Assembly: GCA_963827475.1 (NCBI GenBank)
Contig: CAWHAZ010000004.1
Location: 1 to 64,000 of the forward strand
Source of the DNA: an uncultured Chloroflexia bacterium
GTDB taxonomy: Bacteria > Chloroflexota > Limnocylindria > QHBO01
DNA: 64,000 nucleotides
Direction of reading: 5' to 3'
Positions 1 through 64,000 of the stretch are shown here, one piece after another. The stretch's first letter is position 1. Every line of letters begins with the position of its first letter. Under the pieces are notes generated by a model. That model saw nothing but the letters and a program-made list of their open reading frames with translations, did no database searches and had not been told where the DNA came from. Both the position numbers and the translations under genes were made by a program.

Positions 1-14
1 CCCGCGGGCCTCGG

Positions 15-362
15 GGCTCCGTTGCAAAGATCATGTGGGGCGCGTGAAGGCCTGATCGTGTCGGTGGTTCACGCATAGATGCCGAACAGCCGGTTAACGA
101 AGGACGCCTCGGTTCCGCCGCCGATCGCCTCGATCCACGAGCTGAACTGGCCCTTCTTGAACATCCGCATCACCTCGAAGCCCTTGATCGTCGCATAGGC
201 CGTCTTCATCGACTGGAAGCCGAGCGTCGGCTTGATCAAGCGCTTCAGCTTGCCGTGGTCGCCCTCCAGGCGGTTGTTGAGATACTTCACCTGCCGATGC
301 TCGGGTCTCTTTCGGCAGCAGGCCTTCCTTCTTCAGCTCGGCGATCGCCTCGCCATAGGCCT
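15..362 (-). mobile_element. IS6-family insertion sequence remnant (right end)
   Basis: GGCTCCGTTGCAAA at 15-28 resembles the IS26/IS6100-type terminal inverted repeat and sits just downstream of an IS6 transposase C-terminus. No left end is visible. Confidence 0.8.
69..362 (-). pseudogene. IS6-family transposase, C-terminal fragment
   Basis: KYLNNRLEGDHGKLKRLIKPTLGFQSMKTAYATIKGFEVMRM is typical of IS6 DDE transposases. AYGEAIAELKKEG lies upstream across a frameshift, then similarity stops at ~362. Confidence 0.85.
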
Positions 363-375
363 AGCCGCGCATCAT

Positions 376-741
376 CTACATGACGATCTTCCAATAAAAT
401 CTGCGCCACCAGCCCGTCGCGGAAGGTGTAGAAATCGCAGCCCCTCACCTCGAGCCGGACGCCCTCTGGGGTGGTGCCGGTGAGGGTCCATTGGAGATGC
501 CGGTGTCGGCGTCGACAAAGTGGGTGGCATCCCCGTAGTGGACATCAGGGAGGCCCTGGAAGCGGCCTGCGAGCGCTTCGCGCACAGTGGCTTTGCCCTC
601 CGAGCGCGCTCCCCAGGGGTCCGGGCCGCGCGGCATCTCGAGCTCGCAATCGTCGGCAAAGTGGGCCATGATGGCATCGAGATCGTGCGCGTTGAAGGCT
701 TCGCACAAGGCTTCGAGCGTACGCCGGATATCGCTCATCAC
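376..741 (-). CDS. SnoaL-like/NTF2-family protein (frameshifted)
   Basis: AFNAHDLDAIMAHFADDC...EVRGCDFYTFRDG...YWKIVM* reconstructed across indels. Confidence 0.8.
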
Positions 742-749
742 ATCCTCTC

Positions 750-835
750 ATACCTCGTCAGAACTTGAACGCCAGGATCGTCGTTAGCGGGTTCTCCTGG
801 CCGTCCACGACGCCAGTCTCGAGCGCCGTGTTGAC
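750..835 (-). pseudogene. Short fragment of a TRAP transporter substrate-binding protein (DctP-like)
   Basis: Minus-strand translation VNTALETGVVDGQENPLTTILAFKF matches the conserved ALxTGVVDGQENP stretch of DctP proteins. No start or rest of the gene is present. Confidence 0.6.
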
Positions 836-838
836 GTT

Positions 839-2050
839 TCACGAGATGACTCCGCCGACCGAGAAAGGGGCATTTTCGAACATTTCAGGCGGTCTTTCCA
901 CGCGTTGCGATCCGTGGCGGAATTGACCGACAGCCAGCTGTGTGGAAGCGGGAGGTAGCCCCAGGCCCTGCCCGTCGCCTTCGGCCGTCGGGGCCCCGTC
1001 GCGCCAGGCACGGCGGAAGACGAGGGCCTGGTCGTCGGGCGCGATACCACGCCCAACGTCGCGTACCCCCAACCAGAGCCAGCCGCCGGCGCGTCCGGCG
1101 CGGCAGTGGACCACTGAACCGGCAGGAGCCACTCGGAGCGCGTTCGAGACGAGGTTCGCCTGGGCGCGCTTCAGCGCGGACCGGTCTCCGTCGATGACGA
1201 GGCCGGACGGAGCGAGCTGCGACAGTCGCACGCCGCGGGTCGAGGCCTCCGCGTCGTACTCCTGGGCGACCTCGGCCACCACCTCGGCAAGGTCGACCGA
1301 CGTGCGCCGTTCGGGCTGCGCACTCGTCCGGGCGAGCGCCATGAGCTCGTCGACCGTGGTCGACATCCGGTCGGCCGTGCGCCGAGCCACCTCCGCGGCG
1401 CGGAGCAGGCCCTCGGTGTCCTCGGGTTCCGAGAGCGCGACATCGAGGGTCGTCCGGATGACCGCCAGAGGGTTCCGCAGCTCGTGCGACGCGTCCTCGA
1501 CGAAGCGGCGCTGGGTCAGCACACCCTGATCGAGCCGGTCGAGCATCGCGTCGAACGTGTCGGCCAGGTCGCGCATCTCGTCGGGTGGACCGCCGAGCCG
1601 GATGCGCCGCGAGAGATCGGTCGCCTCGATCTCGCGCGCGACGGCGGCCATCGTGCCCACCGGTCGCAGGACGCGGCCCGCGACCGCCCAACCGATGGCA
1701 AGGCCGACCGGGATCAGCGCGATGAGCGCCACGAGCGAAAGATCGCGAACCTGCTGGAGGGTCTGCTCCCGGACGGCCTGTTCCACCTGCCGCAGTGCAT
1801 CGGTCGCCCCGGAGTCGCCGCTTCCCAGGAGCTCGTCGAGGCTCATGCCGAGCACCCGCAGCACCTCCTCCTCGAGTGTCGTCGGCTGCTCCTCCGGGAT
1901 CGTCGCGGCCACCGTGTCGAGGGCCAGGTTCATCCCCAGCACGAGCACACCCGCCGTGACGATCAGGGCAGCGGTCACCAGCATCGCCAGCCGGAAGCGG
2001 ACCGATCGAACGGAGGCGGCAAAACGCCGGGAGGGAGGGCGACCACTCAT
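839..2050 (-). CDS. HAMP sensor histidine kinase, C-terminally truncated at ~955
   Basis: Two TM segments, HAMP, H-box DASHELRNPL, N-box NLVSNALR, G1 and G2 (GQGLGL), then unrelated sequence. ATG 2050 overlaps the regulator stop (ATGA). Confidence 0.85.
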   Translation of the reverse strand: MSGRPPSRRFAASVRSVRFRLAMLVTAALIVTAGVLVLGMNLALDTVAATIPEEQPTTLEEEVLRVLGMSLDELLGSGDSGATDALRQVEQAVREQTLQQVRDLSLVALIALIPVGLAIGWAVAGRVLRPVGTMAAVAREIEATDLSRRIRLGGPPDEMRDLADTFDAMLDRLDQGVLTQRRFVEDASHELRNPLAVIRTTLDVALSEPEDTEGLLRAAEVARRTADRMSTTVDELMALARTSAQPERRTSVDLAEVVAEVAQEYDAEASTRGVRLSQLAPSGLVIDGDRSALKRAQANLVSNALRVAPAGSVVHCRAGRAGGWLWLGVRDVGRGIAPDDQALVFRRAWRDGAPTAEGDGQGLGLPPASTQLAVGQFRHGSQRVERPPEMFENAPFSVGGVIS

Positions 2051-2742
2051 GGGACGCTCTCCGCCAGGCGATACCCCACCCCCACGACGGTCTCGATCGG
2101 CTGCCCGGCGCCCGCCGCGGCAAGCTTGCGGCGAAGGTTGCTGATCGTGACCCGGACCGTGTTGGTGAACGGGTCGGCGCGGTCGTCCCACACGTGCTCG
2201 AGCAGGCGCTCCGGGGTCAGGACCTCGCTCGGATGGAGCATGAAGTAGCGGAGAAGCGCAAATTCCTTGGGGGACAGGTCGAGCCGCTGGTCGTTGCGGT
2301 GGGCTTCGTGCCGCGCGGCGTCGAGCTCGAGGCTCCCCAGCCGGATCGCCGCACCACCGTTGCTTGTCGGGCGGCGGGCCAGGGCACGAACCCGTGCCGC
2401 GAGCTCTGCGAAGCTGAATGGCTTGACCAGGTAGTCGTCGGCCCCGTCGTCCAGACCACCGACTCGATCGTCGAGGCCGTCCCGGGCGGTCAGCATCAGG
2501 ACGCGCGGAGGCGTGGCACCCGGCAGCAGTAGCGCGCCGGCGCGAAGCTCGCGGCAGACCTCGCGGCCGTCACCGTCCGGTAGCCCGAGGTCCAGGCACA
2601 CCACGTCGTATGGAACGTCCTCGAGGCGCTGGCGGGCCTCGGCGGCATTTGCGGCCAGGTCGATCGCATAGCCTTCGCGGCGCAATCCGGTGGCAAGCGC
2701 AGTGGCGAGGTCGAGCTCGTCCTCGACGATGAGCAGTCGCAC
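2047..2742 (-). CDS. OmpR-family response regulator
   Basis: MRLLIVEDE, LDLGLPD, GADDYLVKPF, winged helix ending IETVVGVGYRL. Confidence 0.95.
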   Translation of the reverse strand: MRLLIVEDELDLATALATGLRREGYAIDLAANAAEARQRLEDVPYDVVCLDLGLPDGDGREVCRELRAGALLLPGATPPRVLMLTARDGLDDRVGGLDDGADDYLVKPFSFAELAARVRALARRPTSNGGAAIRLGSLELDAARHEAHRNDQRLDLSPKEFALLRYFMLHPSEVLTPERLLEHVWDDRADPFTNTVRVTISNLRRKLAAAGAGQPIETVVGVGYRLAESVP

Positions 2743-2843
2743 GGCGCCGCAGGATAGCGCGGCCTCGCGAAGTCGTCGGAATGACCTGATGGAGCGGCGC
2801 GCGCGGAAAGTCCGTCAGGCTAGGGATCAAGGGAGCCGTCGCC

Positions 2844-3173
2844 ATGGCCAGAACCAAGGAACCCGAGGTCCGCACCCAGGACGCCGTCGGCGCCGACTGG
2901 CCGGTCGACATGCCGTACACCCTGTACTTCCCGCGACGCGGAGGCTTCGCCGCGGCCGACATCGAGTACTCCTCGCCCCTCCCTCGGGTGGGCGACACGA
3001 TCGAGTACATCGACACCCAGGCGATCAGCCACCGCTACCGGGTGATCGACGTGGTCCACACCTTCCAGGACAGCCCCGCGGCACAGGGGCCGGAGGCGAT
3101 CCGCCTGCTCCGTGCCGGCCTGCCCGCGGTCTACCTCGCCCGCGATCGGCGCAAGCCCAAACCCGGCCGCTGA
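2844..3173 (+). CDS. Hypothetical protein (109 aa)
   Basis: GGGAG RBS upstream, GC3-rich codons, followed by a strong hairpin. Confidence 0.7.
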   Translation: MARTKEPEVRTQDAVGADWPVDMPYTLYFPRRGGFAAADIEYSSPLPRVGDTIEYIDTQAISHRYRVIDVVHTFQDSPAAQGPEAIRLLRAGLPAVYLARDRRKPKPGR

Positions 3174-3201
3174 CCGATCGCCCCGTCAGGGCGACACCCG
3201 A

Positions 3202-3228
3202 GAGGGCCGCCCCATCGGGGCGGCCCTC
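3202..3228. terminator. Hairpin between convergent genes (likely bidirectional terminator)
   Basis: Perfect 12-bp stem GAGGGCCGCCCC-atc-GGGGCGGCCCTC. Confidence 0.6.
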
Positions 3229-3245
3229 GTAACGGTCAGTCTGGG

Positions 3246-4895
3246 CTAGGTGCCGGGAAGGTACATCAGCAGCAGCTGGCCCTCCTCGACGCGCTTGGAA
3301 TACGCACCAGTTGCCGAGCTCGGCGGGCCCTCCCACATGAAGCCGCTTGTCACCGACCCTGCGAGATTTTGGTGGCCCTGGACGTCCAGCGCCCACCAGC
3401 CGGGCCCAAATGTCGTGCGCTCGAGGCTGATGATGCCGCTCGACTCGGCAGAAACTCCGCTGCCCGTCACGGTGGCAACCTTCGTCCAGACTCCCGTGGT
3501 CAGCGCGTAGTGCCAGATGTCGTTGGCACTCGCCCCATCCTCCTGGACCATCAGGCTGGCGGAACCGATATCCAGGTTGTCGGGGTTGACGAACGCCACT
3601 CCAGTCGCGGCATTTCCTCCTGGTGGGACAGGCACACTGTCAGTCAGGACACTGAACTCATCGACGATTCGAGGATCGCGTGGCGTTCAGGACCATCCTG
3701 AAGATGCGCCCGTTGGAAAGCGTCCCACCGGACCCGAGCCGCTCTAGGCGCCCGGTCATGGCGTTCTCTGATAGGCGGCTGGTCCCGGTGTCGGCGAAGT
3801 AGACGACTCGTGGGTTGTCACGGGCGATACCCGATGTCTTCGATTCGGACGAACTGGAAGACGTTGTTCGCGTTGGACCAGTCTTCGAGCGCCTGTTGCG
3901 GGGCGACGCCTGTCACGCCGCGGGCGATGTCGGTTGGAACGTGAATGAACCGTCCCTTCCACGGGCCGGACTCGTTGTTCGTGATCTCGAGGAAGTCGTT
4001 CGCGTTGTTAAACCGATCGTACGGATCGGCCAACGGCCCTTCGTCCGTGGCGGTCACTTGGAAGGCCCAGAGCTGACCCTTGTCCGCCATGACGGCTTCG
4101 TCGTCCTTGGCGGTGTACAGGTAGAGCTGCGAGCTGGGCGCAAGGAAGGTGTCGTCACCTGACAGGATGGCCAGCTCATTCCAGCCGCCGGGGACGACCA
4201 CTGTGTTCTCATGGTTGTGGCGACCCGCGCGGCTGATCACGTCGTACGCCCCGGTCTCGGTGTCCAGCCAGACGCTGTAGCCAGCCTGGCGGAGGCCGTT
4301 GAGCGCGGGATCCGCGTCCATAGACCGCGCCAGGCGGAACGGTGAGGATGTCTCGTTCGACTCCTCGTTTACCAGGAACGTGTAGTTGTCGAATCCCTCG
4401 TCGGGCCCAACCATGGTGGCCGAGCAGAACCGCAGGAATCCGGCGGTGGCCGGAAGGACCTGGGCATCCATTTCGGTCACTTGGCGCTCGGCAACGTCGA
4501 CCCGCACGCGAGTCACGGAGGAGTCCTCGTAGTCGGCGTAGCGCGTGGTGTCGCCGGGAATGCCGGCGAACGGGACGTGCGACTGTTCGTGGGCGACGTA
4601 GATGTCCACGTATCCGGAACCAGCAGGCCCCGGGATGACCCCGAGCCCGTCCGGGATTCCCTGGAAGATGACGTTGTCGTCGGCGAACGGATCGTCACCA
4701 GAGTTGATCAACGGAATCCTCATCCCCTCGGAAGCGCCGCCGGGGGCGTATGCGCCGAGCAGGGTGAGAAACGCCGTCCCTGGGTTCGGGTGTCCGTGCG
4801 AACCGAAGGAGCTCGCCGGCAGAACCAGGATCAGGGTCAGGGCGGCCAGAATCGCTCCAGTTGAGCGTCGGGGCCGCCCGGATTCGCGGAGTCAT
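3246..4895 (-). CDS. Secreted PhoX-like (DUF839-type) alkaline phosphatase, several frameshifts
   Basis: ACAGGAGG RBS and signal peptide. Motifs PDGLG, RFCSAT, GRHNHEN, FVRIED, NPDNL, ESSGII and LDVQGH are spread over pieces 3818-4723 and 3246-3635. Adjacent to the pst operon. Confidence 0.75.
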
Positions 4896-5043
4896 GGGGC
4901 AATGGCCTCCTGTCACATCGGTAGGGCGGGGATTGCCAGACCCCCAGAACGGTGGGGAGCCTATGGTGCCCCATCCGCGTGGCCCTGGCGAACCGTGTTG
5001 AGCGGAAGAATGGCAATTCGTGTTGCACCCGCGCACCGGGCCT

Positions 5044-5403
5044 CTACACCCATAGCGCGAGCCGAACCCCAACGAGGACGAGAAGGACACCGAACGCCCG
5101 CTGCAGCAGCTCGTTCGGGAGGCCAGTGGCGATGCGAGCCCCGATGAACGCTCCCACCACGATCCCCAACGCGATAAGGATCGCCAGGCGCACGTCGACG
5201 TAGCCGCCGCGCCAGTACTCCAGCGCGCCCAGGATGCCGACCGGCAGGAGGAGCGCCGCCAGCGAGGTGCCGGCCGCCTGCTTCTGGGTCATCCCGAGCA
5301 GCAGGATCAGTCCCGGCACGATCACCAGCCCTCCCCCGATGCCGAACAGGCCCGACAGGACCCCACCGGCCAGACCGATCAGACCACCCAGCAACAGCTG
5401 CAT
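5044..5403 (-). CDS. Short TauE/SafE (TSUP) family membrane protein
   Basis: GVLSGLFGIGGGLVIVP and AAGTSLA motifs, ~4 TM segments. Confidence 0.85.
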   Translation of the reverse strand: MQLLLGGLIGLAGGVLSGLFGIGGGLVIVPGLILLLGMTQKQAAGTSLAALLLPVGILGALEYWRGGYVDVRLAILIALGIVVGAFIGARIATGLPNELLQRAFGVLLVLVGVRLALWV

Positions 5404-5468
5404 CCCGTCTCCTTTCGACTCCACGCGTTCGCCGCATGGTAGGGCCGGCCTGCCCGGTATCCCCGGTC

Positions 5469-5506
5469 CTTGACCTCCGCTTGACGTGGGCTGACCGCCC
5501 GTTGAG
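5469..5506 (+). promoter_or_regulatory. Candidate pho box (tandem TTGAC-like repeats)
   Basis: TTGAC 5470, TTGAC 5481, CTGAC 5491, TTGAG 5502, i.e. 10-11 bp periodicity, just upstream of pstS. Confidence 0.55.
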
Positions 5507-5560
5507 GCGGGGTCGTGACCATGTCGGCGCAAATTGCCCAACGCCGAAGGAGTCCTCAGA

Positions 5561-6622
5561 GTGAAAACGCCCCTGCGTCCTGCTGCCCTGCTCTTTGTCG
5601 GCCTGCTCGTCCTGTCCGCCTGTCAGCCGTCCGCGAGCGAGTCGCCTGCAGAGAGTGAGGGGCCTGAAAGCGCCGCGCCCAGCGGGTCGGCCCTGAGCGG
5701 TGAGATTCAGATCTCGGGCTCGTCGACCGTCCTGCCCATCAGCAACCACGTGTTCGAGGCGTTCACCGCCGCGAACACGGACGTGACCGGATTCGTCGAC
5801 GGCCCTGGCACGGGTGACGGATTCGCCCTGTTCTGCGATGACTCGATTGACATCGCCGACGCCTCGCGCACGATCAGCGAGGAGGAAGTGGGCCTCTGCG
5901 AGGCGGCCGGCGTCGAGTACGTCGAGCTGAAGATCGGCATCGACGGGATCTCGGTCATCACCTCCACCGAGGACACGTCCCTTGAGTGCCTGAGCTTCCT
6001 CGATCTGTACGCCCTCATGGGTCCGGAGTCGCAGGGCTTCGACAACTGGTCCGACGCGGACGGGCTGGCAGGCGAGCTGGCGACCGAGTTCGGCACCGAC
6101 TTCGGTGAGTCACATGCGCCGTACCCGGCCGAGCCCCTGACCATCGTCGCCCCGGGCGAGGAATCGGGGACCTACGACAGCTTCGTCGACCTGGTGTTCG
6201 GTGACATCGCCGAAGCGCGCGGAGCAGGACGCGGTCATGCAGCCTGACTACCAGGCCTCGCCCGACGACAACGTCATCATCGAAGGCGTCTGCCGGCACC
6301 CCTGACGCGCCGTACACCCTCGGCTGCGTCGGATTCGCCTACGCCGTCGAGAACACCGATCGCGTCCAGCTCCTGCCCGTAGACGGCGGCGATGGTTGCA
6401 CGCCGGCGACCGAGGACACGATCGCTGCGGCCGAGTACCCGATCTCGCGGTACCTGTACATCTATCCAAACACCGCGCGTGCCGATGCCAATGCCGCGCT
6501 GCAGGCGTTCGTCGACTTCTACCTCTCTGATGAGGGGATCGCCGCGGTCAGCGAGCAGGGCTACGTTCCAGCTCGCCGAGGCTGATCTGGCGGCCACCCG
6601 CTCGGCCTGGGAAAGCCGCTGA
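5561..6622 (+). CDS. pstS: Phosphate ABC transporter substrate-binding lipoprotein (frameshifted)
   Basis: Lipobox LSAC, ISGSSTV, GPGTGDG, IADASR, SGTYDSF, YPISRYLYIY. Confidence 0.9.
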
Positions 6623-6708
6623 TCGTCGCGAAGTCCAGTTCCCTCCCTCCTCGGGGCCGGGCGCCTCCGGGCGCCCGGCCCTTCCCATCGCTCAGCGAAG
6701 ACCCTAGA

Positions 6709-7669
6709 GTGACCCATCCGACCATGACGGCTGTCCCGCATTCACCGCCCGGCGTGCTCCACGTCGAGGACCTGCGGATCGGTCCTCGTCGACGCTTCCG
6801 CGAGACGTTCATTCGCGTCGCGATCACGGTCTCTGCCACCGCGTCGATCATCATCAGCGTCCTCATCGTCCTGTCGCTCATCGGCAACGCGTTCGCCTTC
6901 GTGCGCGATGTCGACCCGGCGCAGCTGTTCGCGGAAGGCTGGTTCCCGCGCCGGGACCAGTTCTCCATCCCGACCATCCTGGCCGGCACGCTGGTCATCA
7001 GCGGGGTGGGGATGCTGATCGCGACGCCCCTGGGGATCGGCGCGGCGATCTACCTGTCGGAGTACGCGTCAGACCGCGTCCGAAAGACCCTGAAGCCGAT
7101 CCTCGAGGTCCTGGCCGCCATCCCATCGGTCGTCCTCGGGTTCTTCGCCATCACCGTCATCAGCCCCGGCGTGGTGAACACCATCCATCCGGGCGTCCAG
7201 GTCTTCAACATGGCGGCCGCGGGCATCGCCGTCGGCATCCTGATCACGCCGCTCATCGCGTCCGTCGCGGAAGACGCACTGCACGCGGTGCCGAATGCCC
7301 TGCGCGAGGCCTCCTACGGCCTGGGCGCTCGGCGGCTCGCGACGAGCATGCGAGTCGTCGTCCCGGCTGCCATCTCCGGGCATCGTGGCGGCGCTCATCC
7401 TCGGTGTCTCGCGGGCCATCGGCGAGACGATGATCGTGGCCATCGCAGCCGGCGCCACCGGGGGTTCACTGTTCACCCTCAACCCCTTCGATTCCGGGAT
7501 CACGATGACCGCGGCGATGACTGCCCTCGCGACCGGGTCCGACCAGGTCCGCGGCGCGACGCTGGCGTTCCCGAGCCTGTTCTTCGTCGGGCTGCTCCTG
7601 TTCGGCATCACCCTGGTCCTGAACCTCATCAGCGACGCGTTCGTGCGCCGGGTCCGGCAGCGGTACTGA
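6709..7669 (+). CDS. pstC: Phosphate ABC transporter permease (frameshift ~7380)
   Basis: LEVLAAIPSVVLGFF, LREASYGLGA, SRAIGETM. Confidence 0.92.
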
Positions 7670-8603
7670 TGGCCACGGCGACAGCGGCCACCACGACGCG
7701 CCGCCACCGCGGCGGTTGAGGCCGGACTGCGCAGCGGCCGCCGCGATTGGGGCGGAATGGTTGCCGCGCTCCTGCTGCTGCTGACCCTGGTCATCTCGCT
7801 CGCGATCCTGTTCGTGCTCCTCGCCGACGTCATGAGCCGTGCCTTGCCGGTGCTCACGACCCGCGGCCTGGACTTCCTCGTCGCGCCGAACAGCCAGAAC
7901 CCCGACGATCGCCGGCGTGGGCCAGGCGATCGTGGGGTCGATCATCCTGACCGTCTTTGTGATCGTCTTCGCCCTCCCGATCGGGATCACCGCTGCGGTG
8001 TATCTCGAGGAGTACGCCGGCGAAAGCCGCTTCGCGCAGCTGGTGAACACGAACATCCGCAACCTGGCCGGGGTCCCGGCCATCGTCTACGGACTGCTGG
8101 GGCTGGCGGTCTTCGTCACCACCCTCGGGACCGGGCGCAGCCTGATCGCGGGCGGGATGACCCTGGCCATCCTCGTCCTGCCCATCGTCGTGATCACCAC
8201 CGCCGAGGCGCTCCGGGCCGTCCCGCTCACCATTCGCGAGGCCGCGTTCGGGGTCGGCGCCACGCGCTCGGAGGTGATCACCAGCCACGTGCTGCCGTAC
8301 GCCATGCCGGGCATCCTGACCGGCGTCGTCCTGACCCTGGCCCGGGCATTCGGCGAGACGGCACCGCTGATCATGGTCGGCGCCATCACCGGGGTGTTCC
8401 GAACGGCCACCGACCAGGGGATCGGCGAAACCCTGTCCGGCCCGTTCACGGCCCTGCCGACCATCGTCTTCTCGTGGTCCAAGCAGCCACAGGAGGAGTT
8501 CCGGGCGCTGACCGCGGCGGCGATCATCGTGCTGCTGGCGGTCATCCTGGCCGTCAACGCGGCGGCCATTCTGCTTCGCAATCGATACGATAGGCGGTGG
8601 TGA
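7669..8603 (+). CDS. pstA: Phosphate ABC transporter permease (frameshifted)
   Basis: NLAGVPAIVYGLLGL, ARAFGETAPL. Confidence 0.92.
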
Positions 8604-8607
8604 ACCC

Positions 8608-9545
8608 ATGTCGATCAAGCTCACGCCTCGCTTCCCGGTGACGGACCAGAGCGACGGCGAGTCCGGGACCGAGACGGTGACCGAGCCGATGGCCACGGAA
8701 TCGCCGCAGGCTCCGCCTGCCGTGCGGCCGCAGACCGCGCGCTCCGCGACCTGGGAGGAGGCCGAGCCGCATGCCGAGCCGGACGTCGTCTTCGAGCTAC
8801 AGGACTCTGTCGTGCTACTACGGCGTCGTTCCGCGCCGTCCGCGAGATCAACCTGTCGATCGAGCGGAACAAGATCACGGCCATCATCGGTCCGTCTGGC
8901 TGCGGGAAGAGCACCCTGCTGCGCAGCTTCAACCGGATGAACGACCTCGTCCCGTCGGCCCGTGTCGACGGCAAGATCCTGTACCACGGCGTGGACCTGT
9001 ACGCCGATGGGGTGGACCCGGTCGAGGTGCGGCGTCGGATCGGGATGGTGTTCCAGAAGCCCAATCCCTTCCCCAAGTCGATCTACGACAACGTGGCGTT
9101 TGGGCCACGAGTCGCCGGCTTCCGCGGGAAGATGGACGACCTCGTCGAGGAGTCCCTGCGCCGTGCCGCCTTGTGGGACGAGGTGAAGGACAAGCTGAAG
9201 ACCCCTGGCACGGCGCTGTCCGGCGGCCAGCAGCAGCGGCTGTGCATCGCCCGCGCCATCGCCGTCCAGCCCGAGGTCATCCTCATGGACGAGCCGTGCT
9301 CCGCCCTCGACCCCATCGCCACGCTGAAGATCGAGGAGCTCATGCGCGAGCTGCGGGAGAACTACACGATCGTCATCGTCACCCACAACATGCAGCAGGC
9401 GGCTCGGGCCTCCGATACGACCGTCTTCCTGACCATGGGAGACGACCGGGCGGGATACCTGGTCGAGACCGCGCCCACCGAGAAGCTGTTCACCCAGCCC
9501 GCCAACCCCCTGACCGAGCAGTACATCACCGGGCGGTTCGGATGA
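8608..9545 (+). CDS. pstB: Phosphate ABC transporter ATPase (frameshifts near 8810-8850)
   Basis: [47 protein letters not shown]. Confidence 0.95.
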
Positions 9546-10318
9546 GCCAGATCACGCCGGCGCCGGACGACGACGAGTCCGTGGACGTGGCGACCGAGAG
9601 CCCGTCCGCCGAAGAGATGTCGGCAGCCGACGAGCAGCCGGCCAGCGGCGAGGAGCAGGCCGGCGGCACGCGGGCGACGCTGGACAGCGAGCTGCGGACC
9701 GTCAAGGATGATGTGCTCCGACTGGGCGCCCTGGTCGACCGCGCGCTCGAGCGCGCTGGGCGTGCGGTCTTCGAACGCGACGCCGATCTGGCCGACAAGG
9801 TGCGCTGGGACGACGCCGAGGTGAACGACCTCCAGCGCCGGGTGAGCAACGAGATCACCGTCACCCTCGCCACTCAGCAGCCGATGGCCCGCGACCTGCG
9901 AGAGCTGCTGACCCTGTACCACGCCGCGGCTGAGCTGGAGCGGATGGGCGACTACGCGGTGAACATCGCGAAGCTCGCGCAGCAGCTGGCATCGGAGCCG
10001 GAGATCCCGATGTTCAGCCAGATCCCGATCATGGAGCGCCTCTGCCGGTCTCAGCTGCGCGCCGCGATGCGCGCCCTGGTCGACGTCAGCGAGTCAGACG
10101 CGCGAGCGGTCGCCGCCAACGACGACGAGCTGGACCGGCTGTACGACGCCGTGTATCGCGGTGCCATGGAGCTCATGCAGGCCGATCCGAGCCGCGTCCC
10201 GCAGGCCACCCATCTCATCTTCATCGCCCACCACCTCGAGCGGCTGGGTGATCGGGTGACGAACATCGGCGAGGACGTGGTCTACCTCGCCACCGGTCAG
10301 ATCGAGGACCTGAACTGA
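9542..10318 (+). CDS. phoU: Phosphate signalling protein PhoU
   Basis: [38 protein letters not shown] overlaps the pstB stop. Confidence 0.95.
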
Positions 10319-11013
10319 AGCGAAAGATCCTGGTCGTCGAGGACGACCGTACGCTCCGCCAGGCACTCACCTTCAATCTGGCGCGGGAAGGCTACGAAGT
10401 CGCCAGCGCGGTCGACGGTGAGCAGGCCCTGGCGGCCGGGCGCGATCGGCGCCACGACCTCATCCTGCTCGACCTCATGCTGCCGGGGATGAGCGGCCTC
10501 GAGGTGCTCCGTACCCTGCGGCGAGAAAGCATCGAGACGCCGGTGATCATCCTCTCGGCCAAGGGCGAGGAGGTCGACCGGGTGGTCGGCCTCAAGGTCG
10601 GCGCGGACGACTACGTGCCGAAGCCGTTCAGCCGACCGGAGCTGCTCGCCCGGGTCGAGGCCGTCCTCCGGCGCGACGGGCGGACCGGATCCGAGGCTGA
10701 CGCCCAGCGCGAGGTGCTCACCTCGGGGACGATCCAGATCGACGTCGGCCGTCGGGAAGTGTCCGTCGGCGGACAGGCGCTGGACCTGACGACCAAGGAG
10801 TTCGACCTCCTGTCCCATTTCGTGGCCCACCCTGGTCAGATCTTCACGCGCCATCAGCTGCTCGCGCGCATCTGGGGGTATGACTACGACGGGACGGACC
10901 GCACCGTCGACGTCCACGTCAGCTGGCTCCGCACCAAGCTCCGGGCGATCGATGGCCACGACTACTTCCGAACGGTGCGCGGCGTGGGATACGCGTTCCG
11001 ACCCCGACCGTGA
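10315..11013 (+). CDS. phoB: PhoB/PhoP-type response regulator
   Basis: KILVVEDD, LLDLMLP, GADDYVPKPF, RTVDVHVSWLR. The frame extends upstream of the listed ORF to CTG at 10315. Confidence 0.85.
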   Translation: MKRKILVVEDDRTLRQALTFNLAREGYEVASAVDGEQALAAGRDRRHDLILLDLMLPGMSGLEVLRTLRRESIETPVIILSAKGEEVDRVVGLKVGADDYVPKPFSRPELLARVEAVLRRDGRTGSEADAQREVLTSGTIQIDVGRREVSVGGQALDLTTKEFDLLSHFVAHPGQIFTRHQLLARIWGYDYDGTDRTVDVHVSWLRTKLRAIDGHDYFRTVRGVGYAFRPRP

Positions 11014-12083
11014 CCTCCGCCGAGACCCTGAGCGCCGTTCTGGCTCGGCGCGGGGACGACGCGCTGGTGGTGATCGACGACCGGTTACGCATCCGTGATG
11101 CGTCGGCCGAGGCGGCCGCCCTCGCCGATCGGACGCTGGAACAGCTTCGCGGCCTGAGCCTCATCGCCGCCTTCGGGTCGGCGCCGCTGGACGAGCTGGC
11201 CAAGAGCGCCATCAGCGACCGCGTTGCGCGCACCGGCGAGGCCGCACTCGGCCAGATGTCGGCTCGCCAGTTCGAGGCGCAGGCCGTTCCCTTGCCGTCC
11301 GGCGGTCTGCTCCTGTGGCTCCACGACGTGACCGCGGCGCGGCGCGCCGCGCAGGCCCGGCGCGACATCGTGGCCAATATCAGCCACGAGCTCCGGACGC
11401 CGTTGGCCTCCATCAAGCTCCTGGCGGAGACGCTGGCCGACGGGGCCGTGGCCGATGCCGAGATCAGCCGGGAGTTCGCGGTTCAGATCCAGCGCGAGGT
11501 GGATCACCTGGCCCAGCTCGTCGACGAGCTGCTCGACCTGTCCATGATCGAGTCGGGCGAGGTCGCACTCGTGATCGAGGCGGTCGCTCCGAAACGGGTT
11601 CTCGAGGACGTGGCCGACCGCATCGGTCCCATCGCCGCCCGCCGCGAGGTCAGCGTCCGGATCGCCGGCTCGGGTCGGGAGTCGGACGACGACCGTGTGC
11701 GCGCGGCCGCCGATCCCGCCCGCCTGTCCCAGGCGCTGCTGAACCTGGCGCACAACGCGGTGAAGTACAGCCGCCGAGGCGGGGAGGTCCGCCTTGGCTG
11801 GGACGGGACCGCGGCCGGCGTTCGGTTCTGGGTGGCGGACGACGGCGTCGGCATTCCGCTCGCCCACCGGGAACGGATCTTCGAGCGCTTCTACAAGGTC
11901 GATCGGGCGCGGGCCCGGGCGGATCGCGAAGACGAGCCCCGGCAGATGGGCGGGGCCAGCGCCGGCCTGGGACTGGCCATCGTCCGCCATATCGCGGAGG
12001 CGCACGATGGGGCGGTCGGCTTCGAGAGCGAGGAGGGGGTGGGCTCCACCTTCTGGATCGAGGTCCCCCGGGCGGCGGGGTGA
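11010..12083 (+). CDS. phoR: PhoR-type PAS histidine kinase (no obvious TM)
   Basis: ANISHELRTPL, RIFERFYKVDRAR, AGLGLAIVRHI. Last gene of the pst operon. Confidence 0.85.
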   Translation: MTSAETLSAVLARRGDDALVVIDDRLRIRDASAEAAALADRTLEQLRGLSLIAAFGSAPLDELAKSAISDRVARTGEAALGQMSARQFEAQAVPLPSGGLLLWLHDVTAARRAAQARRDIVANISHELRTPLASIKLLAETLADGAVADAEISREFAVQIQREVDHLAQLVDELLDLSMIESGEVALVIEAVAPKRVLEDVADRIGPIAARREVSVRIAGSGRESDDDRVRAAADPARLSQALLNLAHNAVKYSRRGGEVRLGWDGTAAGVRFWVADDGVGIPLAHRERIFERFYKVDRARARADREDEPRQMGGASAGLGLAIVRHIAEAHDGAVGFESEEGVGSTFWIEVPRAAG

Positions 12084-12090
12084 GGTCGGC

Positions 12091-13141
12091 CTAGTCCCCG
12101 GCGGCCGCCTCGGCGCGCAGGGCGCGGATCATCGGCACCCGCGGGTCATCGGGCGCGGCGGCCAGGAACTCGTCGAAGGCCGCCAGCGCGGCTTCGGCGT
12201 CGCCCTCGCCCTGCCAGGCGATGAGGCCGCGGAAGAAGGGGACGTCGGCCGAATCGGGCTCCAGATCGGCGAGCGCATCGGTCGCCGCCGCGGCATCGGC
12301 CCAGGCTTCGGCCCGGATGTAGGCGGTGATCAGCCGACCGTACGGCTCCGGGTCGTCGGGCGCCTGACCGATGAGCGCCAGCAGGACGAACGCGGCGCGC
12401 TGGAGGTCCTCGGCGGTGGAGCCGGCAAGGTAGGCATCGGCCAGGTCGGAGAGCGCTTCGGTGTCCCGTGGATCGGCGGCCACCTGATCCAGGAGCTGCT
12501 CGATCTCCGCCTGGCGCCGGGCTTCGGCCGCTTCGGCCTCGGCCAGCGGCTGGTTGACCACGGTGTCCGCCGCGAGCCCGTACGGCTCGGGCAGGAAGAA
12601 GCCGATCCCCAGCAGCACCACCAGGCCGATCGCGATCGCGACCGCCATCCGGCGGGCACGGAGCGAGGTCTCCGACGGCAGCGATGCGGCCTCCAGGCCG
12701 AACGGGGCGGCGGCTCCCGGCGAGATCTCCGCTGCGTCCTCCGACGCTGGAGCACCGGTCGGGACGGAGCAGCCAGGCGGCGAGGACCAGCGCGCCCAGG
12801 GCGGTGACCAGCAGCGGCACGAGCCACGGGGCGATGCCGGGCGGGGTGAGCAGGATCCACGGCCCGTAGCGGGCGACGAACGAGTCGCGGATCTCGTCCG
12901 GGGTCCGTCCGGCGGTGAGCTGCGCCACGATCTCGCGCCGGATCTGGGCCGCGGCCTGGGTCGGGGAGTCCGCCGCCGACAGGCCCGCACAGTCGGGGCA
13001 GCGGAGCTCTGCGGCGATCGCCTGGGCGACATCGGCCTGGGTCTGCGGCGCTCCGGGACGGAGGACGAGCAGCGCCCCGACCACGACCGCGGCCACGACC
13101 AGGACGGCGCCCAGCCAGCGAGGACCCGCGGCCCGGGTCAC
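12091..13141 (-). CDS. ccmH: Cytochrome c biogenesis protein CcmH with TPR (CcmI-like) C-terminal part; frameshift ~12760
   Basis: ELRCPDC, FVARYGPWILLTP, then a TM segment and TPR-like helices. Confidence 0.8.
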
Positions 13142-13665
13142 GGGCTGACTCCGATGAGCGCCAGGTTCTCCGCCATGTCGGCCTCGGTCAGCGGACCGAA
13201 GTGCTTGGCCCGGATCACGCCCTCCGCGTCGACGAAGAACGTCTCCGGCGGGCCCAGCACGCCGTAGTCAAGGGCCACCGCCCCGGACGCGTCGTCGCCG
13301 TTCGGCCATCCCCCGTCGCCGTAGCGGACGAGGAACTGGCGGGCGTCGGCGGGATCGTCGTCGTACAGGATGCCGACCAGCTGGACCTGGTCACCGAACC
13401 GGTCGGCAGCGTCCAACAGCACCGGGTGCTCGTCGACGCAGGCGGGGATGCACCAGCTGGCCCAGAAGTTGACGACCATCGGTACCCCGGCCAGCGAGGC
13501 TGAGGAGACCGTGGTCCCGTCGAGGCCGGTCAGCTCGAACGGCGGCATCGGCTCCCCGACGAGCGGGGATGGGATCTCGGACGGGTCCCGGCCAAGGCCG
13601 GTGAACAGGATCCAGGCCAGGGGCACGGCAAGGATGGGGATGAGCAGCCAGCGGGCGGTGCGCAT
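13138..13665 (-). CDS. ccmG: CcmG/DsbE thiol:disulfide interchange protein
   Basis: IPSPLVG, VNFWASWCIPAC, GPPETFFVD. Confidence 0.85.
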   Translation of the reverse strand: MRTARWLLIPILAVPLAWILFTGLGRDPSEIPSPLVGEPMPPFELTGLDGTTVSSASLAGVPMVVNFWASWCIPACVDEHPVLLDAADRFGDQVQLVGILYDDDPADARQFLVRYGDGGWPNGDDASGAVALDYGVLGPPETFFVDAEGVIRAKHFGPLTEADMAENLALIGVSP

Positions 13666-13668
13666 CGG

Positions 13669-15661
<1,993 letters not shown>

Positions 15662-15666
15662 GGCGC

Positions 15667-16098
15667 TCAGGGCAGCGGGTAGTCGGACGGGGCGACGTAG
15701 TTCTCGTCGTGCCGGACCAGGACCTCGTCGGCCTCGAACACGCCGTCCGCTCGGAGCGTCCCTTCGACCACCGCCCCGGCCCCCTCCCGGAACGAGCTGG
15801 TGGGAGCGACCGTCGAGTGCACGGTGATCTCCGTCTCGCCATCGGTCAGGACGAAGGTCAGGTCGGTGGCCGATCCGCTGCGGCTGCCGGGCAGGACCAG
15901 GCCGCCGAGCCGGACGGGCGCTCCGACGGCCGCCTCGCCCCGCGCGGCGAGCTCGGTCGGGGTCAGGTAGTAGACGAGCGCGCTGCTGAGGCCGCTGAAC
16001 AGCAGCCAGGCCAGGATCGCGCCGATGGCGGCGACCGCGAGCCATGGGCCCCAGGCGCGCCGTCGCGCGGGGGGTGGGAGCGGGGCGGCTTGGGTCAT
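15667..16098 (-). CDS. ccmE: Heme chaperone CcmE
   Basis: VYYLTP, VRLGGLV, FREGAGAVVEG, RHDENY. Confidence 0.93.
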   Translation of the reverse strand: MTQAAPLPPPARRRAWGPWLAVAAIGAILAWLLFSGLSSALVYYLTPTELAARGEAAVGAPVRLGGLVLPGSRSGSATDLTFVLTDGETEITVHSTVAPTSSFREGAGAVVEGTLRADGVFEADEVLVRHDENYVAPSDYPLP

Positions 16099-16250
16099 CG
16101 GTCCGGTGCGGACGGCTCCTCGGGCCCGCCTGTGGCCCGCTCAGCCCGCCGCAGGCGGCGGACCAGGGTGAACGCGTACAGGGCGATCGCGCCCAGGATC
16201 ACGCCGTAGCCGGCAACGACGAAGACCACGTCGGGAACGGCGGCGATCAC
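16095..16250 (-). CDS. ccmD: CcmD-like small membrane protein
   Basis: One TM helix followed by basic RRLRR. Lies between ccmC and ccmE with 4-nt overlaps on both sides. Confidence 0.7.
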   Translation of the reverse strand: MIAAVPDVVFVVAGYGVILGAIALYAFTLVRRLRRAERATGGPEEPSAPDR

Positions 16251-16963
16251 GGGTTTGCCTCCCCGGCCGGGGCGAGGCCGACCAGCTGGCTGCGGCGCAC
16301 GGCGTCCTCGCTGGCCGACTCGAGGCGAGCGAGGCGATAGCGGCTGATCATCAGCCACAGCCACGCGATGCTGAACGCACCGAGCATCAGGAGCAGGGCG
16401 GCGACGAACTGGCCGGGCGCGGGCGGGTCGAGCACGGTCTCCGGCGAGCCGAACGTCGGGCCCTGGTGCAGCCCGCGCCACCAGATGACGCTGAAGTGGA
16501 CGATCGGGATGTTGATGGCGCCGATGACGCCGAGGACCGCCGCCCGCGTCGCGCGCCGGGCCGGCTCATCGGTCAGGCGACGGACGAGCAGGTAGCCGAC
16601 GTACATCGCGAGCATGACCGCGGTGGTCGTCAGCCGCGGATCGCCCCAGTCCCAGAACGTCCCCCACACCGGGCGGCCCCACATCATCCCGGCCCAGATC
16701 GTGGAGGCGGTGAACAGCACGCCCACTTCCGCGCCGGCGAGGGCGACGGCGTCCGCCCGCGGATCGCGACGAACGAGCCACCAGACCGAGGCCGCGGCGG
16801 TGACCCCGAACGAGAGGTACGCCAGCCACGCGGTGGCGACGTGGATGTACATGATCCGCTGCGGCTCGCCCTGGTTGAGGTCGGCGGGGACGACGAACAG
16901 GGCGAAGAGCGTCGCCGCCGCGACGGCCACGATGGCCCCGATCCCCAGCACCCGTACCGCCAT
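16247..16963 (-). CDS. ccmC: Heme exporter CcmC
   Basis: RIMYIHV, WGRPVWGTFWDWGDPRLT, IVHFSVIWWRGLHQ. Confidence 0.95.
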   Translation of the reverse strand: MAVRVLGIGAIVAVAAATLFALFVVPADLNQGEPQRIMYIHVATAWLAYLSFGVTAAASVWWLVRRDPRADAVALAGAEVGVLFTASTIWAGMMWGRPVWGTFWDWGDPRLTTTAVMLAMYVGYLLVRRLTDEPARRATRAAVLGVIGAINIPIVHFSVIWWRGLHQGPTFGSPETVLDPPAPGQFVAALLLMLGAFSIAWLWLMISRYRLARLESASEDAVRRSQLVGLAPAGEANP

Positions 16964-16968
16964 GGCCG

Positions 16969-17658
16969 CTACTCCTCGAGGGCCAGGCCGTAGGTCAGGC
17001 CGCCGGCCAGCAGCATGGCCAGGTCATAGCCCACCAGCAGCTGGAGCCAGCCGGCCAGCTCACCGAAGGGATCGCCGGCCAGGAGCACGGCGGTCGCGCT
17101 GACCGATGCCAGCAGGAGCGGGGCCAGGACCGGGAGCAGGAGCAGCGGGAGGAGGACCTCGCGGGCCCGGAGCCGCACGGTGAGCCCGGCGTACAGGGTG
17201 CCGACGGCTGCGACCCCCACCGCGCCGAGACCGATGACCAGGGCCAGCGCCGGCCCGGCGGTCGCGAGATCGACCCCGAACAGGATGACGGTGAGCGGCA
17301 GGACGAGGGCGCCGAGGGCGAGCATCGCGACGAGGCCGCCGAGCGCCTTGCCGAGGTAGATCCCGGCCCGGCTGATCGGATACAGCCCCAGGAGCTCGAA
17401 CGCGCCGTCCTCCGTCTCGAGGTGGTGGAGCCGGCCGAGCGCCGCCATCCCGCTCAGGATCACGGCCAGCCACAGCAGGCCCGGACCGGCGGCCGCCAGG
17501 CGGTCCTGGTCGGGACCGAGGGCGAAGCCGAAGATGAGCATCGTGACCGCGGCCAGGAACAGGGTCGAGGTCACCGCCTGGCGACCCCGCAGCTCGGCGC
17601 GCAGGTCCTTGGCCGCGATCACGCCGGCCACGGCCAGGTGGTGGCGCATCGCGGTCAC
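16969..17658 (-). CDS. ccmB: Heme exporter permease CcmB
   Basis: KDLRAELR, EDGAFELL, REVLLPLLLLP. As sequenced it is in frame with ccmA. Confidence 0.9.
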   Translation of the reverse strand: MTAMRHHLAVAGVIAAKDLRAELRGRQAVTSTLFLAAVTMLIFGFALGPDQDRLAAAGPGLLWLAVILSGMAALGRLHHLETEDGAFELLGLYPISRAGIYLGKALGGLVAMLALGALVLPLTVILFGVDLATAGPALALVIGLGAVGVAAVGTLYAGLTVRLRAREVLLPLLLLPVLAPLLLASVSATAVLLAGDPFGELAGWLQLLVGYDLAMLLAGGLTYGLALEE

Positions 17659-18444
17659 GGGCGCGCCCCCGCGCGGCTGGGCCCCGGACGTCGGCTCGCG
17701 GCCGGGCGCGGCCGTGACGGCGGTCCGGCCCGTGACACCGGAGCCGCCGACCTCGGCCAGCAGACCGTTGTCGAGGCGCATCCAGCCGTCCATCCGCGGC
17801 GCCAGCCGCTCGGCCGCATGGGTCGCGACCAGCACGGTGGTCCCGACCGCCCGCCACTCATCGAGCAGCGCGTCGACCAGGGTCAGCCCCTCCGCGTCGA
17901 GCGCTGCGTACGGCTCGTCAAGGAGCACGAGGCGTGGATGACCGAGCAGGATCCGTCCCAGCGCCAGGCGGCGCCGCATCCCGGCCGAGAAGCGGCCGAC
18001 CCGCGCATCCCGTTCCGCGGCGAGGCCCACCCGCTCGAGCGCGGCGCGGACCCGGCCCACTCGATCCGGGCCGGGGATCCGAAGCAGGGCTGCGGCGAAG
18101 TCGAGGTTCTCCACCGCGCTCAGGTCGTCGTACAGCCCGGTGGCGTGGGTGAGCAGCGCAACCCGAGGGCGGATTTCCTCCGGTCGCTCGGCGACGTCGA
18201 TGCCGTCCACCGCCGCCGACCCGAACGACGGCCGGAGAGCCGTGGCCAGGATGCGCAGGAGGGTCGTCTTGCCCGCCCCGTTGGCCCCAAGCACGGCCAC
18301 GGCGCGCCCGGCCTCGACCCGCACCGAGACGCCGGCCAGCGCCGGACTGCGTCGGAAGAGCCGGGCCAGGTCGCGGGTCTCTATGCCCGGCGTGGTCTGG
18401 TCAGTGACCCCCGTCGGGCGAACGTGGATGGTGGTCGGCGACAT
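17655..18444 (-). CDS. ccmA: Heme exporter ATPase CcmA
   Basis: GANGAGKTT, FSAGMRRRL, LLDEPY. Confidence 0.9.
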
Positions 18445-18478
18445 GCCTCTTCCCGTGGGCGGAGGGGCGGGTGGCGGA

Positions 18479-18507
18479 AGTGTGGAACCTGCCCCAGAAT
18501 GCGTCAA
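18479..18507 (-). promoter_or_regulatory. Sigma70-type promoter candidate for the ccm operon
   Basis: TTGACG-17 bp-CACACT on the minus strand, upstream of ccmA. Confidence 0.5.
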
Positions 18508-18554
18508 TTCCCGGGCACTCGCACTCAGATCCCCGGAGACAGGAGATCGTGACC

Positions 18555-19019
18555 ATGTCCACGTTGCGCCCAACCCCGACCTCCCGCCACCTCCATGGGG
18601 CTGCATATCTCATCACCGCCGTCCTGGTCCTCGCAGCCTGTCAATCGTCGGCCAGCGGCTCCCCGGAAGAGAGCGCTGGCGCCTCTGAGCACGTCATGTC
18701 CGAGGCCCCGTCGGAGGCCGCTTCCGCGGCCCCGTCCGAAGGGCCACAGAGCGGGGAGATCACGGTGACCATCGCCGGTAACTCGTTCGGTCCCGACCTG
18801 ACCATCACCGCGGGCTCGTCCGTCGTGTTCGTCAACAACGACTCGGTGGGCCACACCGTGACCAACGGAACCGATGGGACGCCCGAGGCCGACGCAGCCT
18901 TCGACGTCGCGGTGGCGGACGGCGAAACGACCGACTCGATCGTGTTCGATACCCCCGGCACCTACAACGTGACGTGCAAGATCCACCCGAACATGAGCCT
19001 GATCATCACGGTCGTCTAG
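18555..19019 (+). CDS. Plastocyanin/amicyanin-like blue copper lipoprotein
   Basis: Lipobox LAAC, Ser/Ala/Glu-rich linker, NNDSVGHTVT and CKIHPNM type-1 Cu ligands. Confidence 0.9.
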   Translation: MSTLRPTPTSRHLHGAAYLITAVLVLAACQSSASGSPEESAGASEHVMSEAPSEAASAAPSEGPQSGEITVTIAGNSFGPDLTITAGSSVVFVNNDSVGHTVTNGTDGTPEADAAFDVAVADGETTDSIVFDTPGTYNVTCKIHPNMSLIITVV

Positions 19020-19033
19020 GTCGTCGCCAGAGT

Positions 19034-19074
19034 TTTGACCGGAGTTTGACCCTCCCCGGGGGCGGTGCTACCGT
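19034..19074 (+). promoter_or_regulatory. Promoter with direct repeat upstream of the HxlR regulator
   Basis: TTTGACC at 19034 and 19045 (11-bp spacing); TTGACC-17 bp-TACCGT with an extended TG. Confidence 0.55.
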
Positions 19075-19084
19075 TCGGCGCCGT

Positions 19085-19459
19085 ATGGAAGCTGGCCTCC
19101 AGGCCCCGATCCCAGCCCCCACCGGTCGAGCCCACCGCCGCGCGGTGGCGAGTCGCGGCGAAACGGCGGCCACCGCCGCCCTGACCGTGCTCGGCCAGAA
19201 GTGGGTGCTGCGCATCGTCCACTCCCTCGGGGAGCGGACGCAGCGCTTCTGCGAGCTGCAGGACGCCCTCGGCGGCGCCAACTCGGCGACCCTGTCGCAG
19301 CGTCTCAAGCTCCTCGAGGACGAAGGCCTCATCTCACGCCGCGTGGTGTCCAGCGTTCCACCCTGGGTCGAGTATTCGCTGACCCCGAAGGGCCGCGAGC
19401 TGCACGAGGCCCTGGCCCCCATCGACCGCTGGGCGGACCGATGGGCGGCCTCCGCCTGA
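19085..19459 (+). CDS. HxlR-family winged-helix regulator
   Basis: LGQKWVLRIV, RFCELQ, TLSQRLKLLE, PPWVEYSLTPKG. Confidence 0.92.
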   Translation: MEAGLQAPIPAPTGRAHRRAVASRGETAATAALTVLGQKWVLRIVHSLGERTQRFCELQDALGGANSATLSQRLKLLEDEGLISRRVVSSVPPWVEYSLTPKGRELHEALAPIDRWADRWAASA

Positions 19460-19487
19460 GCCTCAGCACCGGCCGGAGACGCCCCCG

Positions 19488-20009
19488 GTGAGCCACCCGG
19501 TCGCCGAGCCGGCGCCCGGAGAGCCCGTCGACGCGCTTGCCATGGTCCGCGACACGGTGGCCGCCGCGGCGGGACCCGGGGAAGCCGGGCAGGCCGCGGT
19601 CGACATCCTCTACGAGCGGTTCCCCCACTACGACTGGGTCGGCATCTACTGGGTCGACCCCTCGGGCACCGAGCTCGTGCTCGGGCCGTGGACCGGCCCG
19701 GAGGCGACCGAGCACACCCGGATCCCGATCGGCACCGGCATCTGCGGCGCAGCGGCCGCCAGCGGGCGGACGGAGATCGTGGACGACGTGAACGCCGACC
19801 CGCGTTACCTCGCCTGCTTCACGACCACCCGGTCCGAGATCGTGGTCCCGATCTTCCACGAGGGCACGGTCGTGGGCGAGATCGACATCGACGGGTCCGA
19901 TCCGGCCGCATACGGCGAGACCGACGCGCGTTTCCTGGAGGAGGTCGCGGCCCTGCTCGCCCCGCTGCGCCCGGAGGCTACAGCCCCGCCAGGGCCAGGA
20001 AGTAGCTGA
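19488..20009 (+). CDS. Stand-alone GAF protein (free Met-R-sulfoxide reductase MsrC-like)
   Basis: DWVGIY, GICGAAA, YLAC..TRSEIVVP, GEIDID. Confidence 0.8.
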   Translation: MSHPVAEPAPGEPVDALAMVRDTVAAAAGPGEAGQAAVDILYERFPHYDWVGIYWVDPSGTELVLGPWTGPEATEHTRIPIGTGICGAAAASGRTEIVDDVNADPRYLACFTTTRSEIVVPIFHEGTVVGEIDIDGSDPAAYGETDARFLEEVAALLAPLRPEATAPPGPGSS

Positions 20010-20184
20010 GCAGGTAGGGCAGGGCCAGCACCAGGACCACGATCGCCAGCCCGAGGCCGACCCAGGCGAAGACCTTCAGGTTGGGCGGTGAGGGGTGCTC
20101 GGGCGGTGGCGTGAGTCGCCGGGGGAGCCGGATCGGCCGGCGGGGCGCTTGGTGCTCGTAGGCGTTCGGCTTCAGCTCAGGCAT
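19978..20184 (-). CDS. Small single-TM hypothetical protein
   Basis: Start overlaps the tkt end; Pro-rich N-terminus and a clear hydrophobic helix. Confidence 0.55.
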   Translation of the reverse strand: MPELKPNAYEHQAPRRPIRLPRRLTPPPEHPSPPNLKVFAWVGLGLAIVVLVLALPYLLSYFLALAGL

Positions 20185-22546
20185 CGGCGTCAAGGGTAGC
20201 GGTCAGCGACCGCAGGCGGGCGTGGCGCGCCTCACGCTCGTTGGCGTAGCGGGTGATCCCATCGACGATGTGCCGCGGCCCGAGGTGCGCCTCGTCGATG
20301 ACCTCCTCCACCGTGCCGCCCGTCCGCCAGCGGTGATCCCAGTCCGATGACAGCGAGTACGTCTCACCGATCGGTCCGGTCACGAAGTCGTGCATCAGCT
20401 TGTAGGCCCGGTTGGTGACGGCCATCCCATCCAGCCGATCGGCCTCGGAGCAGATCCGGTCGCGATAGGCCTGGCCCTGGAGCCGGAACAGCTGGGGGCT
20501 GATGCAGGCCACGATCTTCAGGTTCAGGTCGGCCGCGTCGAGCTCGGGCAGGACCTTGACCAGGTTGGCTGTCGACATCGTGCCCTGGACGTAGACCGAG
20601 CCGCCGCGCGGTCGGGATGGGTCCGGCTCGCGGATGAGGTAGGCGCCGCGGGCCGCTTCGAGGTGGGACGCCATGCCCAGCGCCGCGCGGTCGGGGATCT
20701 CGACCGCGGGCCGGGTGAGGTGGAGGGCCACGATCGGGACCGGCTGGGCAAGAGCCGCGGCCAGTACGACGGGCACCTCGTTGTGCTCCCACGGGTGAAG
20801 GTCGATGACGTGGCCATCGGGGAACAGCTGGGTGACGCCGGTCTCGTAGATCCCGAAATGGGTCCGCGAGTCCTCCGCCGTCTCCGGCCCGGAGTGCGCG
20901 GCCACCCAGATGACCTTGCCCACCTTCAGCTGGCAGTCCTGGGCCAGCTGCGAGAACAGACGCATCGATCCGTACTTGAGGTACGAGAACGAGCCATAGG
21001 TCGAGCACGCGCCCCAGAACCCGTTGAACGAGCTCATCGGGTCGTCCGAAAGGTTGACCGATGCCAGGCCGACGGTCAGGCCGCTGTTCGTGAACTCGGT
21101 GATCTGCTGGGGCAGCAGCGACCCGCGCAGGTTCGTCTCTCGGTTGTACCAGCCCCAGCCCGGGAGGTCCTCCCAATCCTTGGCGAAGCCGGCGATGTTC
21201 GTCGACTCGGCCAGGTCCGCCGAGCAGACGATGAACAGCGGTCGGTCATAGTCCGCCCGCGCCGTGGCGTTGACCCAGGCCCCCCACGAGGCGAGGGCGG
21301 CCCGGTTGGCCGCCTTCTCCCCGGGCGCCTTGAACAGGGCGGGCGGGTAGGCCGACACGTCCGTGAAGCGCGGGTCGTCAAAGATCTCCGCACCGCGGCC
21401 CCCGAGATGGAACCCCTCGACCCGCTCGGGCACGAGGGCGGCAACCTCCAGCAGCCGGTCGCTGACCGCGTCCACGACCTCGGTGTTGGCGCGCAGAACG
21501 GAGATCGCGAGCTCGAGGTTGTGGCGAGCCTGGGCCGAGCGCTCGGTGGCGTCGGCGGGCGCCTCGGCGTCGACCCCCGCGTATTCCACCCCGTGACGCG
21601 ACATGAACTCGTGGCGAACGGCCCAGAACTCGGGCGCGTTCATCGGCCATGGCGTGCCATGGCTCTTGTTGTCGTACTTCCCGTAGCCGCGCCCCTTGCG
21701 GGTGCGGAACCAACCGACCGAGGGGACGCCCTCGGGGTTGTCGCCCCGGGCCGCCTCCAGCACGGTGGCGGTCACCGGGCCCCATTCGGAGCCGTCCATC
21801 GTGCCGGCCACCCGCCAGTGGTACGCCTCGAACCAGCTCTGCGGCGTGCCCGGCACGACCGAGGAGATGGCCGGGTCATCGATCCCGTAGTCGTTCCAGT
21901 CCAGCAGGAAGACCAGGTTGGACAGGCCCAGGCCCCAGGCCGAGTTCCGCGTCTCGTGGCTGGCGCCCGGGGTCAGGCCGCCCTCGCCCTCGACCACGAA
22001 GACCTTGACCTCCTCCGCCCCGGCCAGCTTCAGCGCGACAGCCTGACCCACCGGCGGCGGTTGGCCGTGGCCGGACGGCCCGGTGTTCCACTTCAGGAAC
22101 AGGGTCTTGCCCTCCATCTCGGCGTGCCCCGGCAGCCCGCCACGACGGCGCAGGAGGAGCATGTCCTCCCAGCCGAGAGCCCAGCGGCCGTCGTCGGGCA
22201 GGAGGAAGCGCGGGTCCGGATCACGCTCGGCGCGCGCCCGGAGAGTCTCGTTCAGGACGGCCAGGGTGGCGTAGATCAAGGGCACCGTGTGGCCGGCCGA
22301 CAGAATGAATCGGTCGGCGAACGGGAGCCACGGGCGGCGGATGTCCCAGCGCATGGCCCCCGACAGCATCAGGGCGACGAGGAGGTGGACCTTCGATCGC
22401 GAACCGCCCGGGTGCCCGCTCTGGCGATAGTTCAGCGACAGGTCGATGACCTCGTCGATGACCTCGCGGATCAGCTCCCAGTGCGGGAACTGGGCCTCCG
22501 CCTGGGCCAGCAGGCGATCGGTCCCTGCCGGTTGGACCGCGGTCAT
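20177..22546 (-). CDS. tkt: Transketolase (long, divergent type)
   Basis: QSGHPGGS, DRFILSAGH, LPGHAE, NTGPSGHG, SADLAEST, HSGPETAEDSRTH. Confidence 0.9.
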   Translation of the reverse strand: MTAVQPAGTDRLLAQAEAQFPHWELIREVIDEVIDLSLNYRQSGHPGGSRSKVHLLVALMLSGAMRWDIRRPWLPFADRFILSAGHTVPLIYATLAVLNETLRARAERDPDPRFLLPDDGRWALGWEDMLLLRRRGGLPGHAEMEGKTLFLKWNTGPSGHGQPPPVGQAVALKLAGAEEVKVFVVEGEGGLTPGASHETRNSAWGLGLSNLVFLLDWNDYGIDDPAISSVVPGTPQSWFEAYHWRVAGTMDGSEWGPVTATVLEAARGDNPEGVPSVGWFRTRKGRGYGKYDNKSHGTPWPMNAPEFWAVRHEFMSRHGVEYAGVDAEAPADATERSAQARHNLELAISVLRANTEVVDAVSDRLLEVAALVPERVEGFHLGGRGAEIFDDPRFTDVSAYPPALFKAPGEKAANRAALASWGAWVNATARADYDRPLFIVCSADLAESTNIAGFAKDWEDLPGWGWYNRETNLRGSLLPQQITEFTNSGLTVGLASVNLSDDPMSSFNGFWGACSTYGSFSYLKYGSMRLFSQLAQDCQLKVGKVIWVAAHSGPETAEDSRTHFGIYETGVTQLFPDGHVIDLHPWEHNEVPVVLAAALAQPVPIVALHLTRPAVEIPDRAALGMASHLEAARGAYLIREPDPSRPRGGSVYVQGTMSTANLVKVLPELDAADLNLKIVACISPQLFRLQGQAYRDRICSEADRLDGMAVTNRAYKLMHDFVTGPIGETYSLSSDWDHRWRTGGTVEEVIDEAHLGPRHIVDGITRYANEREARHARLRSLTATLDADA

Positions 22547-23742
22547 CCGGCGGCGGTGACCAGCTCGCCGCTGCGCTCGAGCGACGCCAGCGAAGTGCCG
22601 ATCCGCTCGAGGGCGGCCTGCAGGTTCTCCCGACTGTTCGCGTAGCTGAAGCGCAGGTATCCCTCGCCGTGGCGACCGAACGCGGTGCCGGCCAGCGCGC
22701 AGACCCCCGCGTCGTAGAGCAGGTGGGTCGCGACCTCGGCGCTGGAGCGGCCAAACGATGACAAGTTCGGGAAGACGTAGAACGCGCCGTGGGGCATCAC
22801 GCAGGTCACCCCGGGGATCTGGTTGAGCCCGTTGACCATGAGCTCGCGGCGGGCGATGAACTCGGCACGCATCGCATCGGCCGCGTCCTGCGGTCCGGTG
22901 AGGGCGGCGATCGCGCCCGCCTGGGCGAAGGCGTTGGTGCAGCTCACCGAGTTGATCACCAGCCGGCTGTAGGTCGGGACCAGCCAGCCCGGGATCACGC
23001 CGTACCCCAGCCGCCAGCCGGTCATGGCGAACGTCTTCGAGAACCCGTCGAGGGTGATCGTGCGGTCGGCCATGCCGGGCAGGGTCGCGATCGACAGCGG
23101 CTCGTCCTCGTACTGCAGCCGGCCGTAGATCTCGTCGGCCAGCACGACCAGGTCGTGGCGCACCGCGATCTCGGCGATGGCCCGGATGTCGTCCCCGGTC
23201 AGGATCGAGCCAGTCGGGTTGTGCGGGCTGTTGATGACGATCATCCGCGTGCGCGGGGTGACGAGGCTGGCGACCTCGTCCACGTCCATCCGGAAGTCGC
23301 GCTCTTCGCGCAGCGGGGCCGCCACCGCCACCCCACCCACGTACTCGGTCATCGACTCGTAGATCGGGAAGCCGGGGTTGGGGTAGATGACCTCGTCGCC
23401 TTCGTCGATCAGGGCGAGCAGCGCGTAGAACATGATCGGCTTGGCGCCCGGCGTCACGATCACCTGCTCGGGCGTCGCCTCGATCCCCTTCCAGCGGCGC
23501 ACGTCGTCAGCGATCGCCTGGCGCAGGGGGGCGATGCCCTCAGCCGCCGTGTAATGGGTCATGCCCTGCTCGAGCAGACCGCGCGCCGCCGCGTCCTTGA
23601 TGTGCTGCGGCGTGTCGAAATCCGGCTCCCCGATCTCGAGGTGGATCACGCTGCGGCCGGTCGCCTCCAGCGCTCGCCCGCGGGCGGCGGCCTCGAACGC
23701 GGTTTCGGTCCCCATCCGGGACATGCGCTCTGCGAGCTTCAT
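22543..23742 (-). CDS. PLP-dependent class I/II (aspartate-type) aminotransferase
   Basis: IGEPDFDTP, NSPHNPTG, DEIY, GFSKTFAMTGWRLG. Confidence 0.95.
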   Translation of the reverse strand: MKLAERMSRMGTETAFEAAARGRALEATGRSVIHLEIGEPDFDTPQHIKDAAARGLLEQGMTHYTAAEGIAPLRQAIADDVRRWKGIEATPEQVIVTPGAKPIMFYALLALIDEGDEVIYPNPGFPIYESMTEYVGGVAVAAPLREERDFRMDVDEVASLVTPRTRMIVINSPHNPTGSILTGDDIRAIAEIAVRHDLVVLADEIYGRLQYEDEPLSIATLPGMADRTITLDGFSKTFAMTGWRLGYGVIPGWLVPTYSRLVINSVSCTNAFAQAGAIAALTGPQDAADAMRAEFIARRELMVNGLNQIPGVTCVMPHGAFYVFPNLSSFGRSSAEVATHLLYDAGVCALAGTAFGRHGEGYLRFSYANSRENLQAALERIGTSLASLERSGELVTAAG

Positions 23743-23839
23743 CGGTTCAAGTGTACCGATTGGGCCATTGCGGCCGTGTGGCGGCGGATTGCTATACTTT
23801 CCGAAGCGAATCCATATCCGCACGGGAGTACTGCGAACC

Positions 23840-24259
23840 GTGACGCTCTCTGAAACGACGACCGAGACCCAGACCACCGCGCCTTCGGCCCTGCCCGAGC
23901 AGCTGGTCAGCCTGACCGATGCCGCGGCGGCCAAGGTCATGGAGCTGCGCTCCCGAGAAGGGAAAGCGGAAGCCTCCCTTCGCCTGTTCGTGAAGAGCGG
24001 GGGCTGCTCCGGCTTCAGCTACGGCCTGGCGTTCGACGACTCGCGGGCCGAGGACGACCGGATCGAGCTCCACGGCGAGGTCCCGATCGTGATCGACGCC
24101 TTCAGCGCCCAGTACGTCGACGGCGCCGAGATCGACTACGTCGACTCGCTCATGGGCTCCGGCTTCGCGATCAACAACCCGAACGCGGTCAGCAGCTGCG
24201 CCTGCGGCTCGTCGTTCAACACCGATGGGTCGCCCGCCAAGGCCGGGGGCTGCCACTAA
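23840..24259 (+). CDS. IscA/ErpA/HesB Fe-S carrier protein
   Basis: GGCSGFSY and CACGSSF. Confidence 0.95.
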   Translation: MTLSETTTETQTTAPSALPEQLVSLTDAAAAKVMELRSREGKAEASLRLFVKSGGCSGFSYGLAFDDSRAEDDRIELHGEVPIVIDAFSAQYVDGAEIDYVDSLMGSGFAINNPNAVSSCACGSSFNTDGSPAKAGGCH

Positions 24260-24283
24260 CCGCCCGCAATTCGCCTGAACCCT

Positions 24284-24320
24284 GACGACCCCGGTCCCGC
24301 CACCGGGGTCGTTCTCTTTC
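24284..24320 (+). terminator. Intrinsic terminator-like hairpin
   Basis: GACGACCCCGGT-cccgcc-ACCGGGGTCGTT followed by CTCTTTC. Confidence 0.7.
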
Positions 24321-25185
24321 AGCCGCCCGCCCCGTCGGGGAGCAGGCTCCAGATCTGGCGGGCGCCGGTCACCCCCTTCAGCTCGTGGGCGCCGCGGTCC
24401 TCGAAGCGAAGGTCGGAGTCCGCGACCAGCTCGTAGGTGGTCCCGGACAGGACGACTTCCCCGGCCGCCCCAACACCGCACACCCGGCTCGCGACGTGCA
24501 CGGCCACGCCGCGCAGGTCATCGGCCAGGATCTCCACCTCTCCGGTGTGGACGCCGACTCGCAGCCCCATGCCCACGCGCGACGCTTCCGCGCTGATGGC
24601 CGCCCCACAGCGGATCGCCCGCTCCGCGCCGTCGAAGATGGCGATCAGGCCGTCGCCGGTGGTCGCCCCGACCTTGCCGCGGTACTTGTCGATCTGACGT
24701 CGGCTGGCGGCGTTCAGGTTGGCGAGGGCGGTCGCCCAGCCCGATGCGCCCATCCGCTCCGCGGTCGGGGTCGAGTCCACGATGTCGGTCACGACCAGGG
24801 TGGCCAGTACCCGCTCCGCACGGTTGGCGGCCGGGAGGGCGAACGTCCGCGCCCCGGCGAAGTCGTACTGGACGACCGGCTCATCGCCGACGACCCAGGC
24901 GTCGTGGCCCGGCAGGATCTCGTAGACGTGGCCCGCCTTCAGCTCCATCTCCATCCCGTCGGCCGTGACGAAGTGCATCTCGCCGGAGAGCATGATCCCG
25001 AGATGGTGGTACTCGCACCACTCTGTCCCGGCAATGGGCCTCACGTCGTTGGACCAGCGCCAGCCGGGGTTCATCGTGGCCCGCCCGATGACGAAGTCGC
25101 CGAGGTTCCAGACTTCGACCTTGCCGTTCGGGATGTTGCGCTCCTCGTCGGGAAGGTCGAGGGACTTGCGTTGGGAGCTGGCCAT
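24319..25185 (-). CDS. Cupin domain fused to a class III adenylate/guanylate cyclase
   Basis: N-terminal PGWRWS..C..HH..PGHDAWVVG cupin; C-terminal TDIVDST, TGDG, GVHTGEV, ELKGV. Confidence 0.88.
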   Translation of the reverse strand: MASSQRKSLDLPDEERNIPNGKVEVWNLGDFVIGRATMNPGWRWSNDVRPIAGTEWCEYHHLGIMLSGEMHFVTADGMEMELKAGHVYEILPGHDAWVVGDEPVVQYDFAGARTFALPAANRAERVLATLVVTDIVDSTPTAERMGASGWATALANLNAASRRQIDKYRGKVGATTGDGLIAIFDGAERAIRCGAAISAEASRVGMGLRVGVHTGEVEILADDLRGVAVHVASRVCGVGAAGEVVLSGTTYELVADSDLRFEDRGAHELKGVTGARQIWSLLPDGAGG

Positions 25186-25191
25186 GCGTGC

Positions 25192-26646
25192 CTATTCTCC
25201 CGAACCGTCATCGGCGAATGTCTCGTCGGCCGCGCGGATGGTCTCACTCCCGGCCCCGCCGAGGCTGGCCGGCATCGGTCGGGGCAGATCGGGTGGCTGG
25301 ACGTATCGGTCCACCAGCTCGCGGCTGCCATCCACGCCGAGCCGCTCGAACAGCAGCTCGACGCGGGCGGCGAGGTGGGCACCGATCTCGGCCTCGGCAT
25401 CCGGACCGATGGACCACAGGGCCTCCTTGAACGGGCCGAGTGCCTTCTTGCGGGTCTTGTATAGGAACTGCTCGTCGGTCTCGCCGGGCTTGCGCTCGTC
25501 GGCGCAGTTGGCGAGGCACCAGGCCATCATCTCGGCCCGCAGGTCGGCCGGCAGGCCGCCGCCGTCGTACAGGATGTTCTGGAACCCGGTGGCGAGGTGG
25601 ATCTCGGCGCAGCCGGCGGCCGGGAAGTGGCCGAAGGCCTCCTCGGGCAGGGTGCTGGCCCCGTGCTGGACGCAGCCGGCGAGCCCGAACTCCTCGCGGG
25701 CGACGGTGGACAGGCGGGTGAGGGTGTCGAAGTCGATCGCGACTGGCGCCACGCTGCCGTCGGCCAGCACCACGCCGCCGTGGGACGTTCCGGTCTGGAT
25801 GCTGACCTTGCTGATCCCCGACGCGTCATTGCTGCCGAGGGCTGTCCGGTACTCGGCCAGGTAGGCACGGAGCTCGGCCTCGGTCGAGTTCGTCTTGCCC
25901 ACCTCCCCGATCTCGCCGCCCACCGAGATGGTCACCCCCGGCGGCTCCACCTCGCGGACGAGGCGGGTCAGGTCCGCCGTCCGTTCGGCGTTCACTTGTT
26001 GCTGCTCAGGGATGGTCGGGTGGGACAGGTCGACGAGGGTGCTGGCGTCGATGTCGACGTTCAGGAAGCCGGCCGCGACCGCCTCGCGGACGAGGTCCCC
26101 CAGGCCCTCCACCTCCGCCTCCGGGTCCGCGGCCCAGCGGGTGGCGTTGAACTGGAAATGGTCGCCCTGGAGGAACACCGGGCCGCGCCACCCCTCCCGG
26201 AGCGCTGCGGCCAGGATGACCGCGGTGTACTCGCCGGGGCGCTGGTCGGTGTAGGCCATCTCGCTCTTGGCGATCTCGAACACGAGCGCACCCACCGCGC
26301 GGCGCTTGGCGACGGCGAATACGGTCCGGGCGGTGAGATAGGCCGCCGCGCGGACGTTGATGGCGGGCACGGTGAAGGCGGTGGGCGGGAACTCCCCGCG
26401 TCCCCGAGCGAGGTACAGGTCCTGGATCGAGGCCGACGGGCAGCCGAGCGCCTGGCTGGCGGCCCAGATCGCCCAGCGGGCCGCGTCGCGGGCGGCGGGA
26501 TCGCGGTGGAAGACCGCGTCGCGGACGAGGGCGTCGGTGAGCGGGCCCTGGAAGGCGGTCGGGTCGGCGACCGAGAGGCCGTGGGTCATGATCTCGGCGG
26601 CCGGCGCCAGGGCCGAGCGCAGGGCGTCGACGGGGGCCACCGTCAT
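25192..26646 (-). CDS. fba: Class II fructose-bisphosphate aldolase family protein
   Basis: VPAINVR, QGDHFQ, DIDAS, GGEIGEVG, GTSHGG, VQHGAS. Confidence 0.88.
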   Translation of the reverse strand: MTVAPVDALRSALAPAAEIMTHGLSVADPTAFQGPLTDALVRDAVFHRDPAARDAARWAIWAASQALGCPSASIQDLYLARGRGEFPPTAFTVPAINVRAAAYLTARTVFAVAKRRAVGALVFEIAKSEMAYTDQRPGEYTAVILAAALREGWRGPVFLQGDHFQFNATRWAADPEAEVEGLGDLVREAVAAGFLNVDIDASTLVDLSHPTIPEQQQVNAERTADLTRLVREVEPPGVTISVGGEIGEVGKTNSTEAELRAYLAEYRTALGSNDASGISKVSIQTGTSHGGVVLADGSVAPVAIDFDTLTRLSTVAREEFGLAGCVQHGASTLPEEAFGHFPAAGCAEIHLATGFQNILYDGGGLPADLRAEMMAWCLANCADERKPGETDEQFLYKTRKKALGPFKEALWSIGPDAEAEIGAHLAARVELLFERLGVDGSRELVDRYVQPPDLPRPMPASLGGAGSETIRAADETFADDGSGE

Positions 26647-26656
26647 GGGCCGCATC

Positions 26657-27000
26657 CTAGCCCAGCCACCCGAAGGTGGCGAGGATGACGAAGGCCAGCA
26701 GCGGGGCGATGACGACGCCCACGAGCGCCGCCACCACGTACCAGTCGCGTCCGCCGGCCGGATCCACGCCCGGCCGCCGTGACGTCCGGGCCCACCACGC
26801 CACGACCGCGCTCAGCAGCGCGACGTACAGCACCGCGGCCAGGGCGATGACCGCGAGGACCAGGTCCCGGGCCGGGCCGCAGTCCAGCGCCAGCCACCCC
26901 CGGGGGGGCACGGGTTCGCGAGCTCGACTCCGACCAGCAGGCCGGTCGCGGCGAGGACGAGGGCCGACCAGCCGAGGTGGACGAGGAGGAGGCGGTTCAG
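26657..27000 (-). CDS. Small membrane protein (frameshifted, start uncertain)
   Basis: Three hydrophobic segments; co-oriented at the end of the Rieske/cyt b operon. Confidence 0.5.
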
Positions 27001-27015
27001 GCTGGCGGGTTCGGC

Positions 27016-27591
27016 TCAGCCGGCGCGGGCCGATGCGGCGGCGGCCGCCTGGGCGTCCCGGCGGGCGGCGCGGCGGAACTCGTAGTACAGGTAGGCAAGC
27101 GCGGTTGCCGTCCCGCCGGCGGTCATGACGCCCAGGCCGAGGGCGATGAGCGGCAGCTCGAGCGGGATGAACGAGCCGCCGGCCACGTTGAACACGAAGT
27201 ACGGGATGAGCAGCAGCATGACCATGAGGTAGTTGGCGAGGGTGAACAGGCGGATAAGGGTCCAGCCGGGGCCCTGCCGGCCACGGGAAGCCTGGATGAG
27301 GTAGGCCAGGATCACGACCAGGATCAGGTTCGTCCAGGCCACCCCGTTGGCGATGATGAACCCGACCTCCTCCGAGAACTGGAGGAACGGGATGTACAGG
27401 GTCACCCCGTAGAAGACCGAGTTCGGGACGTAGGTGACCAGCCAGTACACGAACAGGAAGGCGGGCACCGCCTTGAGGCTGGCGATGAGCCAGGTCTCGG
27501 CGCCGAACAGCAACCAGGTCGTGAAGTCATCGGCCTCGCCGATGAGGCGGGCCAACAGGCCGCGGCGCCGGGGGAGCGCGTAGGTGGTCAT
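27016..27591 (-). CDS. Multi-pass membrane protein of unknown function
   Basis: ~4 TM helices; ATG overlaps the cytochrome c stop (ATGA). Confidence 0.75.
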   Translation of the reverse strand: MTTYALPRRRGLLARLIGEADDFTTWLLFGAETWLIASLKAVPAFLFVYWLVTYVPNSVFYGVTLYIPFLQFSEEVGFIIANGVAWTNLILVVILAYLIQASRGRQGPGWTLIRLFTLANYLMVMLLLIPYFVFNVAGGSFIPLELPLIALGLGVMTAGGTATALAYLYYEFRRAARRDAQAAAAASARAG

Positions 27592-28673
27592 TCGGTCTGG
27601 TCCAGCAGGAAGGTGATCAGGGCCTGGAGCGCCGATTCGCTCAGGTCCGACTCGTTGAACGCGGGCATGCCTGTCGGGGTTCCGTCGTTGTAGTTCGCGG
27701 TCGAGTCGCGAATCCACTGCTCGAGGAACGCCCGCTTGTCCGCTTCGTAGTCCGCCAGCCGCTTCTCGTTCTGCGAGACCGGGGTTGGCAGGTCGTCGTT
27801 CAACGCGGTGCCGATCGTCTGGAGGTTCGGGCCGACGCCGCCCTCCAGCTCAGCCCCGTGGCACGAGAAGCACCCGGCATCCTGGTAGACCTGGGCCCCG
27901 GCCTCGACCGTGTCGGGGATCTCCTCGGGCGGGTTGGCCAGCGTCTCCGCCGCCCACTCCCCGATCATGGCGGTCAGGGCCTCGATCTGCTGGCGGGTGA
28001 GCGGGCCGCCGTACTCCTGACCCCACGCGGGCATCTCGCTGTCGATCTGGCCGGATCGGACGATCCCGCCCAGGGTGATGACCCACTGCACGTAGTTGTT
28101 CAACGTCTGCGCACCACCGGTCTGGGCCCACTTGTTGGCCAGCGCCAGCGAATGGAGGCTTGGTGCGCCGGCGGCGACCCCACCTTCGCCCTGGAAGCCG
28201 TGGCAGCGGACGCAGTTGGCGCCGTACGGCTGGAGGTGGGGCAGGATGGCGACGACGGCCAGGGACCCGTCGATGCCCGACGCGGTGACGGTCGTCTCGC
28301 CTTCATCCGCGAACTTCACCGGAGCCGAAGCCTCGTCCTCGATCTCGACCTCGAACGGGGTCGTCCCCGTGCCGGTGACCGTGATCGCGCCGCCGGATTC
28401 GTTGCTGAAGCTGATGCTGGTGTTGGCGTAGAGCTCGACCGACTCGACCGGCTGCGGCTCCTCTCCCGCCAGCCGCGTGAAGGCGCCGTCGGTGATGTCG
28501 ACGTCGATCGTGTACGTGTCGTCGGGGAGGAACACGATCTGGCCGAACTCGAGCAGCTCCTCGTCGCGGATGCCGGTGAAGACCTCGCGTCGGGGGGCAT
28601 CGGTGATCCAGTAGAAGGTCGTGAACGCCGCGAAGCCGACCATCAGCGCCACGCCGAGCGCCTTCATCCGCAT
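27588..28673 (-). CDS. Membrane-anchored diheme cytochrome c
   Basis: N-terminal TM, CVRCH and CFSCH, MPAW/MPAF distal Met ligands. Confidence 0.92.
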   Translation of the reverse strand: MRMKALGVALMVGFAAFTTFYWITDAPRREVFTGIRDEELLEFGQIVFLPDDTYTIDVDITDGAFTRLAGEEPQPVESVELYANTSISFSNESGGAITVTGTGTTPFEVEIEDEASAPVKFADEGETTVTASGIDGSLAVVAILPHLQPYGANCVRCHGFQGEGGVAAGAPSLHSLALANKWAQTGGAQTLNNYVQWVITLGGIVRSGQIDSEMPAWGQEYGGPLTRQQIEALTAMIGEWAAETLANPPEEIPDTVEAGAQVYQDAGCFSCHGAELEGGVGPNLQTIGTALNDDLPTPVSQNEKRLADYEADKRAFLEQWIRDSTANYNDGTPTGMPAFNESDLSESALQALITFLLDQTE

Positions 28674-28683
28674 CGGCGTGCCC

Positions 28684-29304
28684 CTAGTTGGCGCAATGCG
28701 GGATATCCTCGGTCCGGCGGTTGTCGAAGGTGTCGGTCCCGATCGGCGGGCCGGTGATCCGGACCGACGTATCGACGATGTAGACCCCGTCCTCGAGGCG
28801 GTGGGCGAAGCTGTCCATCCCGCGGGGGGCGGGTCCGTCGCGCTTTTCGCCGATGATCGTGTACTTCGACCCGTGGCAGAGGCACTCGAACCACAGGCTG
28901 CGGTCGCACAGCTGCGGGACGTTGCAGCCGAGGTGCGGGCACTTCCGATACAGGGCCAGGATGTCCATCCCCGGGTCGGGGACCTCCTCCCCGGTGCCCT
29001 CGACCCGCGACTTGCCGGCGGGGACGTTGATGATGAACAGGCGCGCCTTGTTGTAGATGAACGGCAGGCCGCGCACCCACTCCGGCTGCTGGGTCGTGAT
29101 GTCCGCCGCGCTGCCGATGACCAGGTTCGGGTCGCCGAGGCCGCCCTTCAGGTTCGGCCACAGGAACAGGATCGTGCCGCCCAGGAACTGGAGGGTGAGC
29201 AGGCCCACGCCGACCCCGACCGCCTGGCGGAGGAAGTTCCGGCGGCTGATCTCGCGGACCGGTGGGCCCGGCTGCTCCCCCCAATTCGGCGGCTGACTGG
29301 TCAC
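28684..29304 (-). CDS. Rieske [2Fe-2S] subunit of a Rieske/cyt b complex
   Basis: Tat signal SRRNFL, CPHLGC and CLCHGSKY, GPAPRG. Confidence 0.95.
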   Translation of the reverse strand: MTSQPPNWGEQPGPPVREISRRNFLRQAVGVGVGLLTLQFLGGTILFLWPNLKGGLGDPNLVIGSAADITTQQPEWVRGLPFIYNKARLFIINVPAGKSRVEGTGEEVPDPGMDILALYRKCPHLGCNVPQLCDRSLWFECLCHGSKYTIIGEKRDGPAPRGMDSFAHRLEDGVYIVDTSVRITGPPIGTDTFDNRRTEDIPHCAN

Positions 29305-29314
29305 GGCGCCGTCC

Positions 29315-29932
29315 TCACAGGGTGAAGAACAAGCCGTCCCACGGCCAGACCCAGTTCCAGCCCGGGCCGCGGAAGAAGGCACCGATGAGGGTCACCCCGA
29401 TGCCGAAGAACATGATCGTCAGGAAGAAGATCCACGCCACCTTCCGGTCGCGGGCGGCGCGGTACGGCGACTTGTCGATGTACGCGATCAGGGCCAGGCC
29501 GATGAAGTACATCGGCGGGATGACGATCCCGGCCACCGTGGTGTTGAAGTAGGCCAGCAGCTCCTGCAGGCCGAGGAAGTACCACGGCGCCTTGGCGATG
29601 TGCGGCGTGACGTTGACGTTCGCCTGCTCCTCCAGCGGGGCCTGGACGAAGAAGGACATCACCAGCAGCATGCCCGTGATCAGGCAGGCCATGAGGAACT
29701 CCGCCCGCAGCAGGTGGGGCCAGGTGAGGACCGTCTCGTCCGGCCGCTTGTCGACGCGGACCATGGACTCCTGGCGGACATAGGCCAGCAGCCGGAAGCG
29801 CTCCGTGCCGGGCGCGCCGGGCGGCCCGGGCAGCTTGGGCCCCGGACCGGGGACCGCCGGAGCGGTGGGCACCGGGGCCTGGGTCGGGGCGTTCTTGTCG
29901 GCCGTGGCGTTCGGCCGCTTCTCGATGGTCAT
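29315..29932 (-). CDS. Cytochrome b C-terminal part (subunit IV/PetD-like)
   Basis: TWPHLL, APLEEQAN, TPHIAKAPWYFLGLQELL. Confidence 0.9.
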   Translation of the reverse strand: MTIEKRPNATADKNAPTQAPVPTAPAVPGPGPKLPGPPGAPGTERFRLLAYVRQESMVRVDKRPDETVLTWPHLLRAEFLMACLITGMLLVMSFFVQAPLEEQANVNVTPHIAKAPWYFLGLQELLAYFNTTVAGIVIPPMYFIGLALIAYIDKSPYRAARDRKVAWIFFLTIMFFGIGVTLIGAFFRGPGWNWVWPWDGLFFTL

Positions 29933-29957
29933 CTGTCAGTCATCGGTCAGTCGCCGC

Positions 29958-30701
29958 TCATACCGGTCCGCTGATCCCGCCGTCCTTGCGGATCCGCCAG
30001 AAGTGGATCGCCAGGAACACGGCGGTGATGAGTGGGAACGCGATCACGTGGTAGACGTAGAAGCGGATGAGAGTCTCCGGACCGATGTCGATGCCGGAGA
30101 AGATGATGAATGCCGACTCGGTCGGGACGACCGGGGCGTAGGCGGCCATCGAGCTGCCGACGTTGACCGCCCAGAACGCGATCTGGTCCCACGGCAGCAG
30201 GTAGCCGGTGAAGCTCAGCCACAGGGTGCAGAACAGCAGGAACGTGCCGACCGCCCAGTTCCACTCCCGCGGCGGCTTGTAGGCCCCGTGGTAGAAGACC
30301 CGCATCATGTGCAGGAACACGGTGAGCACCATGAGGTGGGCGCCCCAGCGGTGCATGTTCCGCACCAGCGAGCCGAAGGCCACGCTGTTCTCGATGGCGA
30401 TGATGTCCTGGTAGGCGCGGTCGACCGACGGGACGTAGAAGAACATCAGGTACAGCCCGGTCACGGTCAGCACCAGGAACAGGAAGAAGCTCACCCCGCC
30501 CAGGCAGAACGTGTACGTGTAGCGGATGGCGTGGCGCTTGACCCGCACCGGGTGCAGGTGGAGGAACACGTTGTTCATGACCGCCAGGGCCCGGGTTCGG
30601 GACGTGGTCGGGTACGGCTGGCGGATCAGGGAGCGCCAGAAGTTCGACTCCTTGACGATCCGGATGGGAAGCCAGTCCTGGCCGGGCGGCTTGCGGGTCA
30701 T
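29958..30701 (-). CDS. Cytochrome b6-like N-terminal subunit (PetB/QcrB-like)
   Basis: FCLGG, RNMHRWGAHLM..FLHMMRV, FTGYLLPWDQ, YHV...IHF. Confidence 0.95.
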   Translation of the reverse strand: MTRKPPGQDWLPIRIVKESNFWRSLIRQPYPTTSRTRALAVMNNVFLHLHPVRVKRHAIRYTYTFCLGGVSFFLFLVLTVTGLYLMFFYVPSVDRAYQDIIAIENSVAFGSLVRNMHRWGAHLMVLTVFLHMMRVFYHGAYKPPREWNWAVGTFLLFCTLWLSFTGYLLPWDQIAFWAVNVGSSMAAYAPVVPTESAFIIFSGIDIGPETLIRFYVYHVIAFPLITAVFLAIHFWRIRKDGGISGPV

Positions 30702-32671
30702 CGCTCGACCACCACCCCGGCCTGCTGTCCGACCTGGCCGAGCACGTTGTCCTTGTAGCTCTCCAACAGGACCTTCCCGTCAGGGGTGAACCGCTCGAGC
30801 TCGAGCCGGTCCATGGTGATGCAGTTGGTGGGGCACCGCTCGACACACAGGTTGCACCGGATGCAGCGCTCCTCGTCGATGACCATCGCGATGCCCTGCG
30901 GCCACGACTGGAACAGGTCGACCTCGGGGTCATCGCCACCCACCTGCGCCTTGTCGACCATGTAGATCACGCCCTCGGGGCAGACGTCAGCGCAGAGCCC
31001 GCACAGAATACAGCGGGGTCCGTCGATGTTGATGTTGTGGTTGCACTGGAGGCAGCGGGCCCCCTCCGAGATCGCGCCGCGGGTGTCGTAGCCGATCTCG
31101 ACCAGCCCGGTGAAGTCGCGCCGCATCTCCGGCGGAGCCATCGGGATGTGCTGGCGCGGGATGGCCTCGTAGAAGCGGGGCATGTCATGGTCGAGCGCCT
31201 GGGTGATCGTCGCCCGGTTGATGACCGGCAGCTCGGCGAGCTCCTCGCCGCGCACGCCGGAGAGCCAGCGGTCGACGGCGCGTGCCGCGCGGCGGCCGAG
31301 GCCGGCGGCCTCGATGATGGTGGCCGGACCGGTGACGTAGTCCCCCACCGCGAACACGCCGTCGACGTTCGAGGCGAACGTGTTCCGATCGGTCACGATC
31401 TTGCCCTTCGCCAGGTCGAACTCGAGCGCGTTGAGCTTGCTGCCATCCGGCCCGATCGGCGTCGAGCCGTTCATCGGCTGGCTGCCCCACGACGAGACCG
31501 AGCCGCCGGCGACCACCTCGCGGGTATCGGTCACCCCGACGTGGCGGTTGAGCGGGGAGCCGTACTCGCCGAGGACGTTGTTGTCCGGGGACTGGCTGGT
31601 GCACGGGATGACCATGTCGCACGGGATGACGAACTCGCTGCCGGGGATGGGCTCCGCGGTCCGCCGTCCGGATGCATCCGGCGGCCCGAGCTTCGTCCGC
31701 TGGAAGACCGCCCCCTTCACGTGGCCGTCGGGGTCGGCCAGGATCTCGACCGGTGCGGCGAAGTACTCGAAGCGAACGCCCTCGAAGCGGGTCTCGTGCT
31801 GCTCCTCCTCGTCGACGACCATCTCCTCCGGGCCGCGGCGGTAGACGACGACGCTGGTCTTGGCGCCCAGGCGCAGCGCGGTCCGGCTGGAGTCCATGGC
31901 GGTGTAGCCGCCACCGACGATGACCACGTGCTCGCCGACCCACTGCTCCCGGCCGAGGTTCGCCCGCTTGAGGAAGTCGACGCCGTAGATGACCCCGTCC
32001 AGCTCCTCCCCGGGGACGTTCATCGCGACCGGGTACATGCAGCCGGTGGCGACGACCACCGCGTCGTGGCGCTCCCGCAGCTCGTCCATCGTGATGTCGC
32101 GGCCGACCTCGACGTTGTAGTGGAACTCCGCGCCGTGCTTGGCGACCCAGTTCACGTCGAGCTCGATCACGTCGCGCGGCAGCCGGAAGGCGGGGACGCC
32201 GATCAGGCACGTCCCACCGCCGGACGGGAGCGCGTCGTAGACATGGACCTCGTGGCCCCAGCCGGCGAGCTCCTTCGCCGCGCTGAGGCCGGCCGGACCG
32301 GCGCCGATGACCGCCACGCTCTTGCCCGTGGCCGGCGCGACCTGGATGTCGTCGGGCATGTTGTTGGCGTAGTGCCAGTCCACGAGGAACCGCTTCATGG
32401 CCCGGATGGCCAGCGGCTTGTCGATGTCCGCGCGGCGGCACGCCTTCTCGCACGGGGCGGAGCACACGTAGCCGCAGATGGCAGCCACCGGGTTCGGGTC
32501 GCGGGCGAGGATGTACCCCTCCTCGAATCGGCCCTCCGCGGCGAGCATCAGGTAGCCGCGGCAGTTGGTGTTGACCGGGCAGCCTTCCTGGCACTCGATG
32601 TTGCACTGGAGCCAGTCGACCCCGACCTCCGCCGTCTGGAAACGAAGGGGCACCGCTTCCCGGGCAGTCAT
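30698..32671 (-). CDS. GltD/NfnB-family FAD/NAD(P)H oxidoreductase with C-terminal 2x[4Fe-4S] ferredoxin
   Basis: CQEGCP, CGYVCSAPCEKACRR, GAGPAG, GGGYTAMD, YRR, RCLQC, CILCGLCADVCP, CIRCNLCVERCP. Confidence 0.92.
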   Translation of the reverse strand: MTAREAVPLRFQTAEVGVDWLQCNIECQEGCPVNTNCRGYLMLAAEGRFEEGYILARDPNPVAAICGYVCSAPCEKACRRADIDKPLAIRAMKRFLVDWHYANNMPDDIQVAPATGKSVAVIGAGPAGLSAAKELAGWGHEVHVYDALPSGGGTCLIGVPAFRLPRDVIELDVNWVAKHGAEFHYNVEVGRDITMDELRERHDAVVVATGCMYPVAMNVPGEELDGVIYGVDFLKRANLGREQWVGEHVVIVGGGYTAMDSSRTALRLGAKTSVVVYRRGPEEMVVDEEEQHETRFEGVRFEYFAAPVEILADPDGHVKGAVFQRTKLGPPDASGRRTAEPIPGSEFVIPCDMVIPCTSQSPDNNVLGEYGSPLNRHVGVTDTREVVAGGSVSSWGSQPMNGSTPIGPDGSKLNALEFDLAKGKIVTDRNTFASNVDGVFAVGDYVTGPATIIEAAGLGRRAARAVDRWLSGVRGEELAELPVINRATITQALDHDMPRFYEAIPRQHIPMAPPEMRRDFTGLVEIGYDTRGAISEGARCLQCNHNINIDGPRCILCGLCADVCPEGVIYMVDKAQVGGDDPEVDLFQSWPQGIAMVIDEERCIRCNLCVERCPTNCITMDRLELERFTPDGKVLLESYKDNVLGQVGQQAGVVVER

Positions 32672-32771
32672 GGGCGTTCGCAGTTCATCGAGCGTCCCCT
32701 TTGGATCCCCCAGCGGTCGGCTCCGGATTTCCGGCGGTGAACCGGTGTTCGAGGCGGATTTCAGCGGTTCG

Positions 32772-32801
32772 ATGCTACCCGTCGCCCGCTCGCGGTGTCA
32801 A
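32772..32801 (-). promoter_or_regulatory. Sigma70-type promoter of the flavoprotein-Rieske/cyt b operon
   Basis: TTGACA-18 bp-TAGCAT about 100 nt upstream of the ATG at 32671. Confidence 0.65.
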
Positions 32802-32829
32802 AGACGCGGACCACGGGTTGGGGCACGTT

Positions 32830-34863
32830 TCAGCGGCTGAAGTAGGTCGCCATCACCCTCCGCACGAGCGGGGCCGTGGAGGACCCGCCGGTCCCCAGCC
32901 GGACGCGGGTCAGGATGCTGGCGACCACGATCTCCGGGCTGCCGGTCGGGGCGAACGCGGGGAACAGGGCGTGGGGGTCCGGGCCTCCCGTCTCCGCAGT
33001 CCCCGACTTGCCGGCAACCGGGATCCCGAAGCCGGCGAAGGCCGCGGTTGCGGTCCCGTACGAAAACGTCGTGACCGACTGGAGCGCCGTGACCACGTAC
33101 TCGAGGTCGGCGGGGTCCATATCGATCTGGCGCCGGACCTGCGGTTGGGTCTGGAGCACGATCCCTCCGTCGGGCGTCGTGGCGCTCGTCACGAGTCGGG
33201 GCATCCACAGCGTCCCGCGGTTGGCAAAGGCGGCGTAGGCGAGGGCCTGCTGGAGCTGGGTGCCGAGGAAGGAGCCCTGGCCGATGGCGAGCTGGATCTG
33301 GTCGAACGAGTTGAACGACACGTACTCGCCCGATCCGCGTCGATGGCTCTCGAACCACAGCCGGTCGGGCAGGACGCCACCCGTCTCCGGCACCCAACCG
33401 ATGCCCGTGGGCTGACCGAACCCGAAGTCGGAGATGAGCTGGGTCAGCGCGCTGCGATCTCGCTGGTAGATGAGCATCGACAGCGGCATGTAGGTCGTAT
33501 TGCAGCTGAACGCCATGGCCTCGACCAGGGAGACCAGGCCAGGAAGCTGGTGCTGCTCGAAGTTCACGAACTGGACGCCGCCGAAGTTCCAGGTCGGCGC
33601 GCAGCTCATCCTCGTCGCCGGGCTGGCCACGTCGATCTTCAGGGCCGCGGCGAGCGCGAACGGCTTGAACGAGGAGCCGGTGGGGTAGGCGCTCTCGACC
33701 GCGTTGTTGCGCATCTGCGCCGCACTCGGAGCGGCGAGCGGGGCGCCGCCGATGGTCGTTCCCAAGGTCATGGCGTTGGGGTTGAACGCCGGTGCCGAAG
33801 CGAGCGCCCACACGTCCCCGGTGCGGGGGTCGACCACCGCGGTGGCCGCCTCCGTTCGCCCGGCAAGCGCGTTCTCCGCCGATCGCTGGATGTCGGGCTG
33901 GATGGTGAGATGCACGTCCGCGGCGGGGGTCGACCGCCGGTCGAGGACCCGCAGCGGCGTGCCGCCGAACGGCTCGGCGACCAGCGCCCGCGCGGCGCGA
34001 CCCCGGAGCGGTCCCTCGGCGCTGGCTTCCACCCCGAGCCGGCCGATGAGCTGGCCGGACTGGTAGCGCCCGGCGGCCGGTTGGGTGGCGGCCTCGTCCG
34101 CCGTCAGCGGCGTCGCGTAGCCGATCGTCTGGCCGGCCAGCGTCTCCTGGGGGTAGATCCTGACCCCGTCGGCACGGGATTCGGCCAGCACCGTCCCGTC
34201 GGCGGCGAGGATGCGGCCCCGGGTCGGCAGCGGGCCCTCTTCGAGGCGGAACGTGCCCCCGGTCGAGCCCAGGGCCGCGAAGAGGAGCTCGGGCGTCCAG
34301 CGAATCGCCCAGCCGTCCGCGCCCGCGGTCAGGTCCATCCTCCGCGCGAGCTCCAGGTCGCCGAAGACGTCTGTGTGGAAGGTGAGCTCCACGTGTGCTC
34401 GGATGGCGGGGACCGGACCGGCCACGACCTCGCCCGTTTCGTCTGAGCCGGGAATCGGCGCTTCGGACGGGTCCGGCGCGGGCAGATCGACGGGGCGTGC
34501 CTCCGGCGGCCGGGCGACGGGCTCGATGCCCACGATCTCCGCGTCCATCCCGGTCAGTCCGACGGCCTCCGCGAACGAGCCATGCTGTCTCGCGAACCCG
34601 ACCCGGGTGTACCGGCCACGGTCGGCGGCGGCGAGCAGCTCGTACATCCGTTCGTAGGACCCGGTGCGCCAGCGCACGAGATAGCGCTCGACCACCGACC
34701 GCGCCTGCTCTTCGGCCGTGTTGGGCGTCGGCTGGCCCGCCCGTGCCACACCGACGGTCGGCGTCCGCGGCATCGGTGGCATCTGTGGCGGCGGCACCTG
34801 TCCGGCCAGCAGGACCGCGACCGCCAGCCCGATGACCGGGATCCGGGCTGCGTGGCGGTTCAA
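32830..34863 (-). CDS. Class B penicillin-binding protein with NTF2-like (MecA_N-type) domain; start uncertain
   Basis: RGRILAADG, SxxK (GSSFK), SCN, KSG. Confidence 0.9.
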   Translation of the reverse strand: MNRHAARIPVIGLAVAVLLAGQVPPPQMPPMPRTPTVGVARAGQPTPNTAEEQARSVVERYLVRWRTGSYERMYELLAAADRGRYTRVGFARQHGSFAEAVGLTGMDAEIVGIEPVARPPEARPVDLPAPDPSEAPIPGSDETGEVVAGPVPAIRAHVELTFHTDVFGDLELARRMDLTAGADGWAIRWTPELLFAALGSTGGTFRLEEGPLPTRGRILAADGTVLAESRADGVRIYPQETLAGQTIGYATPLTADEAATQPAAGRYQSGQLIGRLGVEASAEGPLRGRAARALVAEPFGGTPLRVLDRRSTPAADVHLTIQPDIQRSAENALAGRTEAATAVVDPRTGDVWALASAPAFNPNAMTLGTTIGGAPLAAPSAAQMRNNAVESAYPTGSSFKPFALAAALKIDVASPATRMSCAPTWNFGGVQFVNFEQHQLPGLVSLVEAMAFSCNTTYMPLSMLIYQRDRSALTQLISDFGFGQPTGIGWVPETGGVLPDRLWFESHRRGSGEYVSFNSFDQIQLAIGQGSFLGTQLQQALAYAAFANRGTLWMPRLVTSATTPDGGIVLQTQPQVRRQIDMDPADLEYVVTALQSVTTFSYGTATAAFAGFGIPVAGKSGTAETGGPDPHALFPAFAPTGSPEIVVASILTRVRLGTGGSSTAPLVRRVMATYFSR

Positions 34864-34888
34864 CGACCCAGCCCCCCGGCGACGACGC

Positions 34889-37387
34889 TCAGGTCCCACT
34901 CCCGACCGGGACGGCGACCGGCTCGGTCCGGTCGGCCGGGGTTGGCGCCAGTGGGAGCCGGATGATCCGATGCGGTTCGCCGACGAGCTGGCTCTCGGCC
35001 CACTCGAGGACGGCCTCGTCGTGCGTGAACAGGATGAGCTGCCGCTCGGCGGCCATCGCGTGCAGCATGTCGAGGATCGCCCGCCGCCGGCCCGCGTCGG
35101 CCTGGGCGGTGACCTCGTCGAGGAGCATCGGCGCCACCTCGGCGGTAGTGACCAGGTGCTGTGCCATCGCCATCCGCAACAGCAGGTAGACCTGCTCGCG
35201 GGTCCCTCCCGACAGGAGGCGGGCCTGGCGCCAGGCGCCGGTCGCTCGCTCCTTGACCTCGATCGACAGGTCCGCCGGGTTCACTCCGGCCTCTTCGTAG
35301 ACGCCACCGCTGAGGATCGGCAGCCATTGACGGATCGCGGCCGCCAGCAGCGGGGCCAGGTCGCGGTGCACCTGGCGCTGGGCGGCCTCCAGCAGACCGA
35401 GGGTCTCGTCGATGAGGCCGGCGAGCTCGGTGACCTGCTCCAGGCGGCGTCGCGCGGTGGCGGCGGCCTCCTCGGCCGCCGGGACGTCGATGAGATCCGC
35501 CTCCCGCACCGCAAGCGCCCCGGACAGCGAGGCGGCGCGCTCGCGCTGCCGCTCCACCTCGGCCGCGGCGGACGCCTCGTCGATCCCGTCAGCGCTTCCC
35601 TCCTCGGCGCCCGCTGCCGTCGTCAAGGATCCGGCCGTCGCTTCCAGTCGAGCGGCCTCGGCGGCCAGCTCGGCGACCGTCTGACCGTCCAGCAGCCCGG
35701 TCAGCTCCTCGTACTCGCGAATCGACCGCTCGGCCTGCTCGGCCTGTGCCGCCCGGCGGGTGCGCCATGCCTCGAGGCCGGCGACCACCATCTCGATCGG
35801 GGCATCGACCGCTTCTGGGACATCCGCCGAGGTTGCCGCGGCCCGCAGGAAGCGCTCCGCCTCCGCGCCCGCGCGCGCCCGGTCGGCGGCGGCCTGCTCC
35901 GCGGCGCGGGCCGTCGTCAGCTCGTGTTCCAGGGCGACAGCGCCCGCCGCCGCGGCGGCGACCTCCGCCCGCTCGCGGCACGCCGCCTCGTATTCGGCGG
36001 CAGCGGCCCTTGGGTCGCTGCCGGGCTCCACCCCACGCGCCCGCAGCGCTGTCGCCAGCGCCGCGCGGGCTGCGACCGTCCGTTCCTCCGCGGCGGCGGG
36101 CAGAGCCGAGCCAATGGCTTGCCCCTCCGTCCTCTGGCGGGCCCTGGCCAGGACGGACCAGCCGACGATGCCCACGGCCAGCGCTCCGAGCAGCCCACCA
36201 AGCACCGGGGCGCCGAGCAGCAGGGCGACGGCGGCGACCCCAAGGAGCAGTGCCCCGGCCACCAGCGGCGCTATCGGCCAGGACCGCTGCTCGCGACCGG
36301 ACCCAACGTCCGAGGCCGCCTCGTCGAGCGCGCGTTGCGCCTCCTCGGCGAGCTCCAGCTCGCGGACGGCGGCCACGACCTCGTCCGCTGGTCGGAGGTC
36401 CCCGGACGGCCGTGGCGGCAGGGCATGCAGCTCGGCCTCGATCTCGGCGCTCAGGCGCTCGACCATGACCGGCTCAGTCGGCCGCGTCTTCCAGCCGGCG
36501 AGCGCAGCCGCGACCTCATCGGCCAGCTCGTCCCGGGCGGCCAGCTCCGCCGGCGGGATGGGATACCGGTCCGCCAGCTCCGCCGCGCGATCGGCCCGCC
36601 GACGGGTGGCTACGGCCGCGGCTTGGGCGGCCCCCAGCCGGGCGACGGTCAAGCGACGTTCGGCCTGCGCCAGGGCATCAGCCGCCGCTTCGGCCTGCGC
36701 GTGCTGGTCGAGATAGGCGGCGTGCCGGCGGCGTGCCTCCACGAGCTCCTCGTCGCGCGCGGCGACTTCGCGCATGGCCGTGCGCAGCGGCCCCTTGGCG
36801 ACGGATGTATCGGCCCCAACGGCGCGGCGGCGGTGCTCCCGGAGCCGTTCGATGGCGCCGGCCGCCGTCGCATCGGTCCCGTGCGCGGCAGCCGCGCGCT
36901 GCATGTGCTGCTGGAGCTCGTCCGCGCTGTCGGCCACGGCCAGCATCTCGCCCTGTCCGACGGCGAGCGTTGACGCGAACGCGTCGCGGTCAAGGCCGAG
37001 CCAGATCGACGCATCGGGCGTCCCGTCGGGTCTGGTGATCTCGGCCGACACGTCGACTCCGAGGTCGAGATCGGTCGCGCGGCAGGCGACCTTGCCGAGC
37101 AGATCCTGGACGAGGTCGATGCGCCGATCCGCGAGGTGTATGCGGGCCTCGACCGCCCATCGGTCTGGGTCGTCCCACGGGCGGTGCCGCTCCTCGAGCG
37201 CGGCCGCCTCCTTCGTGGCGCTGCCCCTGCCGCGGCGAACGCCGGTGAGCGCCATGCGGATCGCGGCATGCCAGGTGGTCTTGCCCGCCTCGTTCGGGCC
37301 GAAGACGACGTTCAGACCCGGCCCGAGCTCCAGGCTCTGGTCACGCAGCGCGCCGAAGGCCCGTGCGGTGACCCGCTCGATCCACAT
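34889..37387 (-). CDS. SMC/SbcC-like (YhaN-type) coiled-coil ATPase
   Basis: GPNEAGKTT, long coiled coil, LSGGTREQ, LLDE, FTH. Confidence 0.88.
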   Translation of the reverse strand: MWIERVTARAFGALRDQSLELGPGLNVVFGPNEAGKTTWHAAIRMALTGVRRGRGSATKEAAALEERHRPWDDPDRWAVEARIHLADRRIDLVQDLLGKVACRATDLDLGVDVSAEITRPDGTPDASIWLGLDRDAFASTLAVGQGEMLAVADSADELQQHMQRAAAAHGTDATAAGAIERLREHRRRAVGADTSVAKGPLRTAMREVAARDEELVEARRRHAAYLDQHAQAEAAADALAQAERRLTVARLGAAQAAAVATRRRADRAAELADRYPIPPAELAARDELADEVAAALAGWKTRPTEPVMVERLSAEIEAELHALPPRPSGDLRPADEVVAAVRELELAEEAQRALDEAASDVGSGREQRSWPIAPLVAGALLLGVAAVALLLGAPVLGGLLGALAVGIVGWSVLARARQRTEGQAIGSALPAAAEERTVAARAALATALRARGVEPGSDPRAAAAEYEAACRERAEVAAAAAGAVALEHELTTARAAEQAAADRARAGAEAERFLRAAATSADVPEAVDAPIEMVVAGLEAWRTRRAAQAEQAERSIREYEELTGLLDGQTVAELAAEAARLEATAGSLTTAAGAEEGSADGIDEASAAAEVERQRERAASLSGALAVREADLIDVPAAEEAAATARRRLEQVTELAGLIDETLGLLEAAQRQVHRDLAPLLAAAIRQWLPILSGGVYEEAGVNPADLSIEVKERATGAWRQARLLSGGTREQVYLLLRMAMAQHLVTTAEVAPMLLDEVTAQADAGRRRAILDMLHAMAAERQLILFTHDEAVLEWAESQLVGEPHRIIRLPLAPTPADRTEPVAVPVGSGT

Positions 37388-37390
37388 CGG

Positions 37391-38482
37391 TCAGGCCACC
37401 TCCAGCTCAGCCCGGTCCTCGAAGGCCCGCAGGCCGAGGAGGACCACGCGGTGGCGGCGTTCCGGGTCGGAGATCTCGAGCGCGGTCCGCAGAAACTGCC
37501 CGCGCACGGTCGCCTCCTCGGCGATGGCCGCCAGGTCGTACCCGACCATGACGCGGTCGCGGCGGATGACGAGCCCATCGAGGTGGCCGCCGAGGGCGGC
37601 GAGATCCGCGCCGTCGACCCGGACCACGGGCGCGACCGTCCCGGTGAGGGTCACCCGGACTGAGCCCCGCAGGCCGCCGACCACGGCGTTGACCCGGTCC
37701 CGTACGTCGTCCGCGTGCTCGCAGCCGTCGAGCGCGACCTCGACGTCGTGGACCTGGCTGACGGCGACCACGCGTCGCTCGCGTTGCACGAGGCCGTCCG
37801 GCCCGACTGTGGCGAGGACCGCTGCCCGCTCACCGGTCTCGCCAAACTCGAGCGGATCCGGGTTGCCCGGGTAGGTGTGGCGCTCCGCGTCCTTCGGCAG
37901 GTGGAAGTGTCCGAGGAACGCGTGGGCGAAGCCGGCGGCCTCGATCTCCGCCGCGTCGAAGGGGGCGTGGGGCTGCTTCCCGCTCTCCTGGGCCGTCAAC
38001 CAGCTCCGTTCCGAGGCGTGGGCAAGGGCGATGTGGACTCCGCCGCCGACGGCGCGGGCGGAACCGAAGAAGTCGTCGGTGTTGGCCGGCGCGCGGTGGG
38101 CCGCCCCCCACAGGGTTACCCCATCGGTGAGGGGGACCGGTACCAGCTGCGCATCGGTGAACACGTGGACGTTCGGGCTCCAGTGGGTCACCGCGTACGG
38201 GCTCTGGGGTCCGTACCAGTCATGGTTGCCCGGCGCGAGGAAGATCGGTCTGCTGCTCCGGGCGAAGCTGGACTGCAGGAAGGCGACGGTGTCCGGCTGG
38301 ACGCGGTCGTGCTCGAACAGGTCGCCGGCGCACAGGATCGCATCCACCTGCTCGGCTTCGGCCAGGGCCAGGATGCGGGCCAGGGTGTCGCGCCGATGCT
38401 GCCGCCGTCGGTGAGCGGCCTCCGGCTCGAGCCAGGCGAACGGGGCGTCGAGATGGAGGTCCGCGAAGTGCAGCAGCTTCAT
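37391..38482 (-). CDS. SbcD/Mre11-like metallophosphoesterase nuclease
   Basis: HFADLHL, AGDLFE, PGNHD, LGHFH, YPGNP. Confidence 0.92.
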   Translation of the reverse strand: MKLLHFADLHLDAPFAWLEPEAAHRRRQHRRDTLARILALAEAEQVDAILCAGDLFEHDRVQPDTVAFLQSSFARSSRPIFLAPGNHDWYGPQSPYAVTHWSPNVHVFTDAQLVPVPLTDGVTLWGAAHRAPANTDDFFGSARAVGGGVHIALAHASERSWLTAQESGKQPHAPFDAAEIEAAGFAHAFLGHFHLPKDAERHTYPGNPDPLEFGETGERAAVLATVGPDGLVQRERRVVAVSQVHDVEVALDGCEHADDVRDRVNAVVGGLRGSVRVTLTGTVAPVVRVDGADLAALGGHLDGLVIRRDRVMVGYDLAAIAEEATVRGQFLRTALEISDPERRHRVVLLGLRAFEDRAELEVA

Positions 38483-38528
38483 CGGTGGCAAGGATACGGT
38501 CCGCGGCGTGACAGCTCGGGCGTCGCGG

Positions 38529-38684
38529 CTACGCCTCCTGGGCGCGGCGCAGCTCGACGGCGAGCAGGACGACGGCGACGGCGAGCAGCAGATGGACGAT
38601 CGGACCGATCTCCACCAGCAGCCCGAGCAGCCAGCCGACCACGCACAGACCGATCCCGATCCACGCCAGCGAGATCCCGTTCAT
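38529..38684 (-). CDS. Small two-helix membrane protein (lmo0937-like)
   Basis: WLLGL..IGPIVHLLLAVAVV pattern; ATGA overlap with the upstream ORF. Confidence 0.6.
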   Translation of the reverse strand: MNGISLAWIGIGLCVVGWLLGLLVEIGPIVHLLLAVAVVLLAVELRRAQEA

Positions 38685-38785
38685 GGAACGGGGTTGGTGA
38701 GCGACACGAGGCCCAGGACCGCGGCGATGATGGCCAGGCCGATGAGGGCGACCGCCACGGTGGCGGCCACCTCGCGGCCCCTCAC
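38681..38785 (-). CDS. 34-aa single-TM microprotein
   Basis: GTG overlaps the bcp stop and its TGA overlaps the next ATG; one hydrophobic helix. Confidence 0.5.
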   Translation of the reverse strand: MRGREVAATVAVALIGLAIIAAVLGLVSLTNPVP

Positions 38786-39248
38786 CCGGCGAGGACCTCG
38801 ACCAGCTGCCCCAGGTGCTCGACGGGTTTGACCCGTGCGAAGGACGTGCTCGACGCGACCGTCCGGACCAATGACGAAGGACGTCCGCTCGACCCCGTGG
38901 TACGTCCGCCCCATGTACGTCTTCTCGACCCACGTGCCGTAGGCGTCCGCGACCTTATGGCCCTCGTCGGACAGGAGGCGATGCTTCAGGCCGTACTTGT
39001 CGCGGAACTTCACGTGGCTCTTGACACTGTCCGGCGAGACGCCGAACATCTCCGCATCGAGGGCCTCCGCCACCGACCAGTTGTCGCGCAGGGAGCAGGC
39101 CTGCGCCGTGCAGCCCGGCGTGTCGTCCTTGGGGTAGAAGTACAGGACGTACCGCTGGCCCGGCGAGGCTCTCGGAGGTGACGAGCGATCCATCGTCGGC
39201 TTGCATGGCGAAATCGGGGGCCTTGGTGCCCACCTCCGGGTAGCTCAC
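38782..39248 (-). CDS. bcp: BCP/PrxQ peroxiredoxin (frameshifted)
   Basis: KAPDF, YFYPKDDTPGCTAQAC, GVSPDSVKSH, ERTSFVI. Confidence 0.9.
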
Positions 39249-39260
39249 GGCCGGGCCATC

Positions 39261-40271
39261 CTATCGCAGGCCGATCGAGAGCAGGACCGTGGGCAGCCGG
39301 CGCGGCTGGAGGCGCGCGGCGAGGTCGGCCGCGACCTCCGCGAGCAGATCCGGCGTCGCCTCGCCGAGGTCGTGTCCGGCGCCCGGGACGAGGATGCGTC
39401 GCGGGGCGGCGGTCGCGGCCAGGGCGGCGGCGAGCAGCGTGGACTCGTCCGGGTGGACCCACCCGTCCAGCTCGCCGTGCACGAGGGTGACCGATCGGCG
39501 CTGGAGGGTGGCCAGGGCCCGGGTCGGGATCCGCATCGCCTGTTCCCAGCCGGCCAGGCCGAGCGTGGCGTGGCGGCCGCCGGCCATGGTCAGGGTCATC
39601 TCCGTCTCGCCCCTCTCGGCGCGCTCGATGAGCTCCTCCAGGCCACGATCGAGGGCGACCACGAATGGGTGGGACGGCTCGGGGTTGACTCCGTTCGGAT
39701 GTCGCCCCCGTTCGGCGGCGGCCCGGCGGAGGACGTCTCGGAGGCCGCGGGCCGGGGCGCCGATCAGGGTCAGGGGACCGACCCCCGGGTCCGCCGCCGC
39801 CACGCTGAGCGCGAGCCACGCGCCCTCGCCGTGGCCGACCAGCCCGATGCGGGTCGGGTCGACGGCCTCGTGCCCGCGCAGGGCGGAGAGCGCGTCGCGC
39901 GCGTCGTCGACGAGGGTGAAGAGGCCCGCCGTCGACCACTCCCCGCCGGAGCGGCCGCAGCCGCGCTTGTCGAACCGGAGGCTGGCCACGCCGTGGTCGG
40001 CCAGCGCCGTGGCGAGGCGGCCGAGCAGACCGCCCGCGGACTCCGGCTCGGGGGCGAACCAGCCGTCGTGCCGGCCCTGGTCGAGCCGGCCGTCTCGATC
40101 GCGGGGGAGGAGGCTGGGCAGGAGGAGCACGGCCGGCCAGCGCTGGTCCGGGCTCGCGGCTGCCTCATCGGCTCGTCGATCGGTCGCCTCGTCGGTCGCA
40201 TCGGGGCGGGTCAGGGTCCCGGCGAGGACGACCTGGCCGGCGGTGATGGACAGCTCTTCGTCACGGGCCAT
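39261..40271 (-). CDS. Alpha/beta hydrolase fold protein
   Basis: LAGTLTRP, RFDKRGCGRS, LVGHGEGA (nucleophile Ser position reads Gly), HGELD, GAGHD. Confidence 0.8.
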   Translation of the reverse strand: MARDEELSITAGQVVLAGTLTRPDATDEATDRRADEAAASPDQRWPAVLLLPSLLPRDRDGRLDQGRHDGWFAPEPESAGGLLGRLATALADHGVASLRFDKRGCGRSGGEWSTAGLFTLVDDARDALSALRGHEAVDPTRIGLVGHGEGAWLALSVAAADPGVGPLTLIGAPARGLRDVLRRAAAERGRHPNGVNPEPSHPFVVALDRGLEELIERAERGETEMTLTMAGGRHATLGLAGWEQAMRIPTRALATLQRRSVTLVHGELDGWVHPDESTLLAAALAATAAPRRILVPGAGHDLGEATPDLLAEVAADLAARLQPRRLPTVLLSIGLR

Positions 40272-40292
40272 GGCCCGGCCATCATCCTCCAC

Positions 40293-41079
40293 TCAACCGA
40301 AGATGAAGGCCCAGCTCCCTACCGCGACGCTGACCGCGACCGCGACCACGCCCAGGACGCCCGCGGCGAGGAGCAGCAGCCAATCGGCGCGTCGCATCCG
40401 GGGTGGCCGGGCCAGGGTGCGAGGCGTTCCGCTGTCGAAGCCACGGGCGTCCATCGCCATCGCCAGCCGGCCGGCGCGGCGGATGGTCGACACCAGCAGG
40501 ATGACCACCGCCGTGAGCGCCAGTCGAGCGGCGACGAGCGGATTGCGGCCCGCGTCCACTCCTCGGGCCCGTCGCGCCATCCCGATCGATTGCCATTCGA
40601 TCCCCAGGACCGGCACCAGGCGAAGGGTCGCCAGCGCGCCGACCGCCAGCCGGGCAGGCACGTGGAGGTGACCGATGAGCCCTGACGCCAGGTCAGCAGG
40701 ATCGGTCGTTGCCAGGGCGAGGATCCCGGCCAGGGCGATCGCCGCCACCCGGAGGCCGAGGGCCAGCCCAAGGGCGACCCGATCCACGGCCGTGTCGGTG
40801 GGAAGGACGGCGGACGTCCCGGACAGCAGCGCGTTCACGCGTCCCGAGCACGGTGGCCACGACGACCACCGGGAGCAGGAGCCGGCCCACGGCGGCCGGT
40901 CGGAGGCCGGTCCCGGCCAGGGCGATGCCCTCGCCCGCGAGCAGGATGGCCGGCGTGACCGGGTCGCGGGACGCGAAGGCGACCGCCATCACGATCACCG
41001 CCGCGCCGAGCTTGGCGACGGGATCGGCGGCGGGCAGGAAGGCCGCCGGGTTGGCGAGGGCCGGCGCGCGGAGGTGCAT
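40293..41079 (-). CDS. ECF transporter T component (frameshift ~40840)
   Basis: DPVAKL, ARRARG, AMDARGF. Confidence 0.88.
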
Positions 41080-41082
41080 CGG

Positions 41083-42556
41083 TCAGGCCTCCGCCGGCGA
41101 CCGGAGGCTCAGGGTGCGGTCGGCCAGCGCATCGACCAGCGCTCGGTCGTGGGTCGCCATCACCACGGCCCGTCCGCTGTCCACCAGCCCGGCGAGGAGC
41201 GACAGCATCTCGTCCCACGTCCGCCGGTCCTGGCCGAACGTCGGTTCGTCGAGGATGACCGCGCGGGGCGCCGTCGCCAGCGCGGTGGCGACCGACAGTC
41301 GCCGTTTCTCGCCACCGGAGAGGGTGAAGGGGTTCGCCTCCCACACGCCGTCGAGGCGAAGCCGTTCCGCGAGCTCGGTCGCCCGCCGCCGGGCCTCGGT
41401 CTCCGGCAGGCCGGCCCGGATCGGTCCCAGGGCGAGCTCGTCCGCGACCCGGCCGGTGAGGAACTGGTGCTCGGGATCCTGGAAGACCGAGCCGATGCGG
41501 GTGACGAGCTCCCGTGCCGGCCACCGCCAGATGACCGACCCGGCGTGTCCCGGGGCCAACGCCTCGGAGGCCGTCACCTCGCCACCCTGCGGGCGCAGCA
41601 GTCCGCCGAGCAGCCGGGCGAGGGTGGACTTGCCCGATCCGTTGGGCCCGATCACGGCCAGCGCTTCCGCGCTCCGAACCGTCAGGTCGAGGCGGTTGAA
41701 GATCGGTCGGTCGGCCAGCGGCGGGCGCGCGGACAGCTGCTCGGCCACGATGACCGACTCGACCGGTTGGCGCGAGGAGCGGGCGCGCCGGCCGGCGGCC
41801 GGCGTGGTCCGGTGTCCAGATCCCATGGCGATCGAGCAGCTCGTCGTGCCCGACGAACACGTCCGCCGGCGGGCCGTCCAGCAGGATGGCCCCGCCCTCG
41901 GCCATGACCACCACCCGGGTGACGAGGGGGAGCCACTCGGCGACGCGGTGCTCGACCAGGACCAGGGTCAGCGGGTGCGTTTCGAGGATGCGGACGAGGG
42001 CTCCGCGCAGCGCGGCGGCGCCATCGGGATCGAGGTTGGCCGTCGGCTCGTCGAGGAGCAGCAGGTCGGGACGGAGAGCGAGGACTCCGGCCAGGGCGAG
42101 CCGCTGCTGCTCGCCGCCCGACAGCTGGTCCGTGGGTCGGCTCGGTCCGTAGGGCCAGGCGACGGTCTGCAACGCGGCCCGTACCGCGGGCCAGATCTCG
42201 TCGGTCGGGCGCCCGCGGTTCTCCAGGCCGAAGGCCACGTCGTCGCCGGCCCGGCTCATCACGATCTGCGACTCGGGGTCCTGCATGAGCAGCGCGGTTC
42301 GGGCGCGGCCGGCCACGGGCGGTTCGCCGAAGACACGCAGCTCCCCCTCCGACTCGCCGCCGCCCCGGTCATCGGTCAGCCCGGCGAGGTGGGTGAGGAG
42401 CGTGGACTTGCCCGATCCGGAAGCGCCGAGCAGGAGCACCCGCTCTCCCGCCGCGATCCTCAGGTCGAGGTGGCGGACTGCCCAGCCTGCCCGACCGGGG
42501 TGGCGCCAGCCCCAGCCGCTGGCCGCGACCGCCGGGCGCCCCGTGTGTTGCGTCGC
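41083..42556 (-). CDS. ECF transporter double ATPase (YkoD-like; frameshifted, start uncertain)
   Basis: Two ABC domains: GASGSGKST/LSGGEQQR and GPNGSGKST/LSGGEKRR/DEPTFGQD. Confidence 0.88.
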
Positions 42557-43126
42557 TCAGACGGCCGGCTCCGCGACGTCGCGGCCGGACGGGAAGGCGG
42601 CCAGCACGCCCGTCGGGCGGAGGAGCCGGACGAGGTACCACGATCCGACCCCGGCAACGAGCGCGCCGCTGAGGAGCATGAAGGCCCCGTAGGCGAGCTG
42701 GATCGTCAGCGCGACGCCCACGAAATAGACCGTCATGTCGTGGAACCACATCCCGACGGCAGCGCCGCAGCCGGCGAGAACGGCCATCGGCAACGTCCAG
42801 CGGCGGTAGAGGGCCAGGGCGAAGACGAGCTCCGCGCCGGCTCCCTGGACGAGGCCGGAGAAGATGGTGTCGAGCCCGTACGGCGAGCCGAGCAGGAGCG
42901 AGACCACCGCGGCCATCGTTTCCGCCAGGAGCGCGGCACCGGGGAGGCGGACGATGAGCGGCGCCAGGACGGCCGGGATGAGCCACACCCCGGACAGGAG
43001 GTAGAGCGGTGGGGCAAATGTCCCGGCGGCGACGGCGTTGAAGACGAGGTTCCAGCCGGTGAACACCACCCCGAACGCGACGCCGAGCGCGGCGGTGACC
43101 ACGATGTCGACGGTCCGCCACCTCAT
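42557..43126 (-). CDS. ECF S component, YkoE-like (thiamine/HMP)
   Basis: MRWRTVDIVV, IVRLPGAAL, GLVQGAGAEL; in a TPP-riboswitch operon. Confidence 0.88.
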   Translation of the reverse strand: MRWRTVDIVVTAALGVAFGVVFTGWNLVFNAVAAGTFAPPLYLLSGVWLIPAVLAPLIVRLPGAALLAETMAAVVSLLLGSPYGLDTIFSGLVQGAGAELVFALALYRRWTLPMAVLAGCGAAVGMWFHDMTVYFVGVALTIQLAYGAFMLLSGALVAGVGSWYLVRLLRPTGVLAAFPSGRDVAEPAV

Positions 43127-43779
43127 GACCTGTCCTCCTCGCGGCCCGAGTCGATCTCGATGACGAGCAGCCGGCCGCCGGTGATGGTGACCGTCGCCGG
43201 CGCCTCGAGGATGACGTTGGCCAGGCCGCGGGACGATCCGGGTTCCAGGCGATCGTTCGCGAGCGGCCATCGCATGCCAGTCGTGGTCACCCCTTCGGCG
43301 GGCACGCCGACGGCCAGGAGGCTGACCCGGGAGCCGGAGGGCGCCCTGATCTCGACGCGGCCGGGCCCGGACAGCATGCGGGCGGTCGTGCGGTCGTGCA
43401 CCAGGCTCGTCGCTCCGGCCGTCGCCAGCTCGGAGCACAGCAACAGCAGGTTCGCGGCCAGGTGGTCGAGCTCACCGCCCAGGGCACCGAGGATCACCAC
43501 CTCGTCGGCACCGGCGGCTGCCGCAGTGCCCAGGCTGAGCTCCAGGTCGGAGGCATCCTTGTCGGTCGGGTGCCGCTCCACCAGGGCGCCGGCGTCGGCC
43601 ATTCGCTGGACGGTGCCGGGGCTGGCCGAGTCGAGGTCGCCCACGATGCGATGGGGAGACACGCCAACCGTGGCCAGCCAGTCCGCTCCGCCGTCGGCTG
43701 CGATCACCAGGTCCGCGCCGGCAAGCACGCGCCGATCCGCCGGCGCGTGCGATCCATCGGCGACGATCACTGCCTTCAC
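43123..43779 (-). CDS. thiN: Thiamine diphosphokinase
   Basis: IAADGGA, VGDLDS, DKDASDL, GALGG..DH, TTGMRWPL, GLAN. Confidence 0.93.
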   Translation of the reverse strand: MKAVIVADGSHAPADRRVLAGADLVIAADGGADWLATVGVSPHRIVGDLDSASPGTVQRMADAGALVERHPTDKDASDLELSLGTAAAAGADEVVILGALGGELDHLAANLLLLCSELATAGATSLVHDRTTARMLSGPGRVEIRAPSGSRVSLLAVGVPAEGVTTTGMRWPLANDRLEPGSSRGLANVILEAPATVTITGGRLLVIEIDSGREEDRS

Positions 43780-43782
43780 GAT

Positions 43783-43872
43783 TCGACTCCCTACGCTGGC
43801 ATGATCCAGGTCAGGTTCGAGGGTCTGCGGTCTGGTGCCGCACTCTCAGCGCCGAGGCGCTCCCCTGTCGTG
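43783..43872 (-). ncRNA. TPP riboswitch
   Basis: Minus strand GGGGAGC...GCTGAGAG...AGACCCTCGAACCTGACCTGGATCATGCCAGCGTAGGGAG matches the THI-box consensus. Confidence 0.95.
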
Positions 43873-43915
43873 GTCCTGTCGGTCGCAGCCTAGCACTCCA
43901 CGTACCATCGATCGC

Positions 43916-44407
43916 ATGGCCGGAGCAGAGGATCGGGTCGTCGCCGCCGCGGTCGCGGCGGGCCTCGACATTGCCGTCCGGCGCTTCCCGGAGGGCACCC
44001 GGACCGCCGAGGACGCGGCCCGGGCGGTCGGCTGCGAGGTCGCGCAGATCGTGAAGTCCCTCGTCTTCGTGGCGGACGGCCGGCCGGTGGTGGCCCTGGT
44101 GTCCGGTGCCCACCGGCTCGATCCGATCCGCCTCGCCGCCGCGCTCGGTGCGACCGCGGTGGAACGGGCGGATGGCGACCTCGTCCGGGAAGCAACCGGC
44201 TACGCGATCGGCGGCGTGCCGCCGCTGGGTCACGCCCACTCGCTGCCCATCGTGATGGACCGTGCGCTGCTGGCGCACGACGTGGTGTGGGCCGCCGCTG
44301 GTCGCCCCGACGCGGTGTTCGCGGTCACGCCCGCCGAACTCGAGCGGGCGAGTGGCGCCGTGGTGGCCGACCTCGGGGAGGAGCCCGCGGCCGGCCACGC
44401 CGGCTGA
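43916..44407 (+). CDS. YbaK/EbsC aminoacyl-tRNA deacylase
   Basis: TRTAEDAA, QIVKSLVF, TGYAIGGVPPLGH, WAAAG. Confidence 0.93.
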   Translation: MAGAEDRVVAAAVAAGLDIAVRRFPEGTRTAEDAARAVGCEVAQIVKSLVFVADGRPVVALVSGAHRLDPIRLAAALGATAVERADGDLVREATGYAIGGVPPLGHAHSLPIVMDRALLAHDVVWAAAGRPDAVFAVTPAELERASGAVVADLGEEPAAGHAG

Positions 44408-44410
44408 CCG

Positions 44411-45395
44411 TCACGGCTGTTGCCCTGAGTACACGTAGAGCGGCACGTAGTAGCCGCCCAGGCGGGCATGGTCGAACCAGAAGATCGGCTCGACCAGGAG
44501 GTTGAAGGTCTCGCGGTAGGTCCCGACGGCCGACGGCGCCCGAAGGCCGAATGTGAACCGACCCACCCCGTCGGGCGGGACGGTGGCCTGGTCGAGGTAG
44601 GTCGGAACCCACGCGGCGGGCCAATCGGCCGCCCGGAACACGCTGGTTCTCCATGCGGGGCTCCAGGTCCCGAGCAGGAGTCGGCTGCCAGCCGTAGTCG
44701 CGCGACCAGGTTCGGCCGCCGGTATTCCGGAACTCCACCCAGTGGGTCACGGTCGTCAGCCGCTTGACGGCCACGGTGCCGCCATTCGACTCGGCGCGAT
44801 AGGCGCCCAGATACGGAACGCGACCCGGCCAGGTCGTCCACATCCGATTGGCCATCGGATCGATCGTCCGCCAGGCGCCCGCGACCAGCTGGAGGATCTG
44901 GAAATGGAGATGCGGGCCGGTGCAGTTCCCGCTGCACCCGGACAGGCCGATGGGCTGTCCGGCCACCACCGACTGCGTTTCCGAGACCAACGCGCCGTTC
45001 TGGGCGAGGTGGTAGTAGAGCGTTTCGCGCCCGTCGGCATGGCGCAGCCGAACGAAGTTGCCCGACGAGCTGTGCTGGTTGGTGCCGAACGACTCCTCGA
45101 TGTCGACCACGACTCCGGCGCGAGCCGCGGCCACCGCCGTGAGCACCACCATCGGGTAGTCGAGCCCGGAGTGCTGGTCGTACACGCGTCCGTAGTGCGG
45201 CACGGTGTCGTGCCACAGCTGTCCGGCCCAGTCGAGCTGCCAGCCGATCCGCGTGTCGCGGTCGACGCCGTAGCTCAGCCCGATGGACGGGTCGTAGAAG
45301 GGGAGGGTGTAGTCATCGGCAGCGGCCACCGGCGCGGGCGCCGATGCCGCAACGGCCACGGCAAGAACCGCGGCGGCAAGAGCTCGGCGGGTCAT
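44411..45395 (-). CDS. Secreted M23 peptidase with C-terminal Ig-like (NBR1-FW-like) domain; frameshifted
   Basis: Signal peptide, HSGLD, YYHL, GPHLHF, then FRNTGGRTW...PGTYRETF-like segment. Confidence 0.85.
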
Positions 45396-46399
45396 GGCCG
45401 ACACCCCCGACCGTCCCCCAGCCAGCAGGCAGTGGGACCGACGCGGGTCAGACGGCTGCCGGTCGTGTCGACGACATCCGTGGAACCCGGGTCGAAGAGC
45501 AGCAGGAGTGAGGCGTCGGGCGAGAAGCGGGCGAGCGACCCGGCGCCGATCCTGGCTGGCGAGGCGACGCTGTCGAGCGCCGCGAGCCAGGTCACCCCGG
45601 CCTCCGGCCACGCGAGCCATCGCCCGTCCGGGCTGACTTCCACGGCCGCGGCCCGCGGGAGGGCAGTGATTTCCTTCTCGGTGCCGTCGGTCCCAACCTG
45701 GATCAGCGCCACCCCGCCTCCAACCTGGTGGCGGACGAGCACGATCGATCCGTCATCGAGAGCGGTCGCTCCGTAGACCAGCTGGCCCTCGGCCGCAACC
45801 GTCCCCACCGGGGCGATGTCGCCGGTCGCCGGCTCGACGATCTCGGCCGCGGCCCAGATCGGGGCGTCGACCGAGGACAGCCGGACGGCGAGGATCCGCC
45901 CATCGGGGAGGATGGTGGGATCGGGGCCGAAGGGCCCGGGTGCCACCTGAGTGGCCGAGCCGCTGACGGCGTCGACCTGCCACAGGGCTCCGGACAGGTC
46001 CACGACCGCCAGCCAGGCGCCGCCGGGTTCGAATGCCGCTCCCCGGACTCCGGGCACGGAGACCTCGAGCTGCGACCCGTCCTCCCGGGCGAGGGTCATC
46101 GGACCCGGCTGGCCGAGCTCGACGGTGGAGACGGCCACCGTTTCGCCGTCCGGCGACGCGGCCAGCGGCCGGACGATCGACCGCTCATCGCGCGAGCGAG
46201 GCTCGACCAGATCCTCGCCGTCGACCGCGCGCACGGTGAGGGAGAGCGCGCCTCCGCTGTCGCGCAGCGCGGCGGCATTGCGCAGGGTGACCGGCGGCGG
46301 CGGACCGGCACGGACCTGCGGCGAAGAGAGAACGACGACGAGAGCCAGACCGAGCGCGATGGCGCCGGCGGCAAGGAACAGCAAGACGCGGGTAGGCAC
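45392..46399 (-). CDS. Exported beta-propeller (TolB/WD40-like) hypothetical protein
   Basis: N-terminal TM; repeated SPDG/LPDG/FSPD blades; ATGA overlap with the M23 gene. Confidence 0.7.
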   Translation of the reverse strand: MPTRVLLFLAAGAIALGLALVVVLSSPQVRAGPPPPVTLRNAAALRDSGGALSLTVRAVDGEDLVEPRSRDERSIVRPLAASPDGETVAVSTVELGQPGPMTLAREDGSQLEVSVPGVRGAAFEPGGAWLAVVDLSGALWQVDAVSGSATQVAPGPFGPDPTILPDGRILAVRLSSVDAPIWAAAEIVEPATGDIAPVGTVAAEGQLVYGATALDDGSIVLVRHQVGGGVALIQVGTDGTEKEITALPRAAAVEVSPDGRWLAWPEAGVTWLAALDSVASPARIGAGSLARFSPDASLLLLFDPGSTDVVDTTGSRLTRVGPTACWLGDGRGCRP

Positions 46400-46534
46400 C
46401 TCAAACCTCCGAACGGAAGGGGATGGAAGGCGGAATCGGCGGTCGAGGGCGGCTGCGGGATCCTCGGAGCGGTTTCGGACGCGGCCAGCCTGCCAGGCCC
46501 CGCTTACCGCGGACGTATCGCATACTCACCGGCC

Positions 46535-47292
46535 GTGGACGACGCCGCGATCCCCGTGCTGCTGGTCGCGCTCGGGATGCTCGCGATCGCGGGCCGGCGC
46601 CGCGCTCGTCCGCTGGAGCGGAGCCGACACCCGCGCCGGACGCCGGCTGGCCGGTGCCCGGCCCGCCTCCCTCCACGACCTCCATGCGGCCGCCGCTCGC
46701 GGCGAGCTGCCGGCGCACGAGGTCCGCGTCGAAGGGCGGGTGCGCTGCGCGGATCCCATTCGGACGCCGGACGGCGAGCGGCTGGCCCTCCTCCACCGCG
46801 ACATCGAGGTCCAGCAACCCGACGGGCGGTGGCGCACGATCGAGCGCCTCCGCGATGCCCGGACGATCGACCTCTGGGAGCGCTCGACATCGGTCCCGCT
46901 CGACCTGGGCCGGCTGGCAGAGCCGCTGATCACCATTCCGCACCGGTGGGAGGGCTCGCCGTCGGAGCTCGACGCGACCCACCAACCGGCTGTCGCGCGC
47001 GTCGGCTCCGAGGATCAGCCGCCGAAGCGGGCCCGGGCCATCACCCGCCAGGTGATGCTGGTCGACCAGCTCATCGTGCTTGCCGTCCCGAGCCGCGACA
47101 CCGGATGGGGCGGTACGACTCGATCCCCCACCAGGGGGCTTCCTGGTGGCCACCGTGGAGCTGGACGTGGCGCTTCGCCTGCTGGCCGGCCCCCACCGGC
47201 GGCGGATGATCGCCGGCTACGCCGTGGTCGGAGCAGGCCTCGTCCCGCTGGTCATCGGCGTCGTGGCCCTGGGGCTCGCACTCCTCGCCTGA
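46535..47292 (+). CDS. Membrane protein with two terminal TM helices (GIDE-like); frameshifted
   Basis: TM helix, soluble VRVEGRV..PI-containing domain, TM helix, reconstructed across two indels. Confidence 0.6.
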
Positions 47293-47441
47293 CGGGCCCT
47301 GGACAGGCTCCACGCCCCCCATTCGGCGAGCGGGTTGGTACGAACGGGGCATGGAGCCGCCGACTTGCCGTTTCTAGCATGGGCTGCACGCCGCCTACCA
47401 GATCCTCCATTCATCACCTGGAGGCGGACCCAGGGGAACCA

Positions 47442-50273
47442 ATGGCCTCATCGTCCACAAGCGGATCACGACCGGACGCGCTCATCAGCGTGGCCCAGGC
47501 CGCTGCCCTGCTCGGGGTGCACCCCAACACGGTGCGGTCCTGGACCGAAAGCGGGCGCCTCGCCGCGTGGCGGATCAATCCACGGGGCGATCGACGCTAC
47601 CGGCGCGCGGACGTGGAACGGCTCCTGGCCGAGGGCGCGTCGACGCCGACCGAGGCCTCGGACGCGTCGCCTGCCGGGGCGACCCGACAGCCGGAGGTGG
47701 ATGCGGAGGCCGCGGTCCTGACCCGCATCTCGCAGGGCACGGTGGACGCCGGCAGCGTGGCCGCCGTCTGCCGGGTGACGGTCGAATCGCTGCGCACGGT
47801 CGAGGCCATCGCCCGCGTGGCGGTCTATCTGGTTCGCGACGACCGGCTGGTGCTCGAGACCCATGCGGGGCACAGCACGCCGCCGCCGCCCACCCTGTCG
47901 TGGAGCAGTGAGGGAGACGAATTCGGCGCGGATGGCAGCATCCGCCTGCCGCTGACCATCGGCCAGGAGCGGATCGGGGTCCTGCTTGCTGCCGACGACG
48001 TGGACGGGGCATGGGTCCGCAGCCGCCGCCGCTTCCTGATCGCCGCTGCCGCGACCGCCGGCGTCGCCCTGCGCCACGCGCGGGCCATCGCCCGGGCCCG
48101 CCGCGAGCTGACGCGCGCCCGCGCCCTGGCCAGCGTGACCCGTGAGCTCACCGGGCAGCTCGAGCTGGGCGCCGTGCTGAGCGACATCGCGGACCGGACG
48201 CGGGGCCTGTTCGACGCCGACCGGGTCGGCCTGTGGATGATCAACGACGAGCGGGAGCACCCCTTCGACCTGGCCGCCGAGCGCGGGATCAGCCCCGCCT
48301 TCCAGGCCATGATCAGCCAGCTCACCTTCACCAGCCCGTCGCTCGGGACGCAGGCCGTCCGCGAGCGCCGCACGTTCGTGGCCCGCCACGCGGACACCGA
48401 TCCGGCCGTCGGCGTCCTGCAGGACCTCTACCGCGACGAGGGCGTGAAGACCGCCTGCCTGGTCCCGCTCGTCAGCCATGACAAGGCGGTCGGGGTCATC
48501 GGCCTGTACCACGCCCGGGATCGGGAATGGCCCGACGACGAGCTGGCCCTCGCCCAGGCCTTCGCCAACCAGGCCGCGGTCGCGATCAGCAACGCTCGCC
48601 TGTACCGCGCCACGGCCGAGCAGGCGGCCCGCATGCGGTCCATTCACGACCTCTCGGCGCGCCTGAACCGGCTCACCGATGTGCAGGCCATCGCGGACGC
48701 GATCGTGGCCGAGGCGAGCACGCTGGCCGCGTTCCACGACATCCGGATCTACACCGTGGACTGGGAGCGGGGCACGTGCGAGCCAATCGCCTTCACCGAC
48801 CGGCTGCTGGGGGATGGGGACTTCCGAGACCTGCTGCGGGTCGACATCGGTCCGGGCTCGTTTACCGGCTGGGTGGCCGCCAACGCGCAGCCGATCCTGA
48901 GCAACGACGCGATGAACGACGAACGTGGCCTCACGATCGAAGGCACCGAGGAGATCGAGGAGTCGATGCTGGTCGTGCCGATGGTCTACGAGGGTCGGTC
49001 GGTGGGCGTCATCGCGCTCTCCAAGCTGGGCGTGAACCAGTTCTCGACCGATGACCAGCAGACGATGATGATCTTTGCCGGCTACGCGGCCCAGGCCCTG
49101 GTCAACGCCCGCAGCTATCGGCGACTGGAGGAACAGTCCAGCCAGCTGGCGCGGCAGCTCGACAGCCAGCGACGGCTGCTCGACGTGAGCACCCGGGTCA
49201 TGGGCACGCTCGAGCAGGAGGACATCCTCGAGGTCGTGGCCGACGGGCTGAAGGCGGTCGTCCACTACGACAACCTGTCGATCTACCGGGCGGACGCCGC
49301 CAAGCAGGTCCTGGTCCCGGTCCTCACCCGCGAGGAGCACGCGGCCGAGGTCGCCCGCTACATCATTCCGTTCGGCCGCGGCCTGATGGGATGGGTCGTC
49401 GAGCACGGCGAGGCGGTGCTGGCCAACGACGCGCTGGCGGATCCCCGCGCCCTGCAGATCCCCGGCACGCCGGAAGACCAGGAGGCGCTCATCGTCGTCC
49501 CGCTGATCAGCGACGGCCAGGTCACCGGGTCCATGAACGTCAGCCGGGTCGGCGGCGAGGACGTGTACTTCAGCGAGACCGATTTCGAGCTGGTCCAGCT
49601 GTTCGCCGCCCAGGCGGCGGTCGCCCTCCGCAACGCGGACGAGCACCACGCCATGAGCCTGCGGGCAGAGACCGATGCGCTGACCGGGCTCAGCAACCAC
49701 GGCGCCTTCCAGCGCGACCTGGCCGAGGCCATCGAGGCGATCGCCGCGGCGCCGTCGGAGGAGGGCCAGCTCGGCCTGCTGATGATGGACCTCGACCGAT
49801 TCAAGACCTACAACGACCGATTCGGCCACCCGGCCGGTGACGCGCTGCTCCACGCGGTGGGCGAAGCGCTGTACGCGGCCACCCGCAGCGACGACCGGGT
49901 CTACCGCTACGGCGGTGACGAGTTCACCGTGGTGCTGTCCGGGGTCGACCTTCCGGCTGCCCGACGGGTGGCCGAACGCGCCCGTCGGCTGGTTGCCGCC
50001 GTCTCCCTGGAGCGCGGCGCCGCCCCGGTCACGATCACCATCGGCGTCGCCCTCCTCCCCGATCACGGGGAGGGCAAGGACGCGCTGATCGGCGCGGCCG
50101 ATGCCGCCCTGTACGGCGGCAAGCAGGCGGGTGGCGACCAGGTGGTGGTTCCGGGTGAGGCCCCGCGGCCGCAGAGCCGCAAGGCGGCGAAGCCGCGCCG
50201 CGACCCGGACGCCGTCATCGAGCAGCGACGGCGGCGCAGCGACCCGGATCGGACGAGGACGACCGCGGCCTGA
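47442..50273 (+). CDS. Diguanylate cyclase: excisionase/MerR-like HTH + 4 GAF + GGDEF
   Basis: ISVAQAAALLGVHPNTVRSW...GDRRYRRADV; four GAF repeats; TDALTGL, DLDRFKTYND, RSDD I-site, YRYGGDEF. Confidence 0.92.
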   Translation: MASSSTSGSRPDALISVAQAAALLGVHPNTVRSWTESGRLAAWRINPRGDRRYRRADVERLLAEGASTPTEASDASPAGATRQPEVDAEAAVLTRISQGTVDAGSVAAVCRVTVESLRTVEAIARVAVYLVRDDRLVLETHAGHSTPPPPTLSWSSEGDEFGADGSIRLPLTIGQERIGVLLAADDVDGAWVRSRRRFLIAAAATAGVALRHARAIARARRELTRARALASVTRELTGQLELGAVLSDIADRTRGLFDADRVGLWMINDEREHPFDLAAERGISPAFQAMISQLTFTSPSLGTQAVRERRTFVARHADTDPAVGVLQDLYRDEGVKTACLVPLVSHDKAVGVIGLYHARDREWPDDELALAQAFANQAAVAISNARLYRATAEQAARMRSIHDLSARLNRLTDVQAIADAIVAEASTLAAFHDIRIYTVDWERGTCEPIAFTDRLLGDGDFRDLLRVDIGPGSFTGWVAANAQPILSNDAMNDERGLTIEGTEEIEESMLVVPMVYEGRSVGVIALSKLGVNQFSTDDQQTMMIFAGYAAQALVNARSYRRLEEQSSQLARQLDSQRRLLDVSTRVMGTLEQEDILEVVADGLKAVVHYDNLSIYRADAAKQVLVPVLTREEHAAEVARYIIPFGRGLMGWVVEHGEAVLANDALADPRALQIPGTPEDQEALIVVPLISDGQVTGSMNVSRVGGEDVYFSETDFELVQLFAAQAAVALRNADEHHAMSLRAETDALTGLSNHGAFQRDLAEAIEAIAAAPSEEGQLGLLMMDLDRFKTYNDRFGHPAGDALLHAVGEALYAATRSDDRVYRYGGDEFTVVLSGVDLPAARRVAERARRLVAAVSLERGAAPVTITIGVALLPDHGEGKDALIGAADAALYGGKQAGGDQVVVPGEAPRPQSRKAAKPRRDPDAVIEQRRRRSDPDRTRTTAA

Positions 50274-50320
50274 CCCCGGTCCCGGCCCGGATCGGACCGG
50301 GTGCTATCCTCGCCGCCCCA

Positions 50321-51066
50321 ATGCGTGACCGACGCCGCGATCCGCTGCGCGCTGCGCCGCGGACCGTCCTCCGGCGGCGCGGCACGTGGCTGACCCTCCT
50401 CCTCATGATGGCGGTGGCGGCCTGCACCGGATCTCCGACCCCCACGCCCTCGCCCAGTGCCTCCGGGCTGCCGACACCCACGCCCTCGCCGACCCCGCTG
50501 CCCAGCCCGCGCTTCTCGAACGAGGCCGACGCCGCTCTGTCGGGATCTCATCCCCGACCAGGCGAACGGCCTGACGGTCGTCAAGCCGGCGCTCACCGAG
50601 TACGCGATCACACCCGGTGACATCGGTCAGGCGGCGTACGGCGAGCTCGGCGCCCGCTTCCAGACGCTGGTCGTCGCCTTCGTCCGCGACCCGCGCCTGA
50701 GCCTGTACGCGATGCGGGTCGATGGCGACGCGGTGACCAACGCCGACCTCGAGCCGCACCTCGCCACGGCTGGCCGGTACGTCGGCATCGCCGGACTGGT
50801 GCGGGAGCCGTGGGAGCTGACCGCGGTGGGCGGCCACGAGGTCTGGGTCCGGCCGTCGGACGGCGCCACACTGGCCGGCACCCGGGTCTACACCTGGGCC
50901 ACGGACGACCTCGTATTCCTCATGATCGGCGTCAACGACGAGCTGAACCAGGCCCTGCTCGCCCTCCTGCCCGGCGAGCCGCCGCCAACGCCCAGCCCGG
51001 CGCCGTCCATCCAGCCCCGACCCGAGCGCCACCGAGGAGCCATCGGCCACTCCCAGCGACTCCTAG
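50321..51066 (+). CDS. Hypothetical lipoprotein (frameshifted)
   Basis: Lipobox VAAC, PT-rich linkers; probable true end PSATPSDS-TAG at 51064-51066. Confidence 0.7.
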
Positions 51067-51075
51067 ACTGCGCGA

Positions 51076-52149
51076 ATGACCGACCCCGTGACCGATGACG
51101 AGGAAGTCCCCCACGAGGACGGCTTCGACGAGGACGGCTTCGACGATCTGAGCTTCGACGAGCCTGCTGCCTCCGGCCGCAAGCGCGACCGGCTGGCTCG
51201 CCTGCTATCGGTCATCACCATCCTCTACAGCCGTGGCAGCGGAGAGCAGGGCGTCGCCGTCGATGACATCGCCAGCCTGACCGGGATGAACAAGCGAACG
51301 GTCTACCGCGACCTGAAGGCACTCGAGGACGAGCTGGCGGTCCCGATCTTCCAGGCCGGCCGCGGACGATACGGGATCGAAAAGAAGTACTTCCTGCCGC
51401 CGCTCCAGCTCACCGTGCCCGAAGGGGTCGTCCTGTTCCTCGCGTCACGCCTCATCGCCCAGTGGTCGGACGAGTCGGACCAGGCGGTCATCAGCGCCTT
51501 CACCAAGATCGCGGCCGAGCTGCCCCAGCCCATCGCCCGCCACGTGACGGCGACCATGCTGGCCGTGGGCGAGCTGGACTCGAACGAGCCGTTCACCGCG
51601 ACCTTCAACACCGTCGCTCGCGGCTGGGCCGAGGGGCGGGTGGTCGAGGTCATCTACGCACCAAGCGCCGGTGAATCCCGGAGGACCCGGATCCGGCCGT
51701 ACCTGCTCGAGCCGTCCGCTGCCGGACGGAGCATCTACGTCATCGGCTACGACGAAACCGCCGACGCGATGCGGACCTACAAGATCGAGCGCATCCAGCA
51801 GGCGATCCTGACCGTCGACCGATACGAGATCCCCGACGAATTCCAGCCCGACCAGTTCCTCGCCAACTCGTGGGGCATCTGGTCGTCCGACACGACCGCG
51901 CCGGTCGACGTCCGCCTGCGCTTCGACGCCGGAGTCGCGCGGCGCGTCCACGAAACGATCTGGCACCGGTCGCAGGTCCTGACCGACCTGCCCGACGGAC
52001 GCGTCGACCTGGCGGTGCGCGTGGCGGGGATCGTCGAGATCCGGCCCTGGATCCTGTCGTGGGGAGACCAGGTGGAGGTCCTCGAGCCGCCCGAGCTGCG
52101 GGACGTGGTCGCCACCGCTCTCCGGGGAGCGGCCGGCCGCTACGCCTGA
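51076..52149 (+). CDS. HTH-WYL-WCX transcriptional regulator (PafB/DriD-like)
   Basis: RTVYRDLKAL HTH, IRPYLL..IYVIG..RTYKIERI WYL domain, WILSWGDQVEVLEPPELR. Confidence 0.93.
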   Translation: MTDPVTDDEEVPHEDGFDEDGFDDLSFDEPAASGRKRDRLARLLSVITILYSRGSGEQGVAVDDIASLTGMNKRTVYRDLKALEDELAVPIFQAGRGRYGIEKKYFLPPLQLTVPEGVVLFLASRLIAQWSDESDQAVISAFTKIAAELPQPIARHVTATMLAVGELDSNEPFTATFNTVARGWAEGRVVEVIYAPSAGESRRTRIRPYLLEPSAAGRSIYVIGYDETADAMRTYKIERIQQAILTVDRYEIPDEFQPDQFLANSWGIWSSDTTAPVDVRLRFDAGVARRVHETIWHRSQVLTDLPDGRVDLAVRVAGIVEIRPWILSWGDQVEVLEPPELRDVVATALRGAAGRYA

Positions 52150-52844
52150 GGTTCGCCCAGCGGAAGTCGGAGCAGGAGAGCCAGGGTCGGACGTGCGCGC
52201 GGCTCGGCCGGCGTCACCGGCATCCGCAGCCACGCGTCGCCGGCCACCCCGGCCCGGTGGCGCGCCGACAGACGCCGGGCGGAGAGTCCCTCGATCCCGA
52301 GACGGGACAGGGCCTCGGCCACCAGCGTTCCATCCCCGACGTAGCCATGGCCGACCGTGATCCGATCCCCGGGAGCCAGGATCCGTCCCAGCCAGTCCCG
52401 TCGGATCCGGAAGGTGCGCTTCAGGACAGATTCCCCACCGGCCCACAGCAGGTCGGCGGCGACGTACGCCGCTCGACCGGCGCCGCGCTCGGATCCGCTC
52501 AGCCGGGCCCGCAGCAGATCCGCGTCCGGCCGGCCCTCCGGATCGAGGACGAGCAGCGTCCCGTCGAGCGCCACCCCGTCCTCCGCCAGCTGGCCCGGCA
52601 GCTCACGCAGCTCGGGGAACGCGGTGTCGGCATCCGCCAGGCCGGCGACCTGGAGCCGGACTCGACCGCGTTCGGCGAGGGCGGTGGCCCGGACCCCCGG
52701 CCACCAGGGCTCGAACAGGTAGTCCGGATCGTCGAACGGCGCGGGCGCGTCGGCCGGCTGCATGGGGGCAATCCGTTCCGGCAGCCGGTAACCGGGAGCG
52801 TCCGCCTCCGGATAGGCGGGCAGTGGAAGCTGTTCGGGCGGCAC
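52140..52844 (-). CDS. LigD-type ATP-dependent ligase adenylation-domain homologue lacking the catalytic Lys
   Basis: IAPM, PFDDPDYLFEPWWPGVR, FPEL, LDGTL, AADLL, EGLSAR, DAWLR; no OB domain. Confidence 0.75.
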   Translation of the reverse strand: MPPEQLPLPAYPEADAPGYRLPERIAPMQPADAPAPFDDPDYLFEPWWPGVRATALAERGRVRLQVAGLADADTAFPELRELPGQLAEDGVALDGTLLVLDPEGRPDADLLRARLSGSERGAGRAAYVAADLLWAGGESVLKRTFRIRRDWLGRILAPGDRITVGHGYVGDGTLVAEALSRLGIEGLSARRLSARHRAGVAGDAWLRMPVTPAEPRARPTLALLLRLPLGEPQA

Positions 52845-52852
52845 GCCGCCGG

Positions 52853-53767
52853 TCAGGCGGTCTTTCGCCGCCTGGTCTGGGGAGCCTCGTCAGCCTCGGC
52901 CGATTTCTTCGCTCGGCTCCGCCGCGCGGGCGTCGGCTTGGCGGCGGCCTTCTCTCCGGCGTCCGCTCCCGCCGCCGCGTCGCGGCGGGCCTCGCGGGCA
53001 GCGGCCACGCTGGCCTCCAGGGCGGCCATCAGGTCGCCGATCTTGGTCGGCTCGGTGGCCGCGATCGGCGTCGGCTCCTCGCCGGAGACCTTGGCCTCGA
53101 TGACGCCCATCAGCGCCTGGCGGTACTCGTCCCGGAACTCCTCGGCACTGAACTCGCTGGTCATGGATGCGATGAGCTGCTCGGCCATCTTCCGCTCCGA
53201 GGCCTTGATCTCGATCCCGCTGCTGTCGACCGCCAGCTCCTCGATGGGCCGGATCTCGTCCGGCCAGTGGAGGGTGGTCATGAGCATCGACTCGGCATAC
53301 GGGTTGATGGCCGCCAGCTGCTCGCGATCCTTCATGACGACCTTGCAGATCGCGCTCTTGCCCTCGTCGGCGAGGACCTGGCGGAGGAGGAAGAAGGCCT
53401 TCTTGCCGACGGGGTCGGGCTCGAGGTAGTAGGCGCTCTTCACGAACGCTGCGCCGTGGTCTTCCTTGTCGGCGGCCACGAACATCGCGATCTCGATGGA
53501 GCGGACCGTCTTGAGCGGCACCGCCTCGAGGTCCTCATCGGTCACGACCACGTATCGGCCCTTGCTCCATTCGTAGCCGCGGACCGTCTCGGAGCGCGGG
53601 ACGACCTCGTCGTGGAACGGGCAGTAGATCTTCATCTGGATCCGGTTCAGGCAGCTGGCGTGCAGCATGTTGAAGCCGATTCCGCTCGACTCGGTCGCGA
53701 GGTAGAGCTTGACGGGGATCGTCACCAGCCCGAACTGGATCGCCCCCCGCCACATCGCGCGTGCCAT
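52853..53767 (-). CDS. ku: Prokaryotic Ku (NHEJ DNA end-binding protein)
   Basis: MWRGAIQFGLVTIPVKLY, RGYE, YYLEP, TLHWPDEIR, FRDEY, DLMAALEAS, basic tail. Confidence 0.96.
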   Translation of the reverse strand: MARAMWRGAIQFGLVTIPVKLYLATESSGIGFNMLHASCLNRIQMKIYCPFHDEVVPRSETVRGYEWSKGRYVVVTDEDLEAVPLKTVRSIEIAMFVAADKEDHGAAFVKSAYYLEPDPVGKKAFFLLRQVLADEGKSAICKVVMKDREQLAAINPYAESMLMTTLHWPDEIRPIEELAVDSSGIEIKASERKMAEQLIASMTSEFSAEEFRDEYRQALMGVIEAKVSGEEPTPIAATEPTKIGDLMAALEASVAAAREARRDAAAGADAGEKAAAKPTPARRSRAKKSAEADEAPQTRRRKTA

Positions 53768-53830
53768 AGGGCCGTCGAGGATACACCCGGTCCGCCACCG
53801 CGGCGATCGGTCGCCCCGGCCGATTCCGGG

Positions 53831-54432
53831 CTAGGACTCGACCTCGGGCGGGAGCCAGCTGCGGGCTTCGTCTTCGGGGATGAGGTCCTCGAGGGCCGAG
53901 CCGGGCCCGGCGTCATCGGCGACCACCAGCATCTCCGCCACCTTGCGCTGGACCGCGAGTACAGGGGCGTTGCGGTTGAAGCCCGGGAACGCCGCGGATG
54001 CCACGGCCACGTCGGTCAGGGCCAGGAACGGATCGGCCACGTTCAGGACGTCGGTCGCCTGGCTGCCGAAGGGAACGTGGACGGTGCCCGACAGCCAGAA
54101 GGGGTGCAGCGCGACGTCGATCCGGACCGGGCGCTTCTGGACGACCAGATCCGGGTTCGCGCTGTCGTCGACACCAGTGCTGATCCCGAACAGGACCGCT
54201 TCCACGGCGACCATGACCGTGCTCCCGCTGTGGGTCGCTGCCGCGGTCTCGCCGAATACTCGACGACGGTGGCCTGCTCGACGTTGAGGTGGGTCGACCC
54301 GCTCAGGTTGAGGATGTCGGCGACGCGCCGAAAGCGGGTCGCCATCTCGCCCCGCACCCGGTAGCCGGGGGTGTACAGCTCGACCTGCACCCGGCTGATC
54401 TGCGGACCGAAGGCATCAGGGTCCCATCCCAT
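53831..54432 (-). CDS. Hypothetical protein with an internally duplicated small beta domain (frameshift ~54245)
   Basis: Two similar halves: VELYTPGYRVRG..RVADILN..HL and IDVALHPFWLSG..ATDVLN..FLALTD. Confidence 0.65.
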
Positions 54433-54441
54433 CGGCCGATC

Positions 54442-55219
54442 CTAGCGCTTGCGCGCCTTCCAGACCTCTTCGCTCGGCCACCGGCGTGCCCAGTCGATGG
54501 TGGCGATGTTCTCCCACGTCGTGGTCGAGCCCTCCGGCGGCTGGATCTCCATGAGGTCCGTGACCTCGAACCCAGTCCGGGTGAGAAGTCGAAACATGTC
54601 GCTGTGCGACAGGTGGAACTCCACCGCGTTCGGGTCGTCCGGCCATTCGAACCGATGCATGCCGAACTGGGGACGCCTCAGGCGCTCCCCGGCCGGTCCC
54701 TCGGCCTCGGTGTCGGGGACGGCGAGCATGACGAGCACGCTGTTGGCGAGAAAGATCAGCTCGCCGCCGGGTCGGAGCAGCCGCCATGCTTCGGGGATCC
54801 ACTGGTAGGGATCGGCCCAGATGGCGGCGCCGTACTCGGAGATCGCCACGTCGAAGCTCTCGTCGGGCAGCGGGACGCGCTCCGCATAGCCGAGCATCAG
54901 GGGGAACGCGAGTCCGTGCTCCTGCTGAAGCCGTCGAGCCGTTTCGAGCTGTCGGGGAGAGTTGTCCAGTCCGGTGACGCGCGCACCGCGTCGTGCCATC
55001 CAGGCCGACACGTAGGCCGTCCCGCACCCGAGCTCGATGACGTCCTTCCCGTCGAGATCCTCCGGCAGCAGATGCACCTGCGATTCGGGCACGCTCCAGA
55101 TGCCCCATCTCGGCTCAGCGGCGGCCCACGCTCGCTCACCGGGCGCGACGTGCTCCTCGGCCGCTATGTCCCAACCGATGCGGTTGCGGCGGACGTGGTC
55201 CGGCAGGTCATTCGGTCAC
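54442..55219 (-). CDS. Class I SAM-dependent methyltransferase
   Basis: IELGCGTA, GLDNS, ESFDVAISEYG, LLRPGG. The frame extends upstream of the listed ORF to ~55212. Confidence 0.9.
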
Positions 55220-55243
55220 CAGAGCAGTGTGTAGGATCGGGCG

Positions 55244-57572
55244 ATGGACGCGCGGGCCGATGTCCTCGGTTCAGACGCCCCGACCTTCACCGTGGAGGAG
55301 GCGGGATCGCTCGCCCACGCCCTCTTTGGCGTCAGCGGCAGCGCGGAGCCGCTGGTCAGCGAGCGGGACCAGAACTTTCGGCTGACCGATGGCGATGGCG
55401 TCGCCTGGGTCCTGAAGATCTCGAACGCGGTCGAGGACCCGGCCGTGGTCGACATGGAGGTCCAGGCCGTGCGCCACGTGGCCCGCATGGATCCGACCCT
55501 GCCGGTCCCCGTGCCGCGGCCGGCCGAGAACGGAGACGCCGTCGTTCGCGTCCCCGGTCGGGCCGGTGGCGAGCACCTCGTCCGGCTCATCCCGTTCCTG
55601 CCCGGCCGCCACGTCGACCCGTCGAGCCTGGGGCCGGAGGCCCTCGCCGAGATCGGGCGGGTCACCGCTCGCCTGGGGCGGGCGTTGCGCGGCTTCTTCC
55701 ATCCGGCCGCGGGCCGGGTGATCCTGTGGGACCTCAAGCACCTCGATCTCCTCCGGCCGCACCTGGAGGCGGTGACCGATCCGGCCCGTCGAGCCCTGGT
55801 CGACTCGGCACTCGAGCGCTACGACCGTCGGGTGGCGCCGGCCCTCCCGACCCTGCGGTCCCAGGTCATCCACAACGACCTGACCCTCGACAACCTCCTG
55901 CTCGACGGGGACCGGGTGAGCGGCATCGTCGACTTCGGCGACATGGCGCACACCGCGATGGCGCTGGATCTGTCGGCCATGCTCCAGTCGGTCCTCCGCG
56001 GCCGCTCGGACGTGTTCGAGGCCGCGGCCGCGGCGATCCGGGGCTACGTCGAGGTCACGCCCCTCGAGCCGGAGGAGGCGGACCTCCTGGCCGACCTGCT
56101 CGCGGCGAGGATGGTCCAGACCGTGCTGATCTCGGTCTGGCGCATCGCGCAGTACCCCGACAACGCCTACATCACCGGCTGGCTCGAGCCGGCATACGAG
56201 CTGCTCGAGCAGCTCGAGGCAGCCGGCTGGGAGGCGTCGGGCCATCGCCTGGCGCGCGCGGCGCGCGACCCGGTTGGCGTGCCATCCATGCAGAGCACGG
56301 ACCTCGCCGCGCGTCGACGGTGTCCTCGGCTCGGCGCTGTCGCCGCTCACCTACGAGCGGCCACTCCACGTGGTTCGGGGGGAGGGGGTGTGGCTCACCG
56401 ACGCCGACGGCAACCGCTATCTCGACGCCTACAACAACGTCCCGGTCGTGGGCCACGGCCATCCAGTCGTGGTCGAGGCGATCGCGCGCCAGGCCGGCGC
56501 GCTCAACACCAACACCCGGTACCTCCACGAGGCGGTCGTCCTGCTCGCCGAGCGGATCACGGCCAGCATGCCGCCCGGCCTGGACACGGTGATGCTCGTG
56601 AACAGCGGCAGCGAGGCAAACGACCTCGCCTGGCGCCTGGCGACGGTCTTCACCGGCGGCACGGGCGGCATCGTCAGCCGCTGGTCGTACCACGGCCTGA
56701 CAGCGGCCGTCGCCGACCTGTCGACCTCTGAGTGGCCTCGCGGGGAGCAGCCACCGGCCGTCGAGACCATCCCCGCTCCAAATCCGTACCGCGGCCCGCA
56801 CGTCGACGACTCCGACCTCGACGCCGCGAGCGCCGCCGAGCTGGACGGGGCAGTGGCGCGGCTGGCGGAGCGCGGCGTGCGGGCTGCCGCGCTCTACCTC
56901 GACGGGCTGTTCACCGCAGACGGGATCGTTCCGCCCAGCCCACGCTACCTGGAGCTCATCGCCGAGCGGGCGCGGGCGTCCGGGGTCGTGTACGTCGCCG
57001 ACGAAGTGCAGTCGGGGCACGGTCGGACCGGGGACGGCCTGTGGAGCTTCAGCGGGAGCGAGATCACGCCCGACCTCGTGACGTTGGGCAAGCCGATGGG
57101 CAACGGCCACCCGGTCGCCGCGGTCGTGGCACGGTCCGAGATCGTCGACCGCTTCGCGGTGGACCATGAGTTCTTCAGCACCTTCGGGGGCAACCCCGTG
57201 GCCAGCGCCGCAGCGCTGGCGGTCCTCGACGTCATCGAGTCGGAGCGCCTGGTCGAGAACGCGGCCGCCGTCGGCACCCGTCTGCGGGAGGCCATTCGCG
57301 ACCTGGCCGCGACGCACCCGGCGATCGGAGATGTGCGAGGCCGGGGCCTGATGGTCGGCGTGGACCTCGTCGAGGACCCCGCGACGCGCGAACCGGCCGC
57401 CCAGCTCGCCAAGGCGGTGATGAACGGCATGCGGGAGCGCGGGGTCCTGATCAGCACCACGGGCCGCGAGGGGAATGTCCTGAAGATCCGACCGCCGCTG
57501 GTCATCAGCGCGGACGAGGCCGCGATCATCGTCGAGGCCCTCGACGCATCCCTGACCGCCGCCCGCGTCTGA
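55244..57572 (+). CDS. Aminoglycoside-phosphotransferase-like kinase fused to a class III aminotransferase (hydroxylysine kinase/phospho-lyase type); frameshift ~56310
   Basis: SERDQNF, IHND..DNLL, IVDFGD; then YLDAYNNVP, NSGSEAND, ADEVQSG, TLGKPMGNG, LKIRPPL. Confidence 0.88.
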
Positions 57573-57582
57573 CCCCGGCGGG

Positions 57583-59307
57583 CTACTCCCCCTCCAGGCT
57601 CCCGGTGGCGGTGATCCGCGCCTCCTGCCCGCCGCGCCCGGTTGCGAGCAGGATCCGGCCGCTCGCCTGGGCCTCGAACAGGGTCTCGACCGTGGCCAGG
57701 GTGTCGATGTCGGCCACCGTCTTGTCGTCGCGGACGCGGGCGATGCGCGGAAAGCGGAGCGCGAAGCCGCTGCCGTGCCGGCCGCTGCGCATGATCCGGT
57801 CGAACGCGATCTCGACGATCACCTCGGGGACGACGGTCCGGAAGCGCCCGTGGTCGCGGATGGTCGTCCGCTGGAAGTGCTCGGTGAAGGCCGCGATCTC
57901 GGCATCGGTCAGCCCGGTGTAGGCCTTGCCGATGACCACCAGCGACTCGCCGTCCGGCCCGCGGACGGCGAAGGTGTAGTCCGACAGCACGCCCCGGCGC
58001 TTGCCGTGGCCCCACTCGACACCGACCACCACGCAATCGAGGGTCGCGAGCGCCTTCTTCAGCTTGAGCCAGCCAAGTCCTCGGCGACCTGGTTGGTAGA
58101 CCGATGCGGGGTCCTTGACCATCAGCCCCTCGTTGTGCCGCGCCCGCGCGGCGTCGAAGTGGACGTCGACCTCGCCGGCCGAGCCCGCGCGGTCGAGGCG
58201 GGCGTACAGGAACCGCCCATCGGTGCGCTCGGGCAGCTCGAGCCCCTCCAGGGCGGCCCGCCGGTCGCGGAGCGGCTGTTCGAGGAGGTCCGCCCCGTCG
58301 AGATGGAGCAGGTCGAAGGCGACGAGCACAACCGGGACGCTGTCCAGCAGCCCGGCGTCGGGCCGCACCCGCCCGAGCCGCGTCTGGAGGGCGGCGAAGT
58401 CGAGGACCGCGCCTTCACGAAAGGGGATGAGCTCGCCGTCGATCAGCAGGGCGTGGCCCAGGGCGGTGGCAGCGGTCGCGACCTCGGGAAACGAAACGGT
58501 GACGTCCTTCAGGTCGCGGCTGAACAGGCGGGCTTCGCCGTCGCGGAGATGGAGCTGGGCGCGGATGCCGTCGTACTTGTCCTCGATCCACGCCTCGTCG
58601 CCAACCCGCCGCATGACCTCGTCCGCATCGCCGACCGGGGTGGCGAGCATCGGACGGATCGGCCGGCCGACCTGCAGTGCGGCCTCGTCGAGCCTCTGTC
58701 GCCGGGCCAGGGTGGCCGCTTCGCCAGGCTCTCCGAGGAGCATGAGCGCGCGGCGCACCGATGCGAGCGGGGCGTCGAACGCGGCGGCAATCGCCTCCTC
58801 CAGCAGCCCTTCGCGCAGGCCGATCCGCAGCTCACGGGCCGCGATCCGGGCGATGTAGCGAGCCTCATCCGATGTGGCGCGACCGAACAGGTCGGCCATG
58901 ATCCGCACCCGCTCGTCCGCCGCGGAGGCGACGGCCATGGCCCGGTAGGCGGCCGCCACATCGGCCACGGTCAGCGGCGCCGGCGAGAGCGGGCGGGCGG
59001 CGAGCAGCTCCGCCGCCACGTCGCCAAAATCGGAGTGGCGCAGCCACGCAGCGGACATGGCGGCCTCGTCCGCCCCGCTCGCCGCGGCGAGCGCCGCCGC
59101 CTGGTGGACAAAACCGAGCCCCAGCCGGTCCGCGGAGCCGGGCAGCGGCGACCCTGCCAGGAACGTGGCCGCCAGCGGCAGGTCCCCGGCCGGCAGCTCG
59201 CGCAGGTACGCCCCCAGCCGGTCGCGCTTGGCGAGCTTCGACCGTGTCGCGGCGACGTCGTCGGCGGCCTGGGCGAAGGCGGCGAACGGGGAGCTGCGGG
59301 CGGCCAC
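57583..59307 (-). CDS. ATP-dependent DNA ligase (LigB-type)
   Basis: DBD with LRIG, PMLA, EDKYDGIR, DGE, FDLL, EGLMVK, WLKLK, ALRFPR. Confidence 0.95.
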   Translation of the reverse strand: MAARSSPFAAFAQAADDVAATRSKLAKRDRLGAYLRELPAGDLPLAATFLAGSPLPGSADRLGLGFVHQAAALAAASGADEAAMSAAWLRHSDFGDVAAELLAARPLSPAPLTVADVAAAYRAMAVASAADERVRIMADLFGRATSDEARYIARIAARELRIGLREGLLEEAIAAAFDAPLASVRRALMLLGEPGEAATLARRQRLDEAALQVGRPIRPMLATPVGDADEVMRRVGDEAWIEDKYDGIRAQLHLRDGEARLFSRDLKDVTVSFPEVATAATALGHALLIDGELIPFREGAVLDFAALQTRLGRVRPDAGLLDSVPVVLVAFDLLHLDGADLLEQPLRDRRAALEGLELPERTDGRFLYARLDRAGSAGEVDVHFDAARARHNEGLMVKDPASVYQPGRRGLGWLKLKKALATLDCVVVGVEWGHGKRRGVLSDYTFAVRGPDGESLVVIGKAYTGLTDAEIAAFTEHFQRTTIRDHGRFRTVVPEVIVEIAFDRIMRSGRHGSGFALRFPRIARVRDDKTVADIDTLATVETLFEAQASGRILLATGRGGQEARITATGSLEGE

Positions 59308-59367
59308 GCCCACGAGTCTAGGCGCCCGCTTGACGGGCGCCATCGGTCCGGCCACCCTTCCCGCCGC

Positions 59368-59968
59368 ATGACCTCCTTCGCCCGCGACGTCCCGCCGGCG
59401 GTCGCCGACCGCCTGCCGCCGGGGCAGGTGCTCACCGAGAAATTCCCCGTGCTCCAGTTCGGCCAGGTGCCCGCGTACCCCGACCTGTCGGGCTGGGACC
59501 TGCGGGTCTGGGGCGCGGTCGAGCAGCCCATCACGCTGAAGTGGGCGGAGGTCCGCGCCCTGCCGGTCCGCGAGGTGACGCTCGACATCCATTGCGTGAC
59601 CCGCTGGTCGAAGCTCGACACGACCTGGGAGGGTGCCCCGATCGCCCACCTGGCGGAGGCTGCCGCCATCCAGCGGGAGGCGACGCACGTGATCTTCCAC
59701 TCCGAGTACGGCTACACCGCCAACGTTCCGCTGGAGCATCGCCCTCCAGCCGGACGCGCTCGTGGCCTGGAACTACGACGGCAAGCCCCTCGAGCCGGAG
59801 CACGGCTATCCGCTGCGCGCGCTGGTCCCGGGTCGCTACTTCTGGAAGAGCGCGAAGTGGCTGCGCGGGATCGAGTTCAGCGTGGACGACCGGCCCGGAT
59901 TCTGGGAGCGGAACGGGTACAACAACAACGCCGACCCGTGGCGCGAGGAGCGGTACTCCGATGACTGA
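59368..59968 (+). CDS. Sulfite oxidase-family molybdopterin protein (YuiH-like); frameshift ~59740
   Basis: [38 protein letters not shown]. Confidence 0.92.
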
Positions 59969-60392
59969 GCAGTACCCAACCCCGGCGCCGCCGTATCAGC
60001 CCGCGGAGTACCCCCCGCCCGCGCAGTACCCGCCACCGGACCAGCCTCCGCCACCGGCACCGGCACCCAGCGCGGCCCCGTCCCGCCGGCTCTCGCCCCT
60101 GTGGCAGACGGCGGTCGTCTGTTTCGTGGGGCTCACCGTGTCCGGCGCTCTGGTCGTCTTGTCCCTGTTCAGCCGCAACCTGTTCGTGCCACTCACCCTG
60201 GGGGCCACCTTGATCGCGGTCGCGGTCGGCATCTACGCCGCGGTCCAGGGCTGGCGCGGGTCGCAACGGGCGGCTCGTCGGGGGGCGCAGGGCAGGTCCG
60301 CGGCGATCGCGCTGGTATCGGGCGCCATGCTCATCGTGGCCGCCGTCGCGATCTCCGGCGCGATCTGGATCGTGCTCCTCTTCTTCCTCTAG
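59961..60392 (+). CDS. Membrane protein with Pro/Tyr/Gln-rich N-terminus
   Basis: YPPP repeats followed by three TM helices. Confidence 0.7.
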
Positions 60393-60416
60393 ATCCGCCT
60401 ACCATTGGGGCCGCGA

Positions 60417-60493
60417 GCCCCCATCGTCTAGAGGCCTAGGACGCCACCCTTTCAAGGTGGAGATCACCGGTTCGAATCCGGTTGGGGGCGCCA
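60417..60493 (+). tRNA. tRNA-Glu (TTC)
   Basis: Acceptor GCCCCCA/TGGGGGC, anticodon arm CCACC-CTTTCAA-GGTGG, GGTTCGAATCC T-loop, encoded CCA. Confidence 0.97.
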
Positions 60494-60505
60494 GCCCATC
60501 GCACC

Positions 60506-60685
60506 TCAGACGTGGTGGATCTCCATCCGCTCGCCGCACTCGGGGCAGTGGAGGAGGAGCAGTTTCGGATCGTCCGGCGTGGGCCGCCAGGTGTAGACGT
60601 CCGCTTCGGTCACGATCTCGCCGCAGGTTGGGCACTCGGCGCCCAGCTGCAGCCAATCGGCCCGAGGAAGGGACTGGCGACCCAT
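60506..60685 (-). CDS. 59-aa CPxCG zinc-finger microprotein (below the ORF-track cutoff)
   Basis: MGRQSLPRADWLQLGAECPTCGEIVTEADVYTWRPTPDDPKLLLLHCPECGERMEIHHV*. Confidence 0.8.
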   Translation of the reverse strand: MGRQSLPRADWLQLGAECPTCGEIVTEADVYTWRPTPDDPKLLLLHCPECGERMEIHHV

Positions 60686-60694
60686 CGGTCTTCT

Positions 60695-61219
60695 CTACGT
60701 CTGCGGCTCGGCGGGAGCCGGCGAACCCTCTCCCGAGGCTGGCGGACCCTCCTCGAGCTGCGGCGAGGCGGGCTCGGCGGGAATCACCTCGATCGCCGGC
60801 GGCTCGGCGACGGTCCCGCCCGGTGGCGCCCAGCCGGGCATCCGGCTCGGCGGCTCGGCCAATGCGGCGCGTGCGGCCGCCGCTTCCTCCGGGCTGGCCA
60901 GCAGCGAGTAGCGCATCGCGTCATAGCCCGGCCAGTGGCCGACGTCCCCGTCGCGGATCATGATCGAGCGGCGGAGGTGGGACCCGGTCACGTCCTGGAC
61001 CGACCGGTCGAGCACCTCGTAGTCGTGACCGGTGACCTCGCGCAGGGCCGCGGGCAGGGTCTCGACCAGGTAGGCCGGATCGGGGTTGGCCGCCAGCGCG
61101 AGGTCCAGCGCCTCGACCACCTGGGCGTCGGGCAGGTCGCGGGGCAGAGGGCGCGACACGTAGGCCATCCGGGAATCCCGGCTGGGCCCCATCAACGTGC
61201 GCCACAGGCTCCGCACCAT
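60695..61219 (-). CDS. Hypothetical protein
   Basis: GC3-rich frame, TACAAT 9 nt upstream of ATG 61219, Pro/Glu-rich tail. Confidence 0.65.
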   Translation of the reverse strand: MVRSLWRTLMGPSRDSRMAYVSRPLPRDLPDAQVVEALDLALAANPDPAYLVETLPAALREVTGHDYEVLDRSVQDVTGSHLRRSIMIRDGDVGHWPGYDAMRYSLLASPEEAAAARAALAEPPSRMPGWAPPGGTVAEPPAIEVIPAEPASPQLEEGPPASGEGSPAPAEPQT

Positions 61220-61375
61220 CGGACGGCGATTGTACCGATGCGGCCGAGGCCGCCCGGCGGCGCCGGGCGGCCGGCTGCCCCCCCATCGGTATACTTCCCG
61301 CCGCGTGAGACCGTCCGTCCACCCGCCCGGCAGGACCGACCCGCGCCGCTGACAGCCCATTCGGAGGAACGTCGC

Positions 61376-62254
61376 ATCACCTCGCGTGTGCGCAAGGCGG
61401 TCGTGCCCGCCGCCGGCTACGGGACCCGATTCCTGCCGGCCACCAAGGCGATTCCCAAGGAGATCCTGCCCCTCGTCGACCGGCCGGTGATCCTGTACGC
61501 GGTCGAGGAGGCGGTGGCCTCCGGCATCGAGCAGATCATCATCGTGGTCGGCTCCGGCACGAGCGTCATCGAGGAGCACTTCGACTCCCACCCCGCCCTC
61601 GAGCGGTGGCTGGAGGACCGCGGGGACATCGAGCTCCTCCGCGCCGTGCGCCGCCAGTCGGAGATCGCGGCCATCGCGTACGTTCGCCAGAAGGAGCCGT
61701 TAGGCCTGGGCCATGCGGTGCTGATGGCCAAGGAGCTGGTCGGGGACGAGCCGTTCGCCGTTCTCCTCCCCGACGACGTGATGGTCAACCCCGGCGGCGC
61801 ACCGGTCCTCGCCCAGCTGGTCGAGGCGCACGCCGCCCACCGCGGATCCGTCGTCGCCATCACCAAGGTCCCGCGCGAGGAGGTGGGCCGTTACGGCATC
61901 GTCCGGACCCGACGCGGCGAGGGTCGCCTGTGGGAGCTGGCTGACGTCGTGGAGAAGCCGGCGGTCGACGAGGCGCCGTCGGACCTGGGCGTCCTCGGCC
62001 GCTACGTGCTCAGTCCGCGGATCTTCGACAAGCTGGAGCACACGCCAGCCGGAGCGGGCGGCGAGATCCAGCTCACCGATGCCATCCGCGCCTTGATCGC
62101 CGACCAGCCGGTCTACGGCTACGAGTTCACGGGCCAGCGGCACGACGCCGGCACCCGCCTCGGCTGGCTGGAGACGAACGTGGCCCTCGCCCTGGAGTCG
62201 GACCTGGCGGACGACTTCCGCGCCTACCTCCGGAGCCTCGACCTGCGAGACTAG
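61376..62254 (+). CDS. galU: UTP-glucose-1-phosphate uridylyltransferase (start ATC 61376 or GTG 61388)
   Basis: KAVVPAAGYGTRFLPATKAIPKE, RQKEPLGLGHAV, VEKP, GEIQLTDAI. Confidence 0.95.
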   Translation: MTSRVRKAVVPAAGYGTRFLPATKAIPKEILPLVDRPVILYAVEEAVASGIEQIIIVVGSGTSVIEEHFDSHPALERWLEDRGDIELLRAVRRQSEIAAIAYVRQKEPLGLGHAVLMAKELVGDEPFAVLLPDDVMVNPGGAPVLAQLVEAHAAHRGSVVAITKVPREEVGRYGIVRTRRGEGRLWELADVVEKPAVDEAPSDLGVLGRYVLSPRIFDKLEHTPAGAGGEIQLTDAIRALIADQPVYGYEFTGQRHDAGTRLGWLETNVALALESDLADDFRAYLRSLDLRD

Positions 62255-62260
62255 CGGGCC

Positions 62261-63820
62261 ATGACCAACGAACCCGTCCGCGTCGTCGCCGGACGCTACC
62301 GGCTCATCGCCATCGAGGGCGAGGGCGGGATGGCGACCGTCTGGCGCGCGATGGACGAACAGCTGGGCCGCGAAGTGGCGGTGAAGATCCTCCGCCCGCA
62401 GTTCGGGGCGGACCCCGGATTCGCGGCCCGCTTCCGCAACGAGGCCCGCGCCGCTGGCGCGCTCTCGCACCCGAACGTCGTGCAGGTGTACGACTTCGGG
62501 ACCGATGTCGAATCGGGCGACCAGTACATCGTCATGCAGCTGGTCGAGGGCCAGGACCTGGCCACCGTCCTCCGCGAACGGGGTCCGCTCGAGGTCGACG
62601 AGGCGGTGTCCATCGGCGCCTCGGTAGCCGATGCGCTCGACGCCGCGCACCGGGCCGGGCTCATCCACCGTGACATCAAACCCGGAAACATCCTGCTGAC
62701 CCCAGGGGGCCGGACGCTGGTGGCCGACTTCGGCATCTCCCGGGCGGTGGCCGAGGCCTCCATGACCGTCACCGGGACGACGATCGGCTCGGTCCATTAC
62801 TTCAGCCCCGAGCAGGCCGCGGGGGAGGAGGTCGGGCCGCCCTCCGACATGTATGCCCTCGGCATCGTGATCTACGAAATGCTGAGCGGCCGCCGCCCGT
62901 TCGAGGGCGACAACGCGGCGGGCGTCGCCCTCAAGCGGCTGAACGAGCCGCCGCCCCCCTTGTCGACGGGGGTCCGCCCCATTCCCCCGCCGCTGGAGGC
63001 GGTGGTCATGCGGGCCCTGGCCCGCGATCCGGCCCAGCGCTACCCCGACGCGGCGGCCTTCTCCCATGCCCTCCGCAACTGGCGCAGCGAGGACGAGACG
63101 GCGGCCATGGTCGCGCCGGTGGTGGCCGCGGCCGCGGTCGTTCCCCCGGTGCTCCCCGACGAGGTGCCCGCCACCGCGCCTCCGCCACCCTACGTCCCGC
63201 CCGGACCCCCTCCCAAGAAGGACCGGCCATGGTGGCTCTGGCTCCTGGCCTTCCTGGCCGTGCTCCTCCTCGGCGCCATGGGCTTCCTCGGCGCGGAGCT
63301 GCTCGGCGGCGACCGGAGCTCGCCCAGCCCCAGCGCGGATACCTTCGCCCTGCCCGACTGGGAAGACGAGCCGATCACCCAGGTCCGCATCGAGGCCGAG
63401 GACCTGGGCCTGGAGCTTCGCGAGCGGCCGGAGAACGACGAGGACATCCCGGAGGACTCCGTCATCCGCACCCAGCCGCCGGCCGGCGCGCAGGTCAGCG
63501 AGGGCGACGAGATCGTCGTCTTCGTCAGCAGCGGCGGCGAAACGGTCGAGGTGCCGCGCCTCGTCGGCCAGACGCGGGACGAGGCCAACGCGACCCTGGT
63601 GCAGGCGCAGCTGGTCCTCGGCTCGGTCAGCCAGGAGTTCTCCGATCAACCCGAGGGCACGGTCATCCGATCCAGCCCCGCGGAGGGCACGACCGTCGAT
63701 GTCGGCGAACAGGTCGACATCGTTCTGTCCCGCGGCCCGGAGCCCACGCCGACCCCGGCGCCGACGCCGCCGCCGACGCCGCCACCAACCCCCACACCGC
63801 CACCGCCATCGCCGTCATAG
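62261..63820 (+). CDS. Hanks-type Ser/Thr kinase with TM and two PASTA domains (PknB-like)
   Basis: [31 protein letters not shown]; TM; two PASTA repeats. Confidence 0.95.
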
Positions 63821-63894
63821 CCGGAGCCCGCCCGGGCCCTGCGGCGGTGCTAGGATGGCCGCCGCCTACCCGTCCCACAGAGGTCAGTGTGCCC

Positions 63895-64000
63895 ATGTCC
63901 GCCGTCGCCGTCGACGAATCCAGCTTCGAGAACGAGGTCCTCAACAGCGAGAAGCCGGTGCTGGTGGACTTCTGGGCGCCATGGTGCGGCCCCTGCCGGC
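63895..64000 (+). CDS. trxA: Thioredoxin (partial, runs off the window)
   Basis: [15 protein letters not shown]. Confidence 0.93.

Follow-up and report, generated by a model that had tools for sequence, protein, structure and literature searches.

In the usual teaching, bacterial NHEJ is a minimal system with just two proteins, Ku and LigD. In M. tuberculosis, the C-terminus of Ku touches the LIG domain of LigD, and D522, K579, and L580 are given as the Ku-touching residues of this domain in the part of the report that describes the contact (PMC13717202). "Non-conventional" bacterial NHEJ sets, in the sections of two reports that deal with them, combine Ku with separate LIG-only proteins, as in the case of Streptomyces LigC/LigD (PMC7719229, PMC5124664). 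The survey in PMC7719229 assigned proteins to classes by domain matches and apparently left the catalytic residues unchecked. In eukaryotic NHEJ, DNA ligase IV is reported to have a structural part that is independent of catalysis (PMC9638927, PMC3549972, PMC10858965, PMC11754673).

Here we describe a locus in a 64-kb window (the whole stretch of DNA that was analyzed) where ku is followed by a gene, hereafter X, for a LigD-type ligase domain whose catalytic residues are replaced.

The ku-X Unit

The unit consists of the following elements.

52853..53767, minus strand: ku (304 aa), the first of the two genes that make up the ku-X unit (TIGR02772, Pfam Ku)
53778..53784, minus strand: promoter-like -10 element GTATCCT, 10 nt before the ku ATG
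52140..52844, minus strand: X, a stand-alone LigD-type ligase NTase domain (pseudo-ligase) of 234 aa with a GTG start

The ku product scored 268.3 bits against TIGR02772, the Ku_bact equivalog (cutoff 150), and matched the Pfam Ku domain at 1.8e-41. Its stop codon TGA (52855-52853) is followed by 8 nt and then by the GTG of X at 52844; the ORF and its start and stop positions thus confirm the intact 234-aa frame 8 bp past ku that had been noticed from the sequence alone. The same arrangement was found in all 71 loci having more than 1 kb of upstream sequence, where ku is directly 5' of X on the same strand, and the two genes are mostly separated by 6-14 nt or overlap by 4 nt. The exception is a short locus (L072) whose 620-730 nt upstream of X contain no ku. 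A pattern TTGc...GgtGTAnnnT is conserved 5' of ku in the window and in 70 aligned loci, and the promoter-like element is conserved 5' of ku only. By its match to the consensus, the putative -10 element would imply a leaderless or near-leaderless ku-X mRNA.

Catalytic Motifs, Domains, and Fold of X

Three short segments of X are referred to below.

52695..52712, minus strand: motif I remnant E45-P-W-W-P-G50, with W47 in place of the adenylated Lys and P49 in place of Asp
52818..52835, minus strand: N-terminal word EQLPLP (residues 4-9), conserved, in a segment that is not confidently folded
52158..52193, minus strand: C-terminal tail RPTLALLLRLPL (residues 218-229), conserved, at the expected start of the OB domain and unconfident in the monomer model

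Motifs III, IIIa, IV, and V of ligases contribute catalytic and nucleotide-binding residues. In the phmmer alignment of X to the ligase domain of M. tuberculosis LigD (1vs0/6nhx, E ~4e-15), motif I changes from FEGKWDGYR to FEPWWPGVR, motif III from LDGE to LDGT, motif IIIa from FWAFD to YVAAD, motif IV from EGVIAKR to EGLSARR, and motif V from WVK to WLR. All catalytic positions are therefore exchanged: in motif I, W stands for K and P for D, and the later motifs have T for E, A for F, and twice R for K, exactly the motif-by-motif loss that the sequence-only reading had claimed. In particular, X has EPWWPGVR at the place of KxDGxR with its adenylated Lys. Similarly, the DGE, FD, EGxxxK, and WxK signatures are lost in the family as a whole, by substitution of E to T or W, F to S or A, and K to R in both of the latter. 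The X protein of the window contains a single Lys at a nonconserved position, and the highest share of Lys in any column of the alignment of 80 X members is at most 15% of rows.

The NTase domain is the only domain of X, as Pfam gave no match for OB, POL, or PE domains in this protein. The OB fold with motif VI that would follow the NTase domain is absent (no PF04679 match); X ends 27 residues beyond motif V, and its stop codon is overlapped by a gene for a WYL regulator. The PE and POL domains of LigD, searched by tblastn, had zero matches across the whole 64-kb window. The view of X as a protein without OB, polymerase, and phosphoesterase domains was upheld by both searches. X scored under every curated family cutoff applied: 20.7 bits against PF01068 (cutoff 26.2) and at most 87 bits against the NCBIfam LigD models with cutoffs of 228-989 (TIGR02779, 67.9 versus 227.75; NF007210, 87 versus 989).

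The AF2 monomer model of X (pLDDT 87.7, pTM 0.80) is confident for residues 21-210, with pLDDT of 52-56 for residues 1-20 and 55-67 for the C-terminal tail. The best Foldseek matches of the model were ATP-dependent DNA ligases, including the LIG domain of M. tuberculosis LigD (TMq 0.65-0.73, E-values from 1.9e-13 to 1e-10). As modeled, X is an NTase (adenylation) domain fold.

Conservation and Selection

In the alignment of 80 family members, W47, P49, and R207 are invariant and R190 is retained in 76 rows, position 96 is occupied by T in 44 and by W in 26, and position 130 by S (52), A (10), G (6), C (5), or T (5). Both segments outside the confidently folded core are also conserved. L6 and L8 of the N-terminal word are kept in at least 90% of the 80 rows, and in the C-terminal tail P219, L221, and L227 are invariant, and R218, R226, and P228 are present in at least 90% of rows; the ratio of regional dN to gene dS is 0.13 for the former segment and 0.083 for the latter. 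E[PA]WWPG is retained at 79 of the 80 genomic loci. None of the 120 best homologues of X has KxDG; 117 have EPWWPG and three have one-residue variants of it.

The pairwise NG86 dN/dS ratio between the window and locus L001 is 0.106 for X and 0.127 for ku. Over 32 close pairs, X has a median of 0.105 and ku one of 0.160; the ratio of this set is biased downward, as its pairs were chosen for low dN of X. Over all unsaturated pairs the medians are 0.44 (X) and 0.36 (ku), which are higher because dS is compressed at GC3 of ~0.9. Judged by these substitution ratios, X is under purifying selection with dN/dS of ~0.1, similar to ku. As an enzyme homologue that has lost its catalytic residues and is under purifying selection, X would be a pseudoenzyme.

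Missing catalytic residues could also be explained by pseudogene decay or by an error of sequencing or assembly, and frameshifts do occur in a few long-read MAG loci (L004, L043, L047, L060, and L068). Nevertheless, this origin of X is ruled out for practical purposes, its probability being negligible, by the intact frame, by the same substitutions recurring in 79 of 80 loci and 120 of the 120 closest proteins, and by the low dN/dS. The sequence-only reading, which had argued for a maintained pseudo-enzyme and had named homologues keeping KxDG and a neutrally evolving ORF as signs to the contrary, holds here, as neither sign was found.

The invariance of the altered motif I, together with Arg for Lys at motifs IV and V, which keeps the positive charge, could also indicate a remodeled pocket that binds a small molecule or a DNA end or performs an unorthodox catalysis, for instance nucleotide sensing or holding of a 5'-phosphate. 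However, much of the invariance of motif I is inherited, because FEP, the second W, and G are shared with the active LigDs of neighboring genes (LFEPKWDGYR). Moreover, X has lost both the Phe that stacks on adenine and the Glu that binds ribose, a conserved Lys is absent, and X, having no OB domain, is unable to encircle DNA. We consider a remodeled pocket highly improbable.

Phylogeny and Distribution

Among species-representative genomes, 130 relatives of X were found. The family is nearly confined to Candidatus Limnocylindria, a class of Chloroflexota, and forms a single clade with an SH-aLRT support of 98 on a quick tree for which this is the only support measure. This clade is not sister to the LigDs encoded next to ku-X, which belong to the ordinary K-type clade, and an origin of X as a recent tandem duplicate of the adjacent LigD was rejected on these grounds. 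The active sequences nearest to X are LigDs at ~35-43% identity. Among the 150 best representatives, 33 carry the motif, in proteins of 88-323 aa. As a piece of weak evidence, no fused or longer forms of X were found at E <= 1e-20 among proteins of 411-2000 aa.

The proteins of the family are labeled "bifunctional NHEJ protein LigD" by JGI and "hypothetical protein" by NCBI, and the protein atlas matches of X were only the family's own clusters, also named "hypothetical protein". A search of openly accessible full-text articles found no published description of X. Membership of ku-X in a defense system was considered and rejected: PADLOC had no match for X, Ku, or three small upstream ORFs, and its only matches were those of the WYL protein (WYL and Cas3c-type models).

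Neighboring Ligases and the WYL Regulator

Two genes flank the unit.

57583..59307 (ORF 57583-59739), minus strand: LigB-type ATP-dependent DNA ligase, intact and with three domains (Pfam N, M, and C)
51076..52149, plus strand: HTH-WYL-WCX regulator that converges on X (Pfam WCX 1.3e-19, WYL 3.3e-11)

The ligase has all three Pfam domains over their cutoffs, scores 373.7 against NF002868 (under the cutoff of 641), and retains the motifs EDKYDGIR, DGE, FDLL, EGLMVKD, and WLKLKK, with the motif I Lys present. The sequence-only reading had placed an intact LigB-type ligase ~4 kb from the unit, and this description was correct. It had also supposed that ligation is outsourced to this enzyme, in which case X could be an adaptor that recruits to Ku a ligase having no Ku-binding POL domain of its own. 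In agreement with such a role, a LigB-type ligase of at least 60% identity is located 5' of ku-X on the same strand in 33 of the 45 loci with more than 7.5 kb of upstream sequence, at a distance of 2.3-5.3 kb in the syntenic loci, and POL and PE domains are absent not only from the window but also within 10 kb on either side in 74 of 80 loci. On the other hand, a complete PE-LIG-OB-POL LigD directly adjoins ku-X in six of 80 loci, so that X does not require LigD to be missing and coexists there with a working NHEJ ligase, and many divergent X loci have neither LigD nor a LigB-type ligase within 10 kb. Outsourced ligation is thus not established, and the adaptor role seems to us rather unlikely. 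The LigB-type ligase is a syntenic neighbor and an unproven candidate member of the module.

The regulator has the HTH, WYL, and WCX domains in one protein, and we take it to be similar to PafBC/DriD. The convergence of a WYL gene on the pair was seen correctly in the window, where the 3' ends of the two genes overlap by 10 nt; elsewhere it is mostly looser, as 48 of 61 loci have a convergent WYL gene downstream of X, and only four of the 61 have it within 150 bp. The genes inserted between X and WYL at other loci (Wzy_C/TPR, CYTH) are unrelated. We regard the WYL regulator as a neighbor whose candidate link to ku-X is unproven.

Prediction of a Ku-X Complex

The complex of two Ku chains with X, the modeling of which had been suggested along with the sequence-only reading, was predicted with a score of 0.60 (runs of 0.57, 0.60, and 0.71), whereas the best of three controls scored 0.00. 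Of 157 solved complexes, 116 reach the mark used for this score, as do two of 215 mismatched pairs; scores of 0.60 or less account for only 18 of the 157 solved complexes and for both mismatched pairs that reach the mark, and the prediction is accordingly classed as "weak support". The runs agreed in at least 31% of contacts with a partner pLDDT of at least 74. The prediction yielded no interface and could partly mirror the likeness of X to LigD in Ku-LigD models. The Ku-touching residues D522, K579, and L580 of the M. tuberculosis LIG domain map to positions 88, 150, and 151 of X. Of the 80 members, 44 have E at position 88, and at position 151 R is found in 42 and W in 22; position 150 varies. 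Because none of the three is conserved, an interface of the M. tuberculosis type is not evidently retained in X.

These data also bear on a role of X as a brake, where a dead copy of the LIG domain would occupy the site of the ligase on Ku or on the DNA end and delay or limit ligation for as long as it stays there. X shares its fold with the M. tuberculosis LIG domain to which the C-terminus of Ku binds (PMC13717202), it has lost the catalytic residues while keeping the Arg of motifs IV and V, it is found alongside intact LigD in the six loci mentioned above, and the complex was predicted at the level of "weak support". At the same time, the contact residues of the M. tuberculosis domain are not conserved in X, and an inhibitor whose translation is coupled to that of its target, and for which no regulation of its own is evident, would dampen the pathway at all times. 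A brake is an unlikely explanation in our estimate.

Discussion

We propose, with a probability of roughly 0.55, that X is a selected non-catalytic paralogue of the LigD NTase domain, made together with Ku as an accessory subunit of end joining. A single ku-X transcript would lead to joint production of both proteins. X would be incapable of adenylation or ligation, and it may bind the Ku dimer, possibly via its conserved words at the N- and C-termini, which appear to be disordered, and/or dock by its NTase body to the C-terminal arm of Ku, as the LIG domain of LigD does in M. tuberculosis. At the break, X would act structurally, stabilizing or gating the Ku-end complex and handing it off to the real ligase, which would be LigD where present and perhaps the LigB-type enzyme in the lineage of the window.

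A broader and more tentative possibility, which we hold with less than even confidence, is that NHEJ of Limnocylindria is a three-component machine, in which a dead ligase domain is an obligate stoichiometric partner of Ku and organizes the break for a separate ligase. LigD-like domains without the motif I Lys are found in at least six further places on the tree. Bacterial end joining may therefore even have a recurring layer of pseudo-ligases that has been overlooked and that surveys based on domains take for real ligases. A conserved, selected, and catalytically empty ligase domain tied to ku in a whole class would be a non-enzymatic third player, and ku-X is a simple model in which the structural roles of ligases at breaks can be studied. 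Another consequence is that a ligase can be reported where none exists, both in annotations and in censuses based on HMMs, which affects inferences on which uncultured soil and freshwater Chloroflexota can perform NHEJ.

Comparison with Known Systems

The LIG domain of LigD (M. tuberculosis Rv0938, PDB 1vs0 and 6nhx) and X are alike in the NTase fold, the order of motifs, and the neighborhood of ku, with 28-29% identity in the structural alignment. They differ in that X lacks the Lys nucleophile as well as any other conserved Lys, and its motifs I, III, IIIa, IV, and V are altered. In addition, X lacks the OB domain of LigD (hence motif VI) as well as POL and PE, and forms its own clade.

The non-conventional NHEJ sets, as presented in the reports introduced above, resemble ku-X in that Ku is combined with a stand-alone LIG-type protein and not with a three-domain LigD. 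The LIG-only proteins of these sets are treated there as active and consist of NTase and OB domains, in contrast to X. Because the survey PMC7719229, in its classification as described, relies on domain matches, X would be miscounted in it as LIG.

X has no homology to XRCC4, XLF, or PAXX; the three-component reading, if correct, would parallel the structural roles of Lig4 and XRCC4-type factors in eukaryotes. By analogy, and within the portions of the ligase IV literature cited above, X and eukaryotic ligase IV may be alike as ligase bodies that serve the end-joining complex apart from catalysis. Ligase IV, however, is described there as one active enzyme with a second job, the catalytically deficient forms being engineered mutants, whereas X is a separate gene in which catalysis would be permanently lost.

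The ku-X gene pair and the domain content of X

The window has a G+C content of ~72%, and the ku gene in it is directly followed by a second ORF on the same strand, here called X:

52853-53767, (-) strand: ku, 304 aa, 268 bits against the bacterial Ku equivalog (cutoff 150)
52140-52844, (-) strand: X, 234 aa, GTG start, 8 nt past ku

The sole domain matched by X, and that weakly, is the ATP-dependent ligase adenylation (NTase) domain: Pfam PF01068 yields 20.7 bits, under the gathering score of 26.2, and the NCBIfam LigD models yield at most 87 bits, far under their cutoffs. The top phmmer match among PDB sequences is the M. tuberculosis LigD ligase domain (E ~4e-15). X ends 27 residues past motif V, and its stop codon overlaps that of the WYL regulator gene (51076-52149, (+) strand) by 10 nt, thus leaving no space for an OB domain; tblastn with the LigD phosphoesterase (PE) and polymerase (POL) domains across the 64-kb window gave no match. 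Both the intact 234-aa ORF 8 bp after ku and the absence of OB, POL and PE domains, claimed in the sequence-only reading, were thereby confirmed. The AlphaFold2 model of X, built from 80 family sequences (pLDDT 87.7, pTM 0.80), is confident for residues 21-210 and of low confidence for residues 1-20 and 211-234; among PDB structures it comes closest to archaeal ATP ligases and to the ligase (LIG) domain of M. tuberculosis LigD, with query-normalised TM scores of 0.65-0.73.

Loss of catalytic residues

Alignment of X with the M. tuberculosis LigD ligase domain by phmmer revealed the same set of substitutions as had been read from the sequence alone: FEGKWDGYR to FEPWWPGVR (motif I), LDGE to LDGT (motif III), FWAFD to YVAAD (motif IIIa), EGVIAKR to EGLSARR (motif IV), and WVK to WLR (motif V). 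In the 80-row family alignment (X numbering), W47, P49, and R207 are invariant, R190 occurs in 76 rows, and position 96 is filled by Thr (44 rows) or Trp (26 rows). Position 130, the site of the adenine-stacking Phe of ligases, is Ser, Ala, Gly, Cys or Thr. Since in every column of this alignment at most 15% of rows have Lys, and the lone Lys of the window protein is unconserved, a "migrated" nucleophile is not available. Judging from these residues, X would be incapable of ligation.

Conservation and origin of the X family

A word-indexed protein search with X (8000 candidates scored) produced 836 matches at E <= 1e-3. The altered motif I is present in all 120 closest of them (66-96% identity; 117 with EPWWPG and three with one-residue variants), and K-x-D-G, which in close homologs would speak for recent decay, occurs in none of these 120. 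An exhaustive search of representative proteins gave 4645 matches at E <= 1e-3, 21 of them at E <= 1e-30; among the best 150 of the 4645, 33 have the altered motif (88-323 aa, many of them fragments), the remainder being LigDs of the ordinary kind or other variants. A scan of GTDB species, each represented by one genome, revealed at least 130 relatives, from which 80 loci were retained, labeled nearly all as Limnocylindria or Chloroflexota. E[PA]WWPG is retained in 79 of the 80 ORFs, the exception (L060) coming from a frameshifted long-read assembly.

Between the window and locus L001 the ratio dN/dS (NG86) is 0.106 for X and 0.127 for ku, and between the window and L003, 0.176 and 0.119, respectively. 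The medians for 32 close pairs are 0.105 (X) and 0.160 (ku), these pairs being selected for a low dN of X, so that the X ratio is biased downward; those for all 1376 unsaturated of 2080 pairs, 0.44 and 0.36, are overestimates caused by compression of dS at GC3 ~0.9. The termini of X are constrained as much as its core (dN of the region over dS of the gene: N-terminus 0.13, core 0.091, C-terminus 0.083). With the motif recurring in nearly all ORFs and dN/dS low, X is a maintained family and not a decaying gene, as the sequence-only reading had proposed.

On a quick, unrooted maximum-likelihood tree of 150 NTase domains, with SH-aLRT in place of bootstrap support, the motif-bearing sequences form one clade of 41 rows (SH-aLRT 98), including two fragments without the motif I region. 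The LigDs that adjoin X in some genomes lie elsewhere, in the ordinary Lys-containing LigD clade; thus X is not a fresh duplicate of the adjoining LigD but an offshoot that is old and of single origin.

Eight loci (L002, L018, L029, L035, L036, L048, L057, and L078) share the ku-X block despite being labeled Pleomorphomonadaceae, Zixiibacteriota, Steroidobacteraceae, Binatia, Gaiellaceae or Solirubrobacterales. Most of them also have Limnocylindria synteny, and from this common synteny they are likely mis-binned.

About 32 other LigD-like ligase domains without the motif I Lys are found among the best 150 of the 4645 representatives (P0146-P0273), for example the groups P0159/P0170/P0249/P0255/P0273, P0178/P0189/P0200/P0210/P0262, P0167/P0172, and P0153/P0179/P0205/P0234. 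At 300-400 aa, many of them probably include an OB domain. They occupy at least six separate places on the quick tree, and therefore nucleophile loss in LigD-type domains looks recurrent.

Linkage to ku and the promoter region

Wherever more than 1 kb of sequence is available upstream of X (71 loci), its immediate upstream neighbor on the same strand is ku (69 scored by script; L060 and L075 added, their ku being present but broken by frameshifts). The spacing is mostly 6-14 nt, or a 4-nt overlap. In L072, no ku was found within the ~620-730 nt available upstream of X. A promoter-like element, TTGc...GTAnnnT, is conserved upstream of ku across loci; in the window its -10-like part is:

53778-53784, (-) strand: -10-like element of ku, ending 10 nt before the ATG

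The distance of 7-10 nt from this element to the ku start in the clade of the window (window, L001-L014, L027, L060) suggests a leaderless ku-X mRNA there; other clades have a 30-77 nt ku leader with a GGAG-type ribosome site. Just upstream of the ku -35 element, a GGTACC-like repeated word (GGTACCnATGGGGTACC) is seen in roughly 15 loci, including L031, L035, L036, L044, L051, L055, L056, and L064, and is absent upstream of ku in the window itself. This word may be an operator.

Neighboring genes

Six of the 80 loci have a full LigD adjoining ku-X: in four (L059, L068, L071, and L075) it follows X downstream, and in the other two (L076 and L080) it precedes ku. The L059 protein (1037 aa) has Pfam matches to PE, LIG, OB, and POL. 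The LigB-type ligase gene is syntenic upstream of ku-X in 33 of 45 eligible loci. The convergence of the WYL gene on the pair, noted from the window sequence, holds as to orientation (48 of 61 loci) but not as to proximity (within 150 bp in only 4), and unrelated genes fill the X-WYL interval at other loci. The tight unit is ku-X only.

The PADLOC 'Cas3c' model matches the WYL/WCX regulator with 234.7 bits (profile positions 21-309 of 1009), probably because the model has a WYL-type region at its N-terminus and not through a CRISPR link. Other neighbors in the window are:

34889-38491, (-) strand: SbcC/Rad50-like ATPase (832 aa) and SbcD/Mre11-like phosphoesterase (366 aa)
45951-50273, (+) strand: MerR-HTH + 3xGAF + GGDEF protein, up to 1440 aa
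53831-54214, 54416-55108, and 55216-55737, (-) strand: three small ORFs between ku and the LigB-type ligase gene

The SbcC-SbcD-like pair is a second DNA-end-processing pair, ~15 kb from ku-X. In most loci the gene for the GGDEF protein keeps its synteny with the WYL/ku-X block; the three small ORFs are syntenic in part of the clade. The small-ORF product 63 nt upstream of ku is a DUF6812 protein (127 aa); those of 230 and 173 aa had no match in Pfam or PADLOC.

Predicted Ku-X interaction

The complex of two Ku chains with X, each chain with its own family alignment, was predicted with a score of 0.60 (runs 0.57, 0.60, and 0.71), compared to 0.00 for the best of three controls, and was graded 'weak support'; at least 31% of contacts agree between runs, and the partner pLDDT is at least 74. 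Of 157 solved complexes, 116 reach the score mark, as do 2 of 215 mismatched pairs; scores of 0.60 or less comprise only 18 of the 157 plus both passing mismatches. This calibration only roughly fits a three-chain prediction with user-supplied alignments. Given the strong prior from the operon structure, we regard this score as modest support for binding.

In work published in 2026, the C-terminus of M. tuberculosis Ku was shown to touch the LigD LIG domain at D522, R567, K579, and L580 (PMC13717202). The equivalents of D522, K579, and L580 in X by phmmer alignment, positions 88, 150, and 151, are not conserved in the 80-row alignment, and therefore this exact interface is not evidently retained.

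Proposed role

In public databases X-family proteins are labeled either "hypothetical protein" or "bifunctional NHEJ protein LigD", the latter wrongly, and the full texts searched contained no description of a Lys-less ligase-domain Ku partner. The comparative evidence for the family is strong; its function is a proposed one. X would be produced together with Ku, to which it most probably attaches as a structural subunit. Candidate Ku contacts are the NTase body and two end motifs, EQLxLP and RPxLALIxRLPL, which are conserved and apparently disordered. In this position X could protect ends, stabilize synapsis, serve the hand-off to LigD or a LigB-type ligase, or restrain ligation. Eukaryotic ligase IV reportedly has a structural role when catalytically dead; its likeness to X is a functional analogy only.
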